From Flavobacteriaceae bacterium (GTDB lineage Bacteria; Bacteroidota; Bacteroidia; Flavobacteriales; Flavobacteriaceae), in contig OZ245049.1 in NCBI GenBank assembly GCA_965224465.1, positions 3,090,001 to 3,122,000 of the forward strand: a stretch of DNA of 32,000 bases, written 5' to 3'. The position numbers and the translations under genes were made by a program. This document shows positions 1 to 32,000 of this stretch, piece by piece; positions within the stretch are counted from its first letter, which is position 1; each line of letters opens with the position of its first letter. Below the pieces are notes generated by a model. That model was not told the DNA's origin. It saw only the letters and a list, made by a program, of their open reading frames with translations, and did not search any database.

Positions 1-160
1 TCTTTGGTTAAATGTGCCATACTACTTCTTTTTCAGAGACTTGAGGGCGTAAGGTAACTATTCCATCAAAACATGAAGGAGAGGTGACTCTCTTTCTGTT
101 TTGAAAAATAAACCTTAGAAACTCTCAAATCTAAGAAGTTGCATTTACTACTTGAATTTA
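1..160 (-). mobile_element. IS30-family element, terminal ~160 bp only (the rest lies left of the window)
   Basis: 1-160 aligns by eye (~75%) with the transposase-proximal end of the complete IS30-family copy at ~22931-23092, including the shared terminus TTGAATTTA. A minus-strand ATG at 18-20 (MAHLTK...) sits where the MKHITQAQ start of that copy sits. Confidence 0.6.
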
Positions 161-161
161 A

Positions 162-371
162 GAGGTATTTAAATGGAGTGAAGACAAAGAAAATAATATT
201 TCAAATAATTTAAAAACATTTGTAGCTAGAAATAAATATCTTTTTAATAACGATAAAAGCCAATTAGATTGGCTACTAAAAAACGACGAAGAGTTTATGG
301 AAGCGTTGATAAGGGTTTATAATTATTCTAAAGACCAAAAACATAAAGATTGGTATGCTAAAAGAAATTAA
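162..371 (+). pseudogene. 3' fragment of an unknown gene, abutting the IS30-like end
   Basis: The frame is open from the IS boundary to TAA at 369-371 (RGIKWSEDKENN...KDWYAKRN). The only in-frame ATG is at 297, and I recognise no domain. Confidence 0.3.
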
Positions 372-466
372 ATACAAATACGAACACATTGATAAACATA
401 AATATGGACACATCAGTATGCCTCCTAAAGGATTGAGTTAAAAGACAATTTTCAACTAATTCTAAT

Positions 467-1090
467 GTGTATCATTTTCACCCGATTGCATTTGTGGAAC
501 AGATGAAGTTGATTGCTGGGGAACTTGATATTAAATCTGGTATTGAGTGGTTAGACTCTATTGCTATAAATCAGGAAAAAGCAGGGGTAAAATCTAATTA
601 TAAGGTTTTATATGTTCAAGAAGGGCCTAAATTGAGAACGTCAGATTCAGATGAAGCCTTAAAATATTCCGATTGTTCAGAATTAGTCTGTAGATTTTTA
701 AATAAAATAGGGTGGAGTAAAAAAGTTAAACACTTAAACACTTCTGCTTTGTATTCATTTGCGCAGAAAAACCCAAATTTATTAGAAAAACATGACAAAG
801 ATTATGTTCCTCAAAAAGGAGGTATTTTTCTTTGGGCTAACAAAGCAGGTTCAAATGGTCATACGGGAATTGTTGTAGATTATGACAGTAAAATTGATGT
901 TGTAACTACAATTGAAGCTATTAATTTTAAAGAAAGACCTTATGGTGCTACAAGTAGTATCAAATTACAAGGAGTTGTTAAAGCTAAGTGGAAAAGAAAA
1001 TCAAGTCACTTAATGAGTCATCCATTAATAACTACTAGATATGAAGCACACCCTTGTAGATTCTATTCTCCTAAAAAATCAGATAAATAA
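467..1090 (+). CDS. Orphan toxin module 1: junction motif HFHPIAFVEQM followed by an NlpC/P60-type cysteine peptidoglycan peptidase
   Basis: The frame opens at 437. There is no ATG before 503, which is the Met of VEQMK; the track start at 467 is GTG. NlpC/P60 signature: SDCSELVCRFL (Cys) ... GGIFLW ... GHTGIVVDYD (His) ... TTIEA. No signal peptide or delivery domain. Confidence 0.75.
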   Translation: MYHFHPIAFVEQMKLIAGELDIKSGIEWLDSIAINQEKAGVKSNYKVLYVQEGPKLRTSDSDEALKYSDCSELVCRFLNKIGWSKKVKHLNTSALYSFAQKNPNLLEKHDKDYVPQKGGIFLWANKAGSNGHTGIVVDYDSKIDVVTTIEAINFKERPYGATSSIKLQGVVKAKWKRKSSHLMSHPLITTRYEAHPCRFYSPKKSDK

Positions 1091-1100
1091 TATTTACACT

Positions 1101-1769
1101 ATGAAAAAAACAAATTATTATATCTTATTAGGATTGATATTTTTATTAATATGTTGTAAAAATAAGGTTCCTAAAAGTGATTTATTGGGTAGTGAAAATA
1201 CTAATCATTTAATTGAAGAAAATGACCGCAAAGCAGACAGTTCATTAATTTTAGAAAAAGCTATAAATTTTGATGAGATTTATAATATTCTTTTAAATTC
1301 ATACCAAAAAAGAAATAACAAATTAGTTAAAAAGCTAGATAATAATTATTTGGAAAAATTAATTATAAAAAATAAAATTTCAAAAATTAATATAGATAAG
1401 TACGTGCAAATCAATTTCTTCTTAACTTTTTTAGATCAAAATAAAGATTACGGCGAATCATTATATGATGTTTTACCAATTAATGAGTTTGAGCCATCAA
1501 AGGATGCATATAAATATGTTGAAAGACCTTTTAATTATTTAGAAAATAATATAGAAGAAATAATAGAGAAAGTTGATTTAAAAAAAAATGATCCATTATG
1601 GGTTAAATATTACCTAAGTGAAGAAGGAATAAATAATATGCTTACGTTCTATGACAAGCAAATTAATTTTAAAAAATACTCTACTCTACTTAATCTTCTG
1701 AAGAAAGAACCTTTATTAATCCAATTCGAAAATACAGAACGAATAATTAAAGAAATAAGCGAAAAATAA
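1101..1769 (+). CDS. Lipoprotein, putative cognate immunity protein of orphan toxin 1
   Basis: ATG at 1101 gives MKKTNYYILLGLIFLLICCKNK (signal peptide plus lipobox Cys). It starts 10 nt after the toxin stop. Very AT-rich, with no recognisable domain. Confidence 0.6.
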   Translation: MKKTNYYILLGLIFLLICCKNKVPKSDLLGSENTNHLIEENDRKADSSLILEKAINFDEIYNILLNSYQKRNNKLVKKLDNNYLEKLIIKNKISKINIDKYVQINFFLTFLDQNKDYGESLYDVLPINEFEPSKDAYKYVERPFNYLENNIEEIIEKVDLKKNDPLWVKYYLSEEGINNMLTFYDKQINFKKYSTLLNLLKKEPLLIQFENTERIIKEISEK

Positions 1770-1992
1770 CCGAGTATCTTTCTCGTACTCACAACAAAAA
1801 CAAGACTATGCTCCCCCGCTGGCGCAAGCAGAACAAATAGCCTGGTAAAGGCTAGTGCGAGTGTCACGCTCGTACCGTTAAGAGTAAGAAAAGAAATGAT
1901 ACGCTTAAATAATTCAGAAGAGAGAACAGGAAAATAAAATAGAGGGTTTAGTTTGTTTAACGGCACAAGCAAGATGTTTGTGCGAGCGAGGC

Positions 1993-2691
1993 ATGAGCGA
2001 TGAAGAGATTCGTTTAGCAAAAGAGTTTGATGAGTTAGAGAAAGAAAGAACTCCGAGAGAGTTTCCTGCTGATTCTAATGTGTATCACTTCCACCCTATT
2101 GCATTTGTGGAACAGATGAAGTTATTAATTACAAAAGAAGATATAGATCTTAGGCCTTTGATGACTTTTGAACCACAAAGAGGTTCTTCAGATTGTAATA
2201 TTACTTGTAAGCGAATAATGAAGAAAATGGGAGTTATTGCCGAAGGAGCAACAGGGGAAATTTCTATTTTCGGAGGATCTTATCGTCAGTCAAAATATCA
2301 ATTAGCTAATGAAACGGCTTCCCGTGATAGTTTAATTTTTTATGAAGAACCTAGTATAAAAGGTGTTGCATACTTGGATAGAGCTCTTGAGTATGGTCAT
2401 CCTGTTTTGGTAGGTGTTCATCATACTTTTCAGTACAGAGGAGGTAAAGGTATAAATGAAGGAACTACAGATCATTATGTTATTATTGTAGGAAGGAAGT
2501 ATGTAGGTGGAAAACAATTTTATATTTTTTGGGATGTAGGAACAAGAAGAGGAAATAGTACTGAATGGGTTTTTGAATACAGAGAAGGGAAATTAATAGC
2601 AGATAAAACGTATAAATCTGGAAATAAAAGTTATACTTTAATACAAATTAGAAGAAACATTGACGAAAATGGAAAAACACTTACTTACTAG
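1993..2691 (+). CDS. Orphan toxin module 2: junction motif followed by a papain-like Cys/His hydrolase (probable peptidoglycan amidase)
   Basis: The track start at 1978 is TTG; the first ATG is at 1993. Motif NVYHFHPIAFVEQMKLL at 2086-2118. Candidate catalytic residues are SSDCNITC (Cys), TTDHYVIIVG (His) and FWDVG (Asp). The family assignment is tentative. Confidence 0.6.
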   Translation: MSDEEIRLAKEFDELEKERTPREFPADSNVYHFHPIAFVEQMKLLITKEDIDLRPLMTFEPQRGSSDCNITCKRIMKKMGVIAEGATGEISIFGGSYRQSKYQLANETASRDSLIFYEEPSIKGVAYLDRALEYGHPVLVGVHHTFQYRGGKGINEGTTDHYVIIVGRKYVGGKQFYIFWDVGTRRGNSTEWVFEYREGKLIADKTYKSGNKSYTLIQIRRNIDENGKTLTY

Positions 2692-3358
2692 TATAGTTAT
2701 TATTTTGCTAATACTAGGCTCTTGTAGAGAGAAAGCAAATAAAGGTTCTTTAGATGAAATTAGTAAAAAAAAAGACTCTGTATTGGTAAATGATTTACCT
2801 GCATTAAGTTTAAATCTAGAAAACAATGAGGTAATAACTTTAAAAGGGAAGAAGTTTTATTTATTAAAAGAAAAACCGGATAAAGAGTTGTTTTTAAATA
2901 AAAATTATTTTGAGAGTGAAATGGAAGTTTATACTTTTAAAGCTAATAAGTTTAAAGATAGAACGGGTAGTGCTATAATGGAGCCTCTAGAGTACGATGT
3001 ATTAAAAGAAATCAATAGTGGTCAGTATATTAATTTAGTAATTGAAAATTGGAATAATGAAAAGAGAAAGATACGGTTTGAATATAATCCAACTAAAGGT
3101 TTGTTATATAAAATAAAAAATAATAAAAGAACAATGACATTCTTAGATTCTCTCAAAATAAATTCTTTTAAGATAGTGTATATGGTGCCTTGCGGCGAAT
3201 ACACTGATGAATATGAGAAGAAAGATTGTTTAGAAGAATATATTAAAACTGAAGAAGAGAGAAGGGTACGGGCTAATGATTTTAAATGGTATCCACGTTT
3301 AGATTGTGCTAATATTTTTGATAGTGAATTTTGTAAAAAACTAAATAAGATTAACTAA
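2669..3358 (+). CDS. Lipoprotein, putative immunity protein of orphan toxin 2
   Basis: ATG at 2669 gives MEKHLLTSIVIILLILGSCRE (lipobox LGSC). It overlaps the toxin 3' end by 23 nt. Confidence 0.6.
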   Translation: MEKHLLTSIVIILLILGSCREKANKGSLDEISKKKDSVLVNDLPALSLNLENNEVITLKGKKFYLLKEKPDKELFLNKNYFESEMEVYTFKANKFKDRTGSAIMEPLEYDVLKEINSGQYINLVIENWNNEKRKIRFEYNPTKGLLYKIKNNKRTMTFLDSLKINSFKIVYMVPCGEYTDEYEKKDCLEEYIKTEEERRVRANDFKWYPRLDCANIFDSEFCKKLNKIN

Positions 3359-3369
3359 GTAGAATTATA

Positions 3370-4917
3370 TTGATAATTTTTCATAAGAATAATAGCAAAA
3401 GTAAAAAACCCTACACAGCACCCATAAAAGAAGAAGATAAAACAAAAACGAGTAGCACCAAAAGACCTTCTATGTTGCCAGAAGGTACAGTGGTAGAAGA
3501 AATACCACAAAAAGATGTTGTACCTTTAGACAATAAAACAACAGCAGCTAAACCAGATGCTAAACCAACGGAAGATAGTATACAAACGACAAGTACAACC
3601 GCTGCTCCAGCACCGGAAACTAAAGTAGAAGAAAAAGAAGTGCCACGAAAACGTATGTTTCCAAGTACAGATATAGTACATCACTTTCATCCAATTGCTT
3701 GGGTGGAGCAGATGAAACTTATTTTTGGGGAGGGTGGCGGAGATTGTGAATCTCTTATTTGGGGAAATAAAGTAAGTTGTGAATTTAGAGAAAAAGTAAT
3801 TAAAATAGCAATCAATTTATGGGGAGAAGATAAGAAAATTGAAATGGCTAATAATTTAATGGCGGTATTTGCTTGGGAAAGTGGAGGTACTTTTAAATCA
3901 GATGCTCCAAACATGGGGAACTCTGGAGGAACAGGTTTAATTCAATTTATGCCTGAAACTGCAAAAGGTTTATTAAATAAAGAGATTACTATTGAGACTG
4001 TCAAGAATTATTGGGGTAAAGGAAAAAATTTAAAACGAGTAAAAGAATTTGCACAAATGACAGATATAGAACAGTTGTCATATGTTGAGAAGTACTTTAA
4101 AAGGTTAAAAGGGAAAGAATTAAAGTTTGTCGATTTTTATTTACAAGTACTATTCCCTGCATCTATGGGTAAATCTGATGACCATGTTGTATTCTCCAAA
4201 GATGGTAGTGGACTATCAAAAACAGATAGACATTATAATTTACGTATAAAAGCATATTCTCAAAATAAAGGGTTTGACACAAATGAAAAATATGGAAATA
4301 ATGATGGACAAGTAACCAAAGGGGAAATAAAGAAAAGTATTCAAAAATATCTTAATGATGGAAAAAAATATAAAAATAACTGTAATGATGGAAGTTGTAC
4401 ATTGGGAAGTGAGAAAAATAATAATATCATTGAAAATGGAGTAATTCTTAATTTTATAGGAAAATCATCAAAAGAATCATCTTTGTCTATTAAAACAAAA
4501 AATATTTTAAAGGAGGTTGGTAAAATTTCTGGAAATGAGAATATAATTATTACTAGTACGGCTAGAACTCCTTATGATCAAGCTAGAATAATGTATAACA
4601 ATTGTAAAGCTGGTCTACAAGAACAAAGAAATACTTATAAATCACCAGGGCAAAAAGTTATTGACGTATATGTTGAGGAGACCAAAAATAAAAAAACTAG
4701 AACTGAAATAATTTCTGCAATGGAAAAAAAGATAAAATCTTTAGGTGCTTCTTCTGTTTCTAGCCATTGTGCAGACCAAAGTATAATAAATACATTTGAT
4801 ATCTCTTATGCTAATTTAAAGGACAAAACAAAATTTTGGAATGAAATGAAAAAAAGAGTTGAACTAGATAAAATTTTAAACGAAAATAAATGTTACCATA
4901 TTCAAATAAAACAATGA
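3370..4917 (+). CDS. Orphan toxin module 3: effector linker plus junction motif plus SLT/GH23 lytic transglycosylase plus a second peptidase-like domain
   Basis: The track start at 3370 is TTG; the first ATG is at 3472. Residues 11-115 are nearly identical to residues ~735-839 of the 1202-aa effector. SLT signature: AVFAWESGG...GGTGLIQFMPETAKGL. The C-terminal part (IIITSTARTPYDQARIMY ... SSHCAD...FDIS ... CYHIQI) is reminiscent of LAS/M15 zinc peptidases, with low certainty. Confidence 0.7.
   Translation: MIIFHKNNSKSKKPYTAPIKEEDKTKTSSTKRPSMLPEGTVVEEIPQKDVVPLDNKTTAAKPDAKPTEDSIQTTSTTAAPAPETKVEEKEVPRKRMFPSTDIVHHFHPIAWVEQMKLIFGEGGGDCESLIWGNKVSCEFREKVIKIAINLWGEDKKIEMANNLMAVFAWESGGTFKSDAPNMGNSGGTGLIQFMPETAKGLLNKEITIETVKNYWGKGKNLKRVKEFAQMTDIEQLSYVEKYFKRLKGKELKFVDFYLQVLFPASMGKSDDHVVFSKDGSGLSKTDRHYNLRIKAYSQNKGFDTNEKYGNNDGQVTKGEIKKSIQKYLNDGKKYKNNCNDGSCTLGSEKNNNIIENGVILNFIGKSSKESSLSIKTKNILKEVGKISGNENIIITSTARTPYDQARIMYNNCKAGLQEQRNTYKSPGQKVIDVYVEETKNKKTRTEIISAMEKKIKSLGASSVSSHCADQSIINTFDISYANLKDKTKFWNEMKKRVELDKILNENKCYHIQIKQ
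3399..3715 (+). repeat. 317-bp homology tract shared with 11575-11891
   Basis: Constant offset of 8176 nt, no indels, about 9 substitutions by eye (~97%). It covers the P/T/K linker through the Met of VEQM, and similarity collapses immediately downstream. Confidence 0.9.
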
Positions 4918-5714
4918 AAAACAAATATTTAATAATATTTTTTTTGATTACATTAATAATTTCTTGTAAAGAAATAGAGAACCCAAAAATAACAACAAAT
5001 ATAAATAAGATAAAAGATACAATTAGAATCAACTGTAAAGAATGTATTATTGATCTTAAGTTTAATAATAAAAAGTTAAATAAATTAAAAGAAAAATATT
5101 CTAATGATGATTTTTATATTATAGCTGATGATGCAAACAATTATACATCTAATGTAAGAGACTTCTTAGGTCAAGAGAAAAAAGAAATTATTAAAATAAA
5201 AATGAATTCTAATAATGTTTTAAAAATTAATAATAGATTTATTATTCCCTATGAAAAAATTAATTATTGGGATTATATTTTATGTTTAAATAGTACAAAA
5301 CCAAAAATTGTCAGCCCAATTGAATTTATAGATGTTTATCAGACGTACTATATTGACAAAATCAAATCAATTAAACCTAATTGGATAGGGAGTTTTAATT
5401 TTTTTAATGACTTAGGCAAAATTGGAGATTCTGGAATTTTTATTGGATATAATATTAATATTTCAAAAGATAGTATTTTGTTTTCTGGGCAAGGTTATCA
5501 AACTAATTTTTATGATTTGTGTTACGCCAAGCAAAATAAAGATACCTTAGAATTATATTACAAAAAAACAATTGAAGGAACAGATTATAATAAAAAAGAG
5601 AAAAAAGCATTATTTAAACTATATATTAAAAACAGCAATTATTATGGTAAAAGTCCTGTAATATTTATTGAATCTATTAATAACACTCCTTTTCAATTAG
5701 AAAAAAATGATTAA
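4914..5714 (+). CDS. Lipoprotein, putative immunity protein of orphan toxin 3
   Basis: ATG at 4914 gives MKNKYLIIFFLITLIISCKE (lipobox ISC). There is an ATGA start/stop overlap with the toxin ORF. Confidence 0.6.
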   Translation: MKNKYLIIFFLITLIISCKEIENPKITTNINKIKDTIRINCKECIIDLKFNNKKLNKLKEKYSNDDFYIIADDANNYTSNVRDFLGQEKKEIIKIKMNSNNVLKINNRFIIPYEKINYWDYILCLNSTKPKIVSPIEFIDVYQTYYIDKIKSIKPNWIGSFNFFNDLGKIGDSGIFIGYNINISKDSILFSGQGYQTNFYDLCYAKQNKDTLELYYKKTIEGTDYNKKEKKALFKLYIKNSNYYGKSPVIFIESINNTPFQLEKND

Positions 5715-5717
5715 TTA

Positions 5718-7291
5718 ACTCAAGTTTCGCACTTAGATAGATTTACGCAACCTCTTGATAGTTAAGCTTGTGGATATTCACTAGGAATCCAAAATCTTCA
5801 ATATTCGCTATTATTTTACGTGTAACCATTTCAACATCAATAGATTCAATCATCTTTTCCAAAATGTCAATCACCAAGCTGATAACTGCTAATATCCTGA
5901 TGTTTAGCTTATTCTCTATATAATCTTGTTTTAAATCTTTAAACAAGCCTCCTATAGTTTCGTAGGCTTCCATTCTATATCGAATACTGGTGAGTAAATA
6001 TTGAACCATTATAATGCTTATTTGTGCGATTTGAATATCGAAATTAGTAGACTGACATTTTCCAAGACCAAACAACTGCTTAGCTTCTTTAAAAAACACT
6101 TCTATGGACCATCTGATACTGTATATTTCAATAGCCTTTACAAATTTCAGTGTTGTATCCGTTGATATTAACGTGTGCCATTTGCCATTCTTTCCACGTT
6201 TTGAAATAAATACAGCAACCTTAAGACCATCAATTTCAGTTATGTAATGATGGTAGTAATAATTGAATTTACGGCATCGTTTTGGTTTTATTTTCTGTTT
6301 TTTGAGTTGTGACAACGTTTTTATCTTTGATCGAACTTCAATCTTACTGTTGTATTTATACATCCCAATAATATGAGTTGAACTACTAATGTTCCGTAGC
6401 TTTCTAAGTAATTTAACACTTGTAAACCAGGTGTCTATTAAGATGTAATCTATGGGGATTTTACGTTTTACAAGCCTTGAGAACATTTGAACTAGCAGGT
6501 CTGTTTTCTTTTTATTGAGTTCCTGATACCTCTTTGCTGCAATTGTTTTACTACATCTTGGAGTTTTCTTTTGAAGCCTACGTTGCTTCGCCGTTAGACC
6601 GTATTTTAATTTTGATGTTTTACTTTCACGATGCAAACTAAAGTCAACAGGGATAAATACACTTCCATTCCAATAACCAGCTACAAGTAGCTTAAAGCCT
6701 AGGTAATACGTTTTTGACACATGGTTGTATATTTTTGAAACACCTTCAATTGTCTTTCCTGTTTTAGAAAGATCAGTATCGTCAAAGATCAAGCACTTTG
6801 TAGCGTCTTGAGATGGAGTAAAGAACTCTTCTTTTAATAGATATTGCTTCACAAACTGAGCTAGAAAAACCCTCCAATTTATCTTTTGATTTGCTAGGAT
6901 TCGATAGTATGAATCTTTACCCGACTGACCTAATCCCTTGTCTTTACTACTTGTAAGTCCATGAATAGAATCAAATCCGATAATAGGTAAAATTAAAAGT
7001 GTAGAGATTAAATTACCGAATGAAATCCCCGATTTCTTACACCAACTAAACTTGTTTTTAATTTTATTGAATCCTAAAATATTTAGATGTGCTTGTAGGT
7101 ATTCTGAACTAAGCCAAATCTTATTAAATTTTCCTTTTATCTCCTGTGTTTTTGTGATATCTTCGTGTTCTAGCATGTTTTGTACTTTCTTGTTCGTACT
7201 TAAAAGTACAATAAAACCAGGGGATTACCTTGGTTTTCATGCTATTTATTTTTACTTAAACACCTGTAAATGATGGGTGCGAAACTTGAGT
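5718..7291 (-). mobile_element. Complete IS4-family insertion sequence (1574 bp)
   Basis: Perfect 15-bp terminal inverted repeats: ACTCAAGTTTCGCAC at 5718-5732 and its reverse complement GTGCGAAACTTGAGT at 7277-7291. They enclose a single DDE transposase ORF. No flanking direct repeat is seen. Confidence 0.85.
5743..7176 (-). CDS. IS4-family DDE transposase (477 aa)
   Basis: Long ORF with the IS4-type C-terminal Y-x2-R-x3-E-x6-K block (YSIRWSIEVFFKEAKQ). It is bracketed by the IRs. Confidence 0.9.
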   Translation of the reverse strand: MLEHEDITKTQEIKGKFNKIWLSSEYLQAHLNILGFNKIKNKFSWCKKSGISFGNLISTLLILPIIGFDSIHGLTSSKDKGLGQSGKDSYYRILANQKINWRVFLAQFVKQYLLKEEFFTPSQDATKCLIFDDTDLSKTGKTIEGVSKIYNHVSKTYYLGFKLLVAGYWNGSVFIPVDFSLHRESKTSKLKYGLTAKQRRLQKKTPRCSKTIAAKRYQELNKKKTDLLVQMFSRLVKRKIPIDYILIDTWFTSVKLLRKLRNISSSTHIIGMYKYNSKIEVRSKIKTLSQLKKQKIKPKRCRKFNYYYHHYITEIDGLKVAVFISKRGKNGKWHTLISTDTTLKFVKAIEIYSIRWSIEVFFKEAKQLFGLGKCQSTNFDIQIAQISIIMVQYLLTSIRYRMEAYETIGGLFKDLKQDYIENKLNIRILAVISLVIDILEKMIESIDVEMVTRKIIANIEDFGFLVNIHKLNYQEVA

Positions 7292-7555
7292 AAACTTATA
7301 TCATTGAAGGATTCTCTTGAAGATATACTTTCAAGCCATTCACTTAATATTGATGATGAAATTATTTCAACTATTAGTTCATTGTGCATTGAAATTAGAT
7401 TGATGATTAACGAGTTTCGATTTAATTCTACTCATGAAGAATTAACTGGAGAAAAAGAAGGGATTTCTGGAGCTAATCGGCTAGATAAAATTTATGATAT
7501 GATTATGGATTTACTAAGATTACTTGAGCATGAAAATGGTATTAAAAGAGAATAA
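7277..7555 (+). CDS. Hypothetical 92-codon ORF, possibly the 3' remnant of a gene cut by the IS4 insertion
   Basis: The GTG 'start' lies inside the IS4 inverted repeat and the first in-frame ATG is well downstream. An identical copy is at 17355-17633. No domain recognised. Confidence 0.3.
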   Translation: MRNLSKLISLKDSLEDILSSHSLNIDDEIISTISSLCIEIRLMINEFRFNSTHEELTGEKEGISGANRLDKIYDMIMDLLRLLEHENGIKRE

Positions 7556-7703
7556 AGCAAAGCTGCTAACAATAAATATAGGTCATTTGGCAGGTAATGC
7601 AAATTTTGAAAATGAGTACAATTAATATAATATATAGCGTTTGGATAGGTTGGAGCTTTGAAATGCCAAACGCCCCATATTCAAGCCGTTGGCAAACATT
7701 AAA

Positions 7704-8324
7704 ATGAAGACTGTACTATACATATTAATTACTCTAATTTCGACTGTCTCGTATGGCCAAATCAGTGGAAAAGATAGCGACAGAGCGCATCTGCTAATTG
7801 ATAATTTTCGAAACCATATTGATTCGACTAACCAGTTGACTAATGGAGCTAAGATTTTCTATATCAGCGACTCCTTATTTAAAGGAACGATATTGACTTT
7901 GAAAAATGGCGACAAACTTGAACTTGACTTGAGATACAAAGACAATTTTCGTGGCTATACAGAATTAGGTGTTGACTTTGAGAATTATGTACTTATAAAG
8001 AATCGTGGAGACGGGTCAGGAAACCCTGAACGACTCCGGGTAATCAACAAAAAAACAGGTGAAGACAAGTGGCTTGGAAACTATCCATTCTATCTTGACA
8101 AGGAAAATGAAATCGGTGTTTACAAATCATATACAGATTCGTTCTCACAAATTATAGTTCATGACTTCTCGACCAACAAAACAGAAATTTATCCGACTCC
8201 TGCCACTAAATGTATCTGCTGTGGTTGTTATGAAATTGTCCAATTCGACAATGATGGTTTCACAATAAAATTTGTTGACCCCGATGACAATGAGACAGAA
8301 CTGAAAATGAAAAGAAAAAAATAA
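7704..8324 (+). CDS. Secreted hypothetical protein (206 aa) with a C-terminal CICCGC cysteine cluster
   Basis: ATG at 7704 gives MKTVLYILITLISTVSYGQ (signal peptide). An identical copy is at 19639-20259, upstream of the second PAAR gene. Confidence 0.6.
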   Translation: MKTVLYILITLISTVSYGQISGKDSDRAHLLIDNFRNHIDSTNQLTNGAKIFYISDSLFKGTILTLKNGDKLELDLRYKDNFRGYTELGVDFENYVLIKNRGDGSGNPERLRVINKKTGEDKWLGNYPFYLDKENEIGVYKSYTDSFSQIIVHDFSTNKTEIYPTPATKCICCGCYEIVQFDNDGFTIKFVDPDDNETELKMKRKK

Positions 8325-8486
8325 CGAAATGCCAATAACTAAGTGTTCGTGCGATACCTAGCGCCCAGCATGAACATCCTGTTGACTGTATCGTTTCAAA
8401 AGATGATACTATGAGGTTGGCGCAATTAATTAAGAGGCTATCAACAAAGACCTTAATAAGATACTACCTGTTTTAGTGCATTTACT

Positions 8487-8516
8487 CCCACGCTCTTTTG
8501 TGGGGATAGTTTTTTA
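8487..8516 (+). terminator. Weak candidate intrinsic terminator
   Basis: CCCAC (8487-8491) / GTGGG (8500-8504) stem followed by GATAGTTTTTT. The stem is only 5 bp and lies ~165 nt after the upstream stop. Confidence 0.3.
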
Positions 8517-8726
8517 CTGTTTTTTGATACTGATTATTGTTGGTTAGTAGCGTTTAGGCATGCGCTTTCTATTACGTGGCTACGTTTATTTTTTAACAAC
8601 GCTAGAACGTAAAACAACCTATTTATATCGGTTATAAGATAAAGGTCAAATCGGTACGGTAATTAGATGAATAAAAATACAGGGAAATATAATCGGAAAA
8701 CCACTACTGCATATAACTATTTTTTG

Positions 8727-8734
8727 TACATTTG
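8727..8734 (+). promoter_or_regulatory. Candidate Bacteroidota -7 promoter element (TAnnTTTG) upstream of the PAAR gene
   Basis: TACATTTG at 8727-8734. The paralogous position 20662-20669 reads TACTTTTG, so the consensus is kept although neighbouring bases differ. No clear -33 TTTG partner. Confidence 0.25.
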
Positions 8735-8900
8735 AAGACTGCTTATACATATATACGTCTGAATAATTAAAATAACCCAATGCTACATCGTAGGTTAAAT
8801 GGATATGCCATCTTGTTTAGCACTGCTACTGTGAGAATATGGGATTATAAGTAATTTAACGCACTCAAGCGGTAGAACATTACATAAAAAACAAAAAATT

Positions 8901-9362
8901 ATGCCAGGACCAGCAGCAACAATATCACACATGCACACATGCCCTATGTATAGTGGAACAAGCCCACATACTGGTGGCCCCATTATAGGCCCGGGAGTGC
9001 CAACAGTTTTAATAGGAGGAAAACCTGCCGCAGTAATGGGGGATCAATGTACCTGTTCGGGACCACCCGATGTAATTGTAGAAGGTGTTTCTACCGTATT
9101 AATTGGCGGGAGACCTGCAGCTACTATGGGATCAAAAACAGGTCATGGAGGCGAAGTAAGCATTGGAAATCCTACCGTACTTATTGGTACAAGATGTAGT
9201 GCTCCTACCGCAATAATGCCAGTGCATAAAATACCTTTTCCTAAAATCACTCTAATTAATAGAATATTAGGGAATACAAGGCAAGCGCAAGAAAACCAAG
9301 AAAAAATAAAAGAAGAAGCTAAGAAACATGGATATCTTAGTGATTTTAATTTAAGTATCTAA
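8901..9362 (+). CDS. PAAR-domain protein with a ~55-aa C-terminal tail
   Basis: Gly/Pro-rich beta-repeat with literal PAA motifs (GGKPAAVMGD, GGRPAATMGS), conserved H/C residues (HMHTCPM, CTCSG) and repeated TVLIGG strands. GC is markedly higher than in the flanks. Confidence 0.9.
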   Translation: MPGPAATISHMHTCPMYSGTSPHTGGPIIGPGVPTVLIGGKPAAVMGDQCTCSGPPDVIVEGVSTVLIGGRPAATMGSKTGHGGEVSIGNPTVLIGTRCSAPTAIMPVHKIPFPKITLINRILGNTRQAQENQEKIKEEAKKHGYLSDFNLSI

Positions 9363-9373
9363 AATAAAAATCT

Positions 9374-12300
9374 ATGAGAGTAAGTTATCCGCTAAAAGAT
9401 ATTAGTACTGATGCCGAAGCAAAAAATTATTTGGGGAATCGTAACCTTTTTGGAAAATACCCTATTGGAGCGCATAATGCTTGGCATGGTGGTATACATT
9501 TAGAAGGTGCAAGTAGAGAAATACAATGCATTGCGCAAGGTCGTATAATTGCCTACCGCTTTGCAGAAGGGTATAAAAAAACGATAATAAACAATTCGGA
9601 TCACTTATACTCTAATGGGTTTATACTCATACAACACGATTATAAAAGTAAAGAAAAACAAAAAATGACCTTTTATAGTTTGTATCATCATTTAATGCCT
9701 AAAGATGAGATAACTACTAATAAGTTTAGTTTACCTGATTTTGTAAGTAAAAAAAAACATGTAGTAACTAGAGGTTTAGGAATTCTTAATCTAGGTTTAA
9801 GAGGGAGGAAGCTTAAAGATAATGTAATAAACTGGAAAGATAAAGATACTATAGTTGTTGTAATACCTAAAGGAGAGCTTGTACAAGCTATGCTAGACGA
9901 AAATAGCAAGGAAATAAGAAAAGGAAACTGGTTAAAAGTAAGCTATACAGATAAAAACAATAAAAAATATGAAAATATTTACTTAAGTACAAAATATGGT
10001 ACAAAATATAAAGTAAAGCAAATAGGTACTACCACTACTTACGAAATAATCACTACCGAAGATCCAGATAATAGTATATTAGGTGCAATAGTAAGAACAG
10101 AAGCAATTAATAGTTCTGAAATTGTAAAAGTCATTGAGAACGGTTTCCCTATAAAAATAGATGACTCTTATAAAAACAAAGGTTGGATAAAATTAGCAGA
10201 CAATACTGGCTATATTTTAGAAAGCAGTTTAGATAAAAAAAAAGTACTTGCTAAAAACGTTAAGTTAAATACAATTACAGCTTGTGATATACCAATAAAA
10301 GCAGGTGTAACCATTGGTTATACAGGTAGCCTAGGTTTTAAAGGGTACAAAGGATATAAAGCAACCCACTTAGAAGTATTTACAACAGATGATGTTTTTG
10401 AGTTTTTAAGTAATGAAAAAAAAGATGGAAAAGAAGAACAATATTTTACAAATATTATAGCAGGCACAACATTAAAAACAAGCCTATTTTACAAAGTAGA
10501 TATTAAAGCAAATACCCCTATAAAAGTACTTAAAATTGAAGGAGATTATGCACAAATAAAAGTAACATCTATTACTGCAACCTTAGTTAGAGATACCGAT
10601 ATTAATGATAACGTAAAACCATTTAATAGCAATAAACTTTATACTATCAAAAATCTTACTACGGTTAATAAAGCATTTAATGGTCTTGCAACTAAAGATG
10701 CCACATTCAATACAAAACAAGTAAAAGCACCAAGAAATTGGAGAACAAATTTAAACAGAACTGTTACCTTTTACCCAAATGGCTATGGTAAAGTGTTTTG
10801 GATAGAAAAAACATTTATTTCCAAAATAACAGAAAAAACCAAAAAAAAAGCAGGTATATTTGTCTCAATTACTCCTGACTATTTTTTAACAGAAGAACAA
10901 AAATACGATACAGTTGAAAGAGAAGCCAAAACAGGAGAAAAAACTACATTATATGTAGATGTATGTAAGGCATATATCGAAGTCCCTTTTAGAACCGATG
11001 TAGAAGAAGTAACTGTAGAAAAAGAAAAAGTAGTTGACTTACGTAAATTTAAAAAAGCAAAAGACGATAAAAAAGACCTTTGGTATAAAGTAGTATTAGA
11101 TGATACAACTAGTAGCCAATGTGTCGCAGTAAAAGGCTGGGTAAAAGAAAAGGATCTTGACAAATTTAGCGCTTACGATTGGCAAAAATTTGGTTTTAAA
11201 GATCTAGACGCAGGTAATGAATACATATACTCTGTAAAAGACTTATGTAAGGCAGAAGACAGTGCCGCTTTTGTAACCGAAATTTGGGATAAAACAATAG
11301 ATACAGATGGCAATAAAGTATTAGATATACTAGAGCTTATTAGAGCGTTTAGTAAACCAGAAATAGCACAAAAACTATCTCGTTTGGTATGTAAGCACAA
11401 AAATGAATGGTCTTATACTATGGACGAAATAAAACCAGAAGTAAAAGAACTCTATGATTTTGGTATACAATTAGAAGAAGTTACAGCCGAAAAACAAAAA
11501 CTAGAAACCGAAAGGGATGATAGTTTAGCCAAAATGGAAACCAAAATAGAAAATTTAATGTGGTGGGATGAGGCAAGTAAAAAAACCTACACAGCACCCA
11601 TAAAAGAAGAAGATAAAACAAAAACGAGTAGCACCAAAAGACCTTCTATGTTGCCAGAAGGTACAGTGGTAGAAGAAATACCACAAAAAGATGTTGTACC
11701 TTTAGACAATAAAACAACAGCAGTTAAACCAGATGCTAAACCAACGAAAGATAGTATACCAACGACAAGTACAACCGCTGCTCCAGCACCAGAAACTAAA
11801 GTAGAAGAAAAAGAAGTGCCACCAAAACGTATGTTTCCAAGTACCAATATAGTACATCACTTTCATCCAATTGCTTGGGTGGAGCAGATGAGGAGGGTTT
11901 TTGGAGATAATGGTATTTGTGTTTGTGAAGCTAGAGTTAGGGCTTTTCTGAGACTTATTAAAGAATTTGAAGGAGTTCCAGGCGAAAAAGGATATACTAC
12001 ATTGTTTAATCATAAAAGTTTTTCAGATATGTCTACACATCCAGAAAAACCTATTCTTTGGTATAAAAACAAAAAAACAGGAAAAAATGTGTATAGTACT
12101 GCTGCAGGTGCATATCAAATAATGAAAGAAACTTGGTGGGATTATAATGGAGATGTAGTAAAAGACCATAAAAAAGTAGGTAGAAACGAGAATAGAAACT
12201 TCGTTAAAAAATATGGAATAAAGGATTTTTCAGCTAAATCTCAAGATAAATTTTGTATAGCATTACTAATACATGGATATAAAGCAAAAAATCAATTGAA

Positions 12301-12982
12301 TTATTTATTAAATGGTTTTGTAACCAGAGCGATAGAAGAATGTGCATCACACACTTGGGCTAGTTTTACTCCTGGTAGATATCCAAAACAAGGGCCAACA
12401 AAGGGACTTACAAATAAGAAAAAAATAAAAGACGCTATACATAACGCTAGAGTAAAGCAATGGGAAGCCTATGATAAATTTCTTACTGAAGAGCTAGCTG
12501 GACAATCTGATTTACATTTAGAACCTGGATTTTTAAAAAAGTTTGGAATTAAAGAGCCTGAACCAAAGGAGCTAATAGAAAACAAAAAAGAAGGGCTTGA
12601 TTTAAATAAAGCAATTGAAAGATTAAATAAAAGAGCTGGTGACATGACTACTTCAGTATGGAAATGTGCTAAATATGTTAGATGGGCTTTAGAAGCTGGG
12701 GGAATGAAAACATGGGGTGCTGCTAAAATAGATCAACGCCCAAATTCGGCAAAAGATTATGGCCCGTTTTTATTAAACAAAGGTTTTAAAGAAGTTCCTA
12801 AGGGTAATTATCAAAAAGGAGATATATCAGTTATTCAAAATTTAAGTGCGGCAAAACCTCATGGGCACATAGCTATGTGGAATGGTGAAAATTGGGTATC
12901 AGATTTTGTTCAAAAAACTCTTTACCCAGGAGATGGGTATAGAAATGCACAACCAAATTATAAAATTTACAGATGGGAATAA
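9374..12982 (+). CDS. Large polymorphic effector: split M23/LytM-like N-domain, SH3-like inserts, P/T/K linker, HHFHPIAWVEQM junction, GH104 (lambda R-like) muramidase, Tae4/NlpC-P60-like amidase
   Basis: Starts 11 nt after the PAAR stop. M23-like blocks: WHGGIHLEG, GRIIAYRF, GFILIQH, FYSLYHHL, then ~190 aa later IKAGVTIGYTGSLG...ATHLEVF. The C-terminal region is colinear with phage lambda R: RVRAFLRLIKEFEG / FSDMSTHPEK / STAAGAYQIM..TWWDY / KDFSAKSQD / HTWASF. The last ~135 aa carry KCAKYVRWAL (Cys) ... KGDISVI ... HGHIAMWNGENWVSDF (His), as in Tae4-type amidases. Confidence 0.85.
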   Translation: MRVSYPLKDISTDAEAKNYLGNRNLFGKYPIGAHNAWHGGIHLEGASREIQCIAQGRIIAYRFAEGYKKTIINNSDHLYSNGFILIQHDYKSKEKQKMTFYSLYHHLMPKDEITTNKFSLPDFVSKKKHVVTRGLGILNLGLRGRKLKDNVINWKDKDTIVVVIPKGELVQAMLDENSKEIRKGNWLKVSYTDKNNKKYENIYLSTKYGTKYKVKQIGTTTTYEIITTEDPDNSILGAIVRTEAINSSEIVKVIENGFPIKIDDSYKNKGWIKLADNTGYILESSLDKKKVLAKNVKLNTITACDIPIKAGVTIGYTGSLGFKGYKGYKATHLEVFTTDDVFEFLSNEKKDGKEEQYFTNIIAGTTLKTSLFYKVDIKANTPIKVLKIEGDYAQIKVTSITATLVRDTDINDNVKPFNSNKLYTIKNLTTVNKAFNGLATKDATFNTKQVKAPRNWRTNLNRTVTFYPNGYGKVFWIEKTFISKITEKTKKKAGIFVSITPDYFLTEEQKYDTVEREAKTGEKTTLYVDVCKAYIEVPFRTDVEEVTVEKEKVVDLRKFKKAKDDKKDLWYKVVLDDTTSSQCVAVKGWVKEKDLDKFSAYDWQKFGFKDLDAGNEYIYSVKDLCKAEDSAAFVTEIWDKTIDTDGNKVLDILELIRAFSKPEIAQKLSRLVCKHKNEWSYTMDEIKPEVKELYDFGIQLEEVTAEKQKLETERDDSLAKMETKIENLMWWDEASKKTYTAPIKEEDKTKTSSTKRPSMLPEGTVVEEIPQKDVVPLDNKTTAVKPDAKPTKDSIPTTSTTAAPAPETKVEEKEVPPKRMFPSTNIVHHFHPIAWVEQMRRVFGDNGICVCEARVRAFLRLIKEFEGVPGEKGYTTLFNHKSFSDMSTHPEKPILWYKNKKTGKNVYSTAAGAYQIMKETWWDYNGDVVKDHKKVGRNENRNFVKKYGIKDFSAKSQDKFCIALLIHGYKAKNQLNYLLNGFVTRAIEECASHTWASFTPGRYPKQGPTKGLTNKKKIKDAIHNARVKQWEAYDKFLTEELAGQSDLHLEPGFLKKFGIKEPEPKELIENKKEGLDLNKAIERLNKRAGDMTTSVWKCAKYVRWALEAGGMKTWGAAKIDQRPNSAKDYGPFLLNKGFKEVPKGNYQKGDISVIQNLSAAKPHGHIAMWNGENWVSDFVQKTLYPGDGYRNAQPNYKIYRWE
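11575..11891 (+). repeat. 317-bp homology tract shared with 3399-3715
   Basis: See the partner feature at 3399-3715. Confidence 0.9.
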
Positions 12983-13842
12983 ATAAAATATTTAAACTTT
13001 TAGTTGTATTTGCTTTTTTTAGTTCTTTCTTATCATGCAAAGAAAGTCCTAAAAAAAACAATGATGTTGTAGTAAATAATACATCGTCATCACTTAATGT
13101 AGGAAAAAAGAATAATCCCCAAACAAAAATAGAGTCTAAAGATTTTATTCTTGAATTTTACACAAAATATATTAAATATTTAGAAGATCCTTTAAATGAA
13201 GAATCAATAGATTATGAATTTTATTTAACGGAAGATTTGATTGATGAAATTGGAAAAACAGAAGGTTATGATTACATTATAAAAGCCCAAGATTCAACTG
13301 TAGAATGGTTGAAATCTTTAAAAGTAGAGGATACTGAGAAAAATAACGTTTACAGTATTACTCGTGAAAAAGGTTATTATGATAGTGATGATAATACAAT
13401 TTATGCCACTGTTATAGAACTAAAAAATGAAAAATTAAAAATATCAAAGTTAAGTAGTACTTTAATAGATCAACCTATTTCTACTCCAGTAGAAAACGAA
13501 GATCAGAAAGGTAAGTTTACTTATTACTCTTTTGATTATAAAATAAATCCTGGAGATCGCATTAATGAGACAAGTTATATTATAGAATATTTAGAAGAAG
13601 AACATATTGTTTTTTCAATGATGGGATATGATGGAGAGTTTGACTATAAATGTAGACAGGTAAGGACAAAAGAAGGTGTTTCACTTTATTATATAGAAGC
13701 TACTGATGATGATGAATATACAGGAAATAAAAGTAAACCACTCGCTAGAATATATAAAAAAGGTGAAGATTTTTATGCTAAAAGTTCACTTATAGAAGAT
13801 GGTAAAGAAATTAAGCTAAAAGAAGTTGAAAGTAGATACTAA
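12973..13842 (+). CDS. Lipoprotein, putative immunity protein for the full-length effector
   Basis: MGINKIFKLLVVFAFFSSFLSCKES (lipobox LSC). It overlaps the effector stop by 10 nt, and its position is analogous to the three orphan-linked lipoproteins. Confidence 0.65.
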   Translation: MGINKIFKLLVVFAFFSSFLSCKESPKKNNDVVVNNTSSSLNVGKKNNPQTKIESKDFILEFYTKYIKYLEDPLNEESIDYEFYLTEDLIDEIGKTEGYDYIIKAQDSTVEWLKSLKVEDTEKNNVYSITREKGYYDSDDNTIYATVIELKNEKLKISKLSSTLIDQPISTPVENEDQKGKFTYYSFDYKINPGDRINETSYIIEYLEEEHIVFSMMGYDGEFDYKCRQVRTKEGVSLYYIEATDDDEYTGNKSKPLARIYKKGEDFYAKSSLIEDGKEIKLKEVESRY

Positions 13843-13963
13843 AAATCAATTGTGTACATCTTACAATTTAGTGCAGTTTAAATATATACAAACCACAGTT
13901 TAAAAGTATCCGTCCGACCATCCCCATATTTTTTAGCAGAAAAATAGCTCCTATTTTTGACGC

Positions 13964-14272
13964 ATGAGAAAAAACGAAGAAAAACGAGCCTATATGACAG
14001 CTGTTGTTTCCGATTGGAAGTTGAGTGATTTAACCTTGGAAGATTATTGTAAAAGTCATAAAATTACACTTTGTAAATTTAGGTACTGGAATAAGAAATT
14101 GACCTCCAAAAAAGCCAGTGGATTTTCAAAGGTTGAACTTATTGATGCTCCTATTGAAAACAGCAGAAATTCTATTTTAGATAGTTTTAAAATCGAGTAT
14201 CCAACAGGTGTAAATTTGGTCATTAACAAAGAGATTACACTTGTCGATTTACAAAATTTAATTCATTTGTAA
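13964..14272 (+). CDS. tnpA: IS66 accessory protein TnpA (Orf1)
   Basis: Small first ORF of the IS66 triplet, 102 aa, directly upstream of the tnpB-like ORF. Confidence 0.75.
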   Translation: MRKNEEKRAYMTAVVSDWKLSDLTLEDYCKSHKITLCKFRYWNKKLTSKKASGFSKVELIDAPIENSRNSILDSFKIEYPTGVNLVINKEITLVDLQNLIHL

Positions 14273-14273
14273 T

Positions 14274-14615
14274 ATGCTAAATCTTTCAAGTGAACTTGAT
14301 TTTCATCTGTACCTAGAACCCACAGATATGCGTAAAGGATTTAATGGTTTGTCAGGTGTTATCCGTAATAATTTAGAAGAGGATCCTAGTAATGGAGCTG
14401 TTTTTATCTTCATAAATAAACCTCGAAACAAAATAAAACTATTGCATTGGCAAGCAGGTGGATTTGTACTGTATTATAAACGATTGGAACGAGGTACTTT
14501 TGAACTCCCGGTGTATGATAATCTGAAAGGAAGTATACAAATGAAATACAGCCAAATGGTGATGCTTCTTGATGGACTGTCTATCAAAAACATCCAACAA
14601 AGGAAACGTTATTAA
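14274..14615 (+). CDS. tnpB: IS66 Orf2 protein TnpB
   Basis: DMRKGFNGLSGVI...GAVFIFINKPRNKIKLLHWQAGGFVLYYKRLERGTFELP matches the conserved IS66 Orf2 pattern. Confidence 0.9.
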   Translation: MLNLSSELDFHLYLEPTDMRKGFNGLSGVIRNNLEEDPSNGAVFIFINKPRNKIKLLHWQAGGFVLYYKRLERGTFELPVYDNLKGSIQMKYSQMVMLLDGLSIKNIQQRKRY

Positions 14616-14683
14616 TGTCTTTTTACAGGTAAAAAACCTAATAAAACCAGGCTGTTCATGTATATTTTTCGTATATTTAATGT

Positions 14684-16327
14684 ATGGAAAAAGACTTAGA
14701 ACAGCTATCAAAAAAAGCACTTATAGCCCTATTACAGGAGGCTAATTCTAAGTCAGATTTACTTATCAAAAAGACAAGTTCTCTTAGTGCAAAAAATGAG
14801 TTACTTACTATAAAGACAAAAGACGTTACTTTACAAAAGGCTATCCTAGAAGCTCAATATAAAGAATTAGAGACAAAATACGGATATGGACAATTTCAAT
14901 TAGAGCAATTACGTCGTATGATTTTTGGGACAAAACGTGAGCGTTTTATAATGGCTAATAACCCTTTTCAAATGCAACTCCCTTTCGAAGTTTTAAAAGA
15001 GATGCCCCAGGAAGAAGAAGCTCCTGTAAACATTACATATCAACGTAAAAAGACTAAAAAAAGAACGATTGGAAGTTTAAATCTCCCCAGTCATTTACCT
15101 GTTGAAATTATTAATTTAGAGCCTAAAGAGACTATAGAGAACCGAATAAAAATAGGTGAAGAAATTACAGATAAATTAGAACTTGTACCCACAAAGCTAT
15201 ACATAAAACGATATGTCAGACCAAAATACGCCTTAAAAAAGAAAGTACAAGACACATTGATTGACAATGGAAACCCTTTAGGTATTAAGACCGTTATTAT
15301 GGCTGATTTACCAAGTTTTGCTATTGAAAAATCTGTAGCATCAAACAGCCTGCTAGCACAGCTATTGATTGATAAATTCTTAGATCACTTACCGTATTAT
15401 CGACAGATAGAACGTTTTAAACGAGAAGGAATCTCTATAAGTTCATCTACAATAAATGGATGGCAAAACAGCTTAGGACACTTACTTAAGCCGCTGTATC
15501 AGGCTATGAAAAACACGGTGCTGTCACAAGGATATGTACAGGCCGATGAATCAACTATTCCGGTGCTAGACAAACAGAAAAAAGGAAAAACTCATACTGG
15601 ATATCATTGGGTGTACTATTCACCCATACAAAAAATGGTATTGTTTGATTATCGTCACTCTAGATCTAAACATGGACCTAGAGAAATGCTTAAAAACTTT
15701 AAAGGGTATTTACAAACAGATGGCTACGCTGTATATGATGAATTTGCACTTAAAAAAGATGTCACTTTAGTAGGGTGTATGGCACATGCACGTCGTTATT
15801 TTGAGAAAGCACTAGACTATGACAAAGTAAAAGCGAGTCATGCGATGGTACTCATTCAACAATTATATGCCATTGAACGACATTGTAAAAACCAGGAATT
15901 TACTCCTGAGCAACGGCATGCTTATCGCCTAGATAAAGCACAACCAATAATGGATACATTTATAAAATGGTTGATCCATAATACCCAAGGAAGCTTACCT
16001 AAAAGTTCCTTAGGAAAAGCAATCACTTATACATTAAAACGATGGGACTACTTAAAAGCCTACCTGTATGACGGTACTTTAGAACTAGATAATAACCTGG
16101 TAGAAGGATCTATCAGAACATTAGCTATTGGACGTAAAAATTATTTATTTGCAGGTAGCCATGATGCTGCAAAAAATGCTGCCATGTTCTACTCCTTTTT
16201 TGGGACTTGTAAAAAACACCAAGTAAACCCCTATAAATGGATGAAAAAAGTACTGGATATAATCCCTGATTACAATGCTCGAAAGCTAAATGAGCTATTT
16301 CCACAAAATTTAAACCTCGATCAATAA
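14684..16327 (+). CDS. tnpC: IS66-family transposase TnpC
   Basis: 547 aa with an N-terminal coiled coil, DHLPYYRQIERFKREGI, and a DDE-type core (HWVYYSP..., LQTDGYAVYD, GCMAHARRYF). Confidence 0.9.
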   Translation: MEKDLEQLSKKALIALLQEANSKSDLLIKKTSSLSAKNELLTIKTKDVTLQKAILEAQYKELETKYGYGQFQLEQLRRMIFGTKRERFIMANNPFQMQLPFEVLKEMPQEEEAPVNITYQRKKTKKRTIGSLNLPSHLPVEIINLEPKETIENRIKIGEEITDKLELVPTKLYIKRYVRPKYALKKKVQDTLIDNGNPLGIKTVIMADLPSFAIEKSVASNSLLAQLLIDKFLDHLPYYRQIERFKREGISISSSTINGWQNSLGHLLKPLYQAMKNTVLSQGYVQADESTIPVLDKQKKGKTHTGYHWVYYSPIQKMVLFDYRHSRSKHGPREMLKNFKGYLQTDGYAVYDEFALKKDVTLVGCMAHARRYFEKALDYDKVKASHAMVLIQQLYAIERHCKNQEFTPEQRHAYRLDKAQPIMDTFIKWLIHNTQGSLPKSSLGKAITYTLKRWDYLKAYLYDGTLELDNNLVEGSIRTLAIGRKNYLFAGSHDAAKNAAMFYSFFGTCKKHQVNPYKWMKKVLDIIPDYNARKLNELFPQNLNLDQ

Positions 16328-16345
16328 AATCGAGGATTTTTTATG
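16315..16345 (+). terminator. Intrinsic terminator at the end of IS66 tnpC
   Basis: Perfect 7-bp stem CCTCGAT (16315-16321) / ATCGAGG (16329-16335), 7-nt loop, followed by ATTTTTTAT. Confidence 0.55.
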
Positions 16346-16383
16346 TATTTTTAATTCCTATACGTACTTCGTCGGACGGATAC

Positions 16384-17254
16384 GTTGTGACAACGTTTTT
16401 ATCTTTGATCGAACTTCAATCTTACTGTTGTATTTATACATCCCAATAATATGAGTTGAACTACTAATGTTCCGTAGCTTTCTAAGTAATTTAACACTTG
16501 TAAACCAGGTGTCTATTAAGATGTAATCTATGGGGATTTTACGTTTTACAAGCCTTGAGAACATTTGAACTAGCAGGTCTGTTTTCTTTTTATTGAGTTC
16601 CTGATACCTCTTTGCTGCAATTGTTTTACTACATCTTGGAGTTTTCTTTTGAAGCCTACGTTGCTTCGCCGTTAGACCGTATTTTAATTTTGATGTTTTA
16701 CTTTCACGATGCAAACTAAAGTCAACAGGGATAAATACACTTCCATTCCAATAACCAGCTACAAGTAGCTTAAAGCCTAGGTAATACGTTTTTGACACAT
16801 GGTTGTATATTTTTGAAACACCTTCAATTGTCTTTCCTGTTTTAGAAAGATCAGTATCGTCAAAGATCAAGCACTTTGTAGCGTCTTGAGATGGAGTAAA
16901 GAACTCTTCTTTTAATAGATATTGCTTCACAAACTGAGCTAGAAAAACCCTCCAATTTATCTTTTGATTTGCTAGGATTCGATAGTATGAATCTTTACCC
17001 GACTGACCTAATCCCTTGTCTTTACTACTTGTAAGTCCATGAATAGAATCAAATCCGATAATAGGTAAAATTAAAAGTGTAGAGATTAAATTACCGAATG
17101 AAATCCCCGATTTCTTACACCAACTAAACTTGTTTTTAATTTTATTGAATCCTAAAATATTTAGATGTGCTTGTAGGTATTCTGAACTAAGCCAAATCTT
17201 ATTAAATTTTCCTTTTATCTCCTGTGTTTTTGTGATATCTTCGTGTTCTAGCAT
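16384..17254 (-). pseudogene. IS4-family transposase lacking its C-terminal ~190 codons
   Basis: The translation is identical to the first ~290 aa of the 477-aa copy. The track ORF then reads through into IS66 terminal sequence (..LSQRIRPTKYV). Confidence 0.85.
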
Positions 17255-17369
17255 GTTTTGTACTTTCTTGTTCGTACTTAAAAGTACAATAAAACCAGGG
17301 GATTACCTTGGTTTTCATGCTATTTATTTTTACTTAAACACCTGTAAATGATGGGTGCGAAACTTGAGT
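16384..17369 (-). mobile_element. Truncated second IS4-family copy (transposase-start-proximal 986 bp only)
   Basis: Identical by eye to 6306-7291 (offset 10078). It starts abruptly at the IS66 right end and retains the IR at 17355-17369. Confidence 0.85.
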
Positions 17370-17633
17370 AAACTTATATCATTGAAGGATTCTCTTGAAG
17401 ATATACTTTCAAGCCATTCACTTAATATTGATGATGAAATTATTTCAACTATTAGTTCATTGTGCATTGAAATTAGATTGATGATTAACGAGTTTCGATT
17501 TAATTCTACTCATGAAGAATTAACTGGAGAAAAAGAAGGGATTTCTGGAGCTAATCGGCTAGATAAAATTTATGATATGATTATGGATTTACTAAGATTA
17601 CTTGAGCATGAAAATGGTATTAAAAGAGAATAA
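17355..17633 (+). CDS. Duplicate of the hypothetical 92-codon ORF
   Basis: The translation is identical to 7277-7555. Confidence 0.3.
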   Translation: MRNLSKLISLKDSLEDILSSHSLNIDDEIISTISSLCIEIRLMINEFRFNSTHEELTGEKEGISGANRLDKIYDMIMDLLRLLEHENGIKRE

Positions 17634-17646
17634 AGCAAAGCTGCTA

Positions 17647-19503
17647 ATCGAGTAGACGGGTGACAACTGAATAGTTGCCACTGCGCCTCTCACACCACCG
17701 TACGTACGGGTCTCGTATACGGCGGTTCAAAAAATTGAAGTCTGCGTATTATTAATGTAATCTATCAAAGGTTTATACCCTTTTCGTACAAGTCTAGATT
17801 TGGTAATGGTAGTCTTTAAAATTGGACTTTGGGCTACTGCCCATCCTCCCATTCTGGTTCTACTCCAAGCGTATGCTTGTCCATTCTCTATTCCTAATCT
17901 GATTAGGTTTTTACGTTTTCGTTCGAGTTTTTTTCCAATCGTGCCAAATACAATATCGCAACCGATTTCTTATCCACTCATCTAGCTTTTTAACTTTTGC
18001 ATAGATGTTGGTTAAACGGTAATTATTCATCCAGCCTCGGCAGACTTGATTAAGCCGTTCTAAACGTTCCGACAATGACATTGGTTTGGTTTTCTTGGTA
18101 ATACTCTTTAGGTTACGCTTAAACTTTGCCCAACTTTTCTTTGCTACTACTAGTATATATTGTCCTTTTACTCCCTTTTTGTAGACTGGCACAAAGCCAT
18201 GTCCTAGTAACTCAAAGTTTACGGGTCTACGAATGCCACTTTTGGCTTTATTTATAGGTAGTTTTAATTTGTCTTTTAAGAAGACAAACAACGTATTCCC
18301 TATTTGTTTCGCCTCACGTTTGGTCTTTGCGTAAATGCTAAAATCATCTGCGTAGCGGACGTACCGTAAACCCATTCTTTTCATTTCTTTATCCAAGACG
18401 TCTAACATTATGTTAGATAGTAAGGGACTAATTGGGCTTCCTTGCGGGATTCCTTTTCTACGCTTTTGAAGTTTCCCATTTATTAAAATAGGAACTCTAA
18501 GCCATTTTCGGATTAAACGCATGGTTGTTGGACATTTTACCCTGTGGTAAATAAGTTGTAGTAGGATACAATGGTCCACTTCATCAAAGAACCCTTTAAG
18601 GTCAATATCTACAATATCTTGGTAACCATTATTGATATACTGTTGAGCTTGTAGTACTGCTTTTTGAATGTTCTTTTGTGGTCTAAACCCAAAACTAAGT
18701 GGCTCAAAATCAAATTCGAACTGAACCATTAATTGTTGGCTTACCGCTTGCTGTAGCCATCTATCTACTACTGTTGGGATTCCTAAAAGTCTGGTTTTAC
18801 CCTTGCCTTTTGGAATGCTTACTCCTAAGATTGAGTTTGGAACATAGCTATTCTTACGGATCGTTGTTAGTATGTCTGAACGGTTTTCAACTATATAAGT
18901 TGAAAGTTCCGTTACTTTCATACCATCAACTCCGCTAGCTCCTTTATTTCGCTTCACTTGACGTGCTGCTTTAAAAAGGTTGGTAGCTTCTAGTACTTTG
19001 TCAATCATAGGTTAAATAATTCGGGTACTCCTGTTGGTTTAAAACTAGGCTAGCTAGGCATCCTAATTGAATTTCAACGTAATTTAATGTTCTGTCCTTC
19101 CCTATTTGTGAGACCATCTGAGGTCTTTCCTCAACTCGTTTCCCATAGGTACTATGACGTCTGCTGACTTCTCCATAGAACCAACTCCTGGCTTTGGAGA
19201 CCTCCCCAGGTAATGACATCTTCTTTCACTCAATCACTGCCGTATCTACATAACTACCCTTTTAGTATTCTTTTGGGCGTTGCAATGATGTGTTTACTTA
19301 CCCAAGTAATTATACCTCTGTATACGGTTTCTGTTCGTCAGTACCGAGCTTTGTAGTCTCGCTTCCTTCAGATAAAACCTCACGGTTTTCACCCTTGCGA
19401 CTTACTAATGTTTCAGAACGTTACTCCTGCACATAAGGGACTTGCACCCTCTAGATTAATTAACTACCTTTCCGTAGTTAAAAGATGCCCATGCTGGGCA
19501 CAC
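17647..19503 (-). mobile_element. Group II intron (1857 nt) with intron-encoded reverse transcriptase
   Basis: It is absent from the otherwise identical copy at 7568/7569-7570, which fixes the boundaries. On the minus strand it begins GTGTGCCCAGCATGGG (GUGYG) and ends ...CTACTCGAT (AY). A domain V-like helix CCGCCGTATACGAGACCCGTACGTACGGTGG lies near the 3' end. The RT ORF is inside. Confidence 0.85.
17911..19008 (-). CDS. Group II intron-encoded reverse transcriptase/maturase (reading frame broken near the C-terminus)
   Basis: RT blocks include GIPQGSPISPLLSNIML and the YADDFSIY active-site motif. The maturase X-like motif is RGWMNNY. After the stop at 17911-17913, the typical C-terminus (KRKNLIRLGIENGQAYAWSRTRMGGW...) continues in another frame down to 17727. 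Confidence 0.85.
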   Translation of the reverse strand: MIDKVLEATNLFKAARQVKRNKGASGVDGMKVTELSTYIVENRSDILTTIRKNSYVPNSILGVSIPKGKGKTRLLGIPTVVDRWLQQAVSQQLMVQFEFDFEPLSFGFRPQKNIQKAVLQAQQYINNGYQDIVDIDLKGFFDEVDHCILLQLIYHRVKCPTTMRLIRKWLRVPILINGKLQKRRKGIPQGSPISPLLSNIMLDVLDKEMKRMGLRYVRYADDFSIYAKTKREAKQIGNTLFVFLKDKLKLPINKAKSGIRRPVNFELLGHGFVPVYKKGVKGQYILVVAKKSWAKFKRNLKSITKKTKPMSLSERLERLNQVCRGWMNNYRLTNIYAKVKKLDEWIRNRLRYCIWHDWKKTRTKT

Positions 19504-19638
19504 ACAATAAATATAGGTCATTTGGCAGGTAATGCAAATTTTGAAAATGAGTACAATTAATATAATATATAGCGTTTGGATAGGTTGGAGCTTTGAAATG
19601 CCAAACGCCCCATATTCAAGCCGTTGGCAAACATTAAA

Positions 19639-20259
19639 ATGAAGACTGTACTATACATATTAATTACTCTAATTTCGACTGTCTCGTATGGCCAAATCAG
19701 TGGAAAAGATAGCGACAGAGCGCATCTGCTAATTGATAATTTTCGAAACCATATTGATTCGACTAACCAGTTGACTAATGGAGCTAAGATTTTCTATATC
19801 AGCGACTCCTTATTTAAAGGAACGATATTGACTTTGAAAAATGGCGACAAACTTGAACTTGACTTGAGATACAAAGACAATTTTCGTGGCTATACAGAAT
19901 TAGGTGTTGACTTTGAGAATTATGTACTTATAAAGAATCGTGGAGACGGGTCAGGAAACCCTGAACGACTCCGGGTAATCAACAAAAAAACAGGTGAAGA
20001 CAAGTGGCTTGGAAACTATCCATTCTATCTTGACAAGGAAAATGAAATCGGTGTTTACAAATCATATACAGATTCGTTCTCACAAATTATAGTTCATGAC
20101 TTCTCGACCAACAAAACAGAAATTTATCCGACTCCTGCCACTAAATGTATCTGCTGTGGTTGTTATGAAATTGTCCAATTCGACAATGATGGTTTCACAA
20201 TAAAATTTGTTGACCCCGATGACAATGAGACAGAACTGAAAATGAAAAGAAAAAAATAA
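19639..20259 (+). CDS. Duplicate of the secreted hypothetical protein
   Basis: The translation is identical to 7704-8324. Confidence 0.6.
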   Translation: MKTVLYILITLISTVSYGQISGKDSDRAHLLIDNFRNHIDSTNQLTNGAKIFYISDSLFKGTILTLKNGDKLELDLRYKDNFRGYTELGVDFENYVLIKNRGDGSGNPERLRVINKKTGEDKWLGNYPFYLDKENEIGVYKSYTDSFSQIIVHDFSTNKTEIYPTPATKCICCGCYEIVQFDNDGFTIKFVDPDDNETELKMKRKK

Positions 20260-20836
20260 CGAAATGCCAATAACTAAGTGTTCGTGCGATACCTAGCGCC
20301 CAGCATGAACATCCTGTTGACTGTATCGTTTCAAAAGATGATACTATGAGGTTGGCGCAATTAATTAAGAGGCTATCAACAAAGACCTTAATAAGATACT
20401 ACCTGTTTTAGTGCATTTACTCCCACGCTCTTTTGTGGGGATAGTTTTTTACTGTTTTTTGATACTGATTATTGTTGGTTAGTAGCGTTTAGGCATGCGC
20501 TTTCTATTACGTGGCTACGTTTATTTTTTAACAACGCTAGAACGTAAAACAACCTATTTATATCGGTTATAAGATAAAGGTCAAATCGGTACGGTAATTA
20601 GATGAATAAAAATACAGGGAAATATAATCTGAAAACCACTACTGCGTATAACTATTTTTTGTACTTTTGATTACTGCTTATAGATATATACGTCTTAATA
20701 ATTAAAATAACCCAATGCTACATCGTAGGTTAAATGGATATGCCTTCTTGTTTAGCACTGCTACTGTGAGAATATGGGATTATAAGTAATTTAACACACT
20801 CAAGCGGTAGAACATTACATAAAAAACAAATAAATT

Positions 20837-21298
20837 ATGCCAGGACCAGCAGCAACAATATCGCACATGCACACATGCCCTATGTATAGTGGAACAAGCC
20901 CACATACTGGTGGCCCCATTATAGGCCCGGGAGTGCCAACAGTTTTAATAGGAGGAAAACCTGCCGCAGTAATGGGGGATCAATGTACCTGTTCGGGACC
21001 ACCCGATGTAATTGTAGAAGGTGTTTCTACCGTATTAATTGGCGGGAGACCCGCAGCTACTATGGGATCAAAAACAGGTCATGGAGGCGAAGTAAGCATT
21101 GGAAATCCTACCGTACTTATTGGTACAAGATGTAGTGCTCCTACCGCAATAATGCCTTTGAGTCAAATACCTTTTCCTAAAATCACTCTAATTAATAGAA
21201 TATTAGGGAATACAAGGCAAGCGCAAGAAAACCAAGAAAAAATAAAAGAAGAAGCTAAGAAAAATGGATATCTAAGCCTTGTTGATTTTAGTATTTAA
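20837..21298 (+). CDS. PAAR-domain protein, second paralog
   Basis: 153 aa, identical to the 8901-9362 product except for VHK->LSQ in the tail and the last ~11 residues (NGYLSLVDFSI vs HGYLSDFNLSI). Confidence 0.9.
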   Translation: MPGPAATISHMHTCPMYSGTSPHTGGPIIGPGVPTVLIGGKPAAVMGDQCTCSGPPDVIVEGVSTVLIGGRPAATMGSKTGHGGEVSIGNPTVLIGTRCSAPTAIMPLSQIPFPKITLINRILGNTRQAQENQEKIKEEAKKNGYLSLVDFSI

Positions 21299-21309
21299 TT
21301 ATAAATGTT

Positions 21310-21971
21310 ATGAAAGTAGAGTACCCATTATTACCTTCTGATAAAAAAGATGCTGAAGAATTTACTAAAGAAGAACTTATTTCTAAATATTATGGGCAAA
21401 AAAATCGCTTTGGTTTTTTTCCTATAGGACGTTTAAACTCTTGGCATGGAGGGATTCATATAGAAAGTTCAAGTAGTAAAGTTAGAGCTGTTGCAGATGG
21501 AAGAATAATAGCTTATAGAATTACAGAGGATCTTTTGACTGAAAAAGAAAGGGATAAAAAGTACTCTAACAGTTTTATTCTAATACAGCACAATTTTGAA
21601 ACTCCTAAAAAACAAAAGTTGCGTTTTTATAGTTTGTATATGCATTTACAAACTAAAAATCAATTAGAAAGTGGGTCTGGAAAACATATCCCAAATTTAT
21701 ATGCTAAATATATTGCAAAAGTAACAGGAAAACAGCAACGAGGTGGACTTAATGCAAGATCTGGTTCTGAAACATATGTTAGCAGTAGTAAAAAATGGGG
21801 GAAAATAAAAATGGTTATTTATAAAGACGAAATTGTTAGTTATGATATATCCCCTATAACTGGAGAAAAAGGGGAAAAGATAATGGGAGCTTCTTTTGCA
21901 GATGACCATTGGATTAATGACCATGATTATAAATATATCCCAATTATATATAAAGGACATAGCGATTTAGC
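21310..21971 (+). pseudogene. N-terminal ~220 codons of a second, diverged M23-like effector, ending at the IS30 insertion
   Basis: Colinear with the N-terminus of the 1202-aa effector (NSWHGGIHIE, GRIIAYRI, SFILIQH, FYSLYMHL). The last codons of the track ORF (AEFKSQTQLLVK) are IS30 terminal sequence. Confidence 0.8.
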
Positions 21972-23092
21972 TGAATTCAAGTCACAAACGCAACTTTTAG
22001 TTAAATAATAATTGTTCCATTACAAATATAGGGTTTTGATATTTATGTCTCTTCCTAGGTCTGTTATTTAATTTTGTTTCTACCTCTTTGATTCTTTGAT
22101 CTGTTAGGTTTGTAAAGTCACTTCCTTTGGCAAAATATTGTCTAATCAAACCATTTAAATTTTCGTTAGATCCTCTTTCCCAAGAGTGATATGGATGCGC
22201 AAAAAAGTAATCAATACATAAATTTTCTGCAACCTGCTCATGGCCTGCAAATTCTTTTCCATTATCAGCTGTTATAGTATGTAGATAAGGCTTCCAGTCT
22301 TCTAATATTTCATTGATAGCTTTAGTGACAACAACTGCTTCTTTAGAGCTTACTTTTTTCATTTTAAGCATTCCAGAAGCTCTATCATTTACGGTAAGTA
22401 TGGCTTGATTATGGTTTTTACCTATGATTAAATCGACCTCTAAATCTCCAAATCGATTTCTTTGTTCAACAACTTCAGGGCGTTGTTCTATACTAATACG
22501 ATTCTTTATAACCCCTCTAGAATCCTTTGATGAGCCACGTTTTCTATATCTCCTTCCCTGTCTGCGAAGGTGTGTATGTAAATCACCATCATTCCTCTTG
22601 TCTTCCCTAATATGCTGATATATACGCTCAATAGACACCGTTTCTTTACCTTGTTTTTTTAGGACACCAACTACTTGCTCAGGACTATAATCGTCTCGCA
22701 ATAACAACTCTATTGCTTGTTGAATATCTTCTGTAAAGCGTTTTCTTTTAGGCTTTTCTTTATGACGTTTAGCATACTTTTTTTGGGCTAATTCATGCTT
22801 GTAAACTCCATTTCTTTTGTCTGAATTACGCTTAATCTCTTTGCTAATAACAGACTTGTCTTTTCCTATAGCAGCTGCTATCTCAACCTGTTTATAACCT
22901 TGTTTTAACATGCAACAAATTGTGTATCTTTGCGCTTGGGTGATGTGTTTCATACAACTTCTTTTTTCGAGATTTGAGACCGTAAGATACATATCCATCA
23001 AGACAAGAAAGGTAGGTTTTCCTACTTTTCTGTTTTGAAAATATAACCATCATAGAATCAAATCGAAAAGTTGCGTTTATTAGTTGAATTTA
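21972..23092 (-). mobile_element. Complete IS30-family insertion sequence (1121 bp)
   Basis: Imperfect ~27-bp terminal IRs: TGAATTCAAGTCACAAACGCAACTTTT at the left end and, at the right end (reverse complement), TTAAATTCAACTAATAAACGCAACTTTT. AGC is present on both flanks (21969-21971 and 23093-23095). Confidence 0.85.
21997..22953 (-). CDS. IS30-family DDE transposase
   Basis: N-terminal HTH (MKHITQAQRYTICCMLKQGYKQVEIAAAIG...SVISKEIKRN) and an integrase-type core (LTVNDRASG, ITADNGKEF, ERGSNENLNGLIRQY). The alternative upstream ATG at 23001 is less likely. Confidence 0.9.
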   Translation of the reverse strand: MKHITQAQRYTICCMLKQGYKQVEIAAAIGKDKSVISKEIKRNSDKRNGVYKHELAQKKYAKRHKEKPKRKRFTEDIQQAIELLLRDDYSPEQVVGVLKKQGKETVSIERIYQHIREDKRNDGDLHTHLRRQGRRYRKRGSSKDSRGVIKNRISIEQRPEVVEQRNRFGDLEVDLIIGKNHNQAILTVNDRASGMLKMKKVSSKEAVVVTKAINEILEDWKPYLHTITADNGKEFAGHEQVAENLCIDYFFAHPYHSWERGSNENLNGLIRQYFAKGSDFTNLTDQRIKEVETKLNNRPRKRHKYQNPIFVMEQLLFN

Positions 23093-23329
23093 AGCTGTAT
23101 AAAACGCATCCTGAATACTAATTCCATTACTACTGCTAATCTCCTTTCCACTTTGCCCTGTATTTAAATGAGCTCCTCTGTAATTTGGACCTGGATCAAC
23201 ATCGATTAATTGGTGTTTAAAAATTATATATCCGAGTTCAATTTTACCTGAATAGTTGATTTGGGAATGGGATTTTAGTCCTGCTACGACGCACATAATT
23301 AATGTACATAGCATCTTTGAATTTCGCAT
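23093..23329 (-). pseudogene. N-terminal fragment (signal peptide plus ~55 aa) of an outer-membrane-protein-like gene, ending at the IS30 end
   Basis: MRNSKMLCTLIMCVVAGLKSHSQ signal-like start. The stop codon lies in the IS30 terminus. The family is not recognised with certainty. Confidence 0.4.
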
Positions 23330-23374
23330 GTTTTTTTTGTGTAATCAGCTACTGTAAACGATTAGGTATTGCTA

Positions 23375-23911
23375 TTATTCAACGATAAACTTTCCTTTCA
23401 TCATTGCGTAATGCCCAGGGAAACTACAGATATAATCATACGTTCCTTTAGCGGGTGCATCAAAAGTGATGGTTACACTTTCTCCTCCTCCGATTAATTT
23501 GGTATGTGCTATAATAGCGTCTGTTTCTGGAATGTATTCCTTGTCTGCTGCTTGCATTGCTTTTTGTGCAAAAGCAGGAATGTCTGTTCCTTTTTTTAAT
23601 AAAATAAAATTATGTCCCATTGCTGTTTTAGGCATGGTTCCTGTGTGTTTGAATGTAAGTGTCACACGTGTTCCTTCTTTTACTTTAAGTTCTAATTTAT
23701 CGTATTGCATTTGATCGTTTGACGATAAGAGCAAGGTCACTTCTTTTCCTGTGTTTTCACTTTTTGGTGTTTCAGTAGTTGCTGCGGGTTTTTCTTTTTC
23801 AACTTTTTTCACTTCTTTTTTTACCTCAGTTGGTTCTTTTTGGTCTTTTTTTGTGTCTCCACAACTAATGCTTACCATGGCTACTAATGCAGCAATAATT
23901 ACTTTTTTCAT
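23375..23911 (-). CDS. Azurin-family blue copper protein, lipoprotein form with a K/E-rich tether
   Basis: MKKVIIAALVAMVSISCGD lipobox. MGHNFILL ... IAHTKLIGGGESVTITF ... YDYICSFPGHYAMMKG is colinear with azurin and includes the His, Cys-x4-His and Met copper ligands. Confidence 0.8.
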   Translation of the reverse strand: MKKVIIAALVAMVSISCGDTKKDQKEPTEVKKEVKKVEKEKPAATTETPKSENTGKEVTLLLSSNDQMQYDKLELKVKEGTRVTLTFKHTGTMPKTAMGHNFILLKKGTDIPAFAQKAMQAADKEYIPETDAIIAHTKLIGGGESVTITFDAPAKGTYDYICSFPGHYAMMKGKFIVE

Positions 23912-23937
23912 GTTTAAATATTTAAATGTTAATTAAT

Positions 23938-24417
23938 TTAGAGTTTGACGGCTTTTAAGAATTCGTCTTGGTTTTTGACTATAAAAGCATCAATTTTTTG
24001 TAAATCTTTGGGGTCAAATACCTGACGTGCTTTTTTAACGAGTGCTTCATGAAAGAGACTCGCATCTATTTTTAACTGACTCAATTGGGTTAATAATGTT
24101 TTATAATCAGCATAGCGTTCTTCTTTGGAGGCGATCATTATTTGAATTTCTATCGCTTTTATTTCTTTTTTGATAGCGGGGACTTTTTTATGTGCTTCTG
24201 CGATTAACACCGCACATTGTTTAAGGGTGTTTTTACCGATTCCGATGTCAGATCCATATTGCATGGCAACACCAATTAGGCAGGGAGGCATGCTCGCTAT
24301 AAAAATGGCAGGGGATTGCTGTGGTGGATTCTTTATAAATAGGGAAGGTTTTTCTGCTTGAGAAAACACCGGAGTTAGCATCCATAAGAATAGGATCAAA
24401 TTAATGGTATGTTTCAT
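23938..24417 (-). CDS. Secreted hypothetical protein (helical, 159 aa)
   Basis: Signal peptide MKHTINLILFLWMLTPVFSQA. It is tightly packed between the receptor and azurin genes. No domain recognised. Confidence 0.55.
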   Translation of the reverse strand: MKHTINLILFLWMLTPVFSQAEKPSLFIKNPPQQSPAIFIASMPPCLIGVAMQYGSDIGIGKNTLKQCAVLIAEAHKKVPAIKKEIKAIEIQIMIASKEERYADYKTLLTQLSQLKIDASLFHEALVKKARQVFDPKDLQKIDAFIVKNQDEFLKAVKL

Positions 24418-24438
24418 GTTGTTTGTGTTTTTATATCC

Positions 24439-26856
24439 TTATATTTTGTAATGTATTCCTAGTGTGAAATTGATGCCTACACCGGGGATAAATGTAGTCA
24501 CGTTTGCAGGTGTCAATGCTGGTGGTGGAGGGTTTGTTACTACATCTCTAATCAGGTAGCTAGAAGCATAGGTTTGATCCGTAATGTTTTTTCCTTCTAT
24601 AAAAACGCCCCAATTTTGATGGCTAAATCCTGCTTTAAATCCTAGTAATTGATACGACTTTTGGAATACTGTATTTTGGTGATCTGTTGGTGTTTTTTCT
24701 GGTAAGTATTCCAAATTCATTGCTAAATACGCCCCTGAAGGATGTGTGTACTCTAAGGCAGACGCAATATAATGTTTAGGGATACCAGCAATTTGATGGT
24801 CTTTATAAATACCTTCATTAAAATAAAAATTACTGTAATTGTAGACCGTATGTAAATCAATGTGATCTCCTGTTTTAGAAATTATGTTTTTTAAAAGGAC
24901 TAGATTTAAACCTACTTCTAGACCTTGGTGGATTGTTTGGTCTGGCGAATTTCTTGTTTTTCCTGTTATTCCAAACAAATCTGTTGTGGTTAAGATTTCG
25001 TTTTTCACCCAAGAATGATAGAAACAAATGTCCCAATGTACACGAGCAATAGTACCTCTGCTTCCAAGCTCTGCTGTTGTTGCTGTTTGTGCATCTAATT
25101 TTACGGATTTAAAACTAGCAGCTCCCTTGTTAGGGTTCCCTTTAGATTGATTGATTAACTCGTCAAAAGTAGGTGGTTCGTAACTTTGACTCATGTTTGC
25201 AAAAAACTGTGCCTGTTTTCTTGTGTATATAAAACCTAATTGAGGGTTTATTCCAACAAAATTTTGATTTAGAGAGGTGTTTGTTGCTGCAAATGTTCCG
25301 TACTTTTTGGTTTTAAAGTTAAAGAAAGGTCTGGGAGAAATATGGGGGTATTTATCCGTGTTGTTTCTACTGTTACTACTTAGTTGTGCACTTATAATCG
25401 CCTCTAGTTTTGGCGTTAATTTGTAAATGTCTTCTATAAAAAACGCCAAATTTGTAGCTCTTAAGTTGTTATGTGCGTAGTTTTTTCCTCGGGTTCCTTT
25501 GATGTTTGCAAAATAAAAGCGATTCATTTTTCCAGTACTAAAATTAAGTCCGGTAGAAAATGTATGGTTGGCTGTTTTGTGTTGGTAAGATACATGCATC
25601 CCTAGATCGTTACTCAGGGTATGTCTGATTCCTCCTACGATGGGGAAAACAAAAGTATCATCGCCATACTGATAATAGAGGTCTACCGTCAATTTACGAG
25701 CGTTATTGATGCTGTATACGGTTTTATTGGCGACTCTTAGGATGTCGGTAAATCGTCGTGGTTTATCTCTTAAAACGTTTGGGCCGATACTTGTTGGGGG
25801 ATGTATTCCTAAGCTTATTTGTGTGGGGTCATCATCCATTTGCGCTTGGGTTAGTGGACCTGGGATATCAAATTTTAATCGGCTATAGTTGACATAGATT
25901 CTAGATTCTAATTGCTCTGAAAATCGCCTTCCAATATTGAGCAATCCATTTATTTTTTCGCTGCTATTAAAAGTTCTGTACCCAGCTGCTTTGCTATAAG
26001 ACAAAGAGGAGTAGAGATCGTTTTTTCCATCATTTAACCCCGTAGAAATACTCCCTCCTAGATATCCAAAACTTCCTCCTTCCAAATTAATACTTAGAGG
26101 AGCTGCATTATAACCGTTTTTAGAGATTAGATTAACGGCGCCTCCTAAGGTAGCAGTACCGTATCTCAAAGCATTTGCTCCTCGATATACTTCTATGTAG
26201 TTTGCGGCTCTAGGTTCTAGCGTACCTATAATATAGGATCCATCTGCAAAGTTGGTACTGATGCCATCTTGCAGTAAGTTAATCCCTCTAAATTGCGGAT
26301 TGCTTTGAATCCCCGAACCTCTAATGTTTAACCTGGGTTGATCATTGGCTCCAAAAAATTCTTGAATAATAATTCCGGGCTGTAGGTTTAAGGCATCTTT
26401 TAAGGTAAGTGACCGTTGATTGTTAATGGATTTCATAGAAACAATGTTAGTTCCTCCTGGGATGGATGCATGTCTTTTTGTGGCATCAATAACAGAACTT
26501 TCTATGCTGCTTGGGTTGGAGGTTACACGTACTTCTTCCAGTTGATACGTGCTTGGACTCAATTGAATTTTAAGGTGTACATTTTTTGAATTTGAAGTGT
26601 TTATGTTGATTTCTTGCGTGTTATATCCCAAGTTGGAAATCACTAAAATTACAGATGGTCTGATGCTTCTAATGCTAAAAAATCCAACTATATTTGTAAC
26701 GGTACCTACTGTTGTTCCCTTGATGGAAATACTTACATTTTCTATAGGTTTGTTGTTTTTATCGGTGATGTTTCCTTTTATAATCTTTGTGACTTCTTGT
26801 GCGGTACTATATTGTAAGATCAAAGCACAAAAAATAAATGCTATATATTTATTCAT
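24439..26856 (-). CDS. TonB-dependent outer-membrane receptor with an N-terminal carboxypeptidase-regulatory-like domain
   Basis: Likely start MNKYIAFIFCALILQYSTAQE at 26856. IKGNITDKNNKPIENVSISIKGT is CarbopepD_reg-like. A plug region (LKDALNLQPGI, NIRGSG) is present, along with a long beta-barrel ending in an aromatic terminal strand. Confidence 0.85.
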   Translation of the reverse strand: MNKYIAFIFCALILQYSTAQEVTKIIKGNITDKNNKPIENVSISIKGTTVGTVTNIVGFFSIRSIRPSVILVISNLGYNTQEININTSNSKNVHLKIQLSPSTYQLEEVRVTSNPSSIESSVIDATKRHASIPGGTNIVSMKSINNQRSLTLKDALNLQPGIIIQEFFGANDQPRLNIRGSGIQSNPQFRGINLLQDGISTNFADGSYIIGTLEPRAANYIEVYRGANALRYGTATLGGAVNLISKNGYNAAPLSINLEGGSFGYLGGSISTGLNDGKNDLYSSLSYSKAAGYRTFNSSEKINGLLNIGRRFSEQLESRIYVNYSRLKFDIPGPLTQAQMDDDPTQISLGIHPPTSIGPNVLRDKPRRFTDILRVANKTVYSINNARKLTVDLYYQYGDDTFVFPIVGGIRHTLSNDLGMHVSYQHKTANHTFSTGLNFSTGKMNRFYFANIKGTRGKNYAHNNLRATNLAFFIEDIYKLTPKLEAIISAQLSSNSRNNTDKYPHISPRPFFNFKTKKYGTFAATNTSLNQNFVGINPQLGFIYTRKQAQFFANMSQSYEPPTFDELINQSKGNPNKGAASFKSVKLDAQTATTAELGSRGTIARVHWDICFYHSWVKNEILTTTDLFGITGKTRNSPDQTIHQGLEVGLNLVLLKNIISKTGDHIDLHTVYNYSNFYFNEGIYKDHQIAGIPKHYIASALEYTHPSGAYLAMNLEYLPEKTPTDHQNTVFQKSYQLLGFKAGFSHQNWGVFIEGKNITDQTYASSYLIRDVVTNPPPPALTPANVTTFIPGVGINFTLGIHYKI

Positions 26857-27007
26857 GAATAGGTATGATAATAGTGTTGCTATATTAGAGTCTATTAAGC
26901 TTATGGGGCCTCTGAAAAGAGGAAAACAAGTTGATTTTAACACTTGGACACCCTACAGTTCTTATTTAGACTAATTAAAAACAAAAGTACTTCATACAGA
27001 GAAATTG

Positions 27008-27031
27008 TTTTTATGATTTGAGTCATAAAAA
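27008..27031. promoter_or_regulatory. 9-bp-arm palindrome (TTTTTATGA-N6-TCATAAAAA) upstream of the receptor gene
   Basis: Perfect inverted repeat. It lies ~20-45 nt upstream of a minus-strand TACTTTTG (-7 consensus TAnnTTTG, 26982-26989). Confidence 0.3.
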
Positions 27032-27176
27032 TTAAGTTTTATAAAAATAATTGATATTTATAAAGATGCTATCTAGGTACTGTGTTTAAACAGCCCTACC
27101 TTAGGACAGGTATTCATAACCAATTACAATCCAAAATGGCAGATATAAATGGGTTATTTTACGTTCTAACGTTGTT

Positions 27177-27225
27177 AAAAAACAGAACGATAGCTAAGGC
27201 TATCCTTCCGTTTTTCGCCTAGCTA
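27177..27225 (-). terminator. Candidate intrinsic terminator downstream of the sulfurtransferase gene
   Basis: On the minus strand, TAGCTAGG ... CCTTAGCTA forms a stem (one G-T pair or bulge), followed by TCGTTCTGTTTTTT. Confidence 0.35.
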
Positions 27226-27294
27226 TAACAGAAAAGAAATCCATTTCTAAACCGTCACTTGGAAATGTATTTGGTATAACTTATAAGAAAGTTC

Positions 27295-28143
27295 CTATTC
27301 GCCAATAATGGGTAAGTCGTGTTTAGATCCCCATTCCGTCCAAGATCCATCATATACTTTTATGTTTTTGTATTCCAATTCTGTTGCAGCTAAAGCCAAT
27401 ACACAGGCAGTTACTCCAGAACCACAAGTAAAAATAAGGGCTTTATCTGTGGCAGCTATGTTTTTAAAAATGGTGTTTAATTTGGAAGAAGGAAGTAGAA
27501 TTCCATTGTGTAGTAAACTGGTAAAAGGCATGCTTTTGGAGGATGGAATATGACCTGTTCGCAACCCTTCTCTGGGTTCTTTTACGAGGCCATCAAATCT
27601 ATTTTGTGCTCTTGCATCTAAAATTAAGGTCTCACTATCATGTAATTTAGAGTGTACGTCTTCGGAATTATAAAAATAAGAACCCTCAAAAACAGCTTTA
27701 AAATCTCCTAATTTATAAGGACTATTATCAGTGGATGTAATTGGAAAATTACTTTTTTCCCAAGCGGGAAGCCCTCCGTCTAAGACCACAACATTTTTAT
27801 GTCCCATTGCTTTAAATAAATACCATGCGCGGGCACTTGAATAGATACCTTGATTGTCATATATTACAATCATACTGTTGTTATTAATGCCTAGTTTTTG
27901 TGCAGATTCCGTGAACTTTTTTGCGCTAGGAACTGTATTTGGGAATAATGATGTGGTGTCCGAAAATGCTGTTTTGATATCAAAAAAACGAGCCCCCTTG
28001 ATGTGTTTTGTTATTGGTTTTTTTTCAGAAGATGAAATGGTTACTTTAGGGATGCTGGCATCCAAAACAACTATGTTTTCTGTGTTTAAATGTTGGTGTA
28101 ACCATGCCACACTTTTAATATTTGTACGTTCTGTAAGCATCAT
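27295..28143 (-). CDS. sseA: 3-mercaptopyruvate/thiosulfate sulfurtransferase (tandem rhodanese domains)
   Basis: Two rhodanese repeats with an active-site loop CGSGVTA, typical of SseA/MST enzymes. Also GHIKGA and TGHIPSS motifs. Confidence 0.8.
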   Translation of the reverse strand: MMLTERTNIKSVAWLHQHLNTENIVVLDASIPKVTISSSEKKPITKHIKGARFFDIKTAFSDTTSLFPNTVPSAKKFTESAQKLGINNNSMIVIYDNQGIYSSARAWYLFKAMGHKNVVVLDGGLPAWEKSNFPITSTDNSPYKLGDFKAVFEGSYFYNSEDVHSKLHDSETLILDARAQNRFDGLVKEPREGLRTGHIPSSKSMPFTSLLHNGILLPSSKLNTIFKNIAATDKALIFTCGSGVTACVLALAATELEYKNIKVYDGSWTEWGSKHDLPIIGE

Positions 28144-28215
28144 TGGTTTTTTTGGTTTTCTCTTTGATATTGAAAGAGAAACAGTGAAACATTTTGTTTT
28201 ATTACGCTTTTTTAT

Positions 28216-29802
28216 TTACGCTAAGGATGTAATCTCTAAGTTGTAATGGCTGTAAGTGTCTGGGGTAGTTTCTTTTTTTAGCAAGCACCCTGCTTCAATT
28301 TCAGGGTATAATTCACTGTATTTTTTAACTTGATTTCCTCCCACTCTTTTGTTGATATGGTGGCGTTTAATTTCCTTTGGGTGATTCAATCCAGAAGCTG
28401 CTACAATTTCTAAAAACGCATGAATGGTTTTTTCTTGATAATTGGCATTTCGTTGGGCTTTGTTAGCTACATTAAGTCCTTTAATTAAGGATTTGTTTTG
28501 TGTAGCCACGCCTACGGGACAGTCGTTGGTATTGCATTTTAAGGCTTGAATACATCCTATAGACAACATCATGGCACGGGCACTGTAACAAACATCGGCT
28601 CCCAATGCCATGGCTCTAGCCATATGGAAACTGGTAATTATTTTTCCAGCGGCAATAATTTTTATTTCTTTTTTTAAGTCAAAACCTACTAAGGTATCAT
28701 GTACAAAAACCAATCCTTCACGCAGCGGCATTCCTATAGAGTTAGAAAACTCGACAGGAGCAGCTCCTGTACCTCCTTCACCACCATCTACACTTATAAA
28801 ATCGGGTTTAATTCCAGTACTAATCATCGCTTTACATAAATCTATGAATTCTTGTTTTTTACCAATACACAATTTAAAACCAATAGGTTTACTCCCCGAT
28901 AAATCACGAAGTTGTTGGATAAAATCCATAAATTCATGTGCGTTAGAAAAAGCGGAATGTACAGGTGGAGAATGTACATCTGTATATGGTTTTATATGTC
29001 TAATGTTGGCAATTTCTTCTGTGTTTTTTGCAGCAGGTAAAATTCCTCCATGCCCAGGCTTGGCTCCTTGAGAAATTTTAATTTCTATCATTTTTACTTG
29101 TGGTTTTTGAGCTCCTTTTTGAAAAGTTTCAGGGTCAAAATTTCCTTCAGGATTTCTACATCCAAAATAACCTGTTCCAATTTGCCAAATCAAATCTCCT
29201 TTGTGTTTTAAATGATAAGGACTCAATCCTCCTTCACCTGTATTATGAGCATAGCCTCCTGTTTTGGCTCCTTTGTTCAATGCCATAACAGCCCTATTAC
29301 TCAAGGATCCAAAACTCATAGCAGAAATATTTAATAAACTTGCACTATATGGTTGTTTACAGGCTGGTCCTCCAAAGGTAACACGTGGGATTTCTGTAAT
29401 GTTTTTGGTGTTTTTCGCATACATGGAATGGTCCATCCATTCGTATCCTGTACGGTATACATTCATTTGTGTTCCAAAAGGAGTCGTGTCGTTTTCTTTT
29501 TTTGAACGTTGATAAATTAAAGATCTAAAAATACGATTGAGCGGTCTTCCCTCGGTGTCTGTTTCTACAAAATATTGCATTATTTCTGGGCGAATAGCCT
29601 CTAAAGCATATCTAAAACGTCCCAGTAAGGGGAAGTTTTTTCTGATGGTATGTCTATTTTGAATGCAGTCGTATAGGCCCATAAAAATAAATGGAAGGAC
29701 AACAATAAAGACCCAATAAATAGGCTTCCAAAGAAGTGAAACCCCTATTATACCAATGATAATGAGTGCTGAAATAATTAAAAATATTCTGCGTGCTTTC
29801 AT
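28216..29802 (-). CDS. FMN-binding glutamate synthase family protein with N-terminal membrane anchor
   Basis: ISQGAKPGHGGILPAAK, VDGGEGGTGAAP and AAGKIIT...ALGAD are characteristic of the GltS FMN-binding domain. Two N-terminal hydrophobic helices. Confidence 0.8.
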   Translation of the reverse strand: MKARRIFLIISALIIIGIIGVSLLWKPIYWVFIVVLPFIFMGLYDCIQNRHTIRKNFPLLGRFRYALEAIRPEIMQYFVETDTEGRPLNRIFRSLIYQRSKKENDTTPFGTQMNVYRTGYEWMDHSMYAKNTKNITEIPRVTFGGPACKQPYSASLLNISAMSFGSLSNRAVMALNKGAKTGGYAHNTGEGGLSPYHLKHKGDLIWQIGTGYFGCRNPEGNFDPETFQKGAQKPQVKMIEIKISQGAKPGHGGILPAAKNTEEIANIRHIKPYTDVHSPPVHSAFSNAHEFMDFIQQLRDLSGSKPIGFKLCIGKKQEFIDLCKAMISTGIKPDFISVDGGEGGTGAAPVEFSNSIGMPLREGLVFVHDTLVGFDLKKEIKIIAAGKIITSFHMARAMALGADVCYSARAMMLSIGCIQALKCNTNDCPVGVATQNKSLIKGLNVANKAQRNANYQEKTIHAFLEIVAASGLNHPKEIKRHHINKRVGGNQVKKYSELYPEIEAGCLLKKETTPDTYSHYNLEITSLA

Positions 29803-30099
29803 AAATAATGATTGAATTTTAGGCCCAAGTTACTAAAATATACCAAATTGATTTCTAAATACCTGTATAGAATGTTTTTGAATTAGCAGTTCCTATTTAA
29901 AACGTACAAACAAACACAAAGGATGCTGCTATATGTACGGTGTAAGTAGCTTTTTTTTAATGTTTTATTTGTTTTTTAAGAAAAGGATTGCCGATGCGTA
30001 TTCTTTTTTTGATCTATGCTGAATAGCGTAGGCAATCGATATTTAAACAGTCATTCGAAAAATATGTTGGTATAGTTTATTTATGCTAATTTTGAACCG

Positions 30100-31191
30100 A
30101 TGGAAGAAACACCACTTTTAAGAAAAATTATCCATGTGGATATGGATGCCTTTTTTGCTTCGGTTGAGCAATTGGACAATCCAGATTTACGTGGGAAACC
30201 TGTAGCTGTTGGCGGCGGTGGTGAGCGTGGTGTGGTGGCGGCTGCTAGTTATGAAGCTCGGAAATTTGGTGTGCGTTCTGCAATGAGTGGCGTGTTGGCA
30301 AAAAAGAACTGTCCACAGTTAATTTTTGTTCCGCCAAGGTTTGATCGTTACAAAGAAATTTCAAAAAAAATAAAGGCTATATTTCTTGAATATACAGCTT
30401 TGGTAGAGCCCTTGTCTTTGGATGAAGCCTATTTGGATGTTACAGAAAATAGCAAAGGGAATCCTTCGGCTACTTTGTTGGCAAAAGAAATTAGAACACG
30501 GATTTTTGAGGAAGTTGGACTGCATGCATCCGCAGGGATTTCTGTAAATAAATTTGTAGCAAAAATTGCCTCCGACATTAACAAACCTAACGGTCAGAAA
30601 ACCATTCCTCCAGAAGATGTGATTTCTTTTTTAGAACAACTAGATGTGGAGAAATTTTATGGTGTAGGAAAGGTTACACGTATCAAAATGTACAATTTAG
30701 GGATTTTTACAGGACTTGATTTAAAAAAGCAATCCTTAGCATTTTTGGAGAAAAACTTCGGGAAATCTGGAGGGCACTATTATAAAATTGTCCGAGGTAT
30801 ACACCTAGGAAAAGTGAGCCCTAACAGAATTAGAAAATCGGTTGCAGCAGAACATACGTTTTCTAAAAATCTAAGCTCAGAGATTTTTATGATGGAACGC
30901 CTAGAAGGTATTTCTGAAGCGCTAGAAAAACGGTTAAAAAGTTCCAAAGTAGCGGGGAAAACAGTGACTCTGAAAATAAAATATTCTGATTTCACCCAAC
31001 AAACACGAAGTAAAACCTTGCCGTATTTTATAAAAGATAAGCAAATACTATTGGATACCGTCAAAGAATTGTTATACCAAGAAACCTTAAAAAATTCGGT
31101 AAGACTCCTTGGGATTTCTGTGACAAATTTGAATGTAAATGCGGTTGTAAGAAAACCGATTGTGGATGTGCAATTACGGTTGGAGTTTTAA
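30100..31191 (+). CDS. dinB: DNA polymerase IV (Y-family)
   Basis: IIHVDMDAFFASVEQ, SYEARKFGVRSAM, SLDEAYLDVT and NKFVAKIASD are canonical DinB motifs. 363 aa. Confidence 0.9.
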   Translation: MEETPLLRKIIHVDMDAFFASVEQLDNPDLRGKPVAVGGGGERGVVAAASYEARKFGVRSAMSGVLAKKNCPQLIFVPPRFDRYKEISKKIKAIFLEYTALVEPLSLDEAYLDVTENSKGNPSATLLAKEIRTRIFEEVGLHASAGISVNKFVAKIASDINKPNGQKTIPPEDVISFLEQLDVEKFYGVGKVTRIKMYNLGIFTGLDLKKQSLAFLEKNFGKSGGHYYKIVRGIHLGKVSPNRIRKSVAAEHTFSKNLSSEIFMMERLEGISEALEKRLKSSKVAGKTVTLKIKYSDFTQQTRSKTLPYFIKDKQILLDTVKELLYQETLKNSVRLLGISVTNLNVNAVVRKPIVDVQLRLEF

Positions 31192-31211
31192 TAATTTAGA
31201 TGATTTTAAAA

Positions 31212-32000
31212 ATGATTAAAAAAAATAAAATAATGATTTTAGGTTTTGTATTACTTGTATTTTTTATTGAAAAATGTACCGTAATAAATATAATATCATC
31301 CCCACTGTTTAAAAATAGCAAGTATGATAAGTATAGCTATTTACAAGACGGGCTAAATACAGGTAAGACCGAAGTAATACGGATTTCCGAAAGTCCATAT
31401 AATGCAATTGGTTATGATGAGAAAGGGAATTATTTTATAGTTTATGGAGATGATAATATACGCAAAATAAATAGTGAGGGTGTTGAAGAATTTTCGATAG
31501 CCAGGAAAGACGGTGTGAGTTTCGCTAAATTAGGGGCGTTTGTTTTTACAGATACGATGGTCTATGATTTGTCAAAAGAAACGATTAAAAAAACGAAGAT
31601 TAAAGAAATAATACATGCCACTGGTGCGCAATTAGAGCTTCAGGGGTTTTTGAGTTTATTGAGGCGTTATTATCAAAAGGCACGTGTTGTAATATATGCC
31701 ACAGAAAATACTTTTAGCAACAAAAATCATAAGGTTTATCTGAAAATAGGTGATGACTGGATTGCTTTGTATATTTCAAATAACAGTTCAGTAGCAATAA
31801 ATTTTCATTTTTCAGGAGAGATATTAAAAGAATTCCCTCAAAAACATGCGTCTTTAATATTGCTTAAAAACCCTGTAAATAAGGTGTATTCAACGCGTTC
31901 TGCAGGGAATGAAATTTTTTCTTCATTTCCAGATTCACCAGTGCTCACCACAGAGGGAGAAATGGAATATCCTAAGGGTGAAAAAATACATATTTCTTTT
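31212..32000 (+). CDS. Hypothetical protein, 3' end outside the window
   Basis: The frame is open from ATG 31212 (alternative 31200) to the window edge, 263 codons. It has a hydrophobic N-terminus (MIKKNKIMILGFVLLVFFIEKC) and is not in the supplied track because it has no stop. Confidence 0.5.
   Translation, partial: MIKKNKIMILGFVLLVFFIEKCTVINIISSPLFKNSKYDKYSYLQDGLNTGKTEVIRISESPYNAIGYDEKGNYFIVYGDDNIRKINSEGVEEFSIARKDGVSFAKLGAFVFTDTMVYDLSKETIKKTKIKEIIHATGAQLELQGFLSLLRRYYQKARVVIYATENTFSNKNHKVYLKIGDDWIALYISNNSSVAINFHFSGEILKEFPQKHASLILLKNPVNKVYSTRSAGNEIFSSFPDSPVLTTEGEMEYPKGEKIHISF

Follow-up and report, generated by a model that had tools for sequence, protein, structure and literature searches.

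The window that we analyzed is a stretch of 32,000 nucleotides from a Flavobacteriaceae genome; the host is a marine flavobacterium. A degenerate DNA pattern for the motif HFHPIA[FW]VEQM matches the + strand of the window four times (at 473, 2086, 3682, and 11858), while the expected count from dinucleotide shuffles was 0.00. Three of the matches are in short open reading frames (ORFs), which we call orphans, and the fourth is within a 1202-aa PAAR-linked protein (Table 1). After the motif, each orphan encodes a different type of peptidoglycan hydrolase, or tip. The next gene in line encodes an h-region and then a lipobox cysteine in all three cases. These putative immunity lipoproteins, including lipo1 (MKKTNYYILLGLIFLLICC...) and lipo2 (MEKHLLTSIVIILLILGSC...), start +10, -23, and -7 nt from their toxin genes, as an earlier note on this DNA had indicated (or -28 nt for the alternative ATG of lipo3). 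Each of the three tips is intact, as is its immunity gene.

Table 1. Features of the locus
Feature	Coordinates	Strand	Evidence or remarks
Orphan cassette 1 toxin	437..1090	+	CHAP / NlpC-P60-type amidase tip
Putative immunity lipoprotein 1 (lipo1)	1101..1769	+	h-region and lipobox Cys
Orphan cassette 2 toxin	1978..2691	+	C39-like (papain-fold) tip
Putative immunity lipoprotein 2 (lipo2)	2669..3358	+	h-region and lipobox Cys
Orphan cassette 3 toxin	3370..4917	+	lytic transglycosylase tip and second C-terminal domain
Putative immunity lipoprotein 3 (lipo3, DUF5991)	4911..5714 (alternative ATG 4890)	+	Pfam DUF5991, E 4.9e-12
IS4-family transposase	5743..7176	-	NCBIfam NF049925, E 1.6e-116; between orphan array and PAAR-WHIX module
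PAAR spike-tip protein, ~55-aa C-terminal extension	8901..9362	+	PF05488, E 4.7e-21; effector gene 11 nt downstream
Full-length WHIX-domain T6SS effector, 1202 aa	9374..12982	+	WHGGIH at residues 37-42
Putative immunity lipoprotein of the full-length effector (lipoFL)	12973..13842	+	lipobox FLSC
IS66-family element (tnpA, tnpB, tnpC)	13964..16327	+	adjoins the effector-immunity pair
IS4, truncated second copy	16358-17254
Second PAAR gene	20837..21298	+	in duplicated segment; 98% identity to first copy
Second WHIX effector gene	21310..22008	+	another subfamily; WHGGIH present
IS30 transposase	21997-23001	-	NF033563, E 1.2e-86

The earlier note claimed that the orphans begin essentially at the motif, with GTG or TTG start codons and no signal peptide. 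The start codons are as claimed, and when we inspected the translations, none of the three had a hydrophobic N-terminus. Orphan 1 opens at 437, directly after a TGA, with a GTG at 467; its first ATG (503) is the methionine of the motif (473-505), and 12 codons are retained ahead of the motif. Orphan 2 has about 36-60 codons before its motif (2086-2118), or 36 if counted from the TTG at 1978. In orphan 3, the motif (3682-3714) is 104 codons beyond the TTG at 3370, so the claim is literally true of orphan 1 only.

The tips are different cell-wall hydrolases, as had been proposed. Tip 1 matches the Pfam families CHAP and Amidase_5 at 27 and 25.8 bits, both barely over the cut-off. Tip 2 has a C39-like papain fold (PDB 9jdd, E 4e-16; profile E 2e-31). 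Tip 3 is a lytic transglycosylase (PDB 9udh, E 2.8e-16), and the sole match for its C-terminal domain, to DUF5715, is below threshold.

The full-length effector has an SH3_3 insert and carries the motif at nucleotides 11858-11890 (residues ~829-839), which agrees with the delivery region of ~830 aa that the orphans were said to lack. Its own tip combines a lambda-lysozyme-like domain with an NlpC/P60-type amidase. The orphan array is upstream of this gene, with an IS4 element between them, and the locus has many insertions (IS4, IS66, IS30, and one group II intron). The IS30 element breaks off the second WHIX gene after about 220 codons; what remains is 53-57% identical to P0036, P0038, and P0029.

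The parent family of effectors

The earlier note described the head of the full-length effector as M23-like. Our tests did not support this: the Pfam M23 matches in family members are in the C-terminal toxin domains, and the family profile had no match among M23 structures. The head is a WHIX domain, which was described in T6SS cargo effectors by Fridman et al. (PLoS Biol 2025, PMC12135965). Alignment with hhalign to WP_005373349.1 gave 99.1% (E 4.3e-19), BLASTP also found the homology (E 5e-15), and the published WHIX tree contains five homologues of the window's protein, including proteins from Tamlana and Aquimarina. Like the window's protein, the effectors in PMC12135965 have an N-terminal WHxxxH motif (here, WHGGIH), polymorphic C-termini that target peptidoglycan, immunity proteins with signal peptides encoded downstream, and VgrG and PAAR genes nearby. 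As aligned, the junction motif forms the conserved C-terminus of WHIX, in Proteobacteria as well: it matches the end of the published definition (LWHYWPF, residues 470-476 of the Vibrio protein), and its counterpart in Raoultella and Pantoea is SVWHFHPLEF. On the other hand, the delivery region is much longer in Bacteroidota (~750-1100 aa, with SH3 and EF-hand-like inserts) than the ~477 aa of the published effectors.

The parent family is T6SS cargo effectors with an N-terminal WHIX delivery region of ~750-1100 aa that ends in (V)WHFHPIAFVEQM, then a swappable peptidoglycan-hydrolase tip, and then a putative periplasmic lipoprotein immunity gene. Normally, the effector genes are in vgrG-PAAR-effector-immunity modules. 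In the 73 loci that we fetched, there were 48 full-length genes and 37 orphans, which supports the earlier note's view of N-terminally truncated toxins with putative lipoprotein immunity in a PAAR-linked, polymorphic family of Bacteroidota. Of 68 loci, about 55 have a PAAR gene directly 5' of the effector, and a VgrG gene is upstream in about 31 loci. The motif is at residues ~720-1000, followed by unrelated tips of 170-470 aa; on average, pairs of sequences are 35% identical before the motif and 18% identical after it. An ORF with a signal peptide or lipobox comes next after 47 of the 48 full-length genes and 32 of the 37 orphans. Orphans are downstream on the same strand in 16 of the 47 loci that have a full-length gene, and at least 16 independent genomes share this layout.

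Shared junctions, tips, and immunity genes

At the sequence level, these comparisons established the anatomy of the cassettes, their membership in the family, the sharp boundaries of homology, and the presence of the same tips in both states. Across 24 pairs of full-length gene and orphan, nucleotide homology extends for 45-690 nt at 74-97% identity, and for most of them it breaks off 1-19 nt beyond the motif. Within the window, 3399-3716 (orphan 3) matches 11575-11892 of the full-length gene over 318 nt at 97% identity, and the homology stops 1 nt past the motif. Orphans 1 and 2 have just the motif region in common with that gene (63-65% over ~68 nt), so they would not readily recombine with it, and they appear to belong to a different WHIX subfamily. 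Their partner is likely the second WHIX gene that IS30 disrupted.

The earlier note proposed a search for the tips fused to full-length effectors elsewhere, and we found every tip type on full-length delivery regions. Orphan 1 is closest to an orphan from Olleya sediminilitoris (L031, 71% identity), and full-length genes with CHAP tips at 34-39% identity occur in L011, L052, and L049 and as P0020. Orphan 2, junction included, is 69% identical to residues 771-990 of P0041, a full-length WHIX effector from Olleya sp. HaHaR_3_96, and shares 56% identity with P0023 of A. muelleri. In L011 and L015, full-length genes have tips that share 67-72% identity with the transglycosylase part of tip 3. Also, Aquimarina algicola (L005) and Cellulophaga (L006) have the tip of the window's full-length effector in orphan form, at 68% and 57% identity.

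By sequence homology, three putative pairings of tip and immunity gene hold across genomes: tip 2 is accompanied by lipo2, tip 3 by DUF5991, and the full-length effector's tip by lipoFL. A lipo2 homologue (49% identity) is directly 3' of a tip-2 homologue in Olleya Bg11-27, and one also follows the tip-2 homologue in Olleya HaHaR_3_96. DUF5991 homologues are 3' of tip-3 homologues in L001, L011, L015, and L048, and lipoFL homologues come after the orphan tips in L005 and L006. Because lipo1 has no homologue in the fetched loci, including beside the tip-1 homologue in L031, and no match in Pfam or NCBIfam, we pair it with tip 1 purely by position.

Two comparisons of close relatives show a tip swap directly. 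In L080, the WHIX 3' part of the full-length gene is 97.9% identical to the window's, and the tip diverges from the motif onward. Directly downstream, as first orphan, are a protein identical to orphan 3 (P0042) and lipo3; this segment is 99.6% identical across the two assemblies, even though the surroundings differ. L080 shows the canonical order, with the array 3' of the full-length gene, and the window's IS66 element is also 3' of lipo3 there, in inverted orientation. Similarly, orphan P0003 of Olleya Bg11-27 is 91% identical to full-length P0041 at the syntenic locus of HaHaR_3_96, and the flanks are 99% identical.

Orphan arrays of Rhs and CdiA toxins and immunity genes were reportedly described by Poole in 2011 and by Koskiniemi in 2014, and the parallel drawn by the earlier note holds up. 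In both cases, 5'-truncated toxin ORFs retain just the conserved pre-toxin junction, each has an immunity gene after it, the cassettes line up behind a full-length gene, homology stops sharply at the junction, and identical tip types are found on full-length genes of other strains. However, the window's family has no YD/Rhs repeats, PxxxxDPxGL, VENN, or FHA-type delivery regions (no Pfam matches). Its carrier is a WHIX cargo effector with a separate, adjoining PAAR gene, its tips are all predicted to act on the cell wall, its putative immunity proteins are lipoproteins, and the window's array was displaced upstream by IS elements. Kirchberger is said to have described, in 2017, orphan immunity arrays in T6SS auxiliary clusters of Vibrio cholerae. 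There too, newcomer effector-immunity modules displace old ones at cargo-effector loci to give arrays downstream, but mostly immunity genes and short effector remnants survive, whereas the WHIX cassettes keep whole toxin domains and the junction. The orphan immunity clusters of the Bacteroidales acquired interbacterial defence (AID) system, reportedly from Ross in 2019, are also T6SS-related arrays in Bacteroidota that possibly protect against toxins that the cell itself does not fire. Those clusters are immunity-only, recombinase-associated, and mobile, while in WHIX arrays the toxin tips are kept, and junction homology links the arrays to the effector locus.

Neither the effector class nor the orphan principle is new. 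The text of PMC12135965 does not mention Bacteroidota, recombination, or truncated cassettes; we found no orphan copies at the six proteobacterial WHIX loci that we inspected and no earlier description in the literature of orphan arrays on WHIX effectors. So the earlier note's suggestion of an undescribed association stands for the arrays but not for the effector family. Its reading of the array as orphan cassettes is well supported, and its interpretation overall is partly supported.

A proposed reservoir of warheads

We think it quite probable that bases 437-5714 are three orphan "WHIX-CT / immunity" cassettes, a swap reservoir of WHIX T6SS effectors; they look like swap-in warheads. An incoming tip/immunity cassette would recombine at the 3' end of the WHIX-coding region, which is conserved, and shove the earlier tip and immunity gene downstream. 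The displaced tip would persist as an ORF with no promoter or head and a short WHIX 3' remnant, and this remnant could be a substrate for homologous recombination or gene conversion that returns the tip to the full-length gene. Here, the substrate would be the 318 nt shared by orphan 3 and the full-length gene. The window's array is upstream of the surviving full-length gene because IS4/IS66/IS30 activity rearranged the locus. From there, a simple direct-repeat deletion would destroy the gene rather than re-arm it, so gene conversion or unequal sister-chromatid exchange would be required for a productive swap. We infer the direction and mechanism of recombination, and also that the immunity genes are expressed, that the tips are toxic, and that their neighbors neutralize them. 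Promoter-consensus scans for transcription signals were at chance level.

It is unlikely that the cassettes are neutral wreckage from displacement or IS rearrangement, with at most the immunity genes under selection, like those in the orphan arrays of V. cholerae, and the toxin ORFs not yet degraded. Many orphans have stops in their 5' fragments while nucleotide homology runs on, three have truncated tips, the distal orphan of Olleya Bg11-27 no longer has the motif and is followed by an immunity gene that a premature stop has split, the window is full of mobile elements, and it offers no usable partner for orphans 1 and 2. Yet about 34 of the 37 orphans keep full-length tip ORFs (139-470 codons), as do the window's three along with their immunity genes; orphan 3 and lipo3 are nearly unchanged in L080; and a pairwise comparison of an orphan copy with a full-length copy gave a dN/dS of 0.20, a value that cannot be assigned to one branch.

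We consider it distinctly improbable that the orphans are stand-alone effectors, translated from an internal start such as the motif's methionine and loaded in trans on a WHIX/PAAR/VgrG carrier as a split effector. PMC12135965 does note WHIX proteins without a C-terminal extension whose genes have a separate peptidoglycan-hydrolase gene directly after them, and the intact tips would fit. Also, the motif's methionine is at least 90% conserved and is the start that gene callers chose for P0003 and P0005, but it is equally conserved within full-length proteins, so it is no pointer to a start codon. The 5' remnants are variable and often frameshifted, which suggests recombination scars rather than designed N-termini, and no carrier-binding element is identifiable. 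Finally, it is hardly credible that these are unrelated small hydrolase genes that share a motif by chance or through an annotation or assembly artefact: distant tip-2 homologues (P0011 and P0012, 32-33% identity) do have their own signal peptides, but the motif count, the 318-nt block, the recurrent layout, and the identical orphan in L080's independent assembly refute this.

If the cassettes are a swap reservoir, then the immunity genes that were kept may protect the cell from kin that still fire those toxins. Standing immunity together with a recombination reservoir would be a reasonable function for the arrays. What is apparently undescribed is that such orphan arrays are attached to WHIX effectors and are common in Bacteroidota.

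The effector family

The 1,202-aa protein encoded by the full-length gene of the window carries a copy of the junction motif (HFHPIA[FW]VEQM) at residue ~830, the fourth in the window, and a PAAR gene (PF05488, E = 4.7e-21) lies 11 nt upstream. [quoted passage not shown] 2025, PMC12135965). In that paper the domain covers residues 1-477 and ends at LWHYWPF, with region 1 at residues 31-126 and region 2 at residues 271-476 of WP_005373349.1; proteins entered the published set by RPS-BLAST (E ≤ 1e-6, at least 70% domain coverage). The window's protein has the WHxxxH motif near its N-terminus (WHGGIH, residues 37-42), and W37, H38, G39, G40, and H42 vary little or not at all among 22 family members. 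Against WP_005373349.1, whose sequence we took from the supplementary AlphaFold CIF file of PMC12135965, BLASTP found 35% identity (E = 5e-15), and hhalign matched region 1 (probability 99.1%, E = 4.3e-19), pairing columns 23-175 of the profile with residues 28-178. Region 2 also aligns at its start (IKVSAGEDIGYMG...HIEMFS versus IPIKAGVTIGYTG...HLEVFT, E = 3e-6). Beyond it, the KHPTDWH and LWHYWPF segments are colinear and align weakly (E = 5e-3 to 6e-4) because the Bacteroidota proteins have large inserts, which also sent a global hhalign alignment of the whole N-terminus along a meaningless path past the start of region 2. The published WHIX tree (Fig 1B) includes five of six family accessions, namely WP_102995690 (P0029), WP_067144789 (P0040), WP_150938135 (P0032), WP_216067554 (P0033), and WP_149625758 (P0037); WP_054850689 is not in the tree file. 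Finally, the proteobacterial WHIX genes that were fetched have SVWHFHPLEF (Raoultella, Pantoea) or VWHFWPF (Photobacterium) at their end and diverge right after. Given these endings and the LWHYWPF end of the domain, the junction motif is probably the conserved C-terminal end of WHIX.

The earlier note had described the head of this effector as M23-like, which is not supported by Pfam, by a profile search of the PDB, or by a fold search. PF01551 matched the head in 0 of 22 members (the M23 matches in P0021 and P0022, at residues 869-998, are tips, i.e., C-terminal toxin domains), and a PDB search with the family profile yielded no M23 chain. No M23 signal emerged for the head; Foldseek with an AlphaFold model of residues 1-362 (pLDDT 75, below 50 over residues 1-41, and poor at the WHxxxH segment) gave SH3-like sub-matches only and was uninformative. 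The motifs of the head read HxxxH and H-L-E, against HxxxD ... HxH in M23, so it may still be a very distant relative.

A search with the N-terminal 854 aa of the full-length protein found relatives in Aquimarina, Olleya, Tamlana/Pseudotamlana, Mangrovibacterium, and metagenomes. In the alignment of 22 members, the motif R.FP...V.HFHPIAFVEQMK lies at residues ~720-1000 and is followed by unrelated C-termini of 170-470 aa, and mean pairwise identity drops from 35% before the motif to 18% after it. A genome scan gave 68 loci from Flavobacteriaceae, Marinilabiliales, Cytophagales, and Saprospiraceae, and from a few non-Bacteroidota MAGs with weak and partial matches. PAAR is directly upstream of the effector in the window and in ~55 of the 68 loci, and a VgrG gene is upstream of PAAR in ~31; the window itself has no VgrG gene. 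It is this conserved vgrG-PAAR-effector synteny that links the family to the T6SS.

The central delivery region has an EF-hand-like calcium-binding loop, DTDGNKVLDILEL (effector residues ~633-655); Pfam EF-hand_1 matches 3 of the 22 members, and UniRef titles some relatives "EF-hand domain-containing protein." The source genome (a 5.24-Mb contig) encodes at least five further WHIX paralogues or fragments (P0014, P0016, P0019, P0024, and P0106). P0106 (585 aa) is another partial copy on the chromosome, as its 172 residues before the junction are 95% identical to the window's full-length gene.

Headless toxin ORFs and their lipoprotein neighbors

The junction motif is encoded at four sites in the window, all on the + strand, and never in dinucleotide-preserving shuffles. 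Besides the full-length gene, the sites are in three short ORFs (orphans 1-3), from all of which the delivery region, 830 codons long in the full-length gene, is gone. The start codons that the earlier note assigned to them are right. Its statement that each ORF begins essentially at the motif fits only ORF1 literally; the open frames of ORF2 and ORF3 extend well upstream. Bases 1-436 of the window contain no ORF of at least 60 aa and no homology to the WHIX family. The final Met of the motif is at least 90% conserved, even within full-length proteins, and in the orphan genes P0003 (Olleya sp. Bg11-27) and P0005, gene callers place the start at this Met.

Features of the window and their coordinates
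Feature	Position	Strand	Remarks
ORF1 (orphan 1)	437/467-1090	+	GTG 467; ATG 503 is the Met of the motif; 12 codons before motif
lipo1	1101-1769	+	putative immunity lipoprotein
ORF2 (orphan 2)	1978-2691	+	TTG 1978; ~59 codons between preceding stop and motif
Tip-2 domain	2128-2691		C39-like
lipo2	2669-3358	+	putative immunity lipoprotein
ORF3 (orphan 3)	3370-4917	+	TTG 3370; ~109 codons between preceding stop and motif
Tip-3 LT module	3724-4420		lytic transglycosylase
lipo3	4911-5714	+	putative immunity lipoprotein
PAAR gene	8901-9362		PF05488
Full-length WHIX gene	9374-12982	+	1,202 aa
EF-hand-like loop	~11270-11310		in full-length gene
lipoFL	12973-13842	+	follows full-length gene
Junction motif sites	473, 2086, 3682, 11858	+	
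Motif-final Met	503-505, 2116-2118, 3712-3714, 11888-11890		
Duplicated segment (~3 kb)	6306-9400 and 16384-21330		98-100% identity
Group II intron	~17800-19400	-	in second copy of duplicated segment
Reverse-transcriptase ORF	17911-19008	-	part of intron
Intron domains D1-D4	19123-19389	-	Rfam models
Second WHIX gene	21310-22008		IS30-truncated
41-nt element	8589-8629, 20524-20564		~270 nt upstream of both PAAR genes
41-nt element, inverted copy	27142-27182		93% complementary

The tips are mostly recognizable as cell-wall hydrolases of different kinds. Tip 1 matches CHAP / Amidase_5, barely over the Pfam cut-offs. Tip 2 is C39-like, with a papain fold, and has a relative of solved structure (PDB 9jdd, E = 4e-16; profile E = 2e-31). 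The first part of tip 3 is a lytic transglycosylase (LT; PDB 9udh, E = 2.8e-16), and its C-terminal domain has only a sub-threshold match to DUF5715. The tip of the full-length protein combines a lambda-lysozyme-like domain (1am7, E = 5e-7) with an NlpC/P60-type amidase (related to PDB 4hz9_A, E = 2.4e-24). NCBIfam has no match for the tips or lipoproteins of the window.

The solved homologue of tip 2 is titled "Peptidase C39-like domain-containing protein" (PDB 9jdd, 9jg8, 9jg9) and is present as a 211-aa chain; in a complex, it also forms the C-terminus of a chain of 617 aa. The N-terminus of the 617-aa chain does not match the WHIX family profile, and we found no paper behind 9JDD, 9JG8, and 9JG9. 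The LT module of tip 3 is widely shuffled: 182 relatives (230-700 aa) join it to M23, Amidase_2/3, YkuD, GH19, VanY, or LysM domains (P0102, P0115, P0116, P0123). Since the N-terminus of some is PAAR (PF05488) or WXG100 (PF06013), other delivery routes seem to use this warhead too.

Each short ORF is followed by a lipoprotein gene, as the earlier note had it. The next ORF begins at +10, -23, and -7/-28 nt for orphans 1-3 and at -9 nt for the full-length gene, and all four of these ORFs encode an N-terminal h-region with a lipobox Cys; lipo3 belongs to DUF5991. Tip 2 with lipo2, and tip 3 with DUF5991 (in four genomes), are co-conserved across genomes: in these comparisons, toxin and putative immunity gene travel together. 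For tip 1 and lipo1, no co-conservation was seen in the fetched loci. Promoter scans (50 sigma-70 sites versus 48 expected; 49 versus 53 for the Bacteroidota -7 motif TAnnTTTG) were uninformative about expression of the orphans or immunity genes.

Tips in orphan and full-length states

The earlier note had asked whether the tips also occur fused to full-length effectors, and they do. Tip 2 is on full-length delivery regions in P0041 (69% identity) and P0023 (56%), and the LT part of tip 3 is on full-length genes at L011 (67%), L015 (72%), and P0015 (46%). For tip 1, full-length genes offer only CHAP relatives at 34-39% (L011, L052, P0020); the relative nearest to it is another orphan. Conversely, Aquimarina algicola (68%) and a Cellulophaga genome (57%) have the tip of the window's full-length gene as an orphan, followed in both by a homologue of lipoFL.

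Two comparisons of related loci bear on the exchange of tips. First, orphan 2 matches residues 771-990 of P0041, junction included; in Olleya sp. HaHaR_3_96, P0041 is the full-length effector of a vgrG-PAAR-WHIX module. Olleya sp. Bg11-27 has a syntenic locus with 99% identical flanks, where the full-length gene bears a different tip and an array of orphans closes with the P0041 tip (91%) and its immunity gene. Blocks of homology start or stop at the motif, and the full-length and orphan copies give a pairwise dN/dS of 0.20. In Bg11-27 the motif is missing from this distal orphan and a stop interrupts its immunity gene, so decay also occurs. Second, L080, an independent assembly of a close relative, has the order PAAR, full-length WHIX (1,264 aa), YARHG lipoprotein, orphan 3, lipo3, IS66. 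Its WHIX region matches the window's full-length gene at 97.9% identity over the 3' 1.1 kb, as far as the motif; the tips beyond are unrelated, and its orphan 3 and lipo3 are 99.6% identical to window 3634-5935. At the lipo3/IS66 junction of L080 (12279-12938) are three tandem copies, ~200-260 nt each, of an IS66 end (95-96% identical to window 16124-16386).

Arrays of this kind recur across the family. A six-frame motif scan of 73 fetched loci, with an orphan defined by at most 250 open codons before the motif, found 48 full-length genes and 37 orphans. At 16 of the 47 loci with a full-length gene, one to three orphans lie downstream, on the same strand and within 10 kb. An ORF with a signal peptide or lipobox comes next after 47 of 48 full-length genes and 32 of 37 orphans. 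Between full-length genes and orphans, nucleotide homology (24 pairs, 17 loci) spans 45-690 nt at 74-97% identity and in most pairs ends 1-19 nt past the motif. It often extends farther upstream than the frame stays open, so the 5' remnants are scars, not coding N-termini. Six proteobacterial WHIX loci, a small sample, have no orphan copies. In Aquimarina muelleri (L071, 12828-22841), a vgrG-PAAR-WHIX module is followed by ~18 small same-strand ORFs, only two with a recognizable motif; this run may be a long array that combines degenerate orphans with immunity genes.

In the window, orphan 3 shares 317-318 nt with the full-length gene at 97% identity, ending 1 nt past the motif, and orphans 1 and 2 have only ~68 nt in common with it, at 63-65%. 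The flanks of orphans 1 and 2 instead resemble the KRQFP..NVYHFHPIAFVEQMK type of P0029, P0032, P0033, and P0038, the subfamily of the second, IS30-truncated WHIX gene, which retains WHGGIH. We infer that the array is composite.

The arrangement of the window is atypical in that the array (437-5714) lies upstream of the full-length gene and is separated from it by an IS4 element, an order seen at no other fetched locus; L080 and the 16 loci have the canonical downstream order. Also at the locus are IS66, IS30, a group II intron, and a truncated copy of IS4. The duplicated segment contains the 5' part of IS4, a 92-aa ORF, a 211-aa signal-peptide protein, and PAAR. After the two near-identical PAAR copies come WHIX genes with N-termini that are only ~37% identical, which suggests a recombination breakpoint at the PAAR/effector boundary. 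The 41-nt element, whose inverted copy is beside an unrelated gene pair, may have a regulatory role or be a small repeat element.

Proposed exchange at the end of WHIX

Orphan toxin-immunity cassettes are known for Rhs, CdiA, MafB, and LXG toxins. The hallmarks of Rhs and CdiA proteins are YD/Rhs repeats with PxxxxDPxGL, or FHA repeats with the VENN pre-toxin motif. Pfam finds no RHS, FHA, or PT-VENN match in the window's proteins or in the 22 family members, and the junction motif of this family differs. The arrays are nevertheless alike: headless toxin ORFs keep the junction, homology ends there, and the tips are on full-length genes elsewhere. Unlike the Rhs and CdiA arrays, the window's array is not downstream of the full-length gene, although it is in L080.

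The best reading of the anatomy and the comparative footprints is that tips would be displaced and re-used through homologous recombination at the 3' end of WHIX, as in Rhs and CdiA systems, with the retained immunity genes providing standing protection. A simple deletion between the 318-nt repeats in the window would be non-productive, and re-arming the full-length gene would need gene conversion or unequal sister-chromatid exchange. It seems unlikely to us that the invariant C-terminal end of WHIX (WHFHPIAFVEQM) goes beyond a passive patch of homology and is a selected switching junction of Bacteroidota T6SS loci, with one delivery protein routinely re-armed from a resident library of silent tips (a toxin phase or antigenic variation) and some orphans perhaps also translated from the Met and delivered in trans.

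The earlier note did not recognize the association of orphan arrays with this effector family as described. The effector class is described, as WHIX (PMC12135965); as far as the searchable literature goes, the arrays appear not to be. Neither that paper nor later papers citing WHIX mention Bacteroidota, recombination, or truncated cassettes, and we found no description of truncated WHIX cassettes in the literature, with most subscription journals outside our search. Therefore, orphan WHIX-CT arrays, which are frequent in Bacteroidota and absent from the six sampled proteobacterial loci, appear to be unreported in the searchable literature. Both ingredients are known: polymorphic WHIX effectors since 2025, and orphan toxin-immunity cassettes from Rhs, CdiA, and other systems.

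These arrays extend the orphan-cassette principle to WHIX cargo effectors and to the T6SS loci of marine Bacteroidota, and they point to the conserved C-terminal end of the WHIX domain as the probable site of exchange. The window and L080, like Olleya Bg11-27 and HaHaR_3_96, are natural "before and after" pairs for the diversification of cargo effectors. Annotation pipelines label such ORFs "hypothetical protein" or start them at the motif Met. If the motif were recognized, the toxin and immunity repertoires of Flavobacteriia, Cytophagia, and Marinilabiliales could be catalogued.

Follow-up and report, generated by a model that had tools for sequence, protein, structure and literature searches.

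A near-identical tract shared by an orphan toxin-tip cassette and a PAAR-adjacent effector gene in a Flavobacteriaceae bacterium

In Neisseria, many silent, 5′-truncated pilS cassettes can donate variable parts to one or a few expressed pilE genes. Orphan CdiA-CT/CdiI modules reportedly lie in tandem downstream of their main gene and share with it a short conserved piece up to the VENN motif. Moreover, MafB toxins, built on a DUF1020 carrier, are said to have spare 3′ cassettes that are able to replace the expressed tip by recombination. Alternative MafB-CT/MafI cassettes of these Neisseria toxins are described by Jamet et al. (2015, PMC4287609). For Salmonella Typhimurium, 522 bp are common to the rhs main gene and an rhs-CT orphan at 95% identity, fusion to the orphan tip occurs after duplication (Koskiniemi et al. 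2014, PMC3967940), and rhs orphan tips are present on full-length genes in other strains (PMC3967940). Successive effector-immunity modules of the Vibrio cholerae type VI secretion system (T6SS) displace older ones, giving rise to arrays, and homologous recombination yields mosaic clusters (Kirchberger et al. 2017, PMC5361080).

The effector locus and its orphan cassettes

The window, by which we mean the whole stretch of 32,000 nucleotides analysed here, contains a full-length effector gene and an upstream array of orphan tip cassettes:

1..168, + strand: end of an IS30-family element, the left border of the orphan array
467..3358, + strand: orphan cassettes 1 and 2
467-1090 and 1041-1769, + strand: orphan 1, CHAP/Amidase_5 tip and lipoprotein
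1978-2691 and 2660-3358, + strand: orphan 2, tip and lipoprotein
473-505 (orphan 1) and 2086-2118 (orphan 2), + strand: variant motif HFHPIAFVEQM
3370..4917, + strand: orphan 3 ORF, whose tip (3715-4917) combines a lytic-transglycosylase-like domain with another of unknown fold
3399..3715, + strand: tract copy A, the 5′ homology arm of orphan cassette 3, encoding linker and junction motif
3682..3714 (orphan 3) and 11858-11890 (effector), + strand: junction motif HFHPIAWVEQM
4914..5714 (ORF opens at 4890), + strand: candidate immunity lipoprotein for tip 3, with a DUF5991 match (E 5e-12) and a lipobox signal peptide
8901..9362, + strand: PAAR spike-tip protein (PF05488, E 5e-21), immediately upstream of the effector
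9374..12982, + strand: full-length effector of 1202 aa, comprising carrier body, linker, junction motif and a GH104-like plus Tae4-like tip
11575..11891, + strand: tract copy B, codons ~735-839 of the full-length effector, encoding disordered linker and junction motif
12973..13842, + strand: candidate immunity lipoprotein for the effector tip, with a lipobox

Residues 32-164 of the effector tip show similarity to lambda lysozyme (PDB 1am7 and 3d3d, E 5e-7; GH104 / lytic transglycosylase) and residues 240-362 to Tae4 (PDB 4hz9, E 2.4e-24); the GH104 and Tae4-like calls of the original prediction agree with these matches. Tip 3 matches PDB 9udh (E 3e-16) and, weakly, SLT. A lipoprotein ORF, a candidate immunity gene, follows each of the four tips in the window. 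Homologues of the effector-tip immunity gene accompany tip homologues at three other loci (L043, L053 and L042), and those of the tip-3 immunity gene accompany tip-3 homologues at two (L003 and L059). Stop codons precede the orphan 3 ORF upstream of 3370. Orphan 3 is a tip-plus-immunity cassette that has lost its carrier and retained the 5′ tract. We also considered whether module 1 was the 3′ part of a full-length gene extending beyond the window, which is ruled out by stop codons just upstream. No main gene belonging to the orphan array was found within the window.

Inside the window there are no VgrG or T6SS core genes. In at least 22 related loci a PAAR gene directly precedes the full-length gene, and the gene order at locus L076 is VgrG-PAAR-effector. 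Moreover, an ortholog on contig L079 (98-99% identical) is adjoined by TssN, TssO, TssE, TssF, two Hcp genes, VgrG and PAAR. Judging by this gene neighbourhood, the effector is most likely delivered by the Bacteroidota-type T6SS (T6SSiii) via the adjacent PAAR protein. Neither Pfam nor NCBIfam yields a model for the carrier body or the junction, even with E values as high as 5, and PF01551 (M23 metallopeptidase) has no match in the window effector. Some effector homologues carry PF01551 or bear an M23 name, and invariant WHGG.H and H.E residues in the carrier suggest a diverged M23-like fold. RHS/YD repeats, TPS and FHA had no Pfam match in the window proteins, nor did RHS/YD in NCBIfam; the VENN motif is absent at the junction, whose motif also differs from DPxGL. 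A repeated intergenic element upstream of PAAR had no Rfam match. A sigma-70 promoter scan was set aside, as Bacteroidota promoters differ.

The repeat tract and its junction motif

Positions 3399-3715 and 11575-11891 are identical at 309 of 317 bases (97.5%), with 8 substitutions and no indels in an ungapped comparison at an offset of 8176, and the pair is recovered by self-BLAST with an E-value of 2.5e-153. Both copies are on the + strand in equal codon phase, and identity in the flanks is 27-33%, the random level for AT-rich DNA here. The near-identical, indel-free direct repeat of the original prediction is therefore confirmed, with 8 substitutions instead of about 9. Its 3′ limit, which had been placed exactly at the Met codon of VEQM, was nearly correct: 3715/11891 is the first base after the ATG (3712-3714 / 11888-11890) of HFHPIAWVEQM. 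The sequences were also said to be unrelated after this Met, which is true of the DNA but not of the proteins, where a weak [KR][LR][IV]FG is still common to both. Modules 1 and 2, thought to have only ~50 bp in common, share 68 nt at 87% identity.

In its extended form the junction motif reads R.FP....V.HFHPIA[FW]VEQM, and the variable peptidoglycan-hydrolase tip begins immediately after it. As protein, the motif shows strong conservation across Bacteroidota, with variation at synonymous sites, and the unusual G-ending codons GTG-GAG-CAG-ATG-AAG occur at the junction across the same phylum; 'HFHPIA' had no match in the searchable literature. About two-thirds of the tract encodes the linker, ~70 low-complexity codons that are predicted to be disordered and whose sequence is unconserved between species. 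In an AlphaFold model, used solely for body, linker and motif (the tips are poorly modelled, with a mean pLDDT of 51 and a shallow alignment), the linker lacks secondary structure at a pLDDT of ~30, and the motif forms a strand and a helix at a pLDDT of ~75. The tract makes up the 3′ end of the constant part, the carrier, of a polymorphic T6SS effector.

Could the identity of the two copies result from purifying selection on a key protein segment, with neither recombination nor recent duplication? The motif would fit, being strongly conserved as protein while varying at synonymous sites, with a strand and helix predicted at moderate confidence. However, most of the tract is the unconserved, disordered linker, only 2 of ~105 codons have a synonymous-site difference, 6 of the 8 substitutions are non-synonymous, and identity falls to random within a few bases on either side. 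Purifying selection as the cause of linker identity is largely refuted already, and we consider this account very improbable. The region is full of IS elements and repeats, as might be expected had the repeat been collapsed or made chimeric in assembly. Nevertheless, 8 positions distinguish the tract copies, each of which has its own unique flanks, and an independent assembly from a related strain (L078) contains a main gene plus orphan 3 with the same tract, making an assembly artefact hardly credible.

Tract and tips in related genes and strains

A scan of representative Bacteroidota genomes (GTDB representatives, the source species not being among them) gave 73 copies of the motif, 33 in full-length genes and 33 in orphans with 2-212 codons upstream. 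Where a locus had both a main gene and an orphan, the orphan was downstream on the same strand in 8/8 cases. Across the family, main gene and orphan share tracts of 100-300 nt that are 86-100% identical and end 0-13 nt past the ATG. The toxin ORF and motif were intact in all surveyed orphans, some of which have a stop two codons ahead of the motif. The family forms 139 clusters at 50% identity among 1.84 billion proteins, and effector homologues align over ~71% of the query, diverging afterwards. Orphan 3, which lies upstream of its matching effector, is atypical for the family in this respect.

The intact ORF of orphan 3 might alternatively encode an independently expressed small effector, started from the TTG at 3370 or from an internal ATG, in which case the motif would be a loading or recognition signal and the tract coding sequence. 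In keeping with this, the motif is a conserved peptide with predicted structure, orphans are as frequent as full-length genes, and a gene on L078 (P0031) is called from a Met just ahead of the motif. However, the 5′ remnants of orphans are of variable length and some contain stops close to the motif, and therefore truncation fits better than a defined start. Moreover, orphan 3 is missing the PAAR-adjacent carrier body. An independent effector is thus distinctly improbable.

At least 10 genes of the source genome bear the tract, joined to varied tips, and pairs of sites show the four-gamete pattern of reticulate polymorphism. Exact-protein look-ups for the window effector, orphan 3, P0001 and P0003 gave no match, and the paralogs were therefore compared as proteins only. 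Among them, P0001 is ~98% identical over aa 301-840 and unrelated past the motif. The breakpoint between carrier and tip falls within 2 nt of the ATG, near-identical bodies being joined to unrelated tips in L078, P0001 and P0003. L078 and L079 are metagenome contigs that we assume to originate from one related strain. On L078, the main gene matches at 97.9% identity as far as 2 nt beyond the ATG, where a CHAP tip takes over. Tract copy A is 98.1% identical to this main effector. In L078, orphan 3 lies directly downstream of the full-length effector with ~82 nt of tract left and a different upstream neighbour, its tip is 99.5% identical, and an IS4-family transposase already adjoins the tip-3 immunity gene. 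Between the window and L078, orphan 3 differs at 10 of 2302 nt. Nine of these differences lie within the first 99 nt and one in the remaining 2203 (Fisher p = 3e-12); therefore the tract and tip of orphan 3 have different histories.

A tip-2 homologue is the tip of a full-length effector in Aquimarina muelleri (P0010), a homologue of the first domain of tip 3 (37-46% identical) is carried by the full-length P0002, and the effector's own tip type occurs as an orphan in L053 and L042. These occurrences show tips shifting between orphan and full-length positions, with immunity homologues following. We found no carrier plus tip 3 recombinant; in both available strains, tip 3 at ≥90% identity is always an orphan. 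The JGI metagenomes gave no match to an exact 42-nt piece of the tract; a degenerate W-variant motif was found there on one contig, L080, which carries another orphan array.

These data also bear on whether the tract is a mere scar. Orphans could be the debris of tip displacement by horizontal transfer, kept for immunity against neighbours, with a tract that is not reused and owes its identity to recent origin. Such a history would accommodate the predominance of non-synonymous substitutions in the tract, the position of orphan 3, which is non-productive relative to the window effector, and the lack of a carrier-tip 3 recombinant among the available sequences. Vibrio cholerae likewise retains old immunity-gene arrays after effector displacement (PMC5361080). 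However, the two strains diverge at 9/99 nt in the tract versus 1/2203 nt in the tip, polymorphism among 10 same-genome tract copies is reticulate, and all orphans have kept intact toxin ORFs and the motif. Taken together, these observations show exchange after cassette formation, and we regard a mere scar as unlikely. At the level of sequence, past recombination at the tract is evident from the comparisons.

Possible routes of recombination and comparison with described systems

We therefore return to orphan 3 as a spare tip cassette for a T6SS polymorphic effector that can be rejoined through the tract of disordered linker and junction motif, a reading that we consider likely. The routes available to it depend on the repeats and mobile elements that surround the effector:

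5743..7176, − strand: IS4-family transposase (DDE_5 and DDE_Tnp_1 matches), between the orphan array and the PAAR-effector unit
6306..9382, + strand: left copy of a 3.08-kb direct repeat that contains IS4 sequence
13906..16383, + strand: IS66-family element (Pfam IS66 domains), 3′ of the effector immunity gene, with limits from the L078 comparison
16384..21318, + strand: right copy of the 3.08-kb direct repeat, ending 9 nt into a truncated effector paralog
17648-19503, − strand: group II intron interrupting the right copy of the repeat
20837..22008, + strand: second PAAR gene at 20837-21298, followed at 21310-22008 by a 232-aa stump, the N-terminus of an effector paralog
~21970-23100: IS30-family element that cuts the effector-paralog stump

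The two copies of the large repeat pair as 6306-7569 with 16384-17647 (100%) and 7569-9382 with 19504-21318 (98.2%). The IS end at 1-168 is 99.4% identical to the IS interrupting the effector ortholog on L079 and 74% identical to 22935-23100.

We propose that orphan cassettes originate where an incoming tip-immunity cassette recombines into the full-length gene and displaces the old tip downstream. By the precedent of Salmonella Rhs, the retained tract would then be a homology arm for rejoining the spare tip to the carrier. Exchange among the 10 or more tract copies, seen as mosaic polymorphism, maintains their near-identity. The order of events is a reconstruction from two strains in an IS-rich region. 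The idea of a toxin-tip switching substrate in the original prediction thus holds for a 5′ homology arm with past recombination in the comparative data, whereas ongoing switching was not observed. The single crossover that was to replace the tip would not do so. Orphan 3 lies upstream in direct orientation, and therefore a plain crossover would delete PAAR and the effector N-terminus and destroy the full-length gene. If intramolecular, such an event would remove everything from tip 3 and its immunity gene through the IS and PAAR to codon 734 of the effector, leaving the GH104+Tae4 tip as an orphan and the chimeric gene on an excised circle. A chimera of effector codons 1-839 and tip 3 is in frame and 1239 aa long. 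It could arise by an unequal sister-chromosome crossover duplicating the 8176-bp interval, or by two-sided conversion, in which the tract would be the left-hand arm and the 3-kb IS4-containing repeat, through its left copy, possibly the right-hand homology arm for cassette replacement. Nor is the window effector the exclusive partner of orphan 3, since the tract also occurs in at least 9 further genes of this genome.

A bolder version would have the genome hold a library of at least 10 tip cassettes headed by the ~300-nt tract, a dedicated variation system like the pilin silent cassettes. The junction would then have a double role, in the protein as a motif and at the nucleotide level as a boundary or signal for recombination, with the G-ending codons as its footprint. 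The likeness to pilE/pilS lies in truncated cassettes with conserved segments common to expressed genes. However, it is an analogy only, since here there is no evidence for a programmed, high-frequency, non-reciprocal mechanism or a dedicated initiating element, and we think a dedicated system quite unlikely.

Environmental Bacteroidota type VI effectors are barely characterised, and we found no description of this PAAR-adjacent effector family in the searchable literature, including that on Bacteroidota T6SS effectors, Fte1 and Aquimarina. The locus delineates a polymorphic family of PAAR-adjacent effectors in which the junction motif is clear. Judged from sequence, it has a constant carrier and variable tip split at a motif, a downstream candidate immunity gene that covaries with the tip, and 5′-truncated cassettes, as a polymorphic toxin should. 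Through the motif, new peptidoglycan-targeting toxins and immunity proteins can be mined in a simple way, and a genome in which at least 10 cassettes share a tract would be convenient for measuring the frequency and route of tip exchange.

The locus resembles Salmonella rhs in that a T6SS effector (by gene context here) is combined with an orphan toxin-immunity cassette, and that the common tract, 317 bp at 97.5% here, ends at the motif that starts the toxin. Unlike rhs, it has no YD/Rhs repeats and no DPxGL, the tip instead following HFHPIA[FW]VEQM after a disordered linker. Moreover, PAAR is encoded by its own gene, the secretion system is of the Bacteroidota type, the orphan lies upstream of its matching gene, and the tract has at least 10 copies per genome. 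With CdiA-CT/CdiI it shares tip-immunity cassettes that have a conserved piece up to a demarcating motif, but CdiA (type V route) has another carrier and motif, and no TPS or FHA features are present here. MafB is likewise a polymorphic toxin with spare 3′ cassettes, on an unrelated carrier (DUF1020) and with a different secretion route. In the Vibrio cholerae arrays it is mostly immunity genes that are kept, whereas here complete toxin tips and the 5′ tract are. Orphan-cassette tip swapping is already known, and in this PAAR-adjacent effector family of marine Bacteroidota the orphan-cassette logic of Rhs and CdiA has arisen on another carrier.

The repeated tract and its setting

The tract shared by orphan 3 (3399-3715) and the full-length effector (11575-11891) aligns without gaps, with 309/317 bases identical and a self-BLAST E-value of 2.5e-153. 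An indel-free repeat at a constant offset of 8176 nt had been predicted with about 9 substitutions; the offset and lack of indels stand, and the substitutions number 8, of which 6 change an amino acid. Both copies lie on the + strand in the same codon phase and end 1 base past the ATG of HFHPIAWVEQM (3712-3714 and 11888-11890). Over the flanking 100–200 nt on each side, identity is 27–33%, which is random for DNA of 33% G+C. The tract sits among the following features.

Features of the window
1-168: IS30-family element, end portion
467-1090: orphan 1 toxin ORF, 5′-truncated; lipoprotein ORF 1041-1769
1978-2691: orphan 2 toxin ORF, 5′-truncated; lipoprotein ORF 2660-3358
3370-4917: orphan 3 toxin ORF, 5′-truncated; lipoprotein ORF 4890/4914-5714
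5743-7176, - strand: IS4-family transposase
8901-9362: PAAR gene
9374-12982: full-length effector, 1202 aa; its lipoprotein 12973-13842
13906-16383: IS66 element
16384-21318: second copy of 6306-9382, split by a group II intron (17648-19503) and terminating in a second PAAR gene
21310-22008: effector stump, 232 aa, cut by an IS30 element

Each of orphan ORFs 1–3 has stop codons immediately upstream, ruling out that any is the tail of a gene that begins beyond the window edge.

For deletion or duplication, the 3.08-kb direct repeat (6306-9382 / 16384-21318; 100% and 98.2% identical) flanking the sole full-length effector, its immunity gene and IS66 is a substrate far larger than the tract. Its homology ends 9 nt inside both effector genes, and thus PAAR and the upstream region form a common left arm before differing effector bodies. 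The group II intron (- strand; Rfam D1–D4 matches; RT/maturase ORF 17911-19008) is precisely inserted in the second repeat copy and missing from the first. An intergenic element of ~300 nt, with no Rfam match, lies 5′ of both PAAR genes (8316-8635, 20251-20570) and inverted at 27119-27280; two further copies occur in metagenome contig L078, and it is also found between two Hcp genes of L079, a contig assumed to come from the same related strain. T6SS loci may share it as a regulatory or mobile element. The IS30-family element at the left edge (1-168) is 99.4% identical to the copy at L079 10641-11772, which interrupts an effector ortholog, with 3 bp (10011-10013) overlapping where it is inserted. 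The paralog at 21310 is likewise cut by IS30; insertion sequences seem to enter effector genes often.

A small effector family with exchangeable tips

Homologues of the effector from Aquimarina, Tamlana, Olleya and other Flavobacteriaceae align over approximately the first 71% and diverge thereafter. The family is real but small: a search with the pre-toxin region among 1.84 billion proteins gave 139 representatives at 50% identity, 74 of them at E ≤1e-10. A scan for the junction motif (HFHPIAWVEQM in the tract), using one genome per species, yielded 75 loci, ~18 of which we judged chance hits against our own estimate of ~13 expected. The remaining loci hold 73 copies, nearly all in Bacteroidota: 33 full-length (median 767 codons 5′ of the motif), 33 orphan (2–212 codons, median 77) and 7 ambiguous. 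Where both kinds occur, the orphan is downstream on the same strand (8/8 loci). Within genomes, main genes and their own orphans share ungapped tracts of ~100–300 nt at 86–100% identity, terminating 0–13 nt past the ATG; by this measure the window tract is typical, if among the longer ones. In two betaproteobacterial genomes (Methylovorus; L006, L035), WHFHPIAFIQHMRK is encoded after ~480 ORF codons, which hints that the motif may also exist outside Bacteroidota.

In at least 22 loci the gene immediately 5′ of the full-length one encodes PAAR, and A. muelleri has VgrG, PAAR and effector in that order, ahead of a long array on the same strand. The L079 ortholog of the window effector (98–99% identical) adjoins TssN, TssO, TssE, TssF, two Hcp genes, VgrG and PAAR, a neighbourhood that links the family to the Bacteroidota-type T6SS.

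The effector tip is GH104 plus Tae4-like, as originally predicted, with matches to lambda lysozyme (E 5e-7) and Tae4 (E 2.4e-24). In tip 3 the match is to a lytic transglycosylase and covers the first domain (9udh, E 3e-16); tip 1 is CHAP/Amidase_5. All four ORFs downstream of tips carry lipobox signal peptides, consistent with a putative role in periplasmic immunity against cell-wall enzymes. The carrier N-terminus (9374-10400) has invariant WHGG.H and H.E residues, reminiscent of an M23 peptidase whose metal ligands have changed; PF01551 gave no match there. This domain may be catalytic or may serve as an adaptor to PAAR/VgrG.

Tips are, judging from homologous sequences, exchangeable between full-length and orphan genes. 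Full-length P0010 carries a tip-2 homologue as its tip, and full-length P0002 a homologue of the first domain of tip 3 (37–46% identical). Conversely, A. algicola (L053) and a Cellulophaga genome (L042) have the window effector's tip type as an orphan, beside an immunity homologue in both, and L080 has that of P0001 as an orphan.

Constraint and recombination at the junction

Protein constraint does not account for the identity of the tract. The linker is a run of columns lacking conservation between species, and AlphaFold gives it a pLDDT of ~30 with no secondary structure, against 53–93 for the preceding body and ~75 for the motif, which forms a short strand and helix. The junction motif is a genuine protein motif: positions left free by the search pattern are yet conserved (V -2, Y/W -1, F 6, V/I 7, K/R 11, F-P -8/-7), with variation at synonymous sites. 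G-ending V-E-Q-(M)-K codons (GTG GAG CAG ATG AAG) are much commoner at the junction than elsewhere in these genes, and the bias is still present after de-replication to 29 copies. This suggests nucleotide-level conservation beyond the protein motif.

G-ending codons at the junction (window 3700-3717 and 11876-11893, plus 72 copies in L001-L075) and background in the same genes
GTG: 36/59; 0.14
GAG: 40/55; 0.23
CAG: 34/42; 0.26
AAG: 34/51; 0.22

Several signatures point to recombination in the tract. Eight proteins of the same 5.24-Mb genome (P0001, P0003, P0114, P0115, P0241, P0243, P0100, P0158) carry this linker and motif ahead of various tips; with the two copies in the window, the genome therefore holds at least 10 tract copies. 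Among same-genome copies, several polymorphic site pairs show all four combinations (for example KK[T/P]Y vs AP[I/V]K, and TTA[A/V]K vs PT[K/E]D), and the same tip is found behind differing tract variants. The window effector and P0001 form a mosaic (aa 1–100, 97%; 101–300, ~40%; 301–840, ~98%; unrelated past the motif). Similarly, the L078 main gene is 97.9% identical to window 10796-11893 and has a CHAP tip from 2 nt past the ATG. Cassette 3 of L078 occupies the canonical position, directly 3′ of a full-length effector with its immunity gene, and retains just ~82 nt of tract. It differs from that of the window at 10/2302 positions, 9 of the 10 between 3634 and 3732, its first 99 nt (Fisher p = 3e-12), so the tract and first 18 nt of the tip have a history unlike the rest of the cassette.

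Outside the window, P0003, P0241, P0243 and P0242 are long 5′-truncated copies with a common starting point, the same foreign 20 residues (MSA[RK]NV.RKGLRKKVIY.SLE) being joined to the carrier around residue 330. The pattern suggests a repeated unit, or a mobile junction, that has copied carrier–tip segments around the genome.

Proposed products of exchange and probable history of tip 3

Orphan cassettes with a 5′ homology arm follow a logic well known from Rhs, CdiA and MafB. What would be new here, on absence of evidence only, is the family of carriers with its junction motif: neither Pfam nor NCBIfam has a model for the carrier body or junction, and the literature searched, with incomplete coverage, gave no description or match to the motif.

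We infer the products of exchange as follows; none of them was observed. That a single crossover would replace the tip is contradicted by the layout, with orphan 3 lying 5′ of the effector and in the same orientation. Crossing over between the two tract copies within one molecule would instead delete tip 3 and its immunity gene, the IS4 element, PAAR and codons 1–734 of the effector, leaving a 478-aa orphan bearing the GH104+Tae4 tip; the chimeric full-length gene would be on the excised circle and then lost. Unequal sister-chromosome exchange would duplicate the 8176-bp interval, giving effector(1–839) plus tip 3, in frame, of 1239 aa, and retaining the original gene and both immunity genes. 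This proposed route parallels Salmonella rhs, where main gene and orphan share 522 bp at 95% identity and duplication is followed by recombination (PMC3967940). True tip replacement would also be possible, since the repeat 6306-9382 / 16384-21318 comes after both tips with order and orientation preserved; homology thus lies on both sides.

The IS4 element directly follows the tip-3 immunity gene in both the window and L078. A full-length gene probably carried tip 3 at one time. Separate arrivals of new cassettes, with differing right-hand junctions (3399 and ~3634), would then have displaced it in each of the two lineages, and in the window strain the array would later have lost its own main gene, the IS end at 1-168 now bounding it. 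Such a history agrees with the displacement model put forward for T6SS clusters of V. cholerae (PMC5361080).

Follow-up and report, generated by a model that had tools for sequence, protein, structure and literature searches.

A PAAR-effector-immunity locus in a Flavobacteriaceae genome as a probable T6SS-iii ammunition module with a candidate effector-loading tail on PAAR

The window, by which we mean the whole 32-kb stretch of DNA analysed here, carries on its forward strand a PAAR gene (8901-9362, 153 aa), a large effector gene (9374-12982, 1202 aa) and a third gene (12973-13842, 289 aa) whose product is probably a lipoprotein. The PAAR and effector genes are 11 nt apart (9363-9373) and the effector and lipoprotein genes overlap by 10 nt (12973-12982), in exact agreement with the gene order, gap and overlap given in a preliminary description of this DNA. 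The same description had noted that the window was devoid of apparatus genes, and tblastn searches with VgrG and TssD probes returned no match in the 32 kb; adaptors of the DUF4123, DUF1795 and DUF2169 types were likewise absent from every Pfam scan of the window ORFs. The remaining ORFs belong to transposases, a group II intron, a cupredoxin, a TonB receptor, a rhodanese, a GltS-like protein and DinB, the whole region being a mosaic of IS elements (IS4-like, IS66 and IS30-like) and the group II intron.

The 153-aa product is a PAAR spike-tip protein made up of a core and a C-terminal extension. Residues 19-86 matched PF05488 at E=4.7e-21, with 75.2 bits against a cut-off of 27 and hence above the Pfam gathering threshold, and the NCBIfam profile T6SS_PAAR_dom was matched in part (34.8 bits against 124). 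The extension forms a tail (aa 97-153; 9189-9359, forward strand) that ends in ...NQEKIKEEAKKHGYLSDFNLSI and is the proposed dock of the effector. The PAAR gene is part of a duplicated segment (6306-9385, forward strand), together with part of an IS4-like transposase gene and the ORFs p92 and p211, of which a second copy lies at 16384-21322; self-blastn gave identities of 100% and 98.2% for the copies. Inside the second copy sits the group II intron (approximately 17648-19503; Rfam RF02001, 126 bits; RVT_1 and GIIM). PAAR copy 2 (20837-21298, forward strand) shares 95% amino acid identity with copy 1 and has a different tail, ending in ...KKNGYLSLVDFSI; behind it lies a second effector of another subtype (21310-22008, forward strand; 37% identity to the first effector), reduced to its N-terminal 232 aa by an IS30-like element on the minus strand (21997-23001). 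PAAR copy 2, the IS mosaic and the orphan cassettes discussed below had not figured in the preliminary description of the locus. The source genome also holds two truncated paralogs, P0003 and P0005.

The first 745 residues of the effector (9374-11608, forward strand) constitute a conserved, TseP-N-like region, delineated by the family alignment, an AF2 model of the effector (pLDDT 79.8) and an SH3_3 match in Pfam (E=5.7e-6). In this region a WHGGIH...QH...YSLYHH...HLE core is interrupted by SH3b-like beta domains and followed by an EF-hand-like loop and a helical region; conservation extends over approximately 830 aa in all, up to the HFHPIAFVEQMK junction. Residues H38, H42, H88 and H332 are invariant in the family alignment and H106 and E334 nearly so, a set that, as read from the sequence, is compatible with a Zn-dependent amidase. 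Foldseek found no match of the region to M23 or to solved structures, and PF01551 (Peptidase M23) was not matched by the window effector even at E<=10. Sub-threshold M23 matches were obtained for the relatives L002 (E=3.4e-4) and L063 (E=6.7e-4) and for the second effector copy of the window (E=0.05), and a profile search against the PDB gave lysostaphin at E=0.26 and EnvC at E=1.3. As the profile stays below threshold and the motifs read HxxxH/HxE instead of HxxxD/HxH, we do not assign the effector to Peptidase M23; its N-region would be at most a remote, split M23 derivative.

The conserved region is joined to the C-terminal domains through a Pro/Thr/Lys-rich linker (11609-11827, forward strand), which is predicted to be disordered (pLDDT <50 over aa 745-814) and is 97.5% identical in nucleotide sequence to 3399-3715 in one of the orphan cassettes (cassette 3 below). 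The linker leads into the junction motif RMFPSTNIVHHFHPIAWVEQMRRVF (11828-11899, forward strand), which was modelled by AF2 as folded (pLDDT approximately 95) and marks where the conserved region gives way to the variable toxins: it is kept family-wide, similarity stops just beyond it, and the window holds four repeats of it. Two enzyme-like domains follow on the forward strand. The first, a lambda-lysozyme-like domain (aa 871-1003; 11984-12382), was found by phmmer against PDB entries 1am7/3d3d at E=2.4e-5; the alignment to 1am7 begins at chain residue 30, leaving the catalytic N-terminal region with its catalytic Glu uncovered, and Pfam gave no match. The second (aa 1079-1201; 12608-12976) belongs by sequence to the Tae4 family of peptidoglycan amidases (phmmer against 4hz9/4hzb, E=1.5e-23), the alignment to 4hz9_A retaining ...CAKYVR... 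and ...PHGHIA..., whose Cys and His we take to be the Tae4 catalytic residues. The 289-aa product, which starts MGINKIFKLLVVFAFFSSFLSC... with a signal peptide followed by a Cys, is a probable lipoprotein and the cognate immunity protein: its homologues always trail the same lysozyme-Tae4 toxin (L041, L029 and L037), and it showed no similarity to PDB entries or to Tai4.

Upstream of the PAAR gene, at 440-5714 on the forward strand, lie three orphan toxin/immunity cassettes, in each of which the toxin begins at the junction motif. Cassette 1 comprises a CHAP toxin (467-1090) and a lipoprotein (1041-1769), cassette 2 a toxin (1978-2691) and a lipoprotein (2660-3358), and cassette 3 an SLT-like toxin (3370-4917) and a DUF5991 lipoprotein (4890-5714). 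The view, put forward earlier, that periplasm-facing immunity proteins fit cell-wall targets is borne out by the CHAP and SLT-like orphan domains together with the Tae4 and lambda-lysozyme matches. In L001, L010, L046 and L040 the orphan toxins of the window recur at the C-terminal end of full-length effectors, and toxin and immunity gene travel together between genera, with both orphan and full-length versions in existence; in all, 10 orphan cassettes were found in eight loci. With a constant N-region, hypervariable toxins after the junction, a downstream immunity gene and orphan cassettes, the effector belongs, judged from its sequence, to a polymorphic toxin family, one that is probably akin to TseP, and the earlier treatment of the large ORF as an isolated multidomain effector does not hold. 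Rhs and CdiA proteins have the junction motifs PxxxxDPxGL or VENN. The window resembles these systems in that a short junction precedes variable toxins, each with its immunity gene, and orphan arrays keep the junction for recombination. Unlike in Rhs/CdiA, however, the orphan array lies upstream of the main gene with an IS element between, the junction is HFHPIAFVEQMK, and Pfam and NCBIfam scans detected neither YD or FHA repeats nor Rhs, PT-VENN or HINT domains, so that the effector is not assigned to that class.

A search of 1.84 billion representatives placed 389 clusters in the effector family at E<=1e-30. A PAAR gene lies no more than 60 nt upstream in 42 of 43 family effectors, and VgrG stands directly ahead of PAAR in 20 of 37 loci. 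In at least six genomes (L016, L025, L026, L029, L033 and L034) the module closes a core T6SS-iii cluster, for which TssN, TssO and TssD (PF17642) served as the T6SS-iii-specific markers. In L034 and L026, VgrG-PAAR-effector is immediately preceded by TssN (E=1e-67), TssO (E=5e-20), TssD (E=1e-51), TssE and TssF, as it is by the same components in L016, L025, L029 and L033; the family is genetically linked both to T6SS-iii core genes and to VgrG/PAAR. Distant relatives are found behind T6SS-i VgrGs with the same C-terminal ending, alongside PpkA/PppA. Modules of PAAR, effector and immunity gene without VgrG, amid housekeeping genes, are common in relatives, for example in Tamlana and Aquimarina longa. 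The window's own chromosome (5,241,564 bp) encodes at least five full-length VgrGs or VgrG clusters elsewhere; no TssF from it was among the best 120 of 215 matches, below which a TssF of the L026 type would rank. The preliminary statement that the window does not reveal the machine or the way it is loaded holds for the window alone, but the relatives provide both an assignment to T6SS-iii and a hypothesis for loading.

TseP of Aeromonas dhakensis stands for a family of chimeric T6SS effectors that combine amidase and lysozyme; its N-domain, TseP-N, is a Zn-amidase that binds VgrG2 (PMC11893102), and a tail of approximately 30 aa on VgrG2 dictates TseP delivery (PMC8668125). One family member, P0015 (E=3e-68 to the window effector), is UniRef A0A2I7SIG5, which stands at rank 214 in the published Foldseek list of TseP-N structural homologues with 15% identity (PMC11893102). 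The window N-region may thus be placed in the TseP-N fold family indirectly, through the listing of P0015 and the shared H-x3-H...H...H pattern and EF-hand-like loop; TseP's own residue numbering appeared in none of the matches listed. Both systems have a large cargo effector right behind a spike carrier, an N-region in which the H-x3-H...H...H pattern is combined with an EF-hand and SH3b-like domains, a peptidoglycan glycosidase at the C-terminus (in the window a putative one) and one downstream immunity gene. In both, moreover, the carrier bodies are near-identical within a genome and a divergent C-terminal tail sets, or here would set, specificity. The effector lies directly behind a carrier with a divergent, effector-specific tail here too, but that carrier is PAAR and not VgrG: while TseP belongs to T6SS-i and depends on a VgrG tail, the window family is linked to T6SS-iii and has a PAAR tail, or in three cases an elongated Hcp/TssD. 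The window's effector also differs from TseP in bearing two C-terminal enzyme domains (lysozyme-like and Tae4), and the Bacteroidota branch in its explicit HFHPIAFVEQMK junction, its arrays of orphan cassettes and its many different C-terminal toxins, for which we found no description in the literature. With Tae4-Tai4 (PDB 4hz9/4hzb) the effector shares its last 123 residues, which match Tae4, and a (here predicted) periplasmic immunity protein. Tae4 is, however, a small stand-alone effector, whereas in the window the Tae4 domain closes a chain of 1202 aa, and the accompanying immunity protein does not resemble Tai4.

The cognate PAARs share a C-terminal tail of approximately 55 aa with the ending ...GYLxDFxFS(I/L/M). 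The strict motif was C-terminal in 36 of 2032 ORFs, namely 34 cognate PAARs and effector-adjacent TssD, and in no others; in a minimal form the ending was present in 51 of 59 unique carrier tails, whereas among 1220 background ORFs it was seen in 25. Where elongated Hcp/TssD or VgrG precede the effector, they bear the same ending, which is missing from canonical 128-aa TssDs and from the non-adjacent PAAR in L012. A metagenome set repeated the pattern, with two further tailed TssDs and T6SS-i VgrGs ending in ...MKFSG, ...LNFSG or ...YLFSE. In partial Mantel tests the last nine tail residues (tail9) covaried with the effector N-terminus (r=0.66, p=0.0005), in contrast to the PAAR core (r=0.06, p=0.27), although linkage alone must yield part of this covariation as tail and effector are physically adjacent on the DNA. 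PAAR cores that are 97-99% identical bear different tails, each matched to a different effector, and the window's two PAAR copies are identical up to the last approximately 8 codons, after which they diverge together with their effectors.

A separate effector polypeptide dependent on an extended PAAR or PAAR-like protein is known from TseT-PAAR4-TecT of P. aeruginosa and IglF-IglG of Francisella (PMC8651086). These systems use chaperones or an N-terminal extension; at the window there is no chaperone gene, and the proposed dock is located in a tail at the C-terminus whose terminal motif is conserved. WHIX, RIX, MIX and FIX define classes of polymorphic T6SS cargo effectors, of which WHIX has been proposed to cap the C-terminal tail of the spike protein, the binding of VgrG4 being abolished when its last 14 residues are removed (PMC12135965, PMC10435454). 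Like the window family, these classes combine a conserved delivery domain with interchangeable toxins and include two-toxin effectors. In contrast, their domains are proteobacterial, far smaller and unrelated in sequence by Pfam and NCBIfam scans, and no report links any of them to a PAAR tail or to T6SS-iii.

Taken together, we consider it likely that the locus serves a Bacteroidota T6SS-iii as an orphan (auxiliary) ammunition module, loaded through the PAAR tail, directed at the cell wall and diversified by cassettes. In this scheme PAAR would top a VgrG spike encoded elsewhere on the same chromosome, and its tail, chiefly the last approximately 9 residues (GYLSDFNLSI-COOH), would hold the effector N-region non-covalently, as befits an effector that the preliminary description had rightly recognised as a separate polypeptide. 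A tail of this kind, built into PAAR and matched to the effector, would explain the missing adaptor gene, none being needed, and how 'orphan' PAAR-effector modules can sit far from apparatus genes. Firing would deliver the effector to the periplasm of a neighbouring cell, where the lysozyme-like and Tae4 amidase domains would cut peptidoglycan, with the N-region as a possible further Zn-dependent amidase by homology to TseP-N, and the 289-aa lipoprotein would shield the producer and its kin. Recombination with orphan cassettes, for example those at 440-5714, would replace the toxin and immunity gene behind HFHPIAFVEQMK. Recruitment of the effector by a tail on PAAR would then be a new loading variant within a known kind of effector.

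The rules of loading (adaptors, VgrG tails and MIX/FIX/RIX/WHIX domains) come mostly from Proteobacteria, and to our knowledge cargo loading in Bacteroidota T6SS-iii is largely unknown. The locus and its roughly 120 relatives offer a testable rule, that an effector-matched tail on PAAR (sometimes Hcp) recruits a TseP-like effector with no adaptor gene. If true, one ancient effector domain would connect loading in T6SS-i and T6SS-iii, a tailed PAAR followed by a WHGGIH N-region and a HFHPIAFVEQMK junction would mark T6SS-iii effectors in marine Flavobacteriia, and cargo could be engineered by swapping approximately 10 PAAR residues together with the effector, or the toxin behind the junction. 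A bolder extension, on which we are evenly divided, is that a portable C-terminal peptide (hydrophobic-x-F/L-S-x-COOH, preceded in Bacteroidota by ...KKHGYL) serves as a loading code for TseP-N-type effectors of both T6SS-i and T6SS-iii on VgrG, PAAR or Hcp. The Bacteroidota PAAR would then be a two-part adaptor, with a core homogenised in each genome to suit VgrG and a tail exchanged with the effector; a single spike could be re-armed by recombination within the last approximately 10 PAAR codons, and the N-region would be a loading handle as well as a third cell-wall enzyme.

The module could also be genuine T6SS-iii ammunition whose tail is not the dock, the tail instead contacting VgrG, the baseplate or the membrane complex, or its 3' sequence being constrained as the translation-initiation region of the effector, with the effector loaded otherwise, perhaps by binding to the PAAR core or to VgrG itself. 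Adjacency of tail and effector would predict co-inheritance without binding, and the N- and C-domains of TseP both pull down VgrG2, so contacts may exceed a single tail (PMC11893102). We nevertheless judge this unlikely, since the ending is shared by three unrelated carriers only where they directly precede the effector family, is lacking from the canonical TssDs and the L012 PAAR mentioned above, and varies on near-identical PAAR cores to match different effectors, and since a VgrG tail has been shown by experiment to dictate TseP delivery (PMC8668125). Its occurrence on PAAR, TssD and VgrG across genomes of 30% and 55% GC points to selection at the protein level over the nucleotide level.

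Somewhat less probable still is that the locus is a decaying, non-functional remnant, its modules scattered by IS expansion in a genome that may no longer fire them. The crowding of IS4-like, IS66 and IS30-like elements and the group II intron, the truncated second effector and paralogs, and the lack of a TssF of this chromosome among the matches listed would all suit such decay, and with IS elements around the locus and a truncated sister copy present-day function is not guaranteed. Against this, none of the three genes, for PAAR, the 1202-aa effector and the immunity protein, is disrupted and they are tightly coupled, the genome retains at least five full-length VgrGs, and VgrG-less modules among housekeeping genes are commonplace in relatives.

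That PAAR caps an eCIS or phage-tail-like particle and not a T6SS appears very improbable. PAAR proteins are found in eCIS too (PMC8651086), and in L003 an eCIS_core (PF13699) protein and an AAA ATPase are encoded 6-8 kb upstream of a family member. Even there, however, the effector directly follows TssD (PF17642); L003 is the only relative near such genes, and none lies in the window. Members are instead flanked by TssN, TssO, TssE, TssF and TssD, or by a T6SS-i VgrG with PpkA/PppA, no eCIS sheath, tube or baseplate genes lie beside any member, and a viral structure library gave no match, so that we do not class the effector as eCIS cargo. Finally, while peptidoglycan hydrolase and SH3b-like domains are typical of autolysins, it is scarcely credible that the effector gene lies beside PAAR by chance and encodes an autolysin with a housekeeping role or a cell-wall enzyme secreted through T9SS/Sec, as the protein has no N-terminal signal peptide, Por_Secre_tail was not matched in the Pfam scan, the hypervariable C-termini are each followed by a lipoprotein of their own and accompanied by orphan cassettes, and linkage to PAAR is near-absolute (42/43).

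A PAAR gene (8901-9362, 153 aa) is followed, after an 11-nt spacer, by a 1202-aa ORF (9374-12982), which is in turn overlapped by 10 nt by a 289-aa ORF (12973-13842), exactly as the preliminary description had it. The PAAR product is a genuine member of PF05488 (Pfam scan, E=4.7e-21), and a signal peptide followed by a Cys could be read from the sequence at the N-terminus of the 289-aa product. The claim that the rest of the window contains neither a known adaptor nor any structural gene of a T6SS or eCIS also holds, and tblastn with VgrG and TssD probes found neither genes nor remnants of these in the window. The remaining ORFs encode IS4-like, IS66 and IS30-like transposases, a cupredoxin, a TonB-dependent receptor, a rhodanese, a GltS-like protein and DinB, and a group II intron was recognised from RVT_1 and GIIM domains and Rfam RF02001. 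As a locus this is ordinary, an orphan PAAR-effector-immunity module of a T6SS with toxins directed at peptidoglycan. The earlier interpretation is supported in part. Readings of the module in terms of an eCIS, an autolysin or T9SS were weighed and then rejected. The overall explanation of the module is regarded by us as likely.

The C-terminal part of the effector carries two recognisable toxin domains, as residues 1079-1201 match Tae4 (PDB 4hz9/4hzb, E=1.5e-23) with its Cys and His motifs kept, and residues 871-1003 match lambda lysozyme (E=2.4e-5). Apart from a borderline SH3_3 match, the first ~830 aa (the N-region) fall into no Pfam or NCBIfam family. This N-region defines a family, with 23 matches in a word-indexed search, and 389 clusters at E<=1e-30 and 1107 at E<=1e-10 in an exhaustive profile search. 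Conservation in the family alignment runs to the junction motif R.FP....V.HFHPIAFVEQMK, beyond which the C-termini, including CHAP, lysozyme, M23, SLT-like, PG_binding and others, are unrelated, and the effector is therefore a polymorphic toxin. Among relatives whose N-region starts internally there were no fusions to PAAR or VgrG, the extra domains being further peptidoglycan hydrolases only. A comparison of the 289-aa immunity protein with the PDB gave neither Tai4 nor any other meaningful match.

The variable C-termini also occur as free-standing cassettes. An orphan array of three toxin/immunity pairs (about 440-5714) encodes a CHAP toxin, one toxin without an assigned family and an SLT-like toxin of 515 aa, every one of which starts at the repeated motif (Y/H)HFHPIA(F/W)VEQM and has behind it a gene whose product carries a signal peptide and then a Cys. 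These orphan toxins correspond to the C-termini of full-length effectors in other genomes, and conversely Aquimarina algicola, a Cellulophaga and A. hainanensis carry the lysozyme-Tae4 toxin together with the 289-aa lipoprotein as orphan pairs, so that cassette exchange between genomes is directly visible. The 289-aa immunity protein accompanies only the C-terminal cassette. Within the window, a stretch of 317 nt in the third cassette (3399-3715) is 97.5% identical to part of the main effector gene (11575-11891) and stops just past the junction motif. A simple deletion between the repeats would not join these cassettes to the main effector gene, so that exchange would have to proceed by gene conversion or through another paralog. 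The array lies upstream of the main effector, and in relatives such as the Aquimarina muelleri locus L001 it lies downstream. The array is flanked by an IS30-like remnant (18-162), which is 77% identical to 22951-23094, and by an IS4-like element (5743-7176). The immunity lipoproteins encoded at 12973-13842 and 4890-5714, which follow different toxins, have in common a ~90-aa C-terminal DUF5991-like module (BLASTP E=2e-8), with PF19453 matched in the latter by Pfam; related modules are found in immunity proteins of three further loci with effector relatives (L010, L008 and L046).

The secretion machine was approached through the genomic context of relatives, in 46 loci from species-representative genomes and 80 from metagenomes. 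A PAAR gene lies no more than 60 nt upstream of the effector in 42 of the 43 Bacteroidota members with upstream sequence, and VgrG directly precedes the PAAR in 20 of 37. Core clusters that end with the module were seen in Saccharicrinis, Tenacibaculum geojense, an Aquimarina, a Saprospiraceae MAG and, at two loci, Cellulophaga, and these clusters carry the T6SS-iii-specific TssN and TssO, together with TssE, TssF and TssD. From this gene content, assignment of the effector family to the T6SS-iii is strongly indicated. The 5,241,564-bp chromosome of the window also encodes four paralogous effectors, several PAARs and at least five VgrG clusters, and no TssF from it was among the 120 matches listed, of 215, in a TssF search; for this genome itself the T6SS-iii assignment is probable. 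On the Flavobacteriaceae MAG contig L003 (= L007; features at 1-3524 and 9491-13087), an eCIS_core (PF13699) protein and an AAA ATPase are encoded 6-8 kb upstream of a tailed TssD/effector pair, and eCIS-type and T6SS-type genes thus occur on one contig. In A. muelleri L001, the VgrG-PAAR-effector module has GAPS4-type defence genes (PF26110, PF26115; 2445-4489) a few kb upstream of it.

All cognate PAARs possess a ~55-aa C-terminal extension ending in ...NQEK.KEEAKKHG(Y/F)(L/I)..(F/V).(F/L)S(I/L/M/V/F)-COOH. This strict motif was C-terminal in 36 of 2032 ORFs from the genome loci and the window, namely 34 cognate PAARs and one TssD directly before an effector (L003/L007, the same contig), which is 161 aa long against 128 for canonical TssD. 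It was absent from a PAAR not adjoining an effector (L012) and from canonical TssDs, and the metagenome set held two further, different tailed TssDs (L051, L052). Distant relatives (24-40% identity, GC 50-58%) have a canonical T6SS-i VgrG gene upstream, itself preceded by PpkA/PppA-like genes, and these VgrGs end in ...RPMRMMKFSG, ...KRMLNFSG, ...RMVNFSF or ...GAFYLFSE. A minimal ending, hydrophobic-x-[FLIV]-[STN]-x, was found in 51 of 59 unique tails of carriers (the VgrG, PAAR or TssD preceding an effector) as against 25 of 1220 background ORFs.

Covariation was assessed by partial Mantel analysis of 37 PAAR-effector pairs. Identity in the last 9 PAAR residues tracked that of the effector N-terminus (r=0.66, p=0.0005), a correlation to which the closeness of tail codons and effector gene on the DNA contributes; the PAAR core did not track it (r=0.06, p=0.27). 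Four PAARs of Aquimarina longa have cores that are 97-99% identical and tails that are only 22-44% identical, each with a different effector subtype. Strain SW024 of this species holds at least seven loci of the effector family (L020, L022, L023, L032, L038, L042 and L045), and its near-identical cores with differing tails point to within-genome homogenisation of the PAAR body. The second PAAR of the window (20837-21298), which has 95% amino acid identity to the first, allows a natural comparison, as the two genes have the same nucleotides until ~8 codons before the stop and past that point diverge together with spacer and effector. Their products end in ...HGYLSDFNLSI with a short-type effector N-terminus and in ...NGYLSLVDFSI with a long-type one. 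We propose that the PAAR tail, above all its terminal peptide, may serve as a dock for the effector N-region, a step to which, from these sequence patterns, we give slightly better than even chances and which would explain the missing adaptor gene.

Among characterised proteins, TseP of Aeromonas dhakensis is the nearest relative. Its N-domain, which the authors superimposed on PDB 3SLU, acts as a Zn-dependent NAM-L-Ala amidase (H19, H23, H109, H339, H359, E539). TseP has an EF-hand, binds VgrG2, encoded upstream, and plays a structural part in assembly, and the C-domain is a lysozyme (PMC11893102). P0015, a relative with E=3e-68 to the N-region of the window and a PAAR upstream (L002), is UniRef A0A2I7SIG5, which stands at rank 214 in the published list of TseP-N structural homologs (PMC11893102); a Cellulophaga CHAP protein also appears in that list. 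H38-x3-H42, H88 and H332 are invariant in the family alignment and H106 and E334 nearly so, a pattern that fits that of TseP, and no protein with the exact residue numbering of TseP was among the matches listed. In a usable AF2 model of the N-region (pLDDT 79.8), the beta-rich core contains SH3b-like inserts; the model further shows a helical region that includes an EF-hand-like loop, a disordered linker of 70 aa and the junction motif, folded at pLDDT ~95. AF2 models of the whole chain and of the N-terminal 350 aa gave no significant match in the PDB or BFVD, only SH3b subdomains being matched, and the core is therefore not assigned to M23. No significant support for an M23/LytM fold emerged (Pfam sub-threshold, PDB profile search E=0.26-1.3, Foldseek negative), and the N-region is thus called TseP-N-like and not M23.

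In the TseP system, whose VgrGs are otherwise near-identical, a ~30-aa C-terminal VgrG tail dictates the effector delivered (PMC8668125), and a second precedent is provided by WHIX effectors, whose delivery domain is proposed to cap the spike tail (PMC12135965). Tail-dictated loading would be common to TseP and the present family, with the tail on VgrG there and on PAAR or Hcp in Bacteroidota here; the family is probably a TseP-family variant whose putative loading tail has shifted from VgrG onto PAAR or Hcp. In the literature searched, we found no description of a T6SS-iii branch of the effector family, of tail placement on PAAR or Hcp or PAAR-tail loading in Bacteroidota, of a terminal motif common to three carriers, or of the HFHPIAFVEQMK junction with orphan arrays.

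The second PAAR owes its existence to duplication of segment 6306-9385, repeated at 16384-21322 with 98-100% identity (self-comparison). The second module copy (16384-23001) lies in tandem, with a partial IS4-like transposase gene, p92, p211 and PAAR, and is interrupted between p92 and p211 by the group II intron (RT 17911-19008, minus strand; Rfam D1-D4 at 19123-19389). Its effector is of a different subtype, the N-terminus being only 37% identical to that of the main effector, and an IS30-like element (21997-23001) truncates it after 232 aa. The ORFs p92 (92 aa; 7277-7555 and 17355-17633) and p211 (211 aa, with a signal peptide; 7689-8324 and 19624-20259) lie upstream of both PAAR copies, and had neither a Pfam or NCBIfam match nor a homolog in any of 49 genome loci (L001-L049). 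For the secreted p211 an immunity-like role is conceivable, perhaps one directed at the conserved N-region. Upstream of each PAAR, the intergenic region contains a 53-nt element (8579-8629, 20514-20564), of which an inverted copy with 89% identity lies near the rhodanese gene (27142-27194); this may represent a small repeat, a MITE or some regulatory element.

The region around the module is an IS hotspot. A complete IS66 unit (13964-16327; tnpA-like of 102 aa, TnpB_IS66 and DDE_Tnp_IS66) starts 121 nt past the immunity gene and abuts a truncated second IS4-like copy (16358-17254). On the same chromosome, one effector paralog is N-terminally truncated (P0003, 992 aa) and another C-terminally truncated (P0005, 510 aa), which is consistent with ongoing IS-driven decay or shuffling.

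Follow-up and report, generated by a model that had tools for sequence, protein, structure and literature searches.

A conserved junction block between carrier and exchangeable tips in a TseP-related family of putative type VI secretion system effectors

In this study, we found that a short conserved peptide block marks the exact end of a conserved carrier and the start of interchangeable tips in a family of polymorphic effectors, and this boundary is well supported. Our verdict is that the block is an undescribed junction element of a polymorphic type VI secretion system (T6SS) effector family related to TseP. The block was examined in a 32-kb stretch of DNA (hereafter, the window) and in homologues of the protein that carries it.

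Translation of the window placed HFHPIAFVEQM at 473-505 and 2086-2118 and HFHPIAWVEQM at 3682-3714 and 11858-11890, in all cases in frame on the + strand, as had been reported in an earlier note on this DNA. A degenerate DNA pattern for the block peptide had four matches in the window against 0.00 expected (100 shuffles). The open reading frames holding the four copies lie at 467-1090, 1978-2691, 3370-4917, and 9374-12982, and in the last of them, which encodes a 1202-aa effector, the core motif occupies aa 829-839. The earlier note took the conserved block to be 11 residues long. However, residue frequencies showed that the conserved stretch covers about 26 residues, P-x-R-x-F-P-x4-V-[YWH]-H-F-H-P-[IV]-A-[FW]-[VI]-E-[QH]-M-[KR]-x-[IM], and in the effector the extended block is PPKRMFPSTNIVHHFHPIAWVEQMRRV (11819-11899, + strand; aa 816-842), with a strand at 826-830 and a helix at 832-843 in the AlphaFold2 model. 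Conservation ends at position +3/+4 past the motif, and both faces of the strand are conserved. In addition, no Pfam, NCBIfam, or PDB entry covered the block in profile and database searches, and a literature search with the peptide string gave no match. A 2012 survey of polymorphic toxins contains no matching pre-toxin motif and no mention of M23. Thus, the first impression that this is not a named pre-toxin motif still stands.

To estimate how widely the block occurs, its profile was used in an exhaustive search of representatives, and 168 protein clusters were recovered. This search replaced a word-indexed search with a 42-aa motif profile, in which 58 candidates were scored and one 70-aa fragment was obtained. 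The profile scan proposed in the earlier note therefore did not end at the four frames of the window, and boundary behaviour was seen elsewhere: judged by the carrier profile, every long block-bearing protein has the same N-terminal region of about 750 aa followed by diverse tips, and the short block-bearing proteins are orphan tip cassettes. The block is kept in 25 of 27 full-length homologues. Cassettes with stubs of 30-130 aa were found at loci L002, L003, L004, L010, L013, L015, L023, and L026, and three more are present in the window. Among 60 full-length members, N-terminal homology was detected in all pairs (1770/1770) and tip similarity in 229 pairs. For instance, there were 12 pairs with carriers at least 55% identical and unrelated tips, and 21 pairs with carriers less than 35% identical and tips at least 45% identical. 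In the extreme case, P0006 and P0007 are 99.4% identical over 802 aa, and their tips have no BLAST match to each other. A shared carrier with many tips, orphan cassettes with a homology stub, and a demarcation motif at the junction are features of polymorphic toxins, and these three were found here.

The boundary is also sharp at the DNA level. When the resident gene was compared with the cassettes at seven loci (the window and six others) from four orders, DNA identity was 80-100% up to and through the block, fell to about 25-50% immediately after it, and reached background within 30 nt. The homology tracts extend from 60 to more than 280 nt upstream. These sequence patterns suggest that tips are swapped by homologous recombination. 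The shared carrier, the 24 or more tip clusters, and the collapse of identity at the seven loci bear out the proposal of the earlier note that the motif is the constant/variable boundary of a polymorphic effector. We also considered a split system, in which a body-only gene would be followed by a motif-first tip gene. It was rejected, because the tipless member P0012 is followed by housekeeping genes and no tip.

In the window, the full-length effector (9374-12982, + strand) consists of a constant part (aa 1-828), the junction block, and a variable tip (aa 840-1202). A gene for a PAAR protein (8901-9362, +; PF05488, E 4.7e-21) with a C-terminal extension of about 55 aa lies immediately 5′ of it, and a gene for a putative cognate immunity lipoprotein (12973-13842, +), with a signal peptide ending ...FLSC, lies downstream. 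Upstream of PAAR, a 211-aa lipoprotein is encoded. Orphan module 3 (3370-4917, +) has a 104-aa stub of the effector loop, the motif, and an SLT-like tip with a second domain, and an immunity-like lipoprotein gene (DUF5991; 4890-5714, +) overlaps its end. Its tract 3399-3715 (+) is 97.5% identical over 317 nt to 11575-11891 in the effector gene; the match takes in about 94 codons upstream and the motif itself, ends 1 nt past the motif, and has eight differences, six of them non-synonymous and none in the motif. The earlier estimate that module 3 and the effector share about 95 residues upstream of the block was therefore accurate. Orphan module 2 (1978-2691, +) has a 36-aa stub of another carrier lineage, the motif, and a C39-like peptidase tip, with an immunity-like lipoprotein at 2660-3358 (+) whose signal peptide ends ...ILGSC. 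Orphan module 1 (440-1090, +) is decayed: the motif is followed by a CHAP amidase tip, there is an in-frame stop 11 codons 5′ of the motif with frameshifted remnants further upstream, and an immunity-like lipoprotein (MKKTNYYILLGLIFLLICC...) is encoded at 1101-1769 (+). The tracts 443-510 and 2056-2123 match over 68 nt with 86.8% identity, up to a point 5 nt past the motif. Modules 1 and 2 were said to share only about five upstream residues (SNVY); the sharing is indeed short, but it comprises R-x-F-x3-SNVY.

The window also holds a second PAAR gene (20837-21298, +) within a 98.2%-identical duplicate (19504-21318). Next comes the 5′ part (21310-22008, +; 232 aa) of another effector gene, divergent from the first and belonging to the NVYHFHPIAF lineage, which an IS30-family element (21997-23001, minus strand) has truncated. 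The module 2 stub belongs to the same lineage, so the suggestion of two recipient effector lineages holds. The window is rich in mobile elements, and no T6SS core genes were found in its 32 kb.

The tips differ in family, and the recognisable ones are alike in target. The effector tip (11891-12979, +) combines a lambda-lysozyme-like domain (aa 871-1003; profile match to 1am7, E 2.4e-5) with a Tae4-like amidase (aa 1079-1201; 4hz9, E 1.5e-23). The four tips of the window are a CHAP domain, a C39-like papain-fold peptidase, an SLT-type lytic transglycosylase with a second domain, and the lambda-lysozyme-like plus Tae4 pair. They had been described as unrelated enzyme folds. They do represent four distinct families, whereas at the level of folds they fall into two broad superfamilies (papain-like and lysozyme-like), all peptidoglycan-directed. 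Across the family, clustering by sequence separated the tips into at least 24 groups, several of which have no annotation, and all recognisable tips are peptidoglycan enzymes. The largest cluster is GH19-like and related to TseP-C. In viral contigs, no match was found, and matches to PHROG profiles were confined to the tips; a phage origin was therefore rejected.

A lipoprotein-like frame overlaps or abuts each of the four tips of the window. In Aquimarina aquimarini, a 75%-identical homologue of the effector-tip immunity candidate stands after an 81%-identical tip fragment. In Labilibaculum, a tip 69% identical to that of module 3 is followed by a 46%-identical homologue of the module 3 immunity-like lipoprotein. 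Thus, in two cases, a tip and its downstream gene occur together in distant taxa, which suggests that tip and putative immunity gene travel together.

A PAAR gene is directly upstream of the effector in 12 of the 12 loci where that region is visible, and the gene order is VgrG-PAAR-effector in Aquimarina (L025). Furthermore, on a Capnocytophaga plasmid (L029) the genes ahead of the homologue are gp25-like, VgrG-like, and PAAR, and tssK, tssB, tssC, and vgrG precede the homologue in Paraburkholderia (L028). The adjacency to PAAR or vgrG genes that characterises T6SS spike cargo is thus present, and it points to delivery of the effector by a T6SS.

Positions 9476-9703 (+) of the effector gene encode the N-terminal half of a divergent LytM/M23-like domain (WHGGIH..., FYSLYHHL), a segment that is shared with vgrG-linked, TseP-like proteins of Proteobacteria. 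The M23-like residues H38, H42 (WHGGIH), H88, and H106 are nearly invariant in the family alignment, and Pfam M23 matches in homologues are weak. The body of the junction domain (aa 595-745; 11156-11608, +) is mostly helical. It contains an EF-hand loop, DTDGNKVLDILE (aa 643-654), with Pfam EF-hand matches in P0086, P0024, and P0033, and an invariant strand, LVCKHKNEW (aa 671-679). A Pro/Thr/Lys-rich loop (aa 746-813; 11609-11812, +; pLDDT about 30, predicted disordered) connects this body with the motif, and the spacing from W731 to H829 varies from 14 to 117 aa across the family.

Structure prediction around the motif, which the earlier note had recommended, gave an ordered block even when the tip was absent. 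In an AlphaFold2 model of aa 1-860, residues 821-840 have pLDDT 94/91, with a strand at 826-830 and a helix at 832-843. In a model of aa 595-860, without residues 1-594, the block has pLDDT 88/91 and keeps its strand, and the only other strands are 609-612 and 671-676. The pLDDT values and DSSP strings suggest that the β-strand and helix of the block pack back against the last constant domain, which bears the EF-hand, with the junction body as the predicted docking partner; AlphaFold2 can be over-confident on short conserved segments. Foldseek searches with the 860-aa model and the junction model gave nothing significant in PDB or BFVD, and sequence profiles matched PDB entries for tip domains only. 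In addition, there is a member, P0012, that has neither tip nor block and retains its PAAR pairing. Thus, the carrier can exist without the block.

The relation of the carrier to a characterised T6SS effector had been missed in the earlier note. The family profile aligns collinearly with the vgrG-linked homologues from Proteobacteria (E 1e-34 to 1e-45), which carry KH.SEW and then a degenerate block directly before the tip (VFHIHPIGLV, VFHFNPIGMV, VWHYWPF, or VWHFWPF). In the Vibrio homologue L030, the tip is 56% identical to TseP-C. The closest characterised relative is therefore TseP of Aeromonas dhakensis, which was described as a 'chimeric' amidase-lysozyme T6SS effector (Wang et al., eLife 2025, PMC11893102). 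Taken with that description, the collinear homologues suggest that the carrier is homologous to the N-terminal module of TseP-type effectors. A search with 216 TseP-C residues rebuilt from the 8XCL alignment returned only short GH19 proteins with at most 57% identity.

Based on these results, we propose that, in a polymorphic T6SS effector loaded via PAAR, the block is probably the structural element with which the constant part ends. The constant part of about 750 aa would comprise the divergent LytM/M23-like domain, interrupted by SH3-like β-domains, as well as further β-domains and the helical EF-hand junction domain. Past a loop whose length varies (14-117 aa) and which is predicted to be disordered in the window effector, the chain would return to the junction domain, where the block strand IVHHF may join its small sheet and lead into PIAWVEQMRRV, an amphipathic helix capped by Pro, and the peptidoglycan-hydrolase tip would begin 3-4 residues further on. 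The block may be held constant at the protein level because it completes the carrier fold, and for the same reason its coding sequence, together with the lineage-specific loop upstream, would be the last homology between resident gene and cassettes. The cassettes would be promoterless tip-plus-immunity units; homologous recombination in the loop-block stretch would swap the tips, and viable products would always break just past the block.

Some other readings of the block should be weighed against this proposal. In the earlier note, the two His residues were called invariant and, with the Pro, were suspected to be a processing or metal site. The fuller form of this idea has H829 and H831 of the block acting with H675, E678, and often C673 of the neighbouring strand to coordinate a metal or make up an autoproteolytic centre, perhaps gated by Ca2+ at the adjacent EF-hand, that would release or activate the tip after delivery. 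The two His are spaced i, i+2 on the predicted β-strand, and they are near-invariant within Bacteroidota (147/157 and 149/157) beside the invariant H675/E678, more than a purely structural strand requires. H675 occurs in 69 of 70 full-length sequences, E678 in 68, W679 in all 70, and the EF-hand residues D643 and E654 in 60 and 68. In P0013 and P0014, the change of C673 to V co-occurs with the change of HFHP to HFN[VM]. Furthermore, the E539A mutation of TseP lowers the Zn-dependent amidase activity of its N module (PMC11893102), and E539 may match the junction-domain Glu. However, the first His is replaced by Y, S, or C and the second by N or Y inside the Bacteroidota set, and among more distant homologues (Burkholderia, Vibrio, Photobacterium, and Capnocytophaga) N, W, or E stands in place of the second and Y can stand in place of the first. 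Neither His is universal, which leaves a metal or cleavage role unsupported. C673 is absent from 13 of the 70 sequences, and 10 of these keep HFHP. In addition, full-length, C-terminally tagged TseP is secreted, and processing is not mentioned in that report (PMC11893102). The tips act in the periplasm, where the T6SS itself delivers, so release is not required. Taken together, we consider a metal or processing site unlikely. The same low probability applies to the junction as an active switch, in which the HFHP strand, H675, E678, and the EF-hand form a composite metal site, either as part of the carrier amidase centre or for Ca2+-triggered release or activation of the tip in the Ca2+-rich periplasm of the target. 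If this were true, a conserved mechanism of activation would be tied to the exchange of tips through the boundary motif. We did not adopt a Cys-His3 zinc staple linking strands 671-676 and 826-830, because only 3 of the 13 sequences without C673 change a motif His, 4 of the 57 Cys-bearing sequences do so as well, and distant homologues replace the His. Similarly, we set aside the block Met as an internal start for tip-only products, because its replacements (L, I, F, and V) fit a buried helix position and a free tip would be without its carrier.

The strict pairing of PAAR and effector, the conserved PAAR extension of about 55 aa, and the conservation of both strand faces would also fit a block that, by itself or through the surface it makes with the junction domain, binds the PAAR extension, VgrG, or an adaptor, is conserved on that account, and so lets any tip bearing it be exported. 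The N module of TseP, which by position is expected to include the block, suffices for T6SS assembly and binds VgrG2 (PMC11893102). On the other hand, VgrG2 binding and secretion have also been reported for TseP-C (PMC11893102), the start of which lies past the place where the block is expected, models without any partner already fold the block with confidence onto the carrier itself, and P0012 keeps its PAAR pairing without the block. A loading role is thus distinctly improbable in our opinion. A DNA-level signal, such as a recombinase target whose translation is incidental, might be suspected from the clustering of breakpoints within a few nt of the 3′ end of the block and from the many mobile elements of the window. 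However, 35 instances of the identical block peptide are encoded by 24 distinct DNA versions, with all four Pro codons used. Selection on the block acts on the peptide and not on the DNA, and the free variation of synonymous sites already contradicts this idea. Furthermore, no recombinase is conserved beside the loci, the IS elements are specific to this window, and the upstream tracts of 60 to more than 280 nt fit homologous recombination, which leaves a DNA signal with very little probability. Even less credible is a block that forms the N-terminal strand or helix of the tips, as part of a common catalytic or immunity-binding fold. The block is always contiguous with the tip and is kept in the orphan cassettes, but the tips represent several folds and no fewer than 24 sequence clusters, matches to catalytic-domain profiles begin at least 13 residues past the block, and the block is ordered in models without a tip. 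This possibility, which the earlier note had raised for one shared catalytic domain, is already contradicted.

These results have some practical consequences. Few T6SS effectors have been defined in Bacteroidota, and the block recovers 168 clusters with at least 24 tip families. The block, alone or together with KH.SEW, is thus a simple and highly specific handle for T6SS effectors, tips, and immunity genes in this phylum. In addition, the junction indicates a position for grafting peptidoglycan hydrolases from other sources onto a T6SS carrier. The range of cargo is unusual: every identified tip attacks the cell wall, and the carrier itself resembles a cell-wall enzyme.

TseP and the putative T6SS effectors of the present family are both spike-linked. 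Both have an N-terminal HxxxH pair (H19/H23 in TseP and H38/H42 in the window effector), which in the present family lies in a putative M23-like module, and a predicted EF-hand ahead of a C-terminal peptidoglycan hydrolase, and the experimental N/C split of TseP at 603/604 is the expected site of the junction block. However, the partner gene of the present family encodes PAAR, rather than VgrG alone as for TseP. The C-terminal module is a GH19-like lysozyme in TseP (TseP-C, PDB 8XCL), whereas it is lambda-lysozyme-like plus Tae4-like in the window effector; GH19-like tips occur in other members, so the type of tip is variable in the family and does not define it. In the TseP paper, the protein is presented as the product of a single fusion, with no mention of a junction motif, linker, polymorphism, or orphan cassettes (PMC11893102), whereas at least 24 tip families and common cassettes are found here. 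Our results would place TseP, currently described as a one-off fusion, in an old and widely distributed carrier family with C-terminal exchange at a fixed junction.

Other polymorphic toxin systems share parts of this design. In Rhs/YD-repeat toxins, a short block (PxxxxDPxGL) likewise ends the constant shell before a variable toxin, and orphan tips located downstream retain it as a stub of homology, like the present cassettes. However, the Rhs motif is part of an aspartyl autoprotease, whereas the present block gives no sign of cleavage, and the two sequences are unrelated. The PT-VENN motif of CdiA (and (Q/E)LYN) also lies at a constant/variable junction, and orphan cdiA-CT/cdiI modules retain it. 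CdiA, however, belongs to type V two-partner secretion and has filamentous haemagglutinin repeats, which are absent from the present effector. Most CdiA tips are nucleases or pore formers and have to cross the inner membrane, in contrast to the tips identified here, all of which are directed at peptidoglycan. Searches of Pfam and NCBIfam found no match to YD repeats or Rhs, TPS, FHA, or PT-VENN domains in the effector or the modules. The resemblance of the block to the Rhs and CdiA demarcations is functional only. Within the T6SS, the MIX, FIX, RIX, PIX, and WHIX markers also define effectors with diverse toxic domains and, like the present block, help in finding new effectors. MIX, FIX, RIX, and PIX are N-terminal and WHIX is central, and they are delivery domains of Proteobacteria; unlike these markers, the present block occurs mainly in Bacteroidota and probably caps a large enzymatic carrier at its C-terminal end. 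Thus, the system is well supported as a new example of a known design, with a carrier from marine Bacteroidota, and not as a new kind of system.

The peptide HFHPIAFVEQM is encoded in frame on the plus strand at 473-505 and 2086-2118, and HFHPIAWVEQM at 3682-3714 and 11858-11890. The degenerate DNA pattern of the peptide had four matches in the window and none in 100 dinucleotide-preserving shuffles. Thus, all four copies of the earlier note are present. The ORF scan of the window placed them in four plus-strand ORFs (467-1090, 1978-2691, 3370-4917, and 9374-12982). The last ORF encodes the 1202-aa effector. It begins 11 nt downstream of a PAAR gene (8901-9362; PF05488, E = 4.7e-21), and its 3′ end is overlapped by a lipoprotein-like ORF with a signal peptide (12973-13842). 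The effector tip, the C-terminal 363 residues, includes a lambda-lysozyme-like domain (aa 871-1003; 1am7, E = 2.4e-5) and a Tae4-type amidase domain (aa 1079-1201; 4hz9, E = 1.5e-23). The other three ORFs belong to short modules upstream of an IS4-family transposase gene, each built from a stub and the motif, then a peptidoglycan-hydrolase tip and a lipoprotein-like gene. The tip of module 1 is a CHAP domain, and that of module 3 pairs an SLT-type lytic transglycosylase with another domain. The tip of module 2 (2119-2691) had no match in the Pfam search and is a C39-like papain-fold peptidase, matching recently solved structures named 'Peptidase C39-like domain-containing protein' (9jdd and 9jg8, E = 4e-16); its family (17 members in the tip clustering) is found behind carriers of several lineages. 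In the tips, all catalytic-domain profile matches start at least 13 residues past the motif.

Self-comparison of the window showed 97.5% identity over 317 nt between 3399-3715 and 11575-11891, ending 1 nt past the motif, and 86.8% identity over 68 nt between 443-510 and 2056-2123, ending 5 nt past the motif, so the upstream relationships among the copies are as first described. Six of the eight differences between the 317-nt tract and the effector are non-synonymous, and none is in the motif. One cassette, module 3, belongs with the resident effector and shares the 317-nt tract with it. Meanwhile, the stub preceding module 2 and a second, truncated effector (21310-22008) are both similar to the NVYHFHPIAF lineage, and the family protein P0076 ranks high among the relatives of each. 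These pairings support the two recipient lineages proposed previously.

A search with the full effector found 27 relatives, chiefly in Flavobacteriaceae (e.g., Aquimarina, Tamlana, and Olleya), with similarity over about 71% of the query, namely the portion up to the motif. The block or a close variant is present in 25 of them, followed by 145-468 residues. Conservation spans a block of about 26 residues, P-x-R-x-F-P-x4-V-[YWH]-H-F-H-P-[IV]-A-[FW]-[VI]-E-[QH]-M-[KR]-x-[IM], and conservation stops at +3/+4 past the motif. The profile scan proposed in the earlier note, scored against 1.84 billion representative proteins, gave 168 clusters at E ≤ 1e-3 and bore out a constant/variable boundary. 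All hits with at least 450 residues upstream of the block match one carrier profile, and hits with 7-150 residues upstream are cassette-like. Downstream, the tips (first 170 residues past the block) formed 24 BLAST clusters. The recognizable ones, all peptidoglycan-directed, are CHAP, M23, phage lysozyme, GH108 with PG_binding_3, pesticin-type lysozyme, DUF5675, PG_binding_1, and GH19. Among 60 full-length members, the carrier is common to 1770 of 1770 pairs, and any tip similarity is found in only 229. For instance, the tips of P0006 and P0007, two proteins with 99.4% identity over 802 residues, have no BLAST match to each other. Furthermore, carriers below 35% identity go with tips of at least 45% identity in 21 pairs. 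One family member, P0012 (6001-8172 of locus L027), has a PAAR partner but lacks the junction block, a tip, and an immunity gene. Its C-terminus lies in helices past KHQSEW, with housekeeping genes next, and it is either a decayed copy or a self-acting carrier.

An exact scan of one genome per species found the coding pattern in 23 loci of Flavobacteriales, Marinilabiliales, Cytophagales, and Saprospiraceae, and an exact scan of viral contigs found none. The 36 motif-bearing ORFs in these loci are of two kinds: full-length genes, in which 650-840 residues precede the motif, and cassettes, frequently two or three in tandem, in which 30-130 residues do. In anchored within-locus comparisons, DNA identity is 80-100% through the motif and the 60-150 nt upstream, and drops to about 25-50% in the 30 nt past it (seen in L002, L003, L004, L013, L015, L023, and the window). 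In addition, tips and downstream genes move jointly. Labilibaculum has a copy of tip 3 (69% identical) followed by a 46%-identical copy of the module 3 lipoprotein, and Aquimarina aquimarini has a fragment of tip 4, the effector's own tip (81%), and, after it, a 75%-identical version of the 12973-13842 product. Cassette sizes differ widely: a 908-aa 5′-truncated carrier copy with 513 aa before the motif lies downstream of the A. aquimarini effector (L025, 16950-19676), and a Pseudotamlana cassette of 276 aa has just 65 aa before it (L026, 13785-14615).

The window is dense in IS elements (5743-7176, 13964-16327, and 16358-17254). The IS4-family transposase gene is intact; a truncated second copy matches it over 1264 nt at 100% identity (6306-7569 vs 16384-17647) and adjoins a three-ORF IS66-family unit (13964-16327). 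A 211-aa lipoprotein gene, an intergenic region, and the PAAR gene (7569-9382) are duplicated at 19504-21318 with 98.2% identity, which stops 9 nt inside the effector ORF; the two effector genes are then about 75% identical, in patches. Thus, the 5′ end of the gene looks like a second exchange boundary, at which whole carriers appear to be exchanged behind a constant PAAR. An IS30-family element (transposase 21997-23001, minus strand) truncates the second effector gene (from 21310) after 232 codons. Window 2-168 resembles the IS30 end at 22935-23100 (74%), and the truncated gene and the cassette array (440-5714) may have been parted by an IS30-mediated rearrangement. The second duplicate copy also has a minus-strand group II intron (17911-19389) between a 92-aa ORF and the lipoprotein gene, with a reverse transcriptase ORF (17911-19008) and Rfam group-II D1-D4 matches (19123-19197 and 19215-19389; 126 bits). 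The region between the lipoprotein and PAAR genes contains a 53-nt element (8579-8629 and 20514-20564) with an inverted copy (27142-27194, 88.7%) near a rhodanese-like gene. The 211-aa lipoprotein-like ORFs upstream of each PAAR gene (7689-8324 and 19624-20259) carry a CICCGC cluster and had no Pfam/NCBIfam match and no tblastn match in the other loci. Because TsiP neutralizes TseP-N, the N-terminal module of an Aeromonas type VI secretion system (T6SS) effector, this lipoprotein could be a candidate immunity protein for the constant amidase-like module.

The AlphaFold2 model of aa 1-860 (28-sequence alignment) had a mean pLDDT of 79.8. The loop at aa 746-813 is disordered (pLDDT about 30), and aa 821-840 reach 94 and 91, with a β-strand at 826-830 (IVHHF) and a helix at 832-843 (PIAWVEQMRRVF). 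In the aa 595-860 construct (70-sequence alignment), the block had pLDDT 88 and 91 with strand and helix unchanged, and the only other strands are 609-612 and 671-676. The models suggest the junction domain (aa 595-745) as the docking surface of the block, rather than the tip or the M23-like domain. The junction domain includes an EF-hand loop (DTDGNKVLDILE, aa 643-654; D643 in 60 and E654 in 68 of the 70 sequences) and the strand LVCKHKNEW (aa 671-679; H675 in 69, E678 in 68, and W679 in all 70). The spacing from W731 to the motif varies from 14 to 117 residues across the family, and thus the long Pro/Thr-rich segment of the effector is a loop insertion, not a tip tether. Foldseek searches of both models against PDB and BFVD gave no significant match. 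About 200 residues of SH3-like β-domains interrupt the carrier's M23-like domain (aa 35-110 and about 330-337; window 9476-9703 and about 10360-10390). Canonical M23 motifs are HxxxD and HLHFE, whereas the carrier has HxxxH (WHGGIH) and THLEVF in their place.

Wherever the region 5′ of the effector was available (12 loci), a homologous PAAR gene directly adjoins the effector on that side, and the order in A. aquimarini is VgrG-like, PAAR, effector. No T6SS core genes were found within the 32-kb window. Searching plasmid records with the carrier (tblastn) gave 95 records, mostly Proteobacteria, with about the first 110 residues in common. Five were examined in full, and all five are collinear with the carrier profile (E 1e-34 to 1e-89) and have a tip directly past the block. 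These, listed with tip or gene context, junction signature, and block, are Paraburkholderia sprentiae L028 (GH108 tip; QHESEW; block FPASNVFHIHPIGLVGNF; directly 3′ of tssK, tssB, tssC, and vgrG), Burkholderia stagnalis L031 (GH19 tip; KHESEW; VFHFNPIGMV), Vibrio sp. THAF191d L030 (tip 56% identical to TseP-C, the C-terminal module of TseP; KHPSDW; VWHYWPFSVY), Photobacterium sp. GJ3 L032 (KHPSEW; VWHFWPFAI), and a Capnocytophaga sp. plasmid L029 (CKHQSEW; VFWYFEPFAWVTQMM; 3′ of gp25-like, VgrG-like, and PAAR genes, in that order). The block occurs in collinear homologues across phyla, and therefore the junction element is old. Its cross-phylum core retains only aromatic-[H/Y]-aromatic-x-P-[IF]-small, and the HFHP form is confined to the Bacteroidota branch.

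Against PDB, the carrier profile weakly matched 8XCL, the C-terminal lysozyme of the Aeromonas dhakensis T6SS effector TseP (PMC11893102). It is through the five collinear intermediates that the carrier can be assigned to the TseP family. TseP-N (residues 1-603) is a Zn-dependent amidase that superimposes on an M23-type structure, needs H19, H23, H109, H339, H359, and E539 for activity, binds VgrG2, and alone restores T6SS assembly; TseP-C (residues 604-845) is an independent lysozyme, and an EF-hand is predicted in TseP (PMC11893102). 

On the best-supported reading, the block caps the last domain of the carrier at its C-terminal end. It would fix the position of the tip on the PAAR-loaded carrier, which is probably an enzyme in its own right, and its place in the carrier fold would explain its conservation. 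That conservation would in turn make its coding sequence, together with that of the preceding lineage-specific loop, the homology for cassette recombination, and viable recombinants would break just past the block. A DNA-level signal is contradicted by the 24 distinct DNA sequences among 35 copies of the identical peptide, with all four Pro codons used; therefore, it is the protein rather than the DNA that is constrained. Membership in the tip folds is likewise contradicted, since the tips form so many clusters and the block is ordered in a model lacking the tip; for the same reasons, it is not a strand of one common catalytic domain, the alternative raised in the earlier note.

That note also considered a metal or processing site. 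The His pair and the invariant H675 and E678 would fit such a site. However, both His are substituted in clear homologues, there is no consistent co-variation with C673, and secreted full-length C-terminally tagged TseP was detected with no processing reported (PMC11893102), so this suggestion is weakened. A loading signal is possible but not favored, since TseP-C by itself binds VgrG2 (PMC11893102) and the tipless, motif-less P0012 retains its PAAR partner.

In the libraries and literature searched, we found no description of the junction block, of its predicted fold-back onto the EF-hand junction domain, of a tip repertoire of such size, or of the Bacteroidota cassette arrays. The authors of the TseP study suggested that its halves were joined through a recombination event; unlike the Bacteroidota family here, no junction motif, linker, polymorphism, or orphan cassettes are mentioned for TseP (PMC11893102). 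Polymorphic toxins with demarcation motifs and TseP-type effectors are themselves already known.

Follow-up and report, generated by a model that had tools for sequence, protein, structure and literature searches.

The window analyzed here, a stretch of 32,000 nucleotides from a Flavobacteriaceae contig, encodes a large putative antibacterial effector, and the question raised by this locus is what the N-terminal part of that protein is and what it does. An earlier note had read the segment 9461-10408, corresponding to residues 30-345, as a split M23/LytM-like peptidase fold with altered metal ligands, acting either as a further cell-wall peptidase or as a PAAR-docking or delivery head.

Organization of the effector locus

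The effector gene follows directly upon a PAAR gene, and the features of this module are as follows.

8901..9362, + strand: PAAR spike protein, 153 amino acids (Pfam PAAR_motif, E 4.7e-21), directly upstream of the effector
9192-9359, + strand: C-terminal extension of this PAAR protein, about 55 residues, ending ...YLSDFNLSI
9374..12982, + strand: effector ORF, 1202 amino acids; chassis of the WHIX/TseP-N type followed by two toxin domains, the first lambda-lysozyme-like and the second a Tae4-like amidase
9455..9712, + strand: first M23-like half (WHIX region 1), residues 28-113, with WH38GGIH42, DGRIIAYR, FILIQH88 and FYSLYHH106L
9713..10273, + strand: insert of β-rich SH3-like modules, residues 114-300
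10274..10408, + strand: second M23-like half, residues 301-345, with IKAGxTIGYTG and H332-L-E334-V-F, assigned from the alignment register and conservation
10409..11923, + strand: remaining conserved chassis, residues 346-850, with further β modules, a helical region containing HxSEW and a low-complexity linker
11300-11335, + strand: EF-hand-like loop D643-E654 within the chassis, where the family profile matches EF-hands
11852-11890, + strand: junction motif V827-HHFHPIAWVEQM839 within the chassis, recurring where orphan cassettes begin
11984..12382, + strand: lambda-lysozyme-like toxin domain of lytic transglycosylase type, residues 871-1003 (PDB 1am7 and 3d3d, E 2.4e-5)
12608..12976, + strand: Tae4-like peptidoglycan amidase toxin domain, residues 1079-1201 (PDB 4hz9, E 1.5e-23)
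12973..13842, + strand: candidate immunity lipoprotein, 289 amino acids, with a signal peptide and Cys lipobox and a weak DUF3828 match

In the Tae4-like domain the cysteine of CAKYVR and the histidine of PHGHIAMW are identical to the residues with which they align in PDB 4hz9. Homologs of the candidate immunity lipoprotein come after homologous Tae4 modules in two further loci (L031 and L035), and the L035 homolog matches DUF3828 with E 1.8e-4.

Conserved motif blocks in the N-terminal domain

The M23-type blocks described earlier are present in the effector exactly as given. They comprise W37-H38-G-G-I-H42-L-E44, G56-R-I-I-A-Y-R, F83-I-L-I-Q-H88 and F100-Y-S-L-Y-H-H106-L, followed after the insert by I308-K-A-G...G318 and H332-L-E334-V-F. 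A profile search with E ≤ 1e-3 returned 1,610 representative clusters, and in an alignment of 74 family sequences H38 is invariant, with H42 present in 71, H88 in 73 and H106 in 71. In the C-terminal half H332 is found in 69 of 73 sequences and E334 in 70 of 73. W37 is retained in 69 of the 74, the rest having F. Position 42, occupied by aspartate in the M23 motif HxxxD, is histidine in the 71 and asparagine in the other three, so that the earlier assignment of histidine at this position holds. Judged from this alignment, the blocks are not a product of chance, being near-invariant across the roughly 1,600 protein clusters of the family. The insert that separates the two halves varies from 14 to 264 amino acids with a median of 177, compared with about 190 in the window effector.

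The window contains a second, incomplete module.

20837..21298, + strand: second PAAR copy; residues 1-107 identical to the first, differing only at 108-110, 143 and 148-151
21310..22008, + strand: truncated paralog of the effector, 232 amino acids; WHIX region 1 of a different subtype, interrupted by an IS30-like element
21997..23001, - strand: IS30-like transposase ORF that cuts off the paralog

The paralog keeps the sequence WHGGIH, as had been claimed. Among species representatives the nearest is a MAG of the Flavobacteriaceae (62% identity).

Relationship to the M23 peptidases

The order of the blocks had been likened to that of the M23 peptidases. This might be a fortuitous match of motifs within a β-rich, SH3-containing region of unrelated fold, and indeed the full effector has no match to Pfam Peptidase_M23. 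The paralog matches that model faintly (E 0.05, 14.2 bits against a gathering cut-off of 28.7). Relatives lacking almost all of the insert fare better. In these (P0087 and P0097) the M23 profile is matched over positions 3-91 of 96, which is nearly its full length; P0087 passes the cut-off with 32.6 bits, as does P0064 with 30.3, and P0097, matched over the same positions, scores just below it.

When the full-length family profile was compared with the PDB the output was dominated by EF-hand and toxin-domain matches, and the profile was therefore trimmed. With the insert deleted it matched PDB 8s3m, annotated as a lytic endopeptidase, with E 1.5e-5 over both halves. Lysostaphin, LytM and TagE came next, and all other non-spurious matches were to M23 proteins. 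An hhalign comparison of the family with a bona fide M23 toxin domain gave E 2e-4. The M23 order of motifs is thus borne out by the Pfam matches of the paralog and compact relatives and by the insert-deleted profile.

The alignments to 8s3m and lysostaphin also correct one reading. The second histidine of the HxH motif had been thought to be replaced by E334. That places the motif in the wrong register, since it is H332 that aligns with the second histidine, while E334 falls on the E/Q that follows it in HLHFE/Q and position 330 on the first histidine. On the strength of both alignments we reject a register with H332 as the first histidine and E334 as the second, and with it the reading of E334 as a substituted ligand of the metal. 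At position 330 the family has M, Q, A, L, T or F, and histidine in none of the 74 sequences. In the HxH motif the second histidine is therefore kept and the first, catalytic one is absent, and the window effector has HxxxH in place of HxxxD. By alignment, four of the five M23 active-site positions appear to be kept: H38 (the histidine of HxxxD), H42 (in place of the aspartate), H106 (the catalytic histidine of YxHL) and H332 (the second histidine of HxH).

Predicted fold of the split domain

In the predicted structure the first half has pLDDT values mostly above 90. A Foldseek search of the PDB with a model of residues 1-560 gave SH3 domains, noise and a weak match to phi29 gp13, with no significant M23 match, which might favor an unrelated fold. 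The core was remodeled with the insert deleted because the 190-residue insert defeats local structural alignment. The AF2 model, calculated with an alignment of the window core and full-length homologs, has a pLDDT of 88.7 and a pTM of 0.83. In the PDB it best matches phi29 gp13, in the M23 domain of that protein (probability 1.00, E 0.07, TMq 0.45). Against BFVD the top eight matches all have a probability of 1.00, the best with E 8.8e-4 and TMq 0.54; those named are phage Lysin A proteins, a SpoIIQ-like protein, a 'Peptidase M23' and a baseplate hub, and two are unnamed. The named neighbors of the core at probability 1.00 are thus consistent, all being of M23/LytM type or phage cell-puncturing proteins, but the scores are modest: TM values are about 0.45-0.54 and no PDB match reaches E ≤ 1e-3.

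The insert had been suggested to contain SH3b-like modules. Pfam SH3_3 matches residues 237-286 (nucleotides 10082-10231) with E 5.7e-6 and 26.9 bits, just short of the cut-off of 27, and Foldseek finds SH3-like matches to the insert with probabilities of 0.87-0.99 but E > 0.4. Both are consistent with that suggestion.

An M23/LytM-like fold split by an insert with SH3-like modules is thus supported at the level of sequence profiles and moderately at the level of the predicted fold. Taken together, the profile, Pfam and fold evidence largely refutes a chance resemblance, which we now consider very improbable.

The domain belongs to the WHIX/TseP-N family

The earlier note knew of no M23-like domain serving as the conserved N-terminal trafficking module of a polymorphic toxin. 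This does not stand, as the WHIX/TseP-N domain has already been published (PMC12135965, PMC11893102). WHIX is a bipartite domain with a WHxxxH motif that acts as a type VI secretion system (T6SS) loading domain in Proteobacteria (Fridman et al., PLoS Biol 2025, PMC12135965). On its own it suffices for secretion by the T6SS, and it binds VgrG at the C-terminal tail; in VgrG4 the C-terminal 14 residues, ending ...KVSFSGR, are required for WHIX binding (PMC12135965). For TseP-N a Zn-dependent amidase activity on peptidoglycan has been reported (Wang et al., eLife 2025, PMC11893102).

Searching with the N-domain profile recovered Aeromonas proteins of 835 amino acids annotated as 'pesticin C-terminus-like muramidase' (E about 1e-28), together with Burkholderia GH19 and Pseudomonas proteins. 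In BLASTP the effector is colinear with the TseP-like 835-residue Aeromonas dhakensis protein P0036, with E 3e-20, 1e-3 and 1e-10, the last over residues 583-679. From its species, length and architecture we take P0036 to be the TseP cited as containing WHIX. No single offset places the TseP residues H19, H23, H109, H339, H359 and E539 on the 835-residue A. dhakensis sequence, the protein of PMC11893102 having 845 residues.

The first conserved region of the effector, residues ~28-113, carries WHxxxH as W37-H38-G-G-I-H42, and the second begins at ~301, with the variable segment in between. The domain is fused to putative peptidoglycan-targeting toxins and is adjacent to a gene for a candidate immunity protein with a signal peptide. 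Because its WHxxxH motif, bipartite layout and peptidoglycan-targeting C-termini fit the definition of WHIX, we assign the window effector to that family; on the basis of sequence homology, its N-terminus belongs to the described WHIX/TseP-N domain of T6SS effectors and is not a new domain. No NCBIfam model matches the domain, and Pfam has no model for WHIX. Names of Flavobacteria or Bacteroidota are absent from the text and the available supplements of PMC12135965, and a Bacteroidota branch with a tailed PAAR was not found in that paper or in PMC11893102.

A tailed PAAR protein as the probable loading partner

In 38 of 40 Bacteroidota loci the gene immediately preceding the effector encodes a PAAR homolog and ends about 15 nucleotides before the effector start, and 31 of 32 PAAR tails end in [FLIVM]-S-x. 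VgrG proteins encoded directly upstream of proteobacterial WHIX effectors end in ...LNFSG, ...IRFSG or ...YLFSE, and the [F/L]-S-x tail of the PAAR proteins resembles these in sequence. Across 29 pairs, WHIX identity correlates with the identity of the last nine PAAR residues (r 0.61, Mantel p 2e-4), and shows no correlation with that of the PAAR core (r -0.02). The co-variation could arise from genetic linkage instead of physical contact, which is conceivable because the codons of the PAAR tail adjoin the start of the effector. The differences between the two window PAAR copies are confined to the tail, that of the second ending ...YLSLVDFSI, and each copy lies beside a divergent WHIX domain.

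The domain might alternatively load onto VgrG as in Proteobacteria, with the adjacent PAAR gene reflecting operon organization only. The published interaction partners are indeed VgrG proteins (PMC12135965, PMC11893102), and the gene order VgrG-PAAR-WHIX, with VgrG just upstream of PAAR, occurs in at least 20 of the Bacteroidota loci. Yet the two Bacteroidota VgrGs examined end in ...VKIN or ...VKLN and have no F-S-x tail, which is borne instead by the PAAR proteins on their extension of about 55 residues, and it is the PAAR tail, not the core, that co-varies with WHIX. Moreover, both window modules have a PAAR with no adjacent VgrG. We therefore regard VgrG loading as unlikely. Both modules lie among IS elements, and there are no T6SS core genes within the 32-kb window. 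The PAAR tail probably docks into the WHIX region.

Catalysis or loading

Each of the two functions originally proposed for the domain, peptidase activity and delivery, has published support in proteobacterial homologs, and a PAAR-docking head fits the comparative evidence best. The M23-like module might be a third active cell-wall hydrolase, a Zn amidase or endopeptidase like TseP-N with a His/His/His (+Glu) site, loading being secondary or shared. In 74 diverse members H38, H42, H88, H106, H332 and E334 are near-invariant, unlike the situation in degenerate LytM domains, and WHIX is fused almost exclusively to peptidoglycan-targeting toxins (PMC12135965). TseP-N released peptides from peptidoglycan, an activity that EDTA inhibited, Zn2+ restored and His and Glu mutations abolished (PMC11893102). 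Against this, the first histidine of HxH is missing in every member, and ligands are lost in domains that are otherwise intact, with H332Q/E334D in Tenacibaculum and Aquimarina (P0007, P0011) and H42N in those of Acinetobacter type. WHIX by itself is not toxic in the E. coli periplasm (PMC12135965). The amidase-dead TseP H339A still supports T6SS function while other mutants fail to complement, consistent with a structural role (PMC11893102). Finally, the effector would on this reading have three activities, yet a single candidate immunity gene follows it. We consider a third hydrolase possible but doubtful. The reported Zn-dependent amidase activity of TseP-N (PMC11893102) speaks, for its part, against taking a purely structural role as given.

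A model for effector delivery

We think it probable that residues 1 to about 850 constitute a loading domain of the WHIX/TseP-N type, that its core (~28-113 and ~301-345) has a β fold of diverged M23/LytM type into which ~190 residues of SH3-like modules are inserted behind the YxHL strand, and that it rides on the PAAR spike. The sufficiency for secretion and the binding of a spike tail are taken by analogy from the literature on proteobacterial homologs. A Bacteroidota T6SS would carry the entire effector on its VgrG-PAAR spike, and in the prey periplasm the lambda-lysozyme-like and Tae4-like C-terminal domains would degrade peptidoglycan, with the downstream lipoprotein conferring immunity. 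PAAR would assume the tail-donor role of VgrG in Bacteroidota.

More speculatively, in the Bacteroidota T6SS(iii) the role of tail donor may have moved from VgrG to the tailed PAAR, and the M23-derived fold may use its former substrate groove and its His-rich metal site to read the tail peptide (...hydrophobic-x-F-S-x-COOH, with an invariant serine at -2). If so, what was once the active site of a peptidase would now be a specific receptor for a C-terminal peptide, and the pairing of tail and groove would decide which effector goes on which spike.

Current understanding is not overturned by these findings. They bring into the WHIX/TseP effector class a large set of unannotated marine Bacteroidota proteins, named in public records as 'SH3 domain-containing protein' or 'hypothetical protein', and so extend it to a second phylum and a second type of T6SS. 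A WHIX core with the fold of an M23 peptidase, split and diverged but with a conserved His-rich site, would link the published view of a loading domain with that of a Zn-dependent amidase, which otherwise look contradictory. A testable rule for effector loading is provided by the shared F-S-x tail, on VgrG in Proteobacteria and on PAAR in Bacteroidota, and possibly a handle with which to engineer cargo delivery.

Comparison with known systems

The window effector resembles the WHIX effectors of Fridman et al. in the N-terminal position of the domain (subclass I), in its two conserved regions around a variable segment with WHxxxH in the first, in peptidoglycan-targeting C-termini that include a lambda-lysozyme-like domain, and in a candidate immunity protein (DUF3828/Tai3-like) that bears a signal peptide and is encoded downstream. 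In both cases a spike component is encoded alongside, its C-terminal tail ending in a motif of F-S-x type. They differ in that the candidate partner in the window is a tailed PAAR instead of VgrG, and in that the toxins are in tandem at the C-terminus where there they lie one on each side of WHIX. WHIX itself was not described as M23-like in that study.

The N-domain of A. dhakensis TseP is a homolog that aligns colinearly over the N-terminal ~850 residues, and TseP likewise has a lysozyme-type C-terminal toxin. Its authors superposed the domain on PDB 3SLU, a protein with an M23 peptidase domain, and assigned a Zn site to His and Glu residues. TseP is carried by VgrG2, and amidase activity has been claimed experimentally for TseP-N, whereas the window homolog is known from its sequence; the window effector has in addition a Tae4 domain and a different insert.

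With peptidase family M23 (LytM, lysostaphin and the phi29 gp13 C-domain; PF01551) the window domain shares the order and spacing of strands once the insert is removed, and conservation of the histidines of HxxxD and YxHL, of the second histidine of HxH and of the Glu that follows it. It differs in having His for Asp in HxxxD, in lacking the first His of HxH and in falling below the Pfam threshold. The WHIX family domain is moreover split by the insert of 14-264 residues, and its documented role is in spike loading. In the degenerate LytM domains of EnvC, NlpD and SpoIIQ an M23 fold serves protein-protein contacts and not catalysis, as may be the case for the WHIX core, and SpoIIQ-like proteins turn up in both the fold and the sequence searches with that core. 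In those proteins, however, the metal ligands have been lost, whereas the WHIX family keeps a near-invariant His-rich site.

Locus and domain organization

The effector follows a PAAR gene, and both of its toxin domains are C-terminal, the lambda-lysozyme-like domain preceding the Tae4-like one.

Features of the effector locus (window coordinates unless residues are stated)
8901..9362, + strand: PAAR gene, 153 aa (Pfam PAAR_motif, E 4.7e-21)
9374..12982, + strand: effector ORF, 1202 aa, starting 12 nt past the PAAR gene end
effector residues 871-1003: lambda-lysozyme-like domain (PDB 1am7, E 2.4e-5)
effector residues 1079-1201: Tae4-like amidase (PDB 4hz9, E 1.5e-23)
12973..13842: candidate immunity gene, a lipoprotein-like ORF directly after the effector, with a weak DUF3828 match

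The region 9461-10408 discussed in the earlier note corresponds to effector residues 30-345. The N-terminal domain is very probably a member of WHIX, the bipartite T6SS-specific domain named for its WHxxxH motif (Fridman et al., PMC12135965). The effector aligns colinearly with an 835-aa A. dhakensis homolog over residues 1-120 (E 3e-20), 306-339 (E 1e-3) and 583-679 (E 1e-10), and the 'HFHP' junction also aligns weakly. WHIX is usually N-terminal, is fused almost only to peptidoglycan-targeting toxins, lambda-lysozyme-like domains among them, and is sufficient alone for secretion; it requires the 14 C-terminal residues of VgrG4, placed by an AlphaFold model in a deep WHIX cavity, and TseP is cited as a WHIX protein (PMC12135965). 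TseP-N (residues 1-603) restores T6SS assembly, binds VgrG2 and is reported to act as a Zn2+-dependent amidase (Wang et al., PMC11893102). The authors superposed it on an M23 peptidase domain protein (PDB 3SLU) and mutated several residues, H19 and H23 among them; H339A lost amidase activity and kept T6SS complementation, and the remaining mutants did not complement (PMC11893102).

The novelty claimed for the domain in the earlier note has been superseded by these 2025 papers (PMC12135965, PMC11893102). Neither of the two describes WHIX in its text as an M23 fold; 'M23' is not mentioned at all in the TseP paper, and in the WHIX paper it is used only for fused toxin domains. Names of Flavobacteria or Bacteroidota are absent from the text of the WHIX paper and from the supplements searched, and the Bacteroidota branch with its PAAR tail is a modest extension. 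The underlying observation was real apart from one register error, and its fold inference was reasonable.

Conservation of the motif

All the sequence blocks that had been singled out are present (WH38GGIH42LE, GRIIAYRF, GFILIQH88, FYSLYHH106L, IKAGVTIGYTGSLG and ATH332LE334VF), and the pattern exceeds chance, the key residues being near-invariant in a 74-sequence family alignment.

Conservation in the 74-sequence alignment
H38: 74/74
H42: 71/74
H88: 73/74
Y104: 74/74
H106: 71/74
H332: 69/73
E334: 70/73

Six relatives came from a word-indexed search that used effector residues 1-369, and a profile made from these collected 97 proteins, including Aeromonas 'pesticin C-terminus-like muramidase' proteins (835 aa), Burkholderia GH19 proteins (~870 aa), Pseudomonas proteins and many from Flavobacteriia. 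When 1.84 billion representatives were searched exhaustively by HMM, 1,610 clusters reached E<=1e-3 and 152 reached E<=1e-30. Scanning one genome per species, we find the family in Bacteroidota (Aquimarina, Cellulophaga, Tamlana, Tenacibaculum, Olleya, Saccharicrinis, Mangrovibacterium, Cytophagales and Saprospiraceae) and Proteobacteria (Pseudomonas, Aeromonas and Photobacterium).

A few members keep the domain without some putative ligands: H332Q with E334D in P0007 and P0011 (Tenacibaculum, Aquimarina), H42N ('FHGGIN') in P0057, P0064 and P0073 (Acinetobacter-type), and loss of H106 ('YAACA', 'YGNCA') in P0023 and P0025. These are natural variants for telling a loading role apart from a metal-dependent one. 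Separately, the conserved chassis contains an EF-hand-like loop, DTDGNKVLDILE (window 11300-11335, residues 643-654); in the PDB the family profile matches proteins with EF-hands (E ~1e-5), and several homologs have Pfam EF-hand matches.

Relationship to M23 peptidases

The earlier note proposed an M23-like fold for the N-terminus. Sequence profiles support this, and the fold evidence is weaker and consistent with it. The truncated paralog (21310..22008, + strand) has a faint match to Pfam Peptidase_M23 (E 0.05). Near-insertless family members, with 14 (P0087) or 17 (P0097) residues between the halves, align to positions 3-91 of the 96 in the M23 profile, and P0087 scores 32.6 bits, exceeding the gathering cut-off of 28.7. 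We compared a profile of 39 family members with the insert excised (A3) with all PDB sequences. The top match is 8s3m, 'Lytic endopeptidase' (E 1.5e-5), across both halves, and the aligned segment contains HPGVD and HLH; lysostaphin (E 1.6e-3), LytM 3nyy, TagE and 3slu follow. By hhalign, A3 matches a genuine M23 toxin domain, that of family member P0025, at E 2e-4 with a probability of 46%.

For residues 1-560 AF2 gave a confident model (mean pLDDT 85.6), and Foldseek returned for it SH3 domains and a weak match to phi29 gp13 and nothing else, which we attribute to the 190-residue insert. With the insert deleted, the core (pLDDT 88.7, pTM 0.83) has phi29 gp13, whose C-domain is M23-type, as its sole high-probability PDB match (1.00; E 0.07, TMq 0.45). 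The best eight BFVD matches of this core all have probability 1.00 (best E 8.8e-4, TMq 0.42-0.54); among them are Arthrobacter phage Lysin A proteins, one SpoIIQ-like protein, one 'Peptidase M23', one baseplate hub protein and two without a name. M23 ancestry of the WHIX core is likely. The insert has a Pfam SH3_3 match at residues 237-286 (E 5.7e-6; 26.9 bits, cut-off 27) and SH3-like domains by Foldseek (probability <=0.99), and its length over the family is 14-264 residues (median 177).

The active-site register

Alignments of A3 with 8s3m and of P0087 with lysostaphin give the same register. H332 aligns with the second His of HxH, and E334 with the Glu/Gln that comes after it in 'HLHFE/Q'; the proposal that Glu replaces the second His is therefore rejected. 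The proposed change of Asp to His in HxxxD, at H42, stands. Position 330, which corresponds to the first His of HxH, is His in 0 of 74 sequences, and the family lacks this catalytic His of M23.

In LytM-type enzymes the HxxxD motif supplies two zinc ligands, its His and its Asp, and HxH supplies another through its second His; the first His of HxH is catalytic, as is that of 'YxHL'. Applied to this register, these rules give a putative His/His/His site (H38, H42 and H332) together with H106. This near-invariant site may hold a metal for structure or peptide binding, or may be catalytic, and its nature is the point on which the two published views of the domain part. We consider it less likely than not that the WHIX module is itself a hydrolase.

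Toxin cassettes and duplicated modules

The lysozyme-like/Tae4 tandem recurs in Aquimarina algicola (locus L035, 10691-12600, 68% identity; cf. also L031 and L016) as a separate downstream cassette with an immunity homolog. The WHIX effector ahead of that cassette is a different one and has as its own toxin a bona fide M23 peptidase (Pfam E 3.4e-8). WHIX chassis of different genera thus exchange toxin modules.

Three orphan toxin cassettes lie within ~430-5714 of the window.

Orphan cassettes
~430-1090: CHAP/Amidase_5, then lipoprotein-like ORF 1041-1769
1978-2691: unknown domain, then lipoprotein-like ORF 2660-3358
3370-4917: SLT-like plus more, then lipoprotein-like ORF 4890-5714

Each opens with ...N[VI][YH]HFHPIA[FW]VEQM..., the junction motif of the effector (residues 827-839), and 3399-3715 is 97.5% identical to 11575-11891. 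This arrangement resembles a reservoir of swappable toxin/immunity modules in which recombination would take place at the junction motif.

A module of IS end, 92-codon ORF, 211-aa lipoprotein and PAAR is duplicated (6306-9382 and 16384-21318). Segments 6306-7569 and 16384-17647 are 100% identical, and 7569-9382 matches 19504-21318 at 98.2%; a group II intron of ~1.86 kb, with an RT/maturase ORF (17911..19008, - strand), lies exactly at the join in the second copy. Identity collapses at the effector gene start. The 92-aa (7277-7555) and 211-aa (7689-8324, signal peptide) ORFs upstream of PAAR, copied at 17355-17633 and 19624-20259, stand at the position that VgrG has in related loci; Pfam matches neither, and neither has a homolog among the 80 related loci. 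IS elements are dense around the modules (5743-7176, 13964-16327, 16358-17254 and 21997-23001). They include a DDE_5 transposase with its truncated copy and a complete IS66-type unit (TnpB and transposase) directly behind the immunity gene. An IS30-like element interrupts the second effector, leaving 232 codons, and sequence similar to the IS30 end (74%) lies at window 2-168.

The PAAR tail and proposed docking

In 38/40 Bacteroidota loci a homolog of the window PAAR ends ~15 nt ahead of the effector start. Among the other 40 loci tblastn found no PAAR homolog beside the effector, the lone match, in a Bacteroidetes MAG (L069), being short and distant. A VgrG gene precedes PAAR in at least 20 Bacteroidota loci, and the two VgrG C-termini read (Cellulophaga baltica L011, and L035) end ...VKIN or ...VKLN. 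The PAAR proteins have an extension of ~55 residues, ending in [FLIVM]-S-x in 31/32 (...DFNLSI, ...VDFSI, ...FSFSM), against ~10% of ORFs >=100 aa in the 80 loci, spike genes counted in.

Over 29 PAAR-WHIX pairs, WHIX N-region identity correlates with that of the last nine PAAR residues (r 0.61; partial r with PAAR core controlled also 0.61; Mantel p ~2e-4) and not with PAAR core identity (r -0.02). The two window PAAR copies are identical over residues 1-107 and differ only at 108-110, 143 and 148-151; the WHIX domains beside them are ~42% identical. This co-variation supports a link between PAAR tail and WHIX. The same co-variation could arise if the tail codons are simply linked genetically to the effector start, and physical docking is therefore something that we infer; on balance we favor docking of WHIX on the PAAR tail. 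By capping the tail, the M23-derived module would mount the effector on the VgrG-PAAR spike. Peptidoglycan would be attacked, once the effector is delivered, by its lysozyme-like and Tae4-like domains, and the downstream lipoprotein would shield the producer.

Two Photobacterium loci (L079 and L080, 4525-5988) have, immediately before the WHIX effector gene, a gene for a 487-aa Tox-PAAR-like protein whose C-terminus reads ...FLDVYSD, and PAAR-type WHIX carriers are therefore not confined to Bacteroidota. In the Proteobacterial loci the F-S-type tail is on VgrG and not PAAR: the proteins directly upstream of subclass-I effectors, VgrG by Pfam, end ...LNFSG, ...IRFSG and ...YLFSE, and the published VgrG4 tail ends ...KVSFSGR (PMC12135965).
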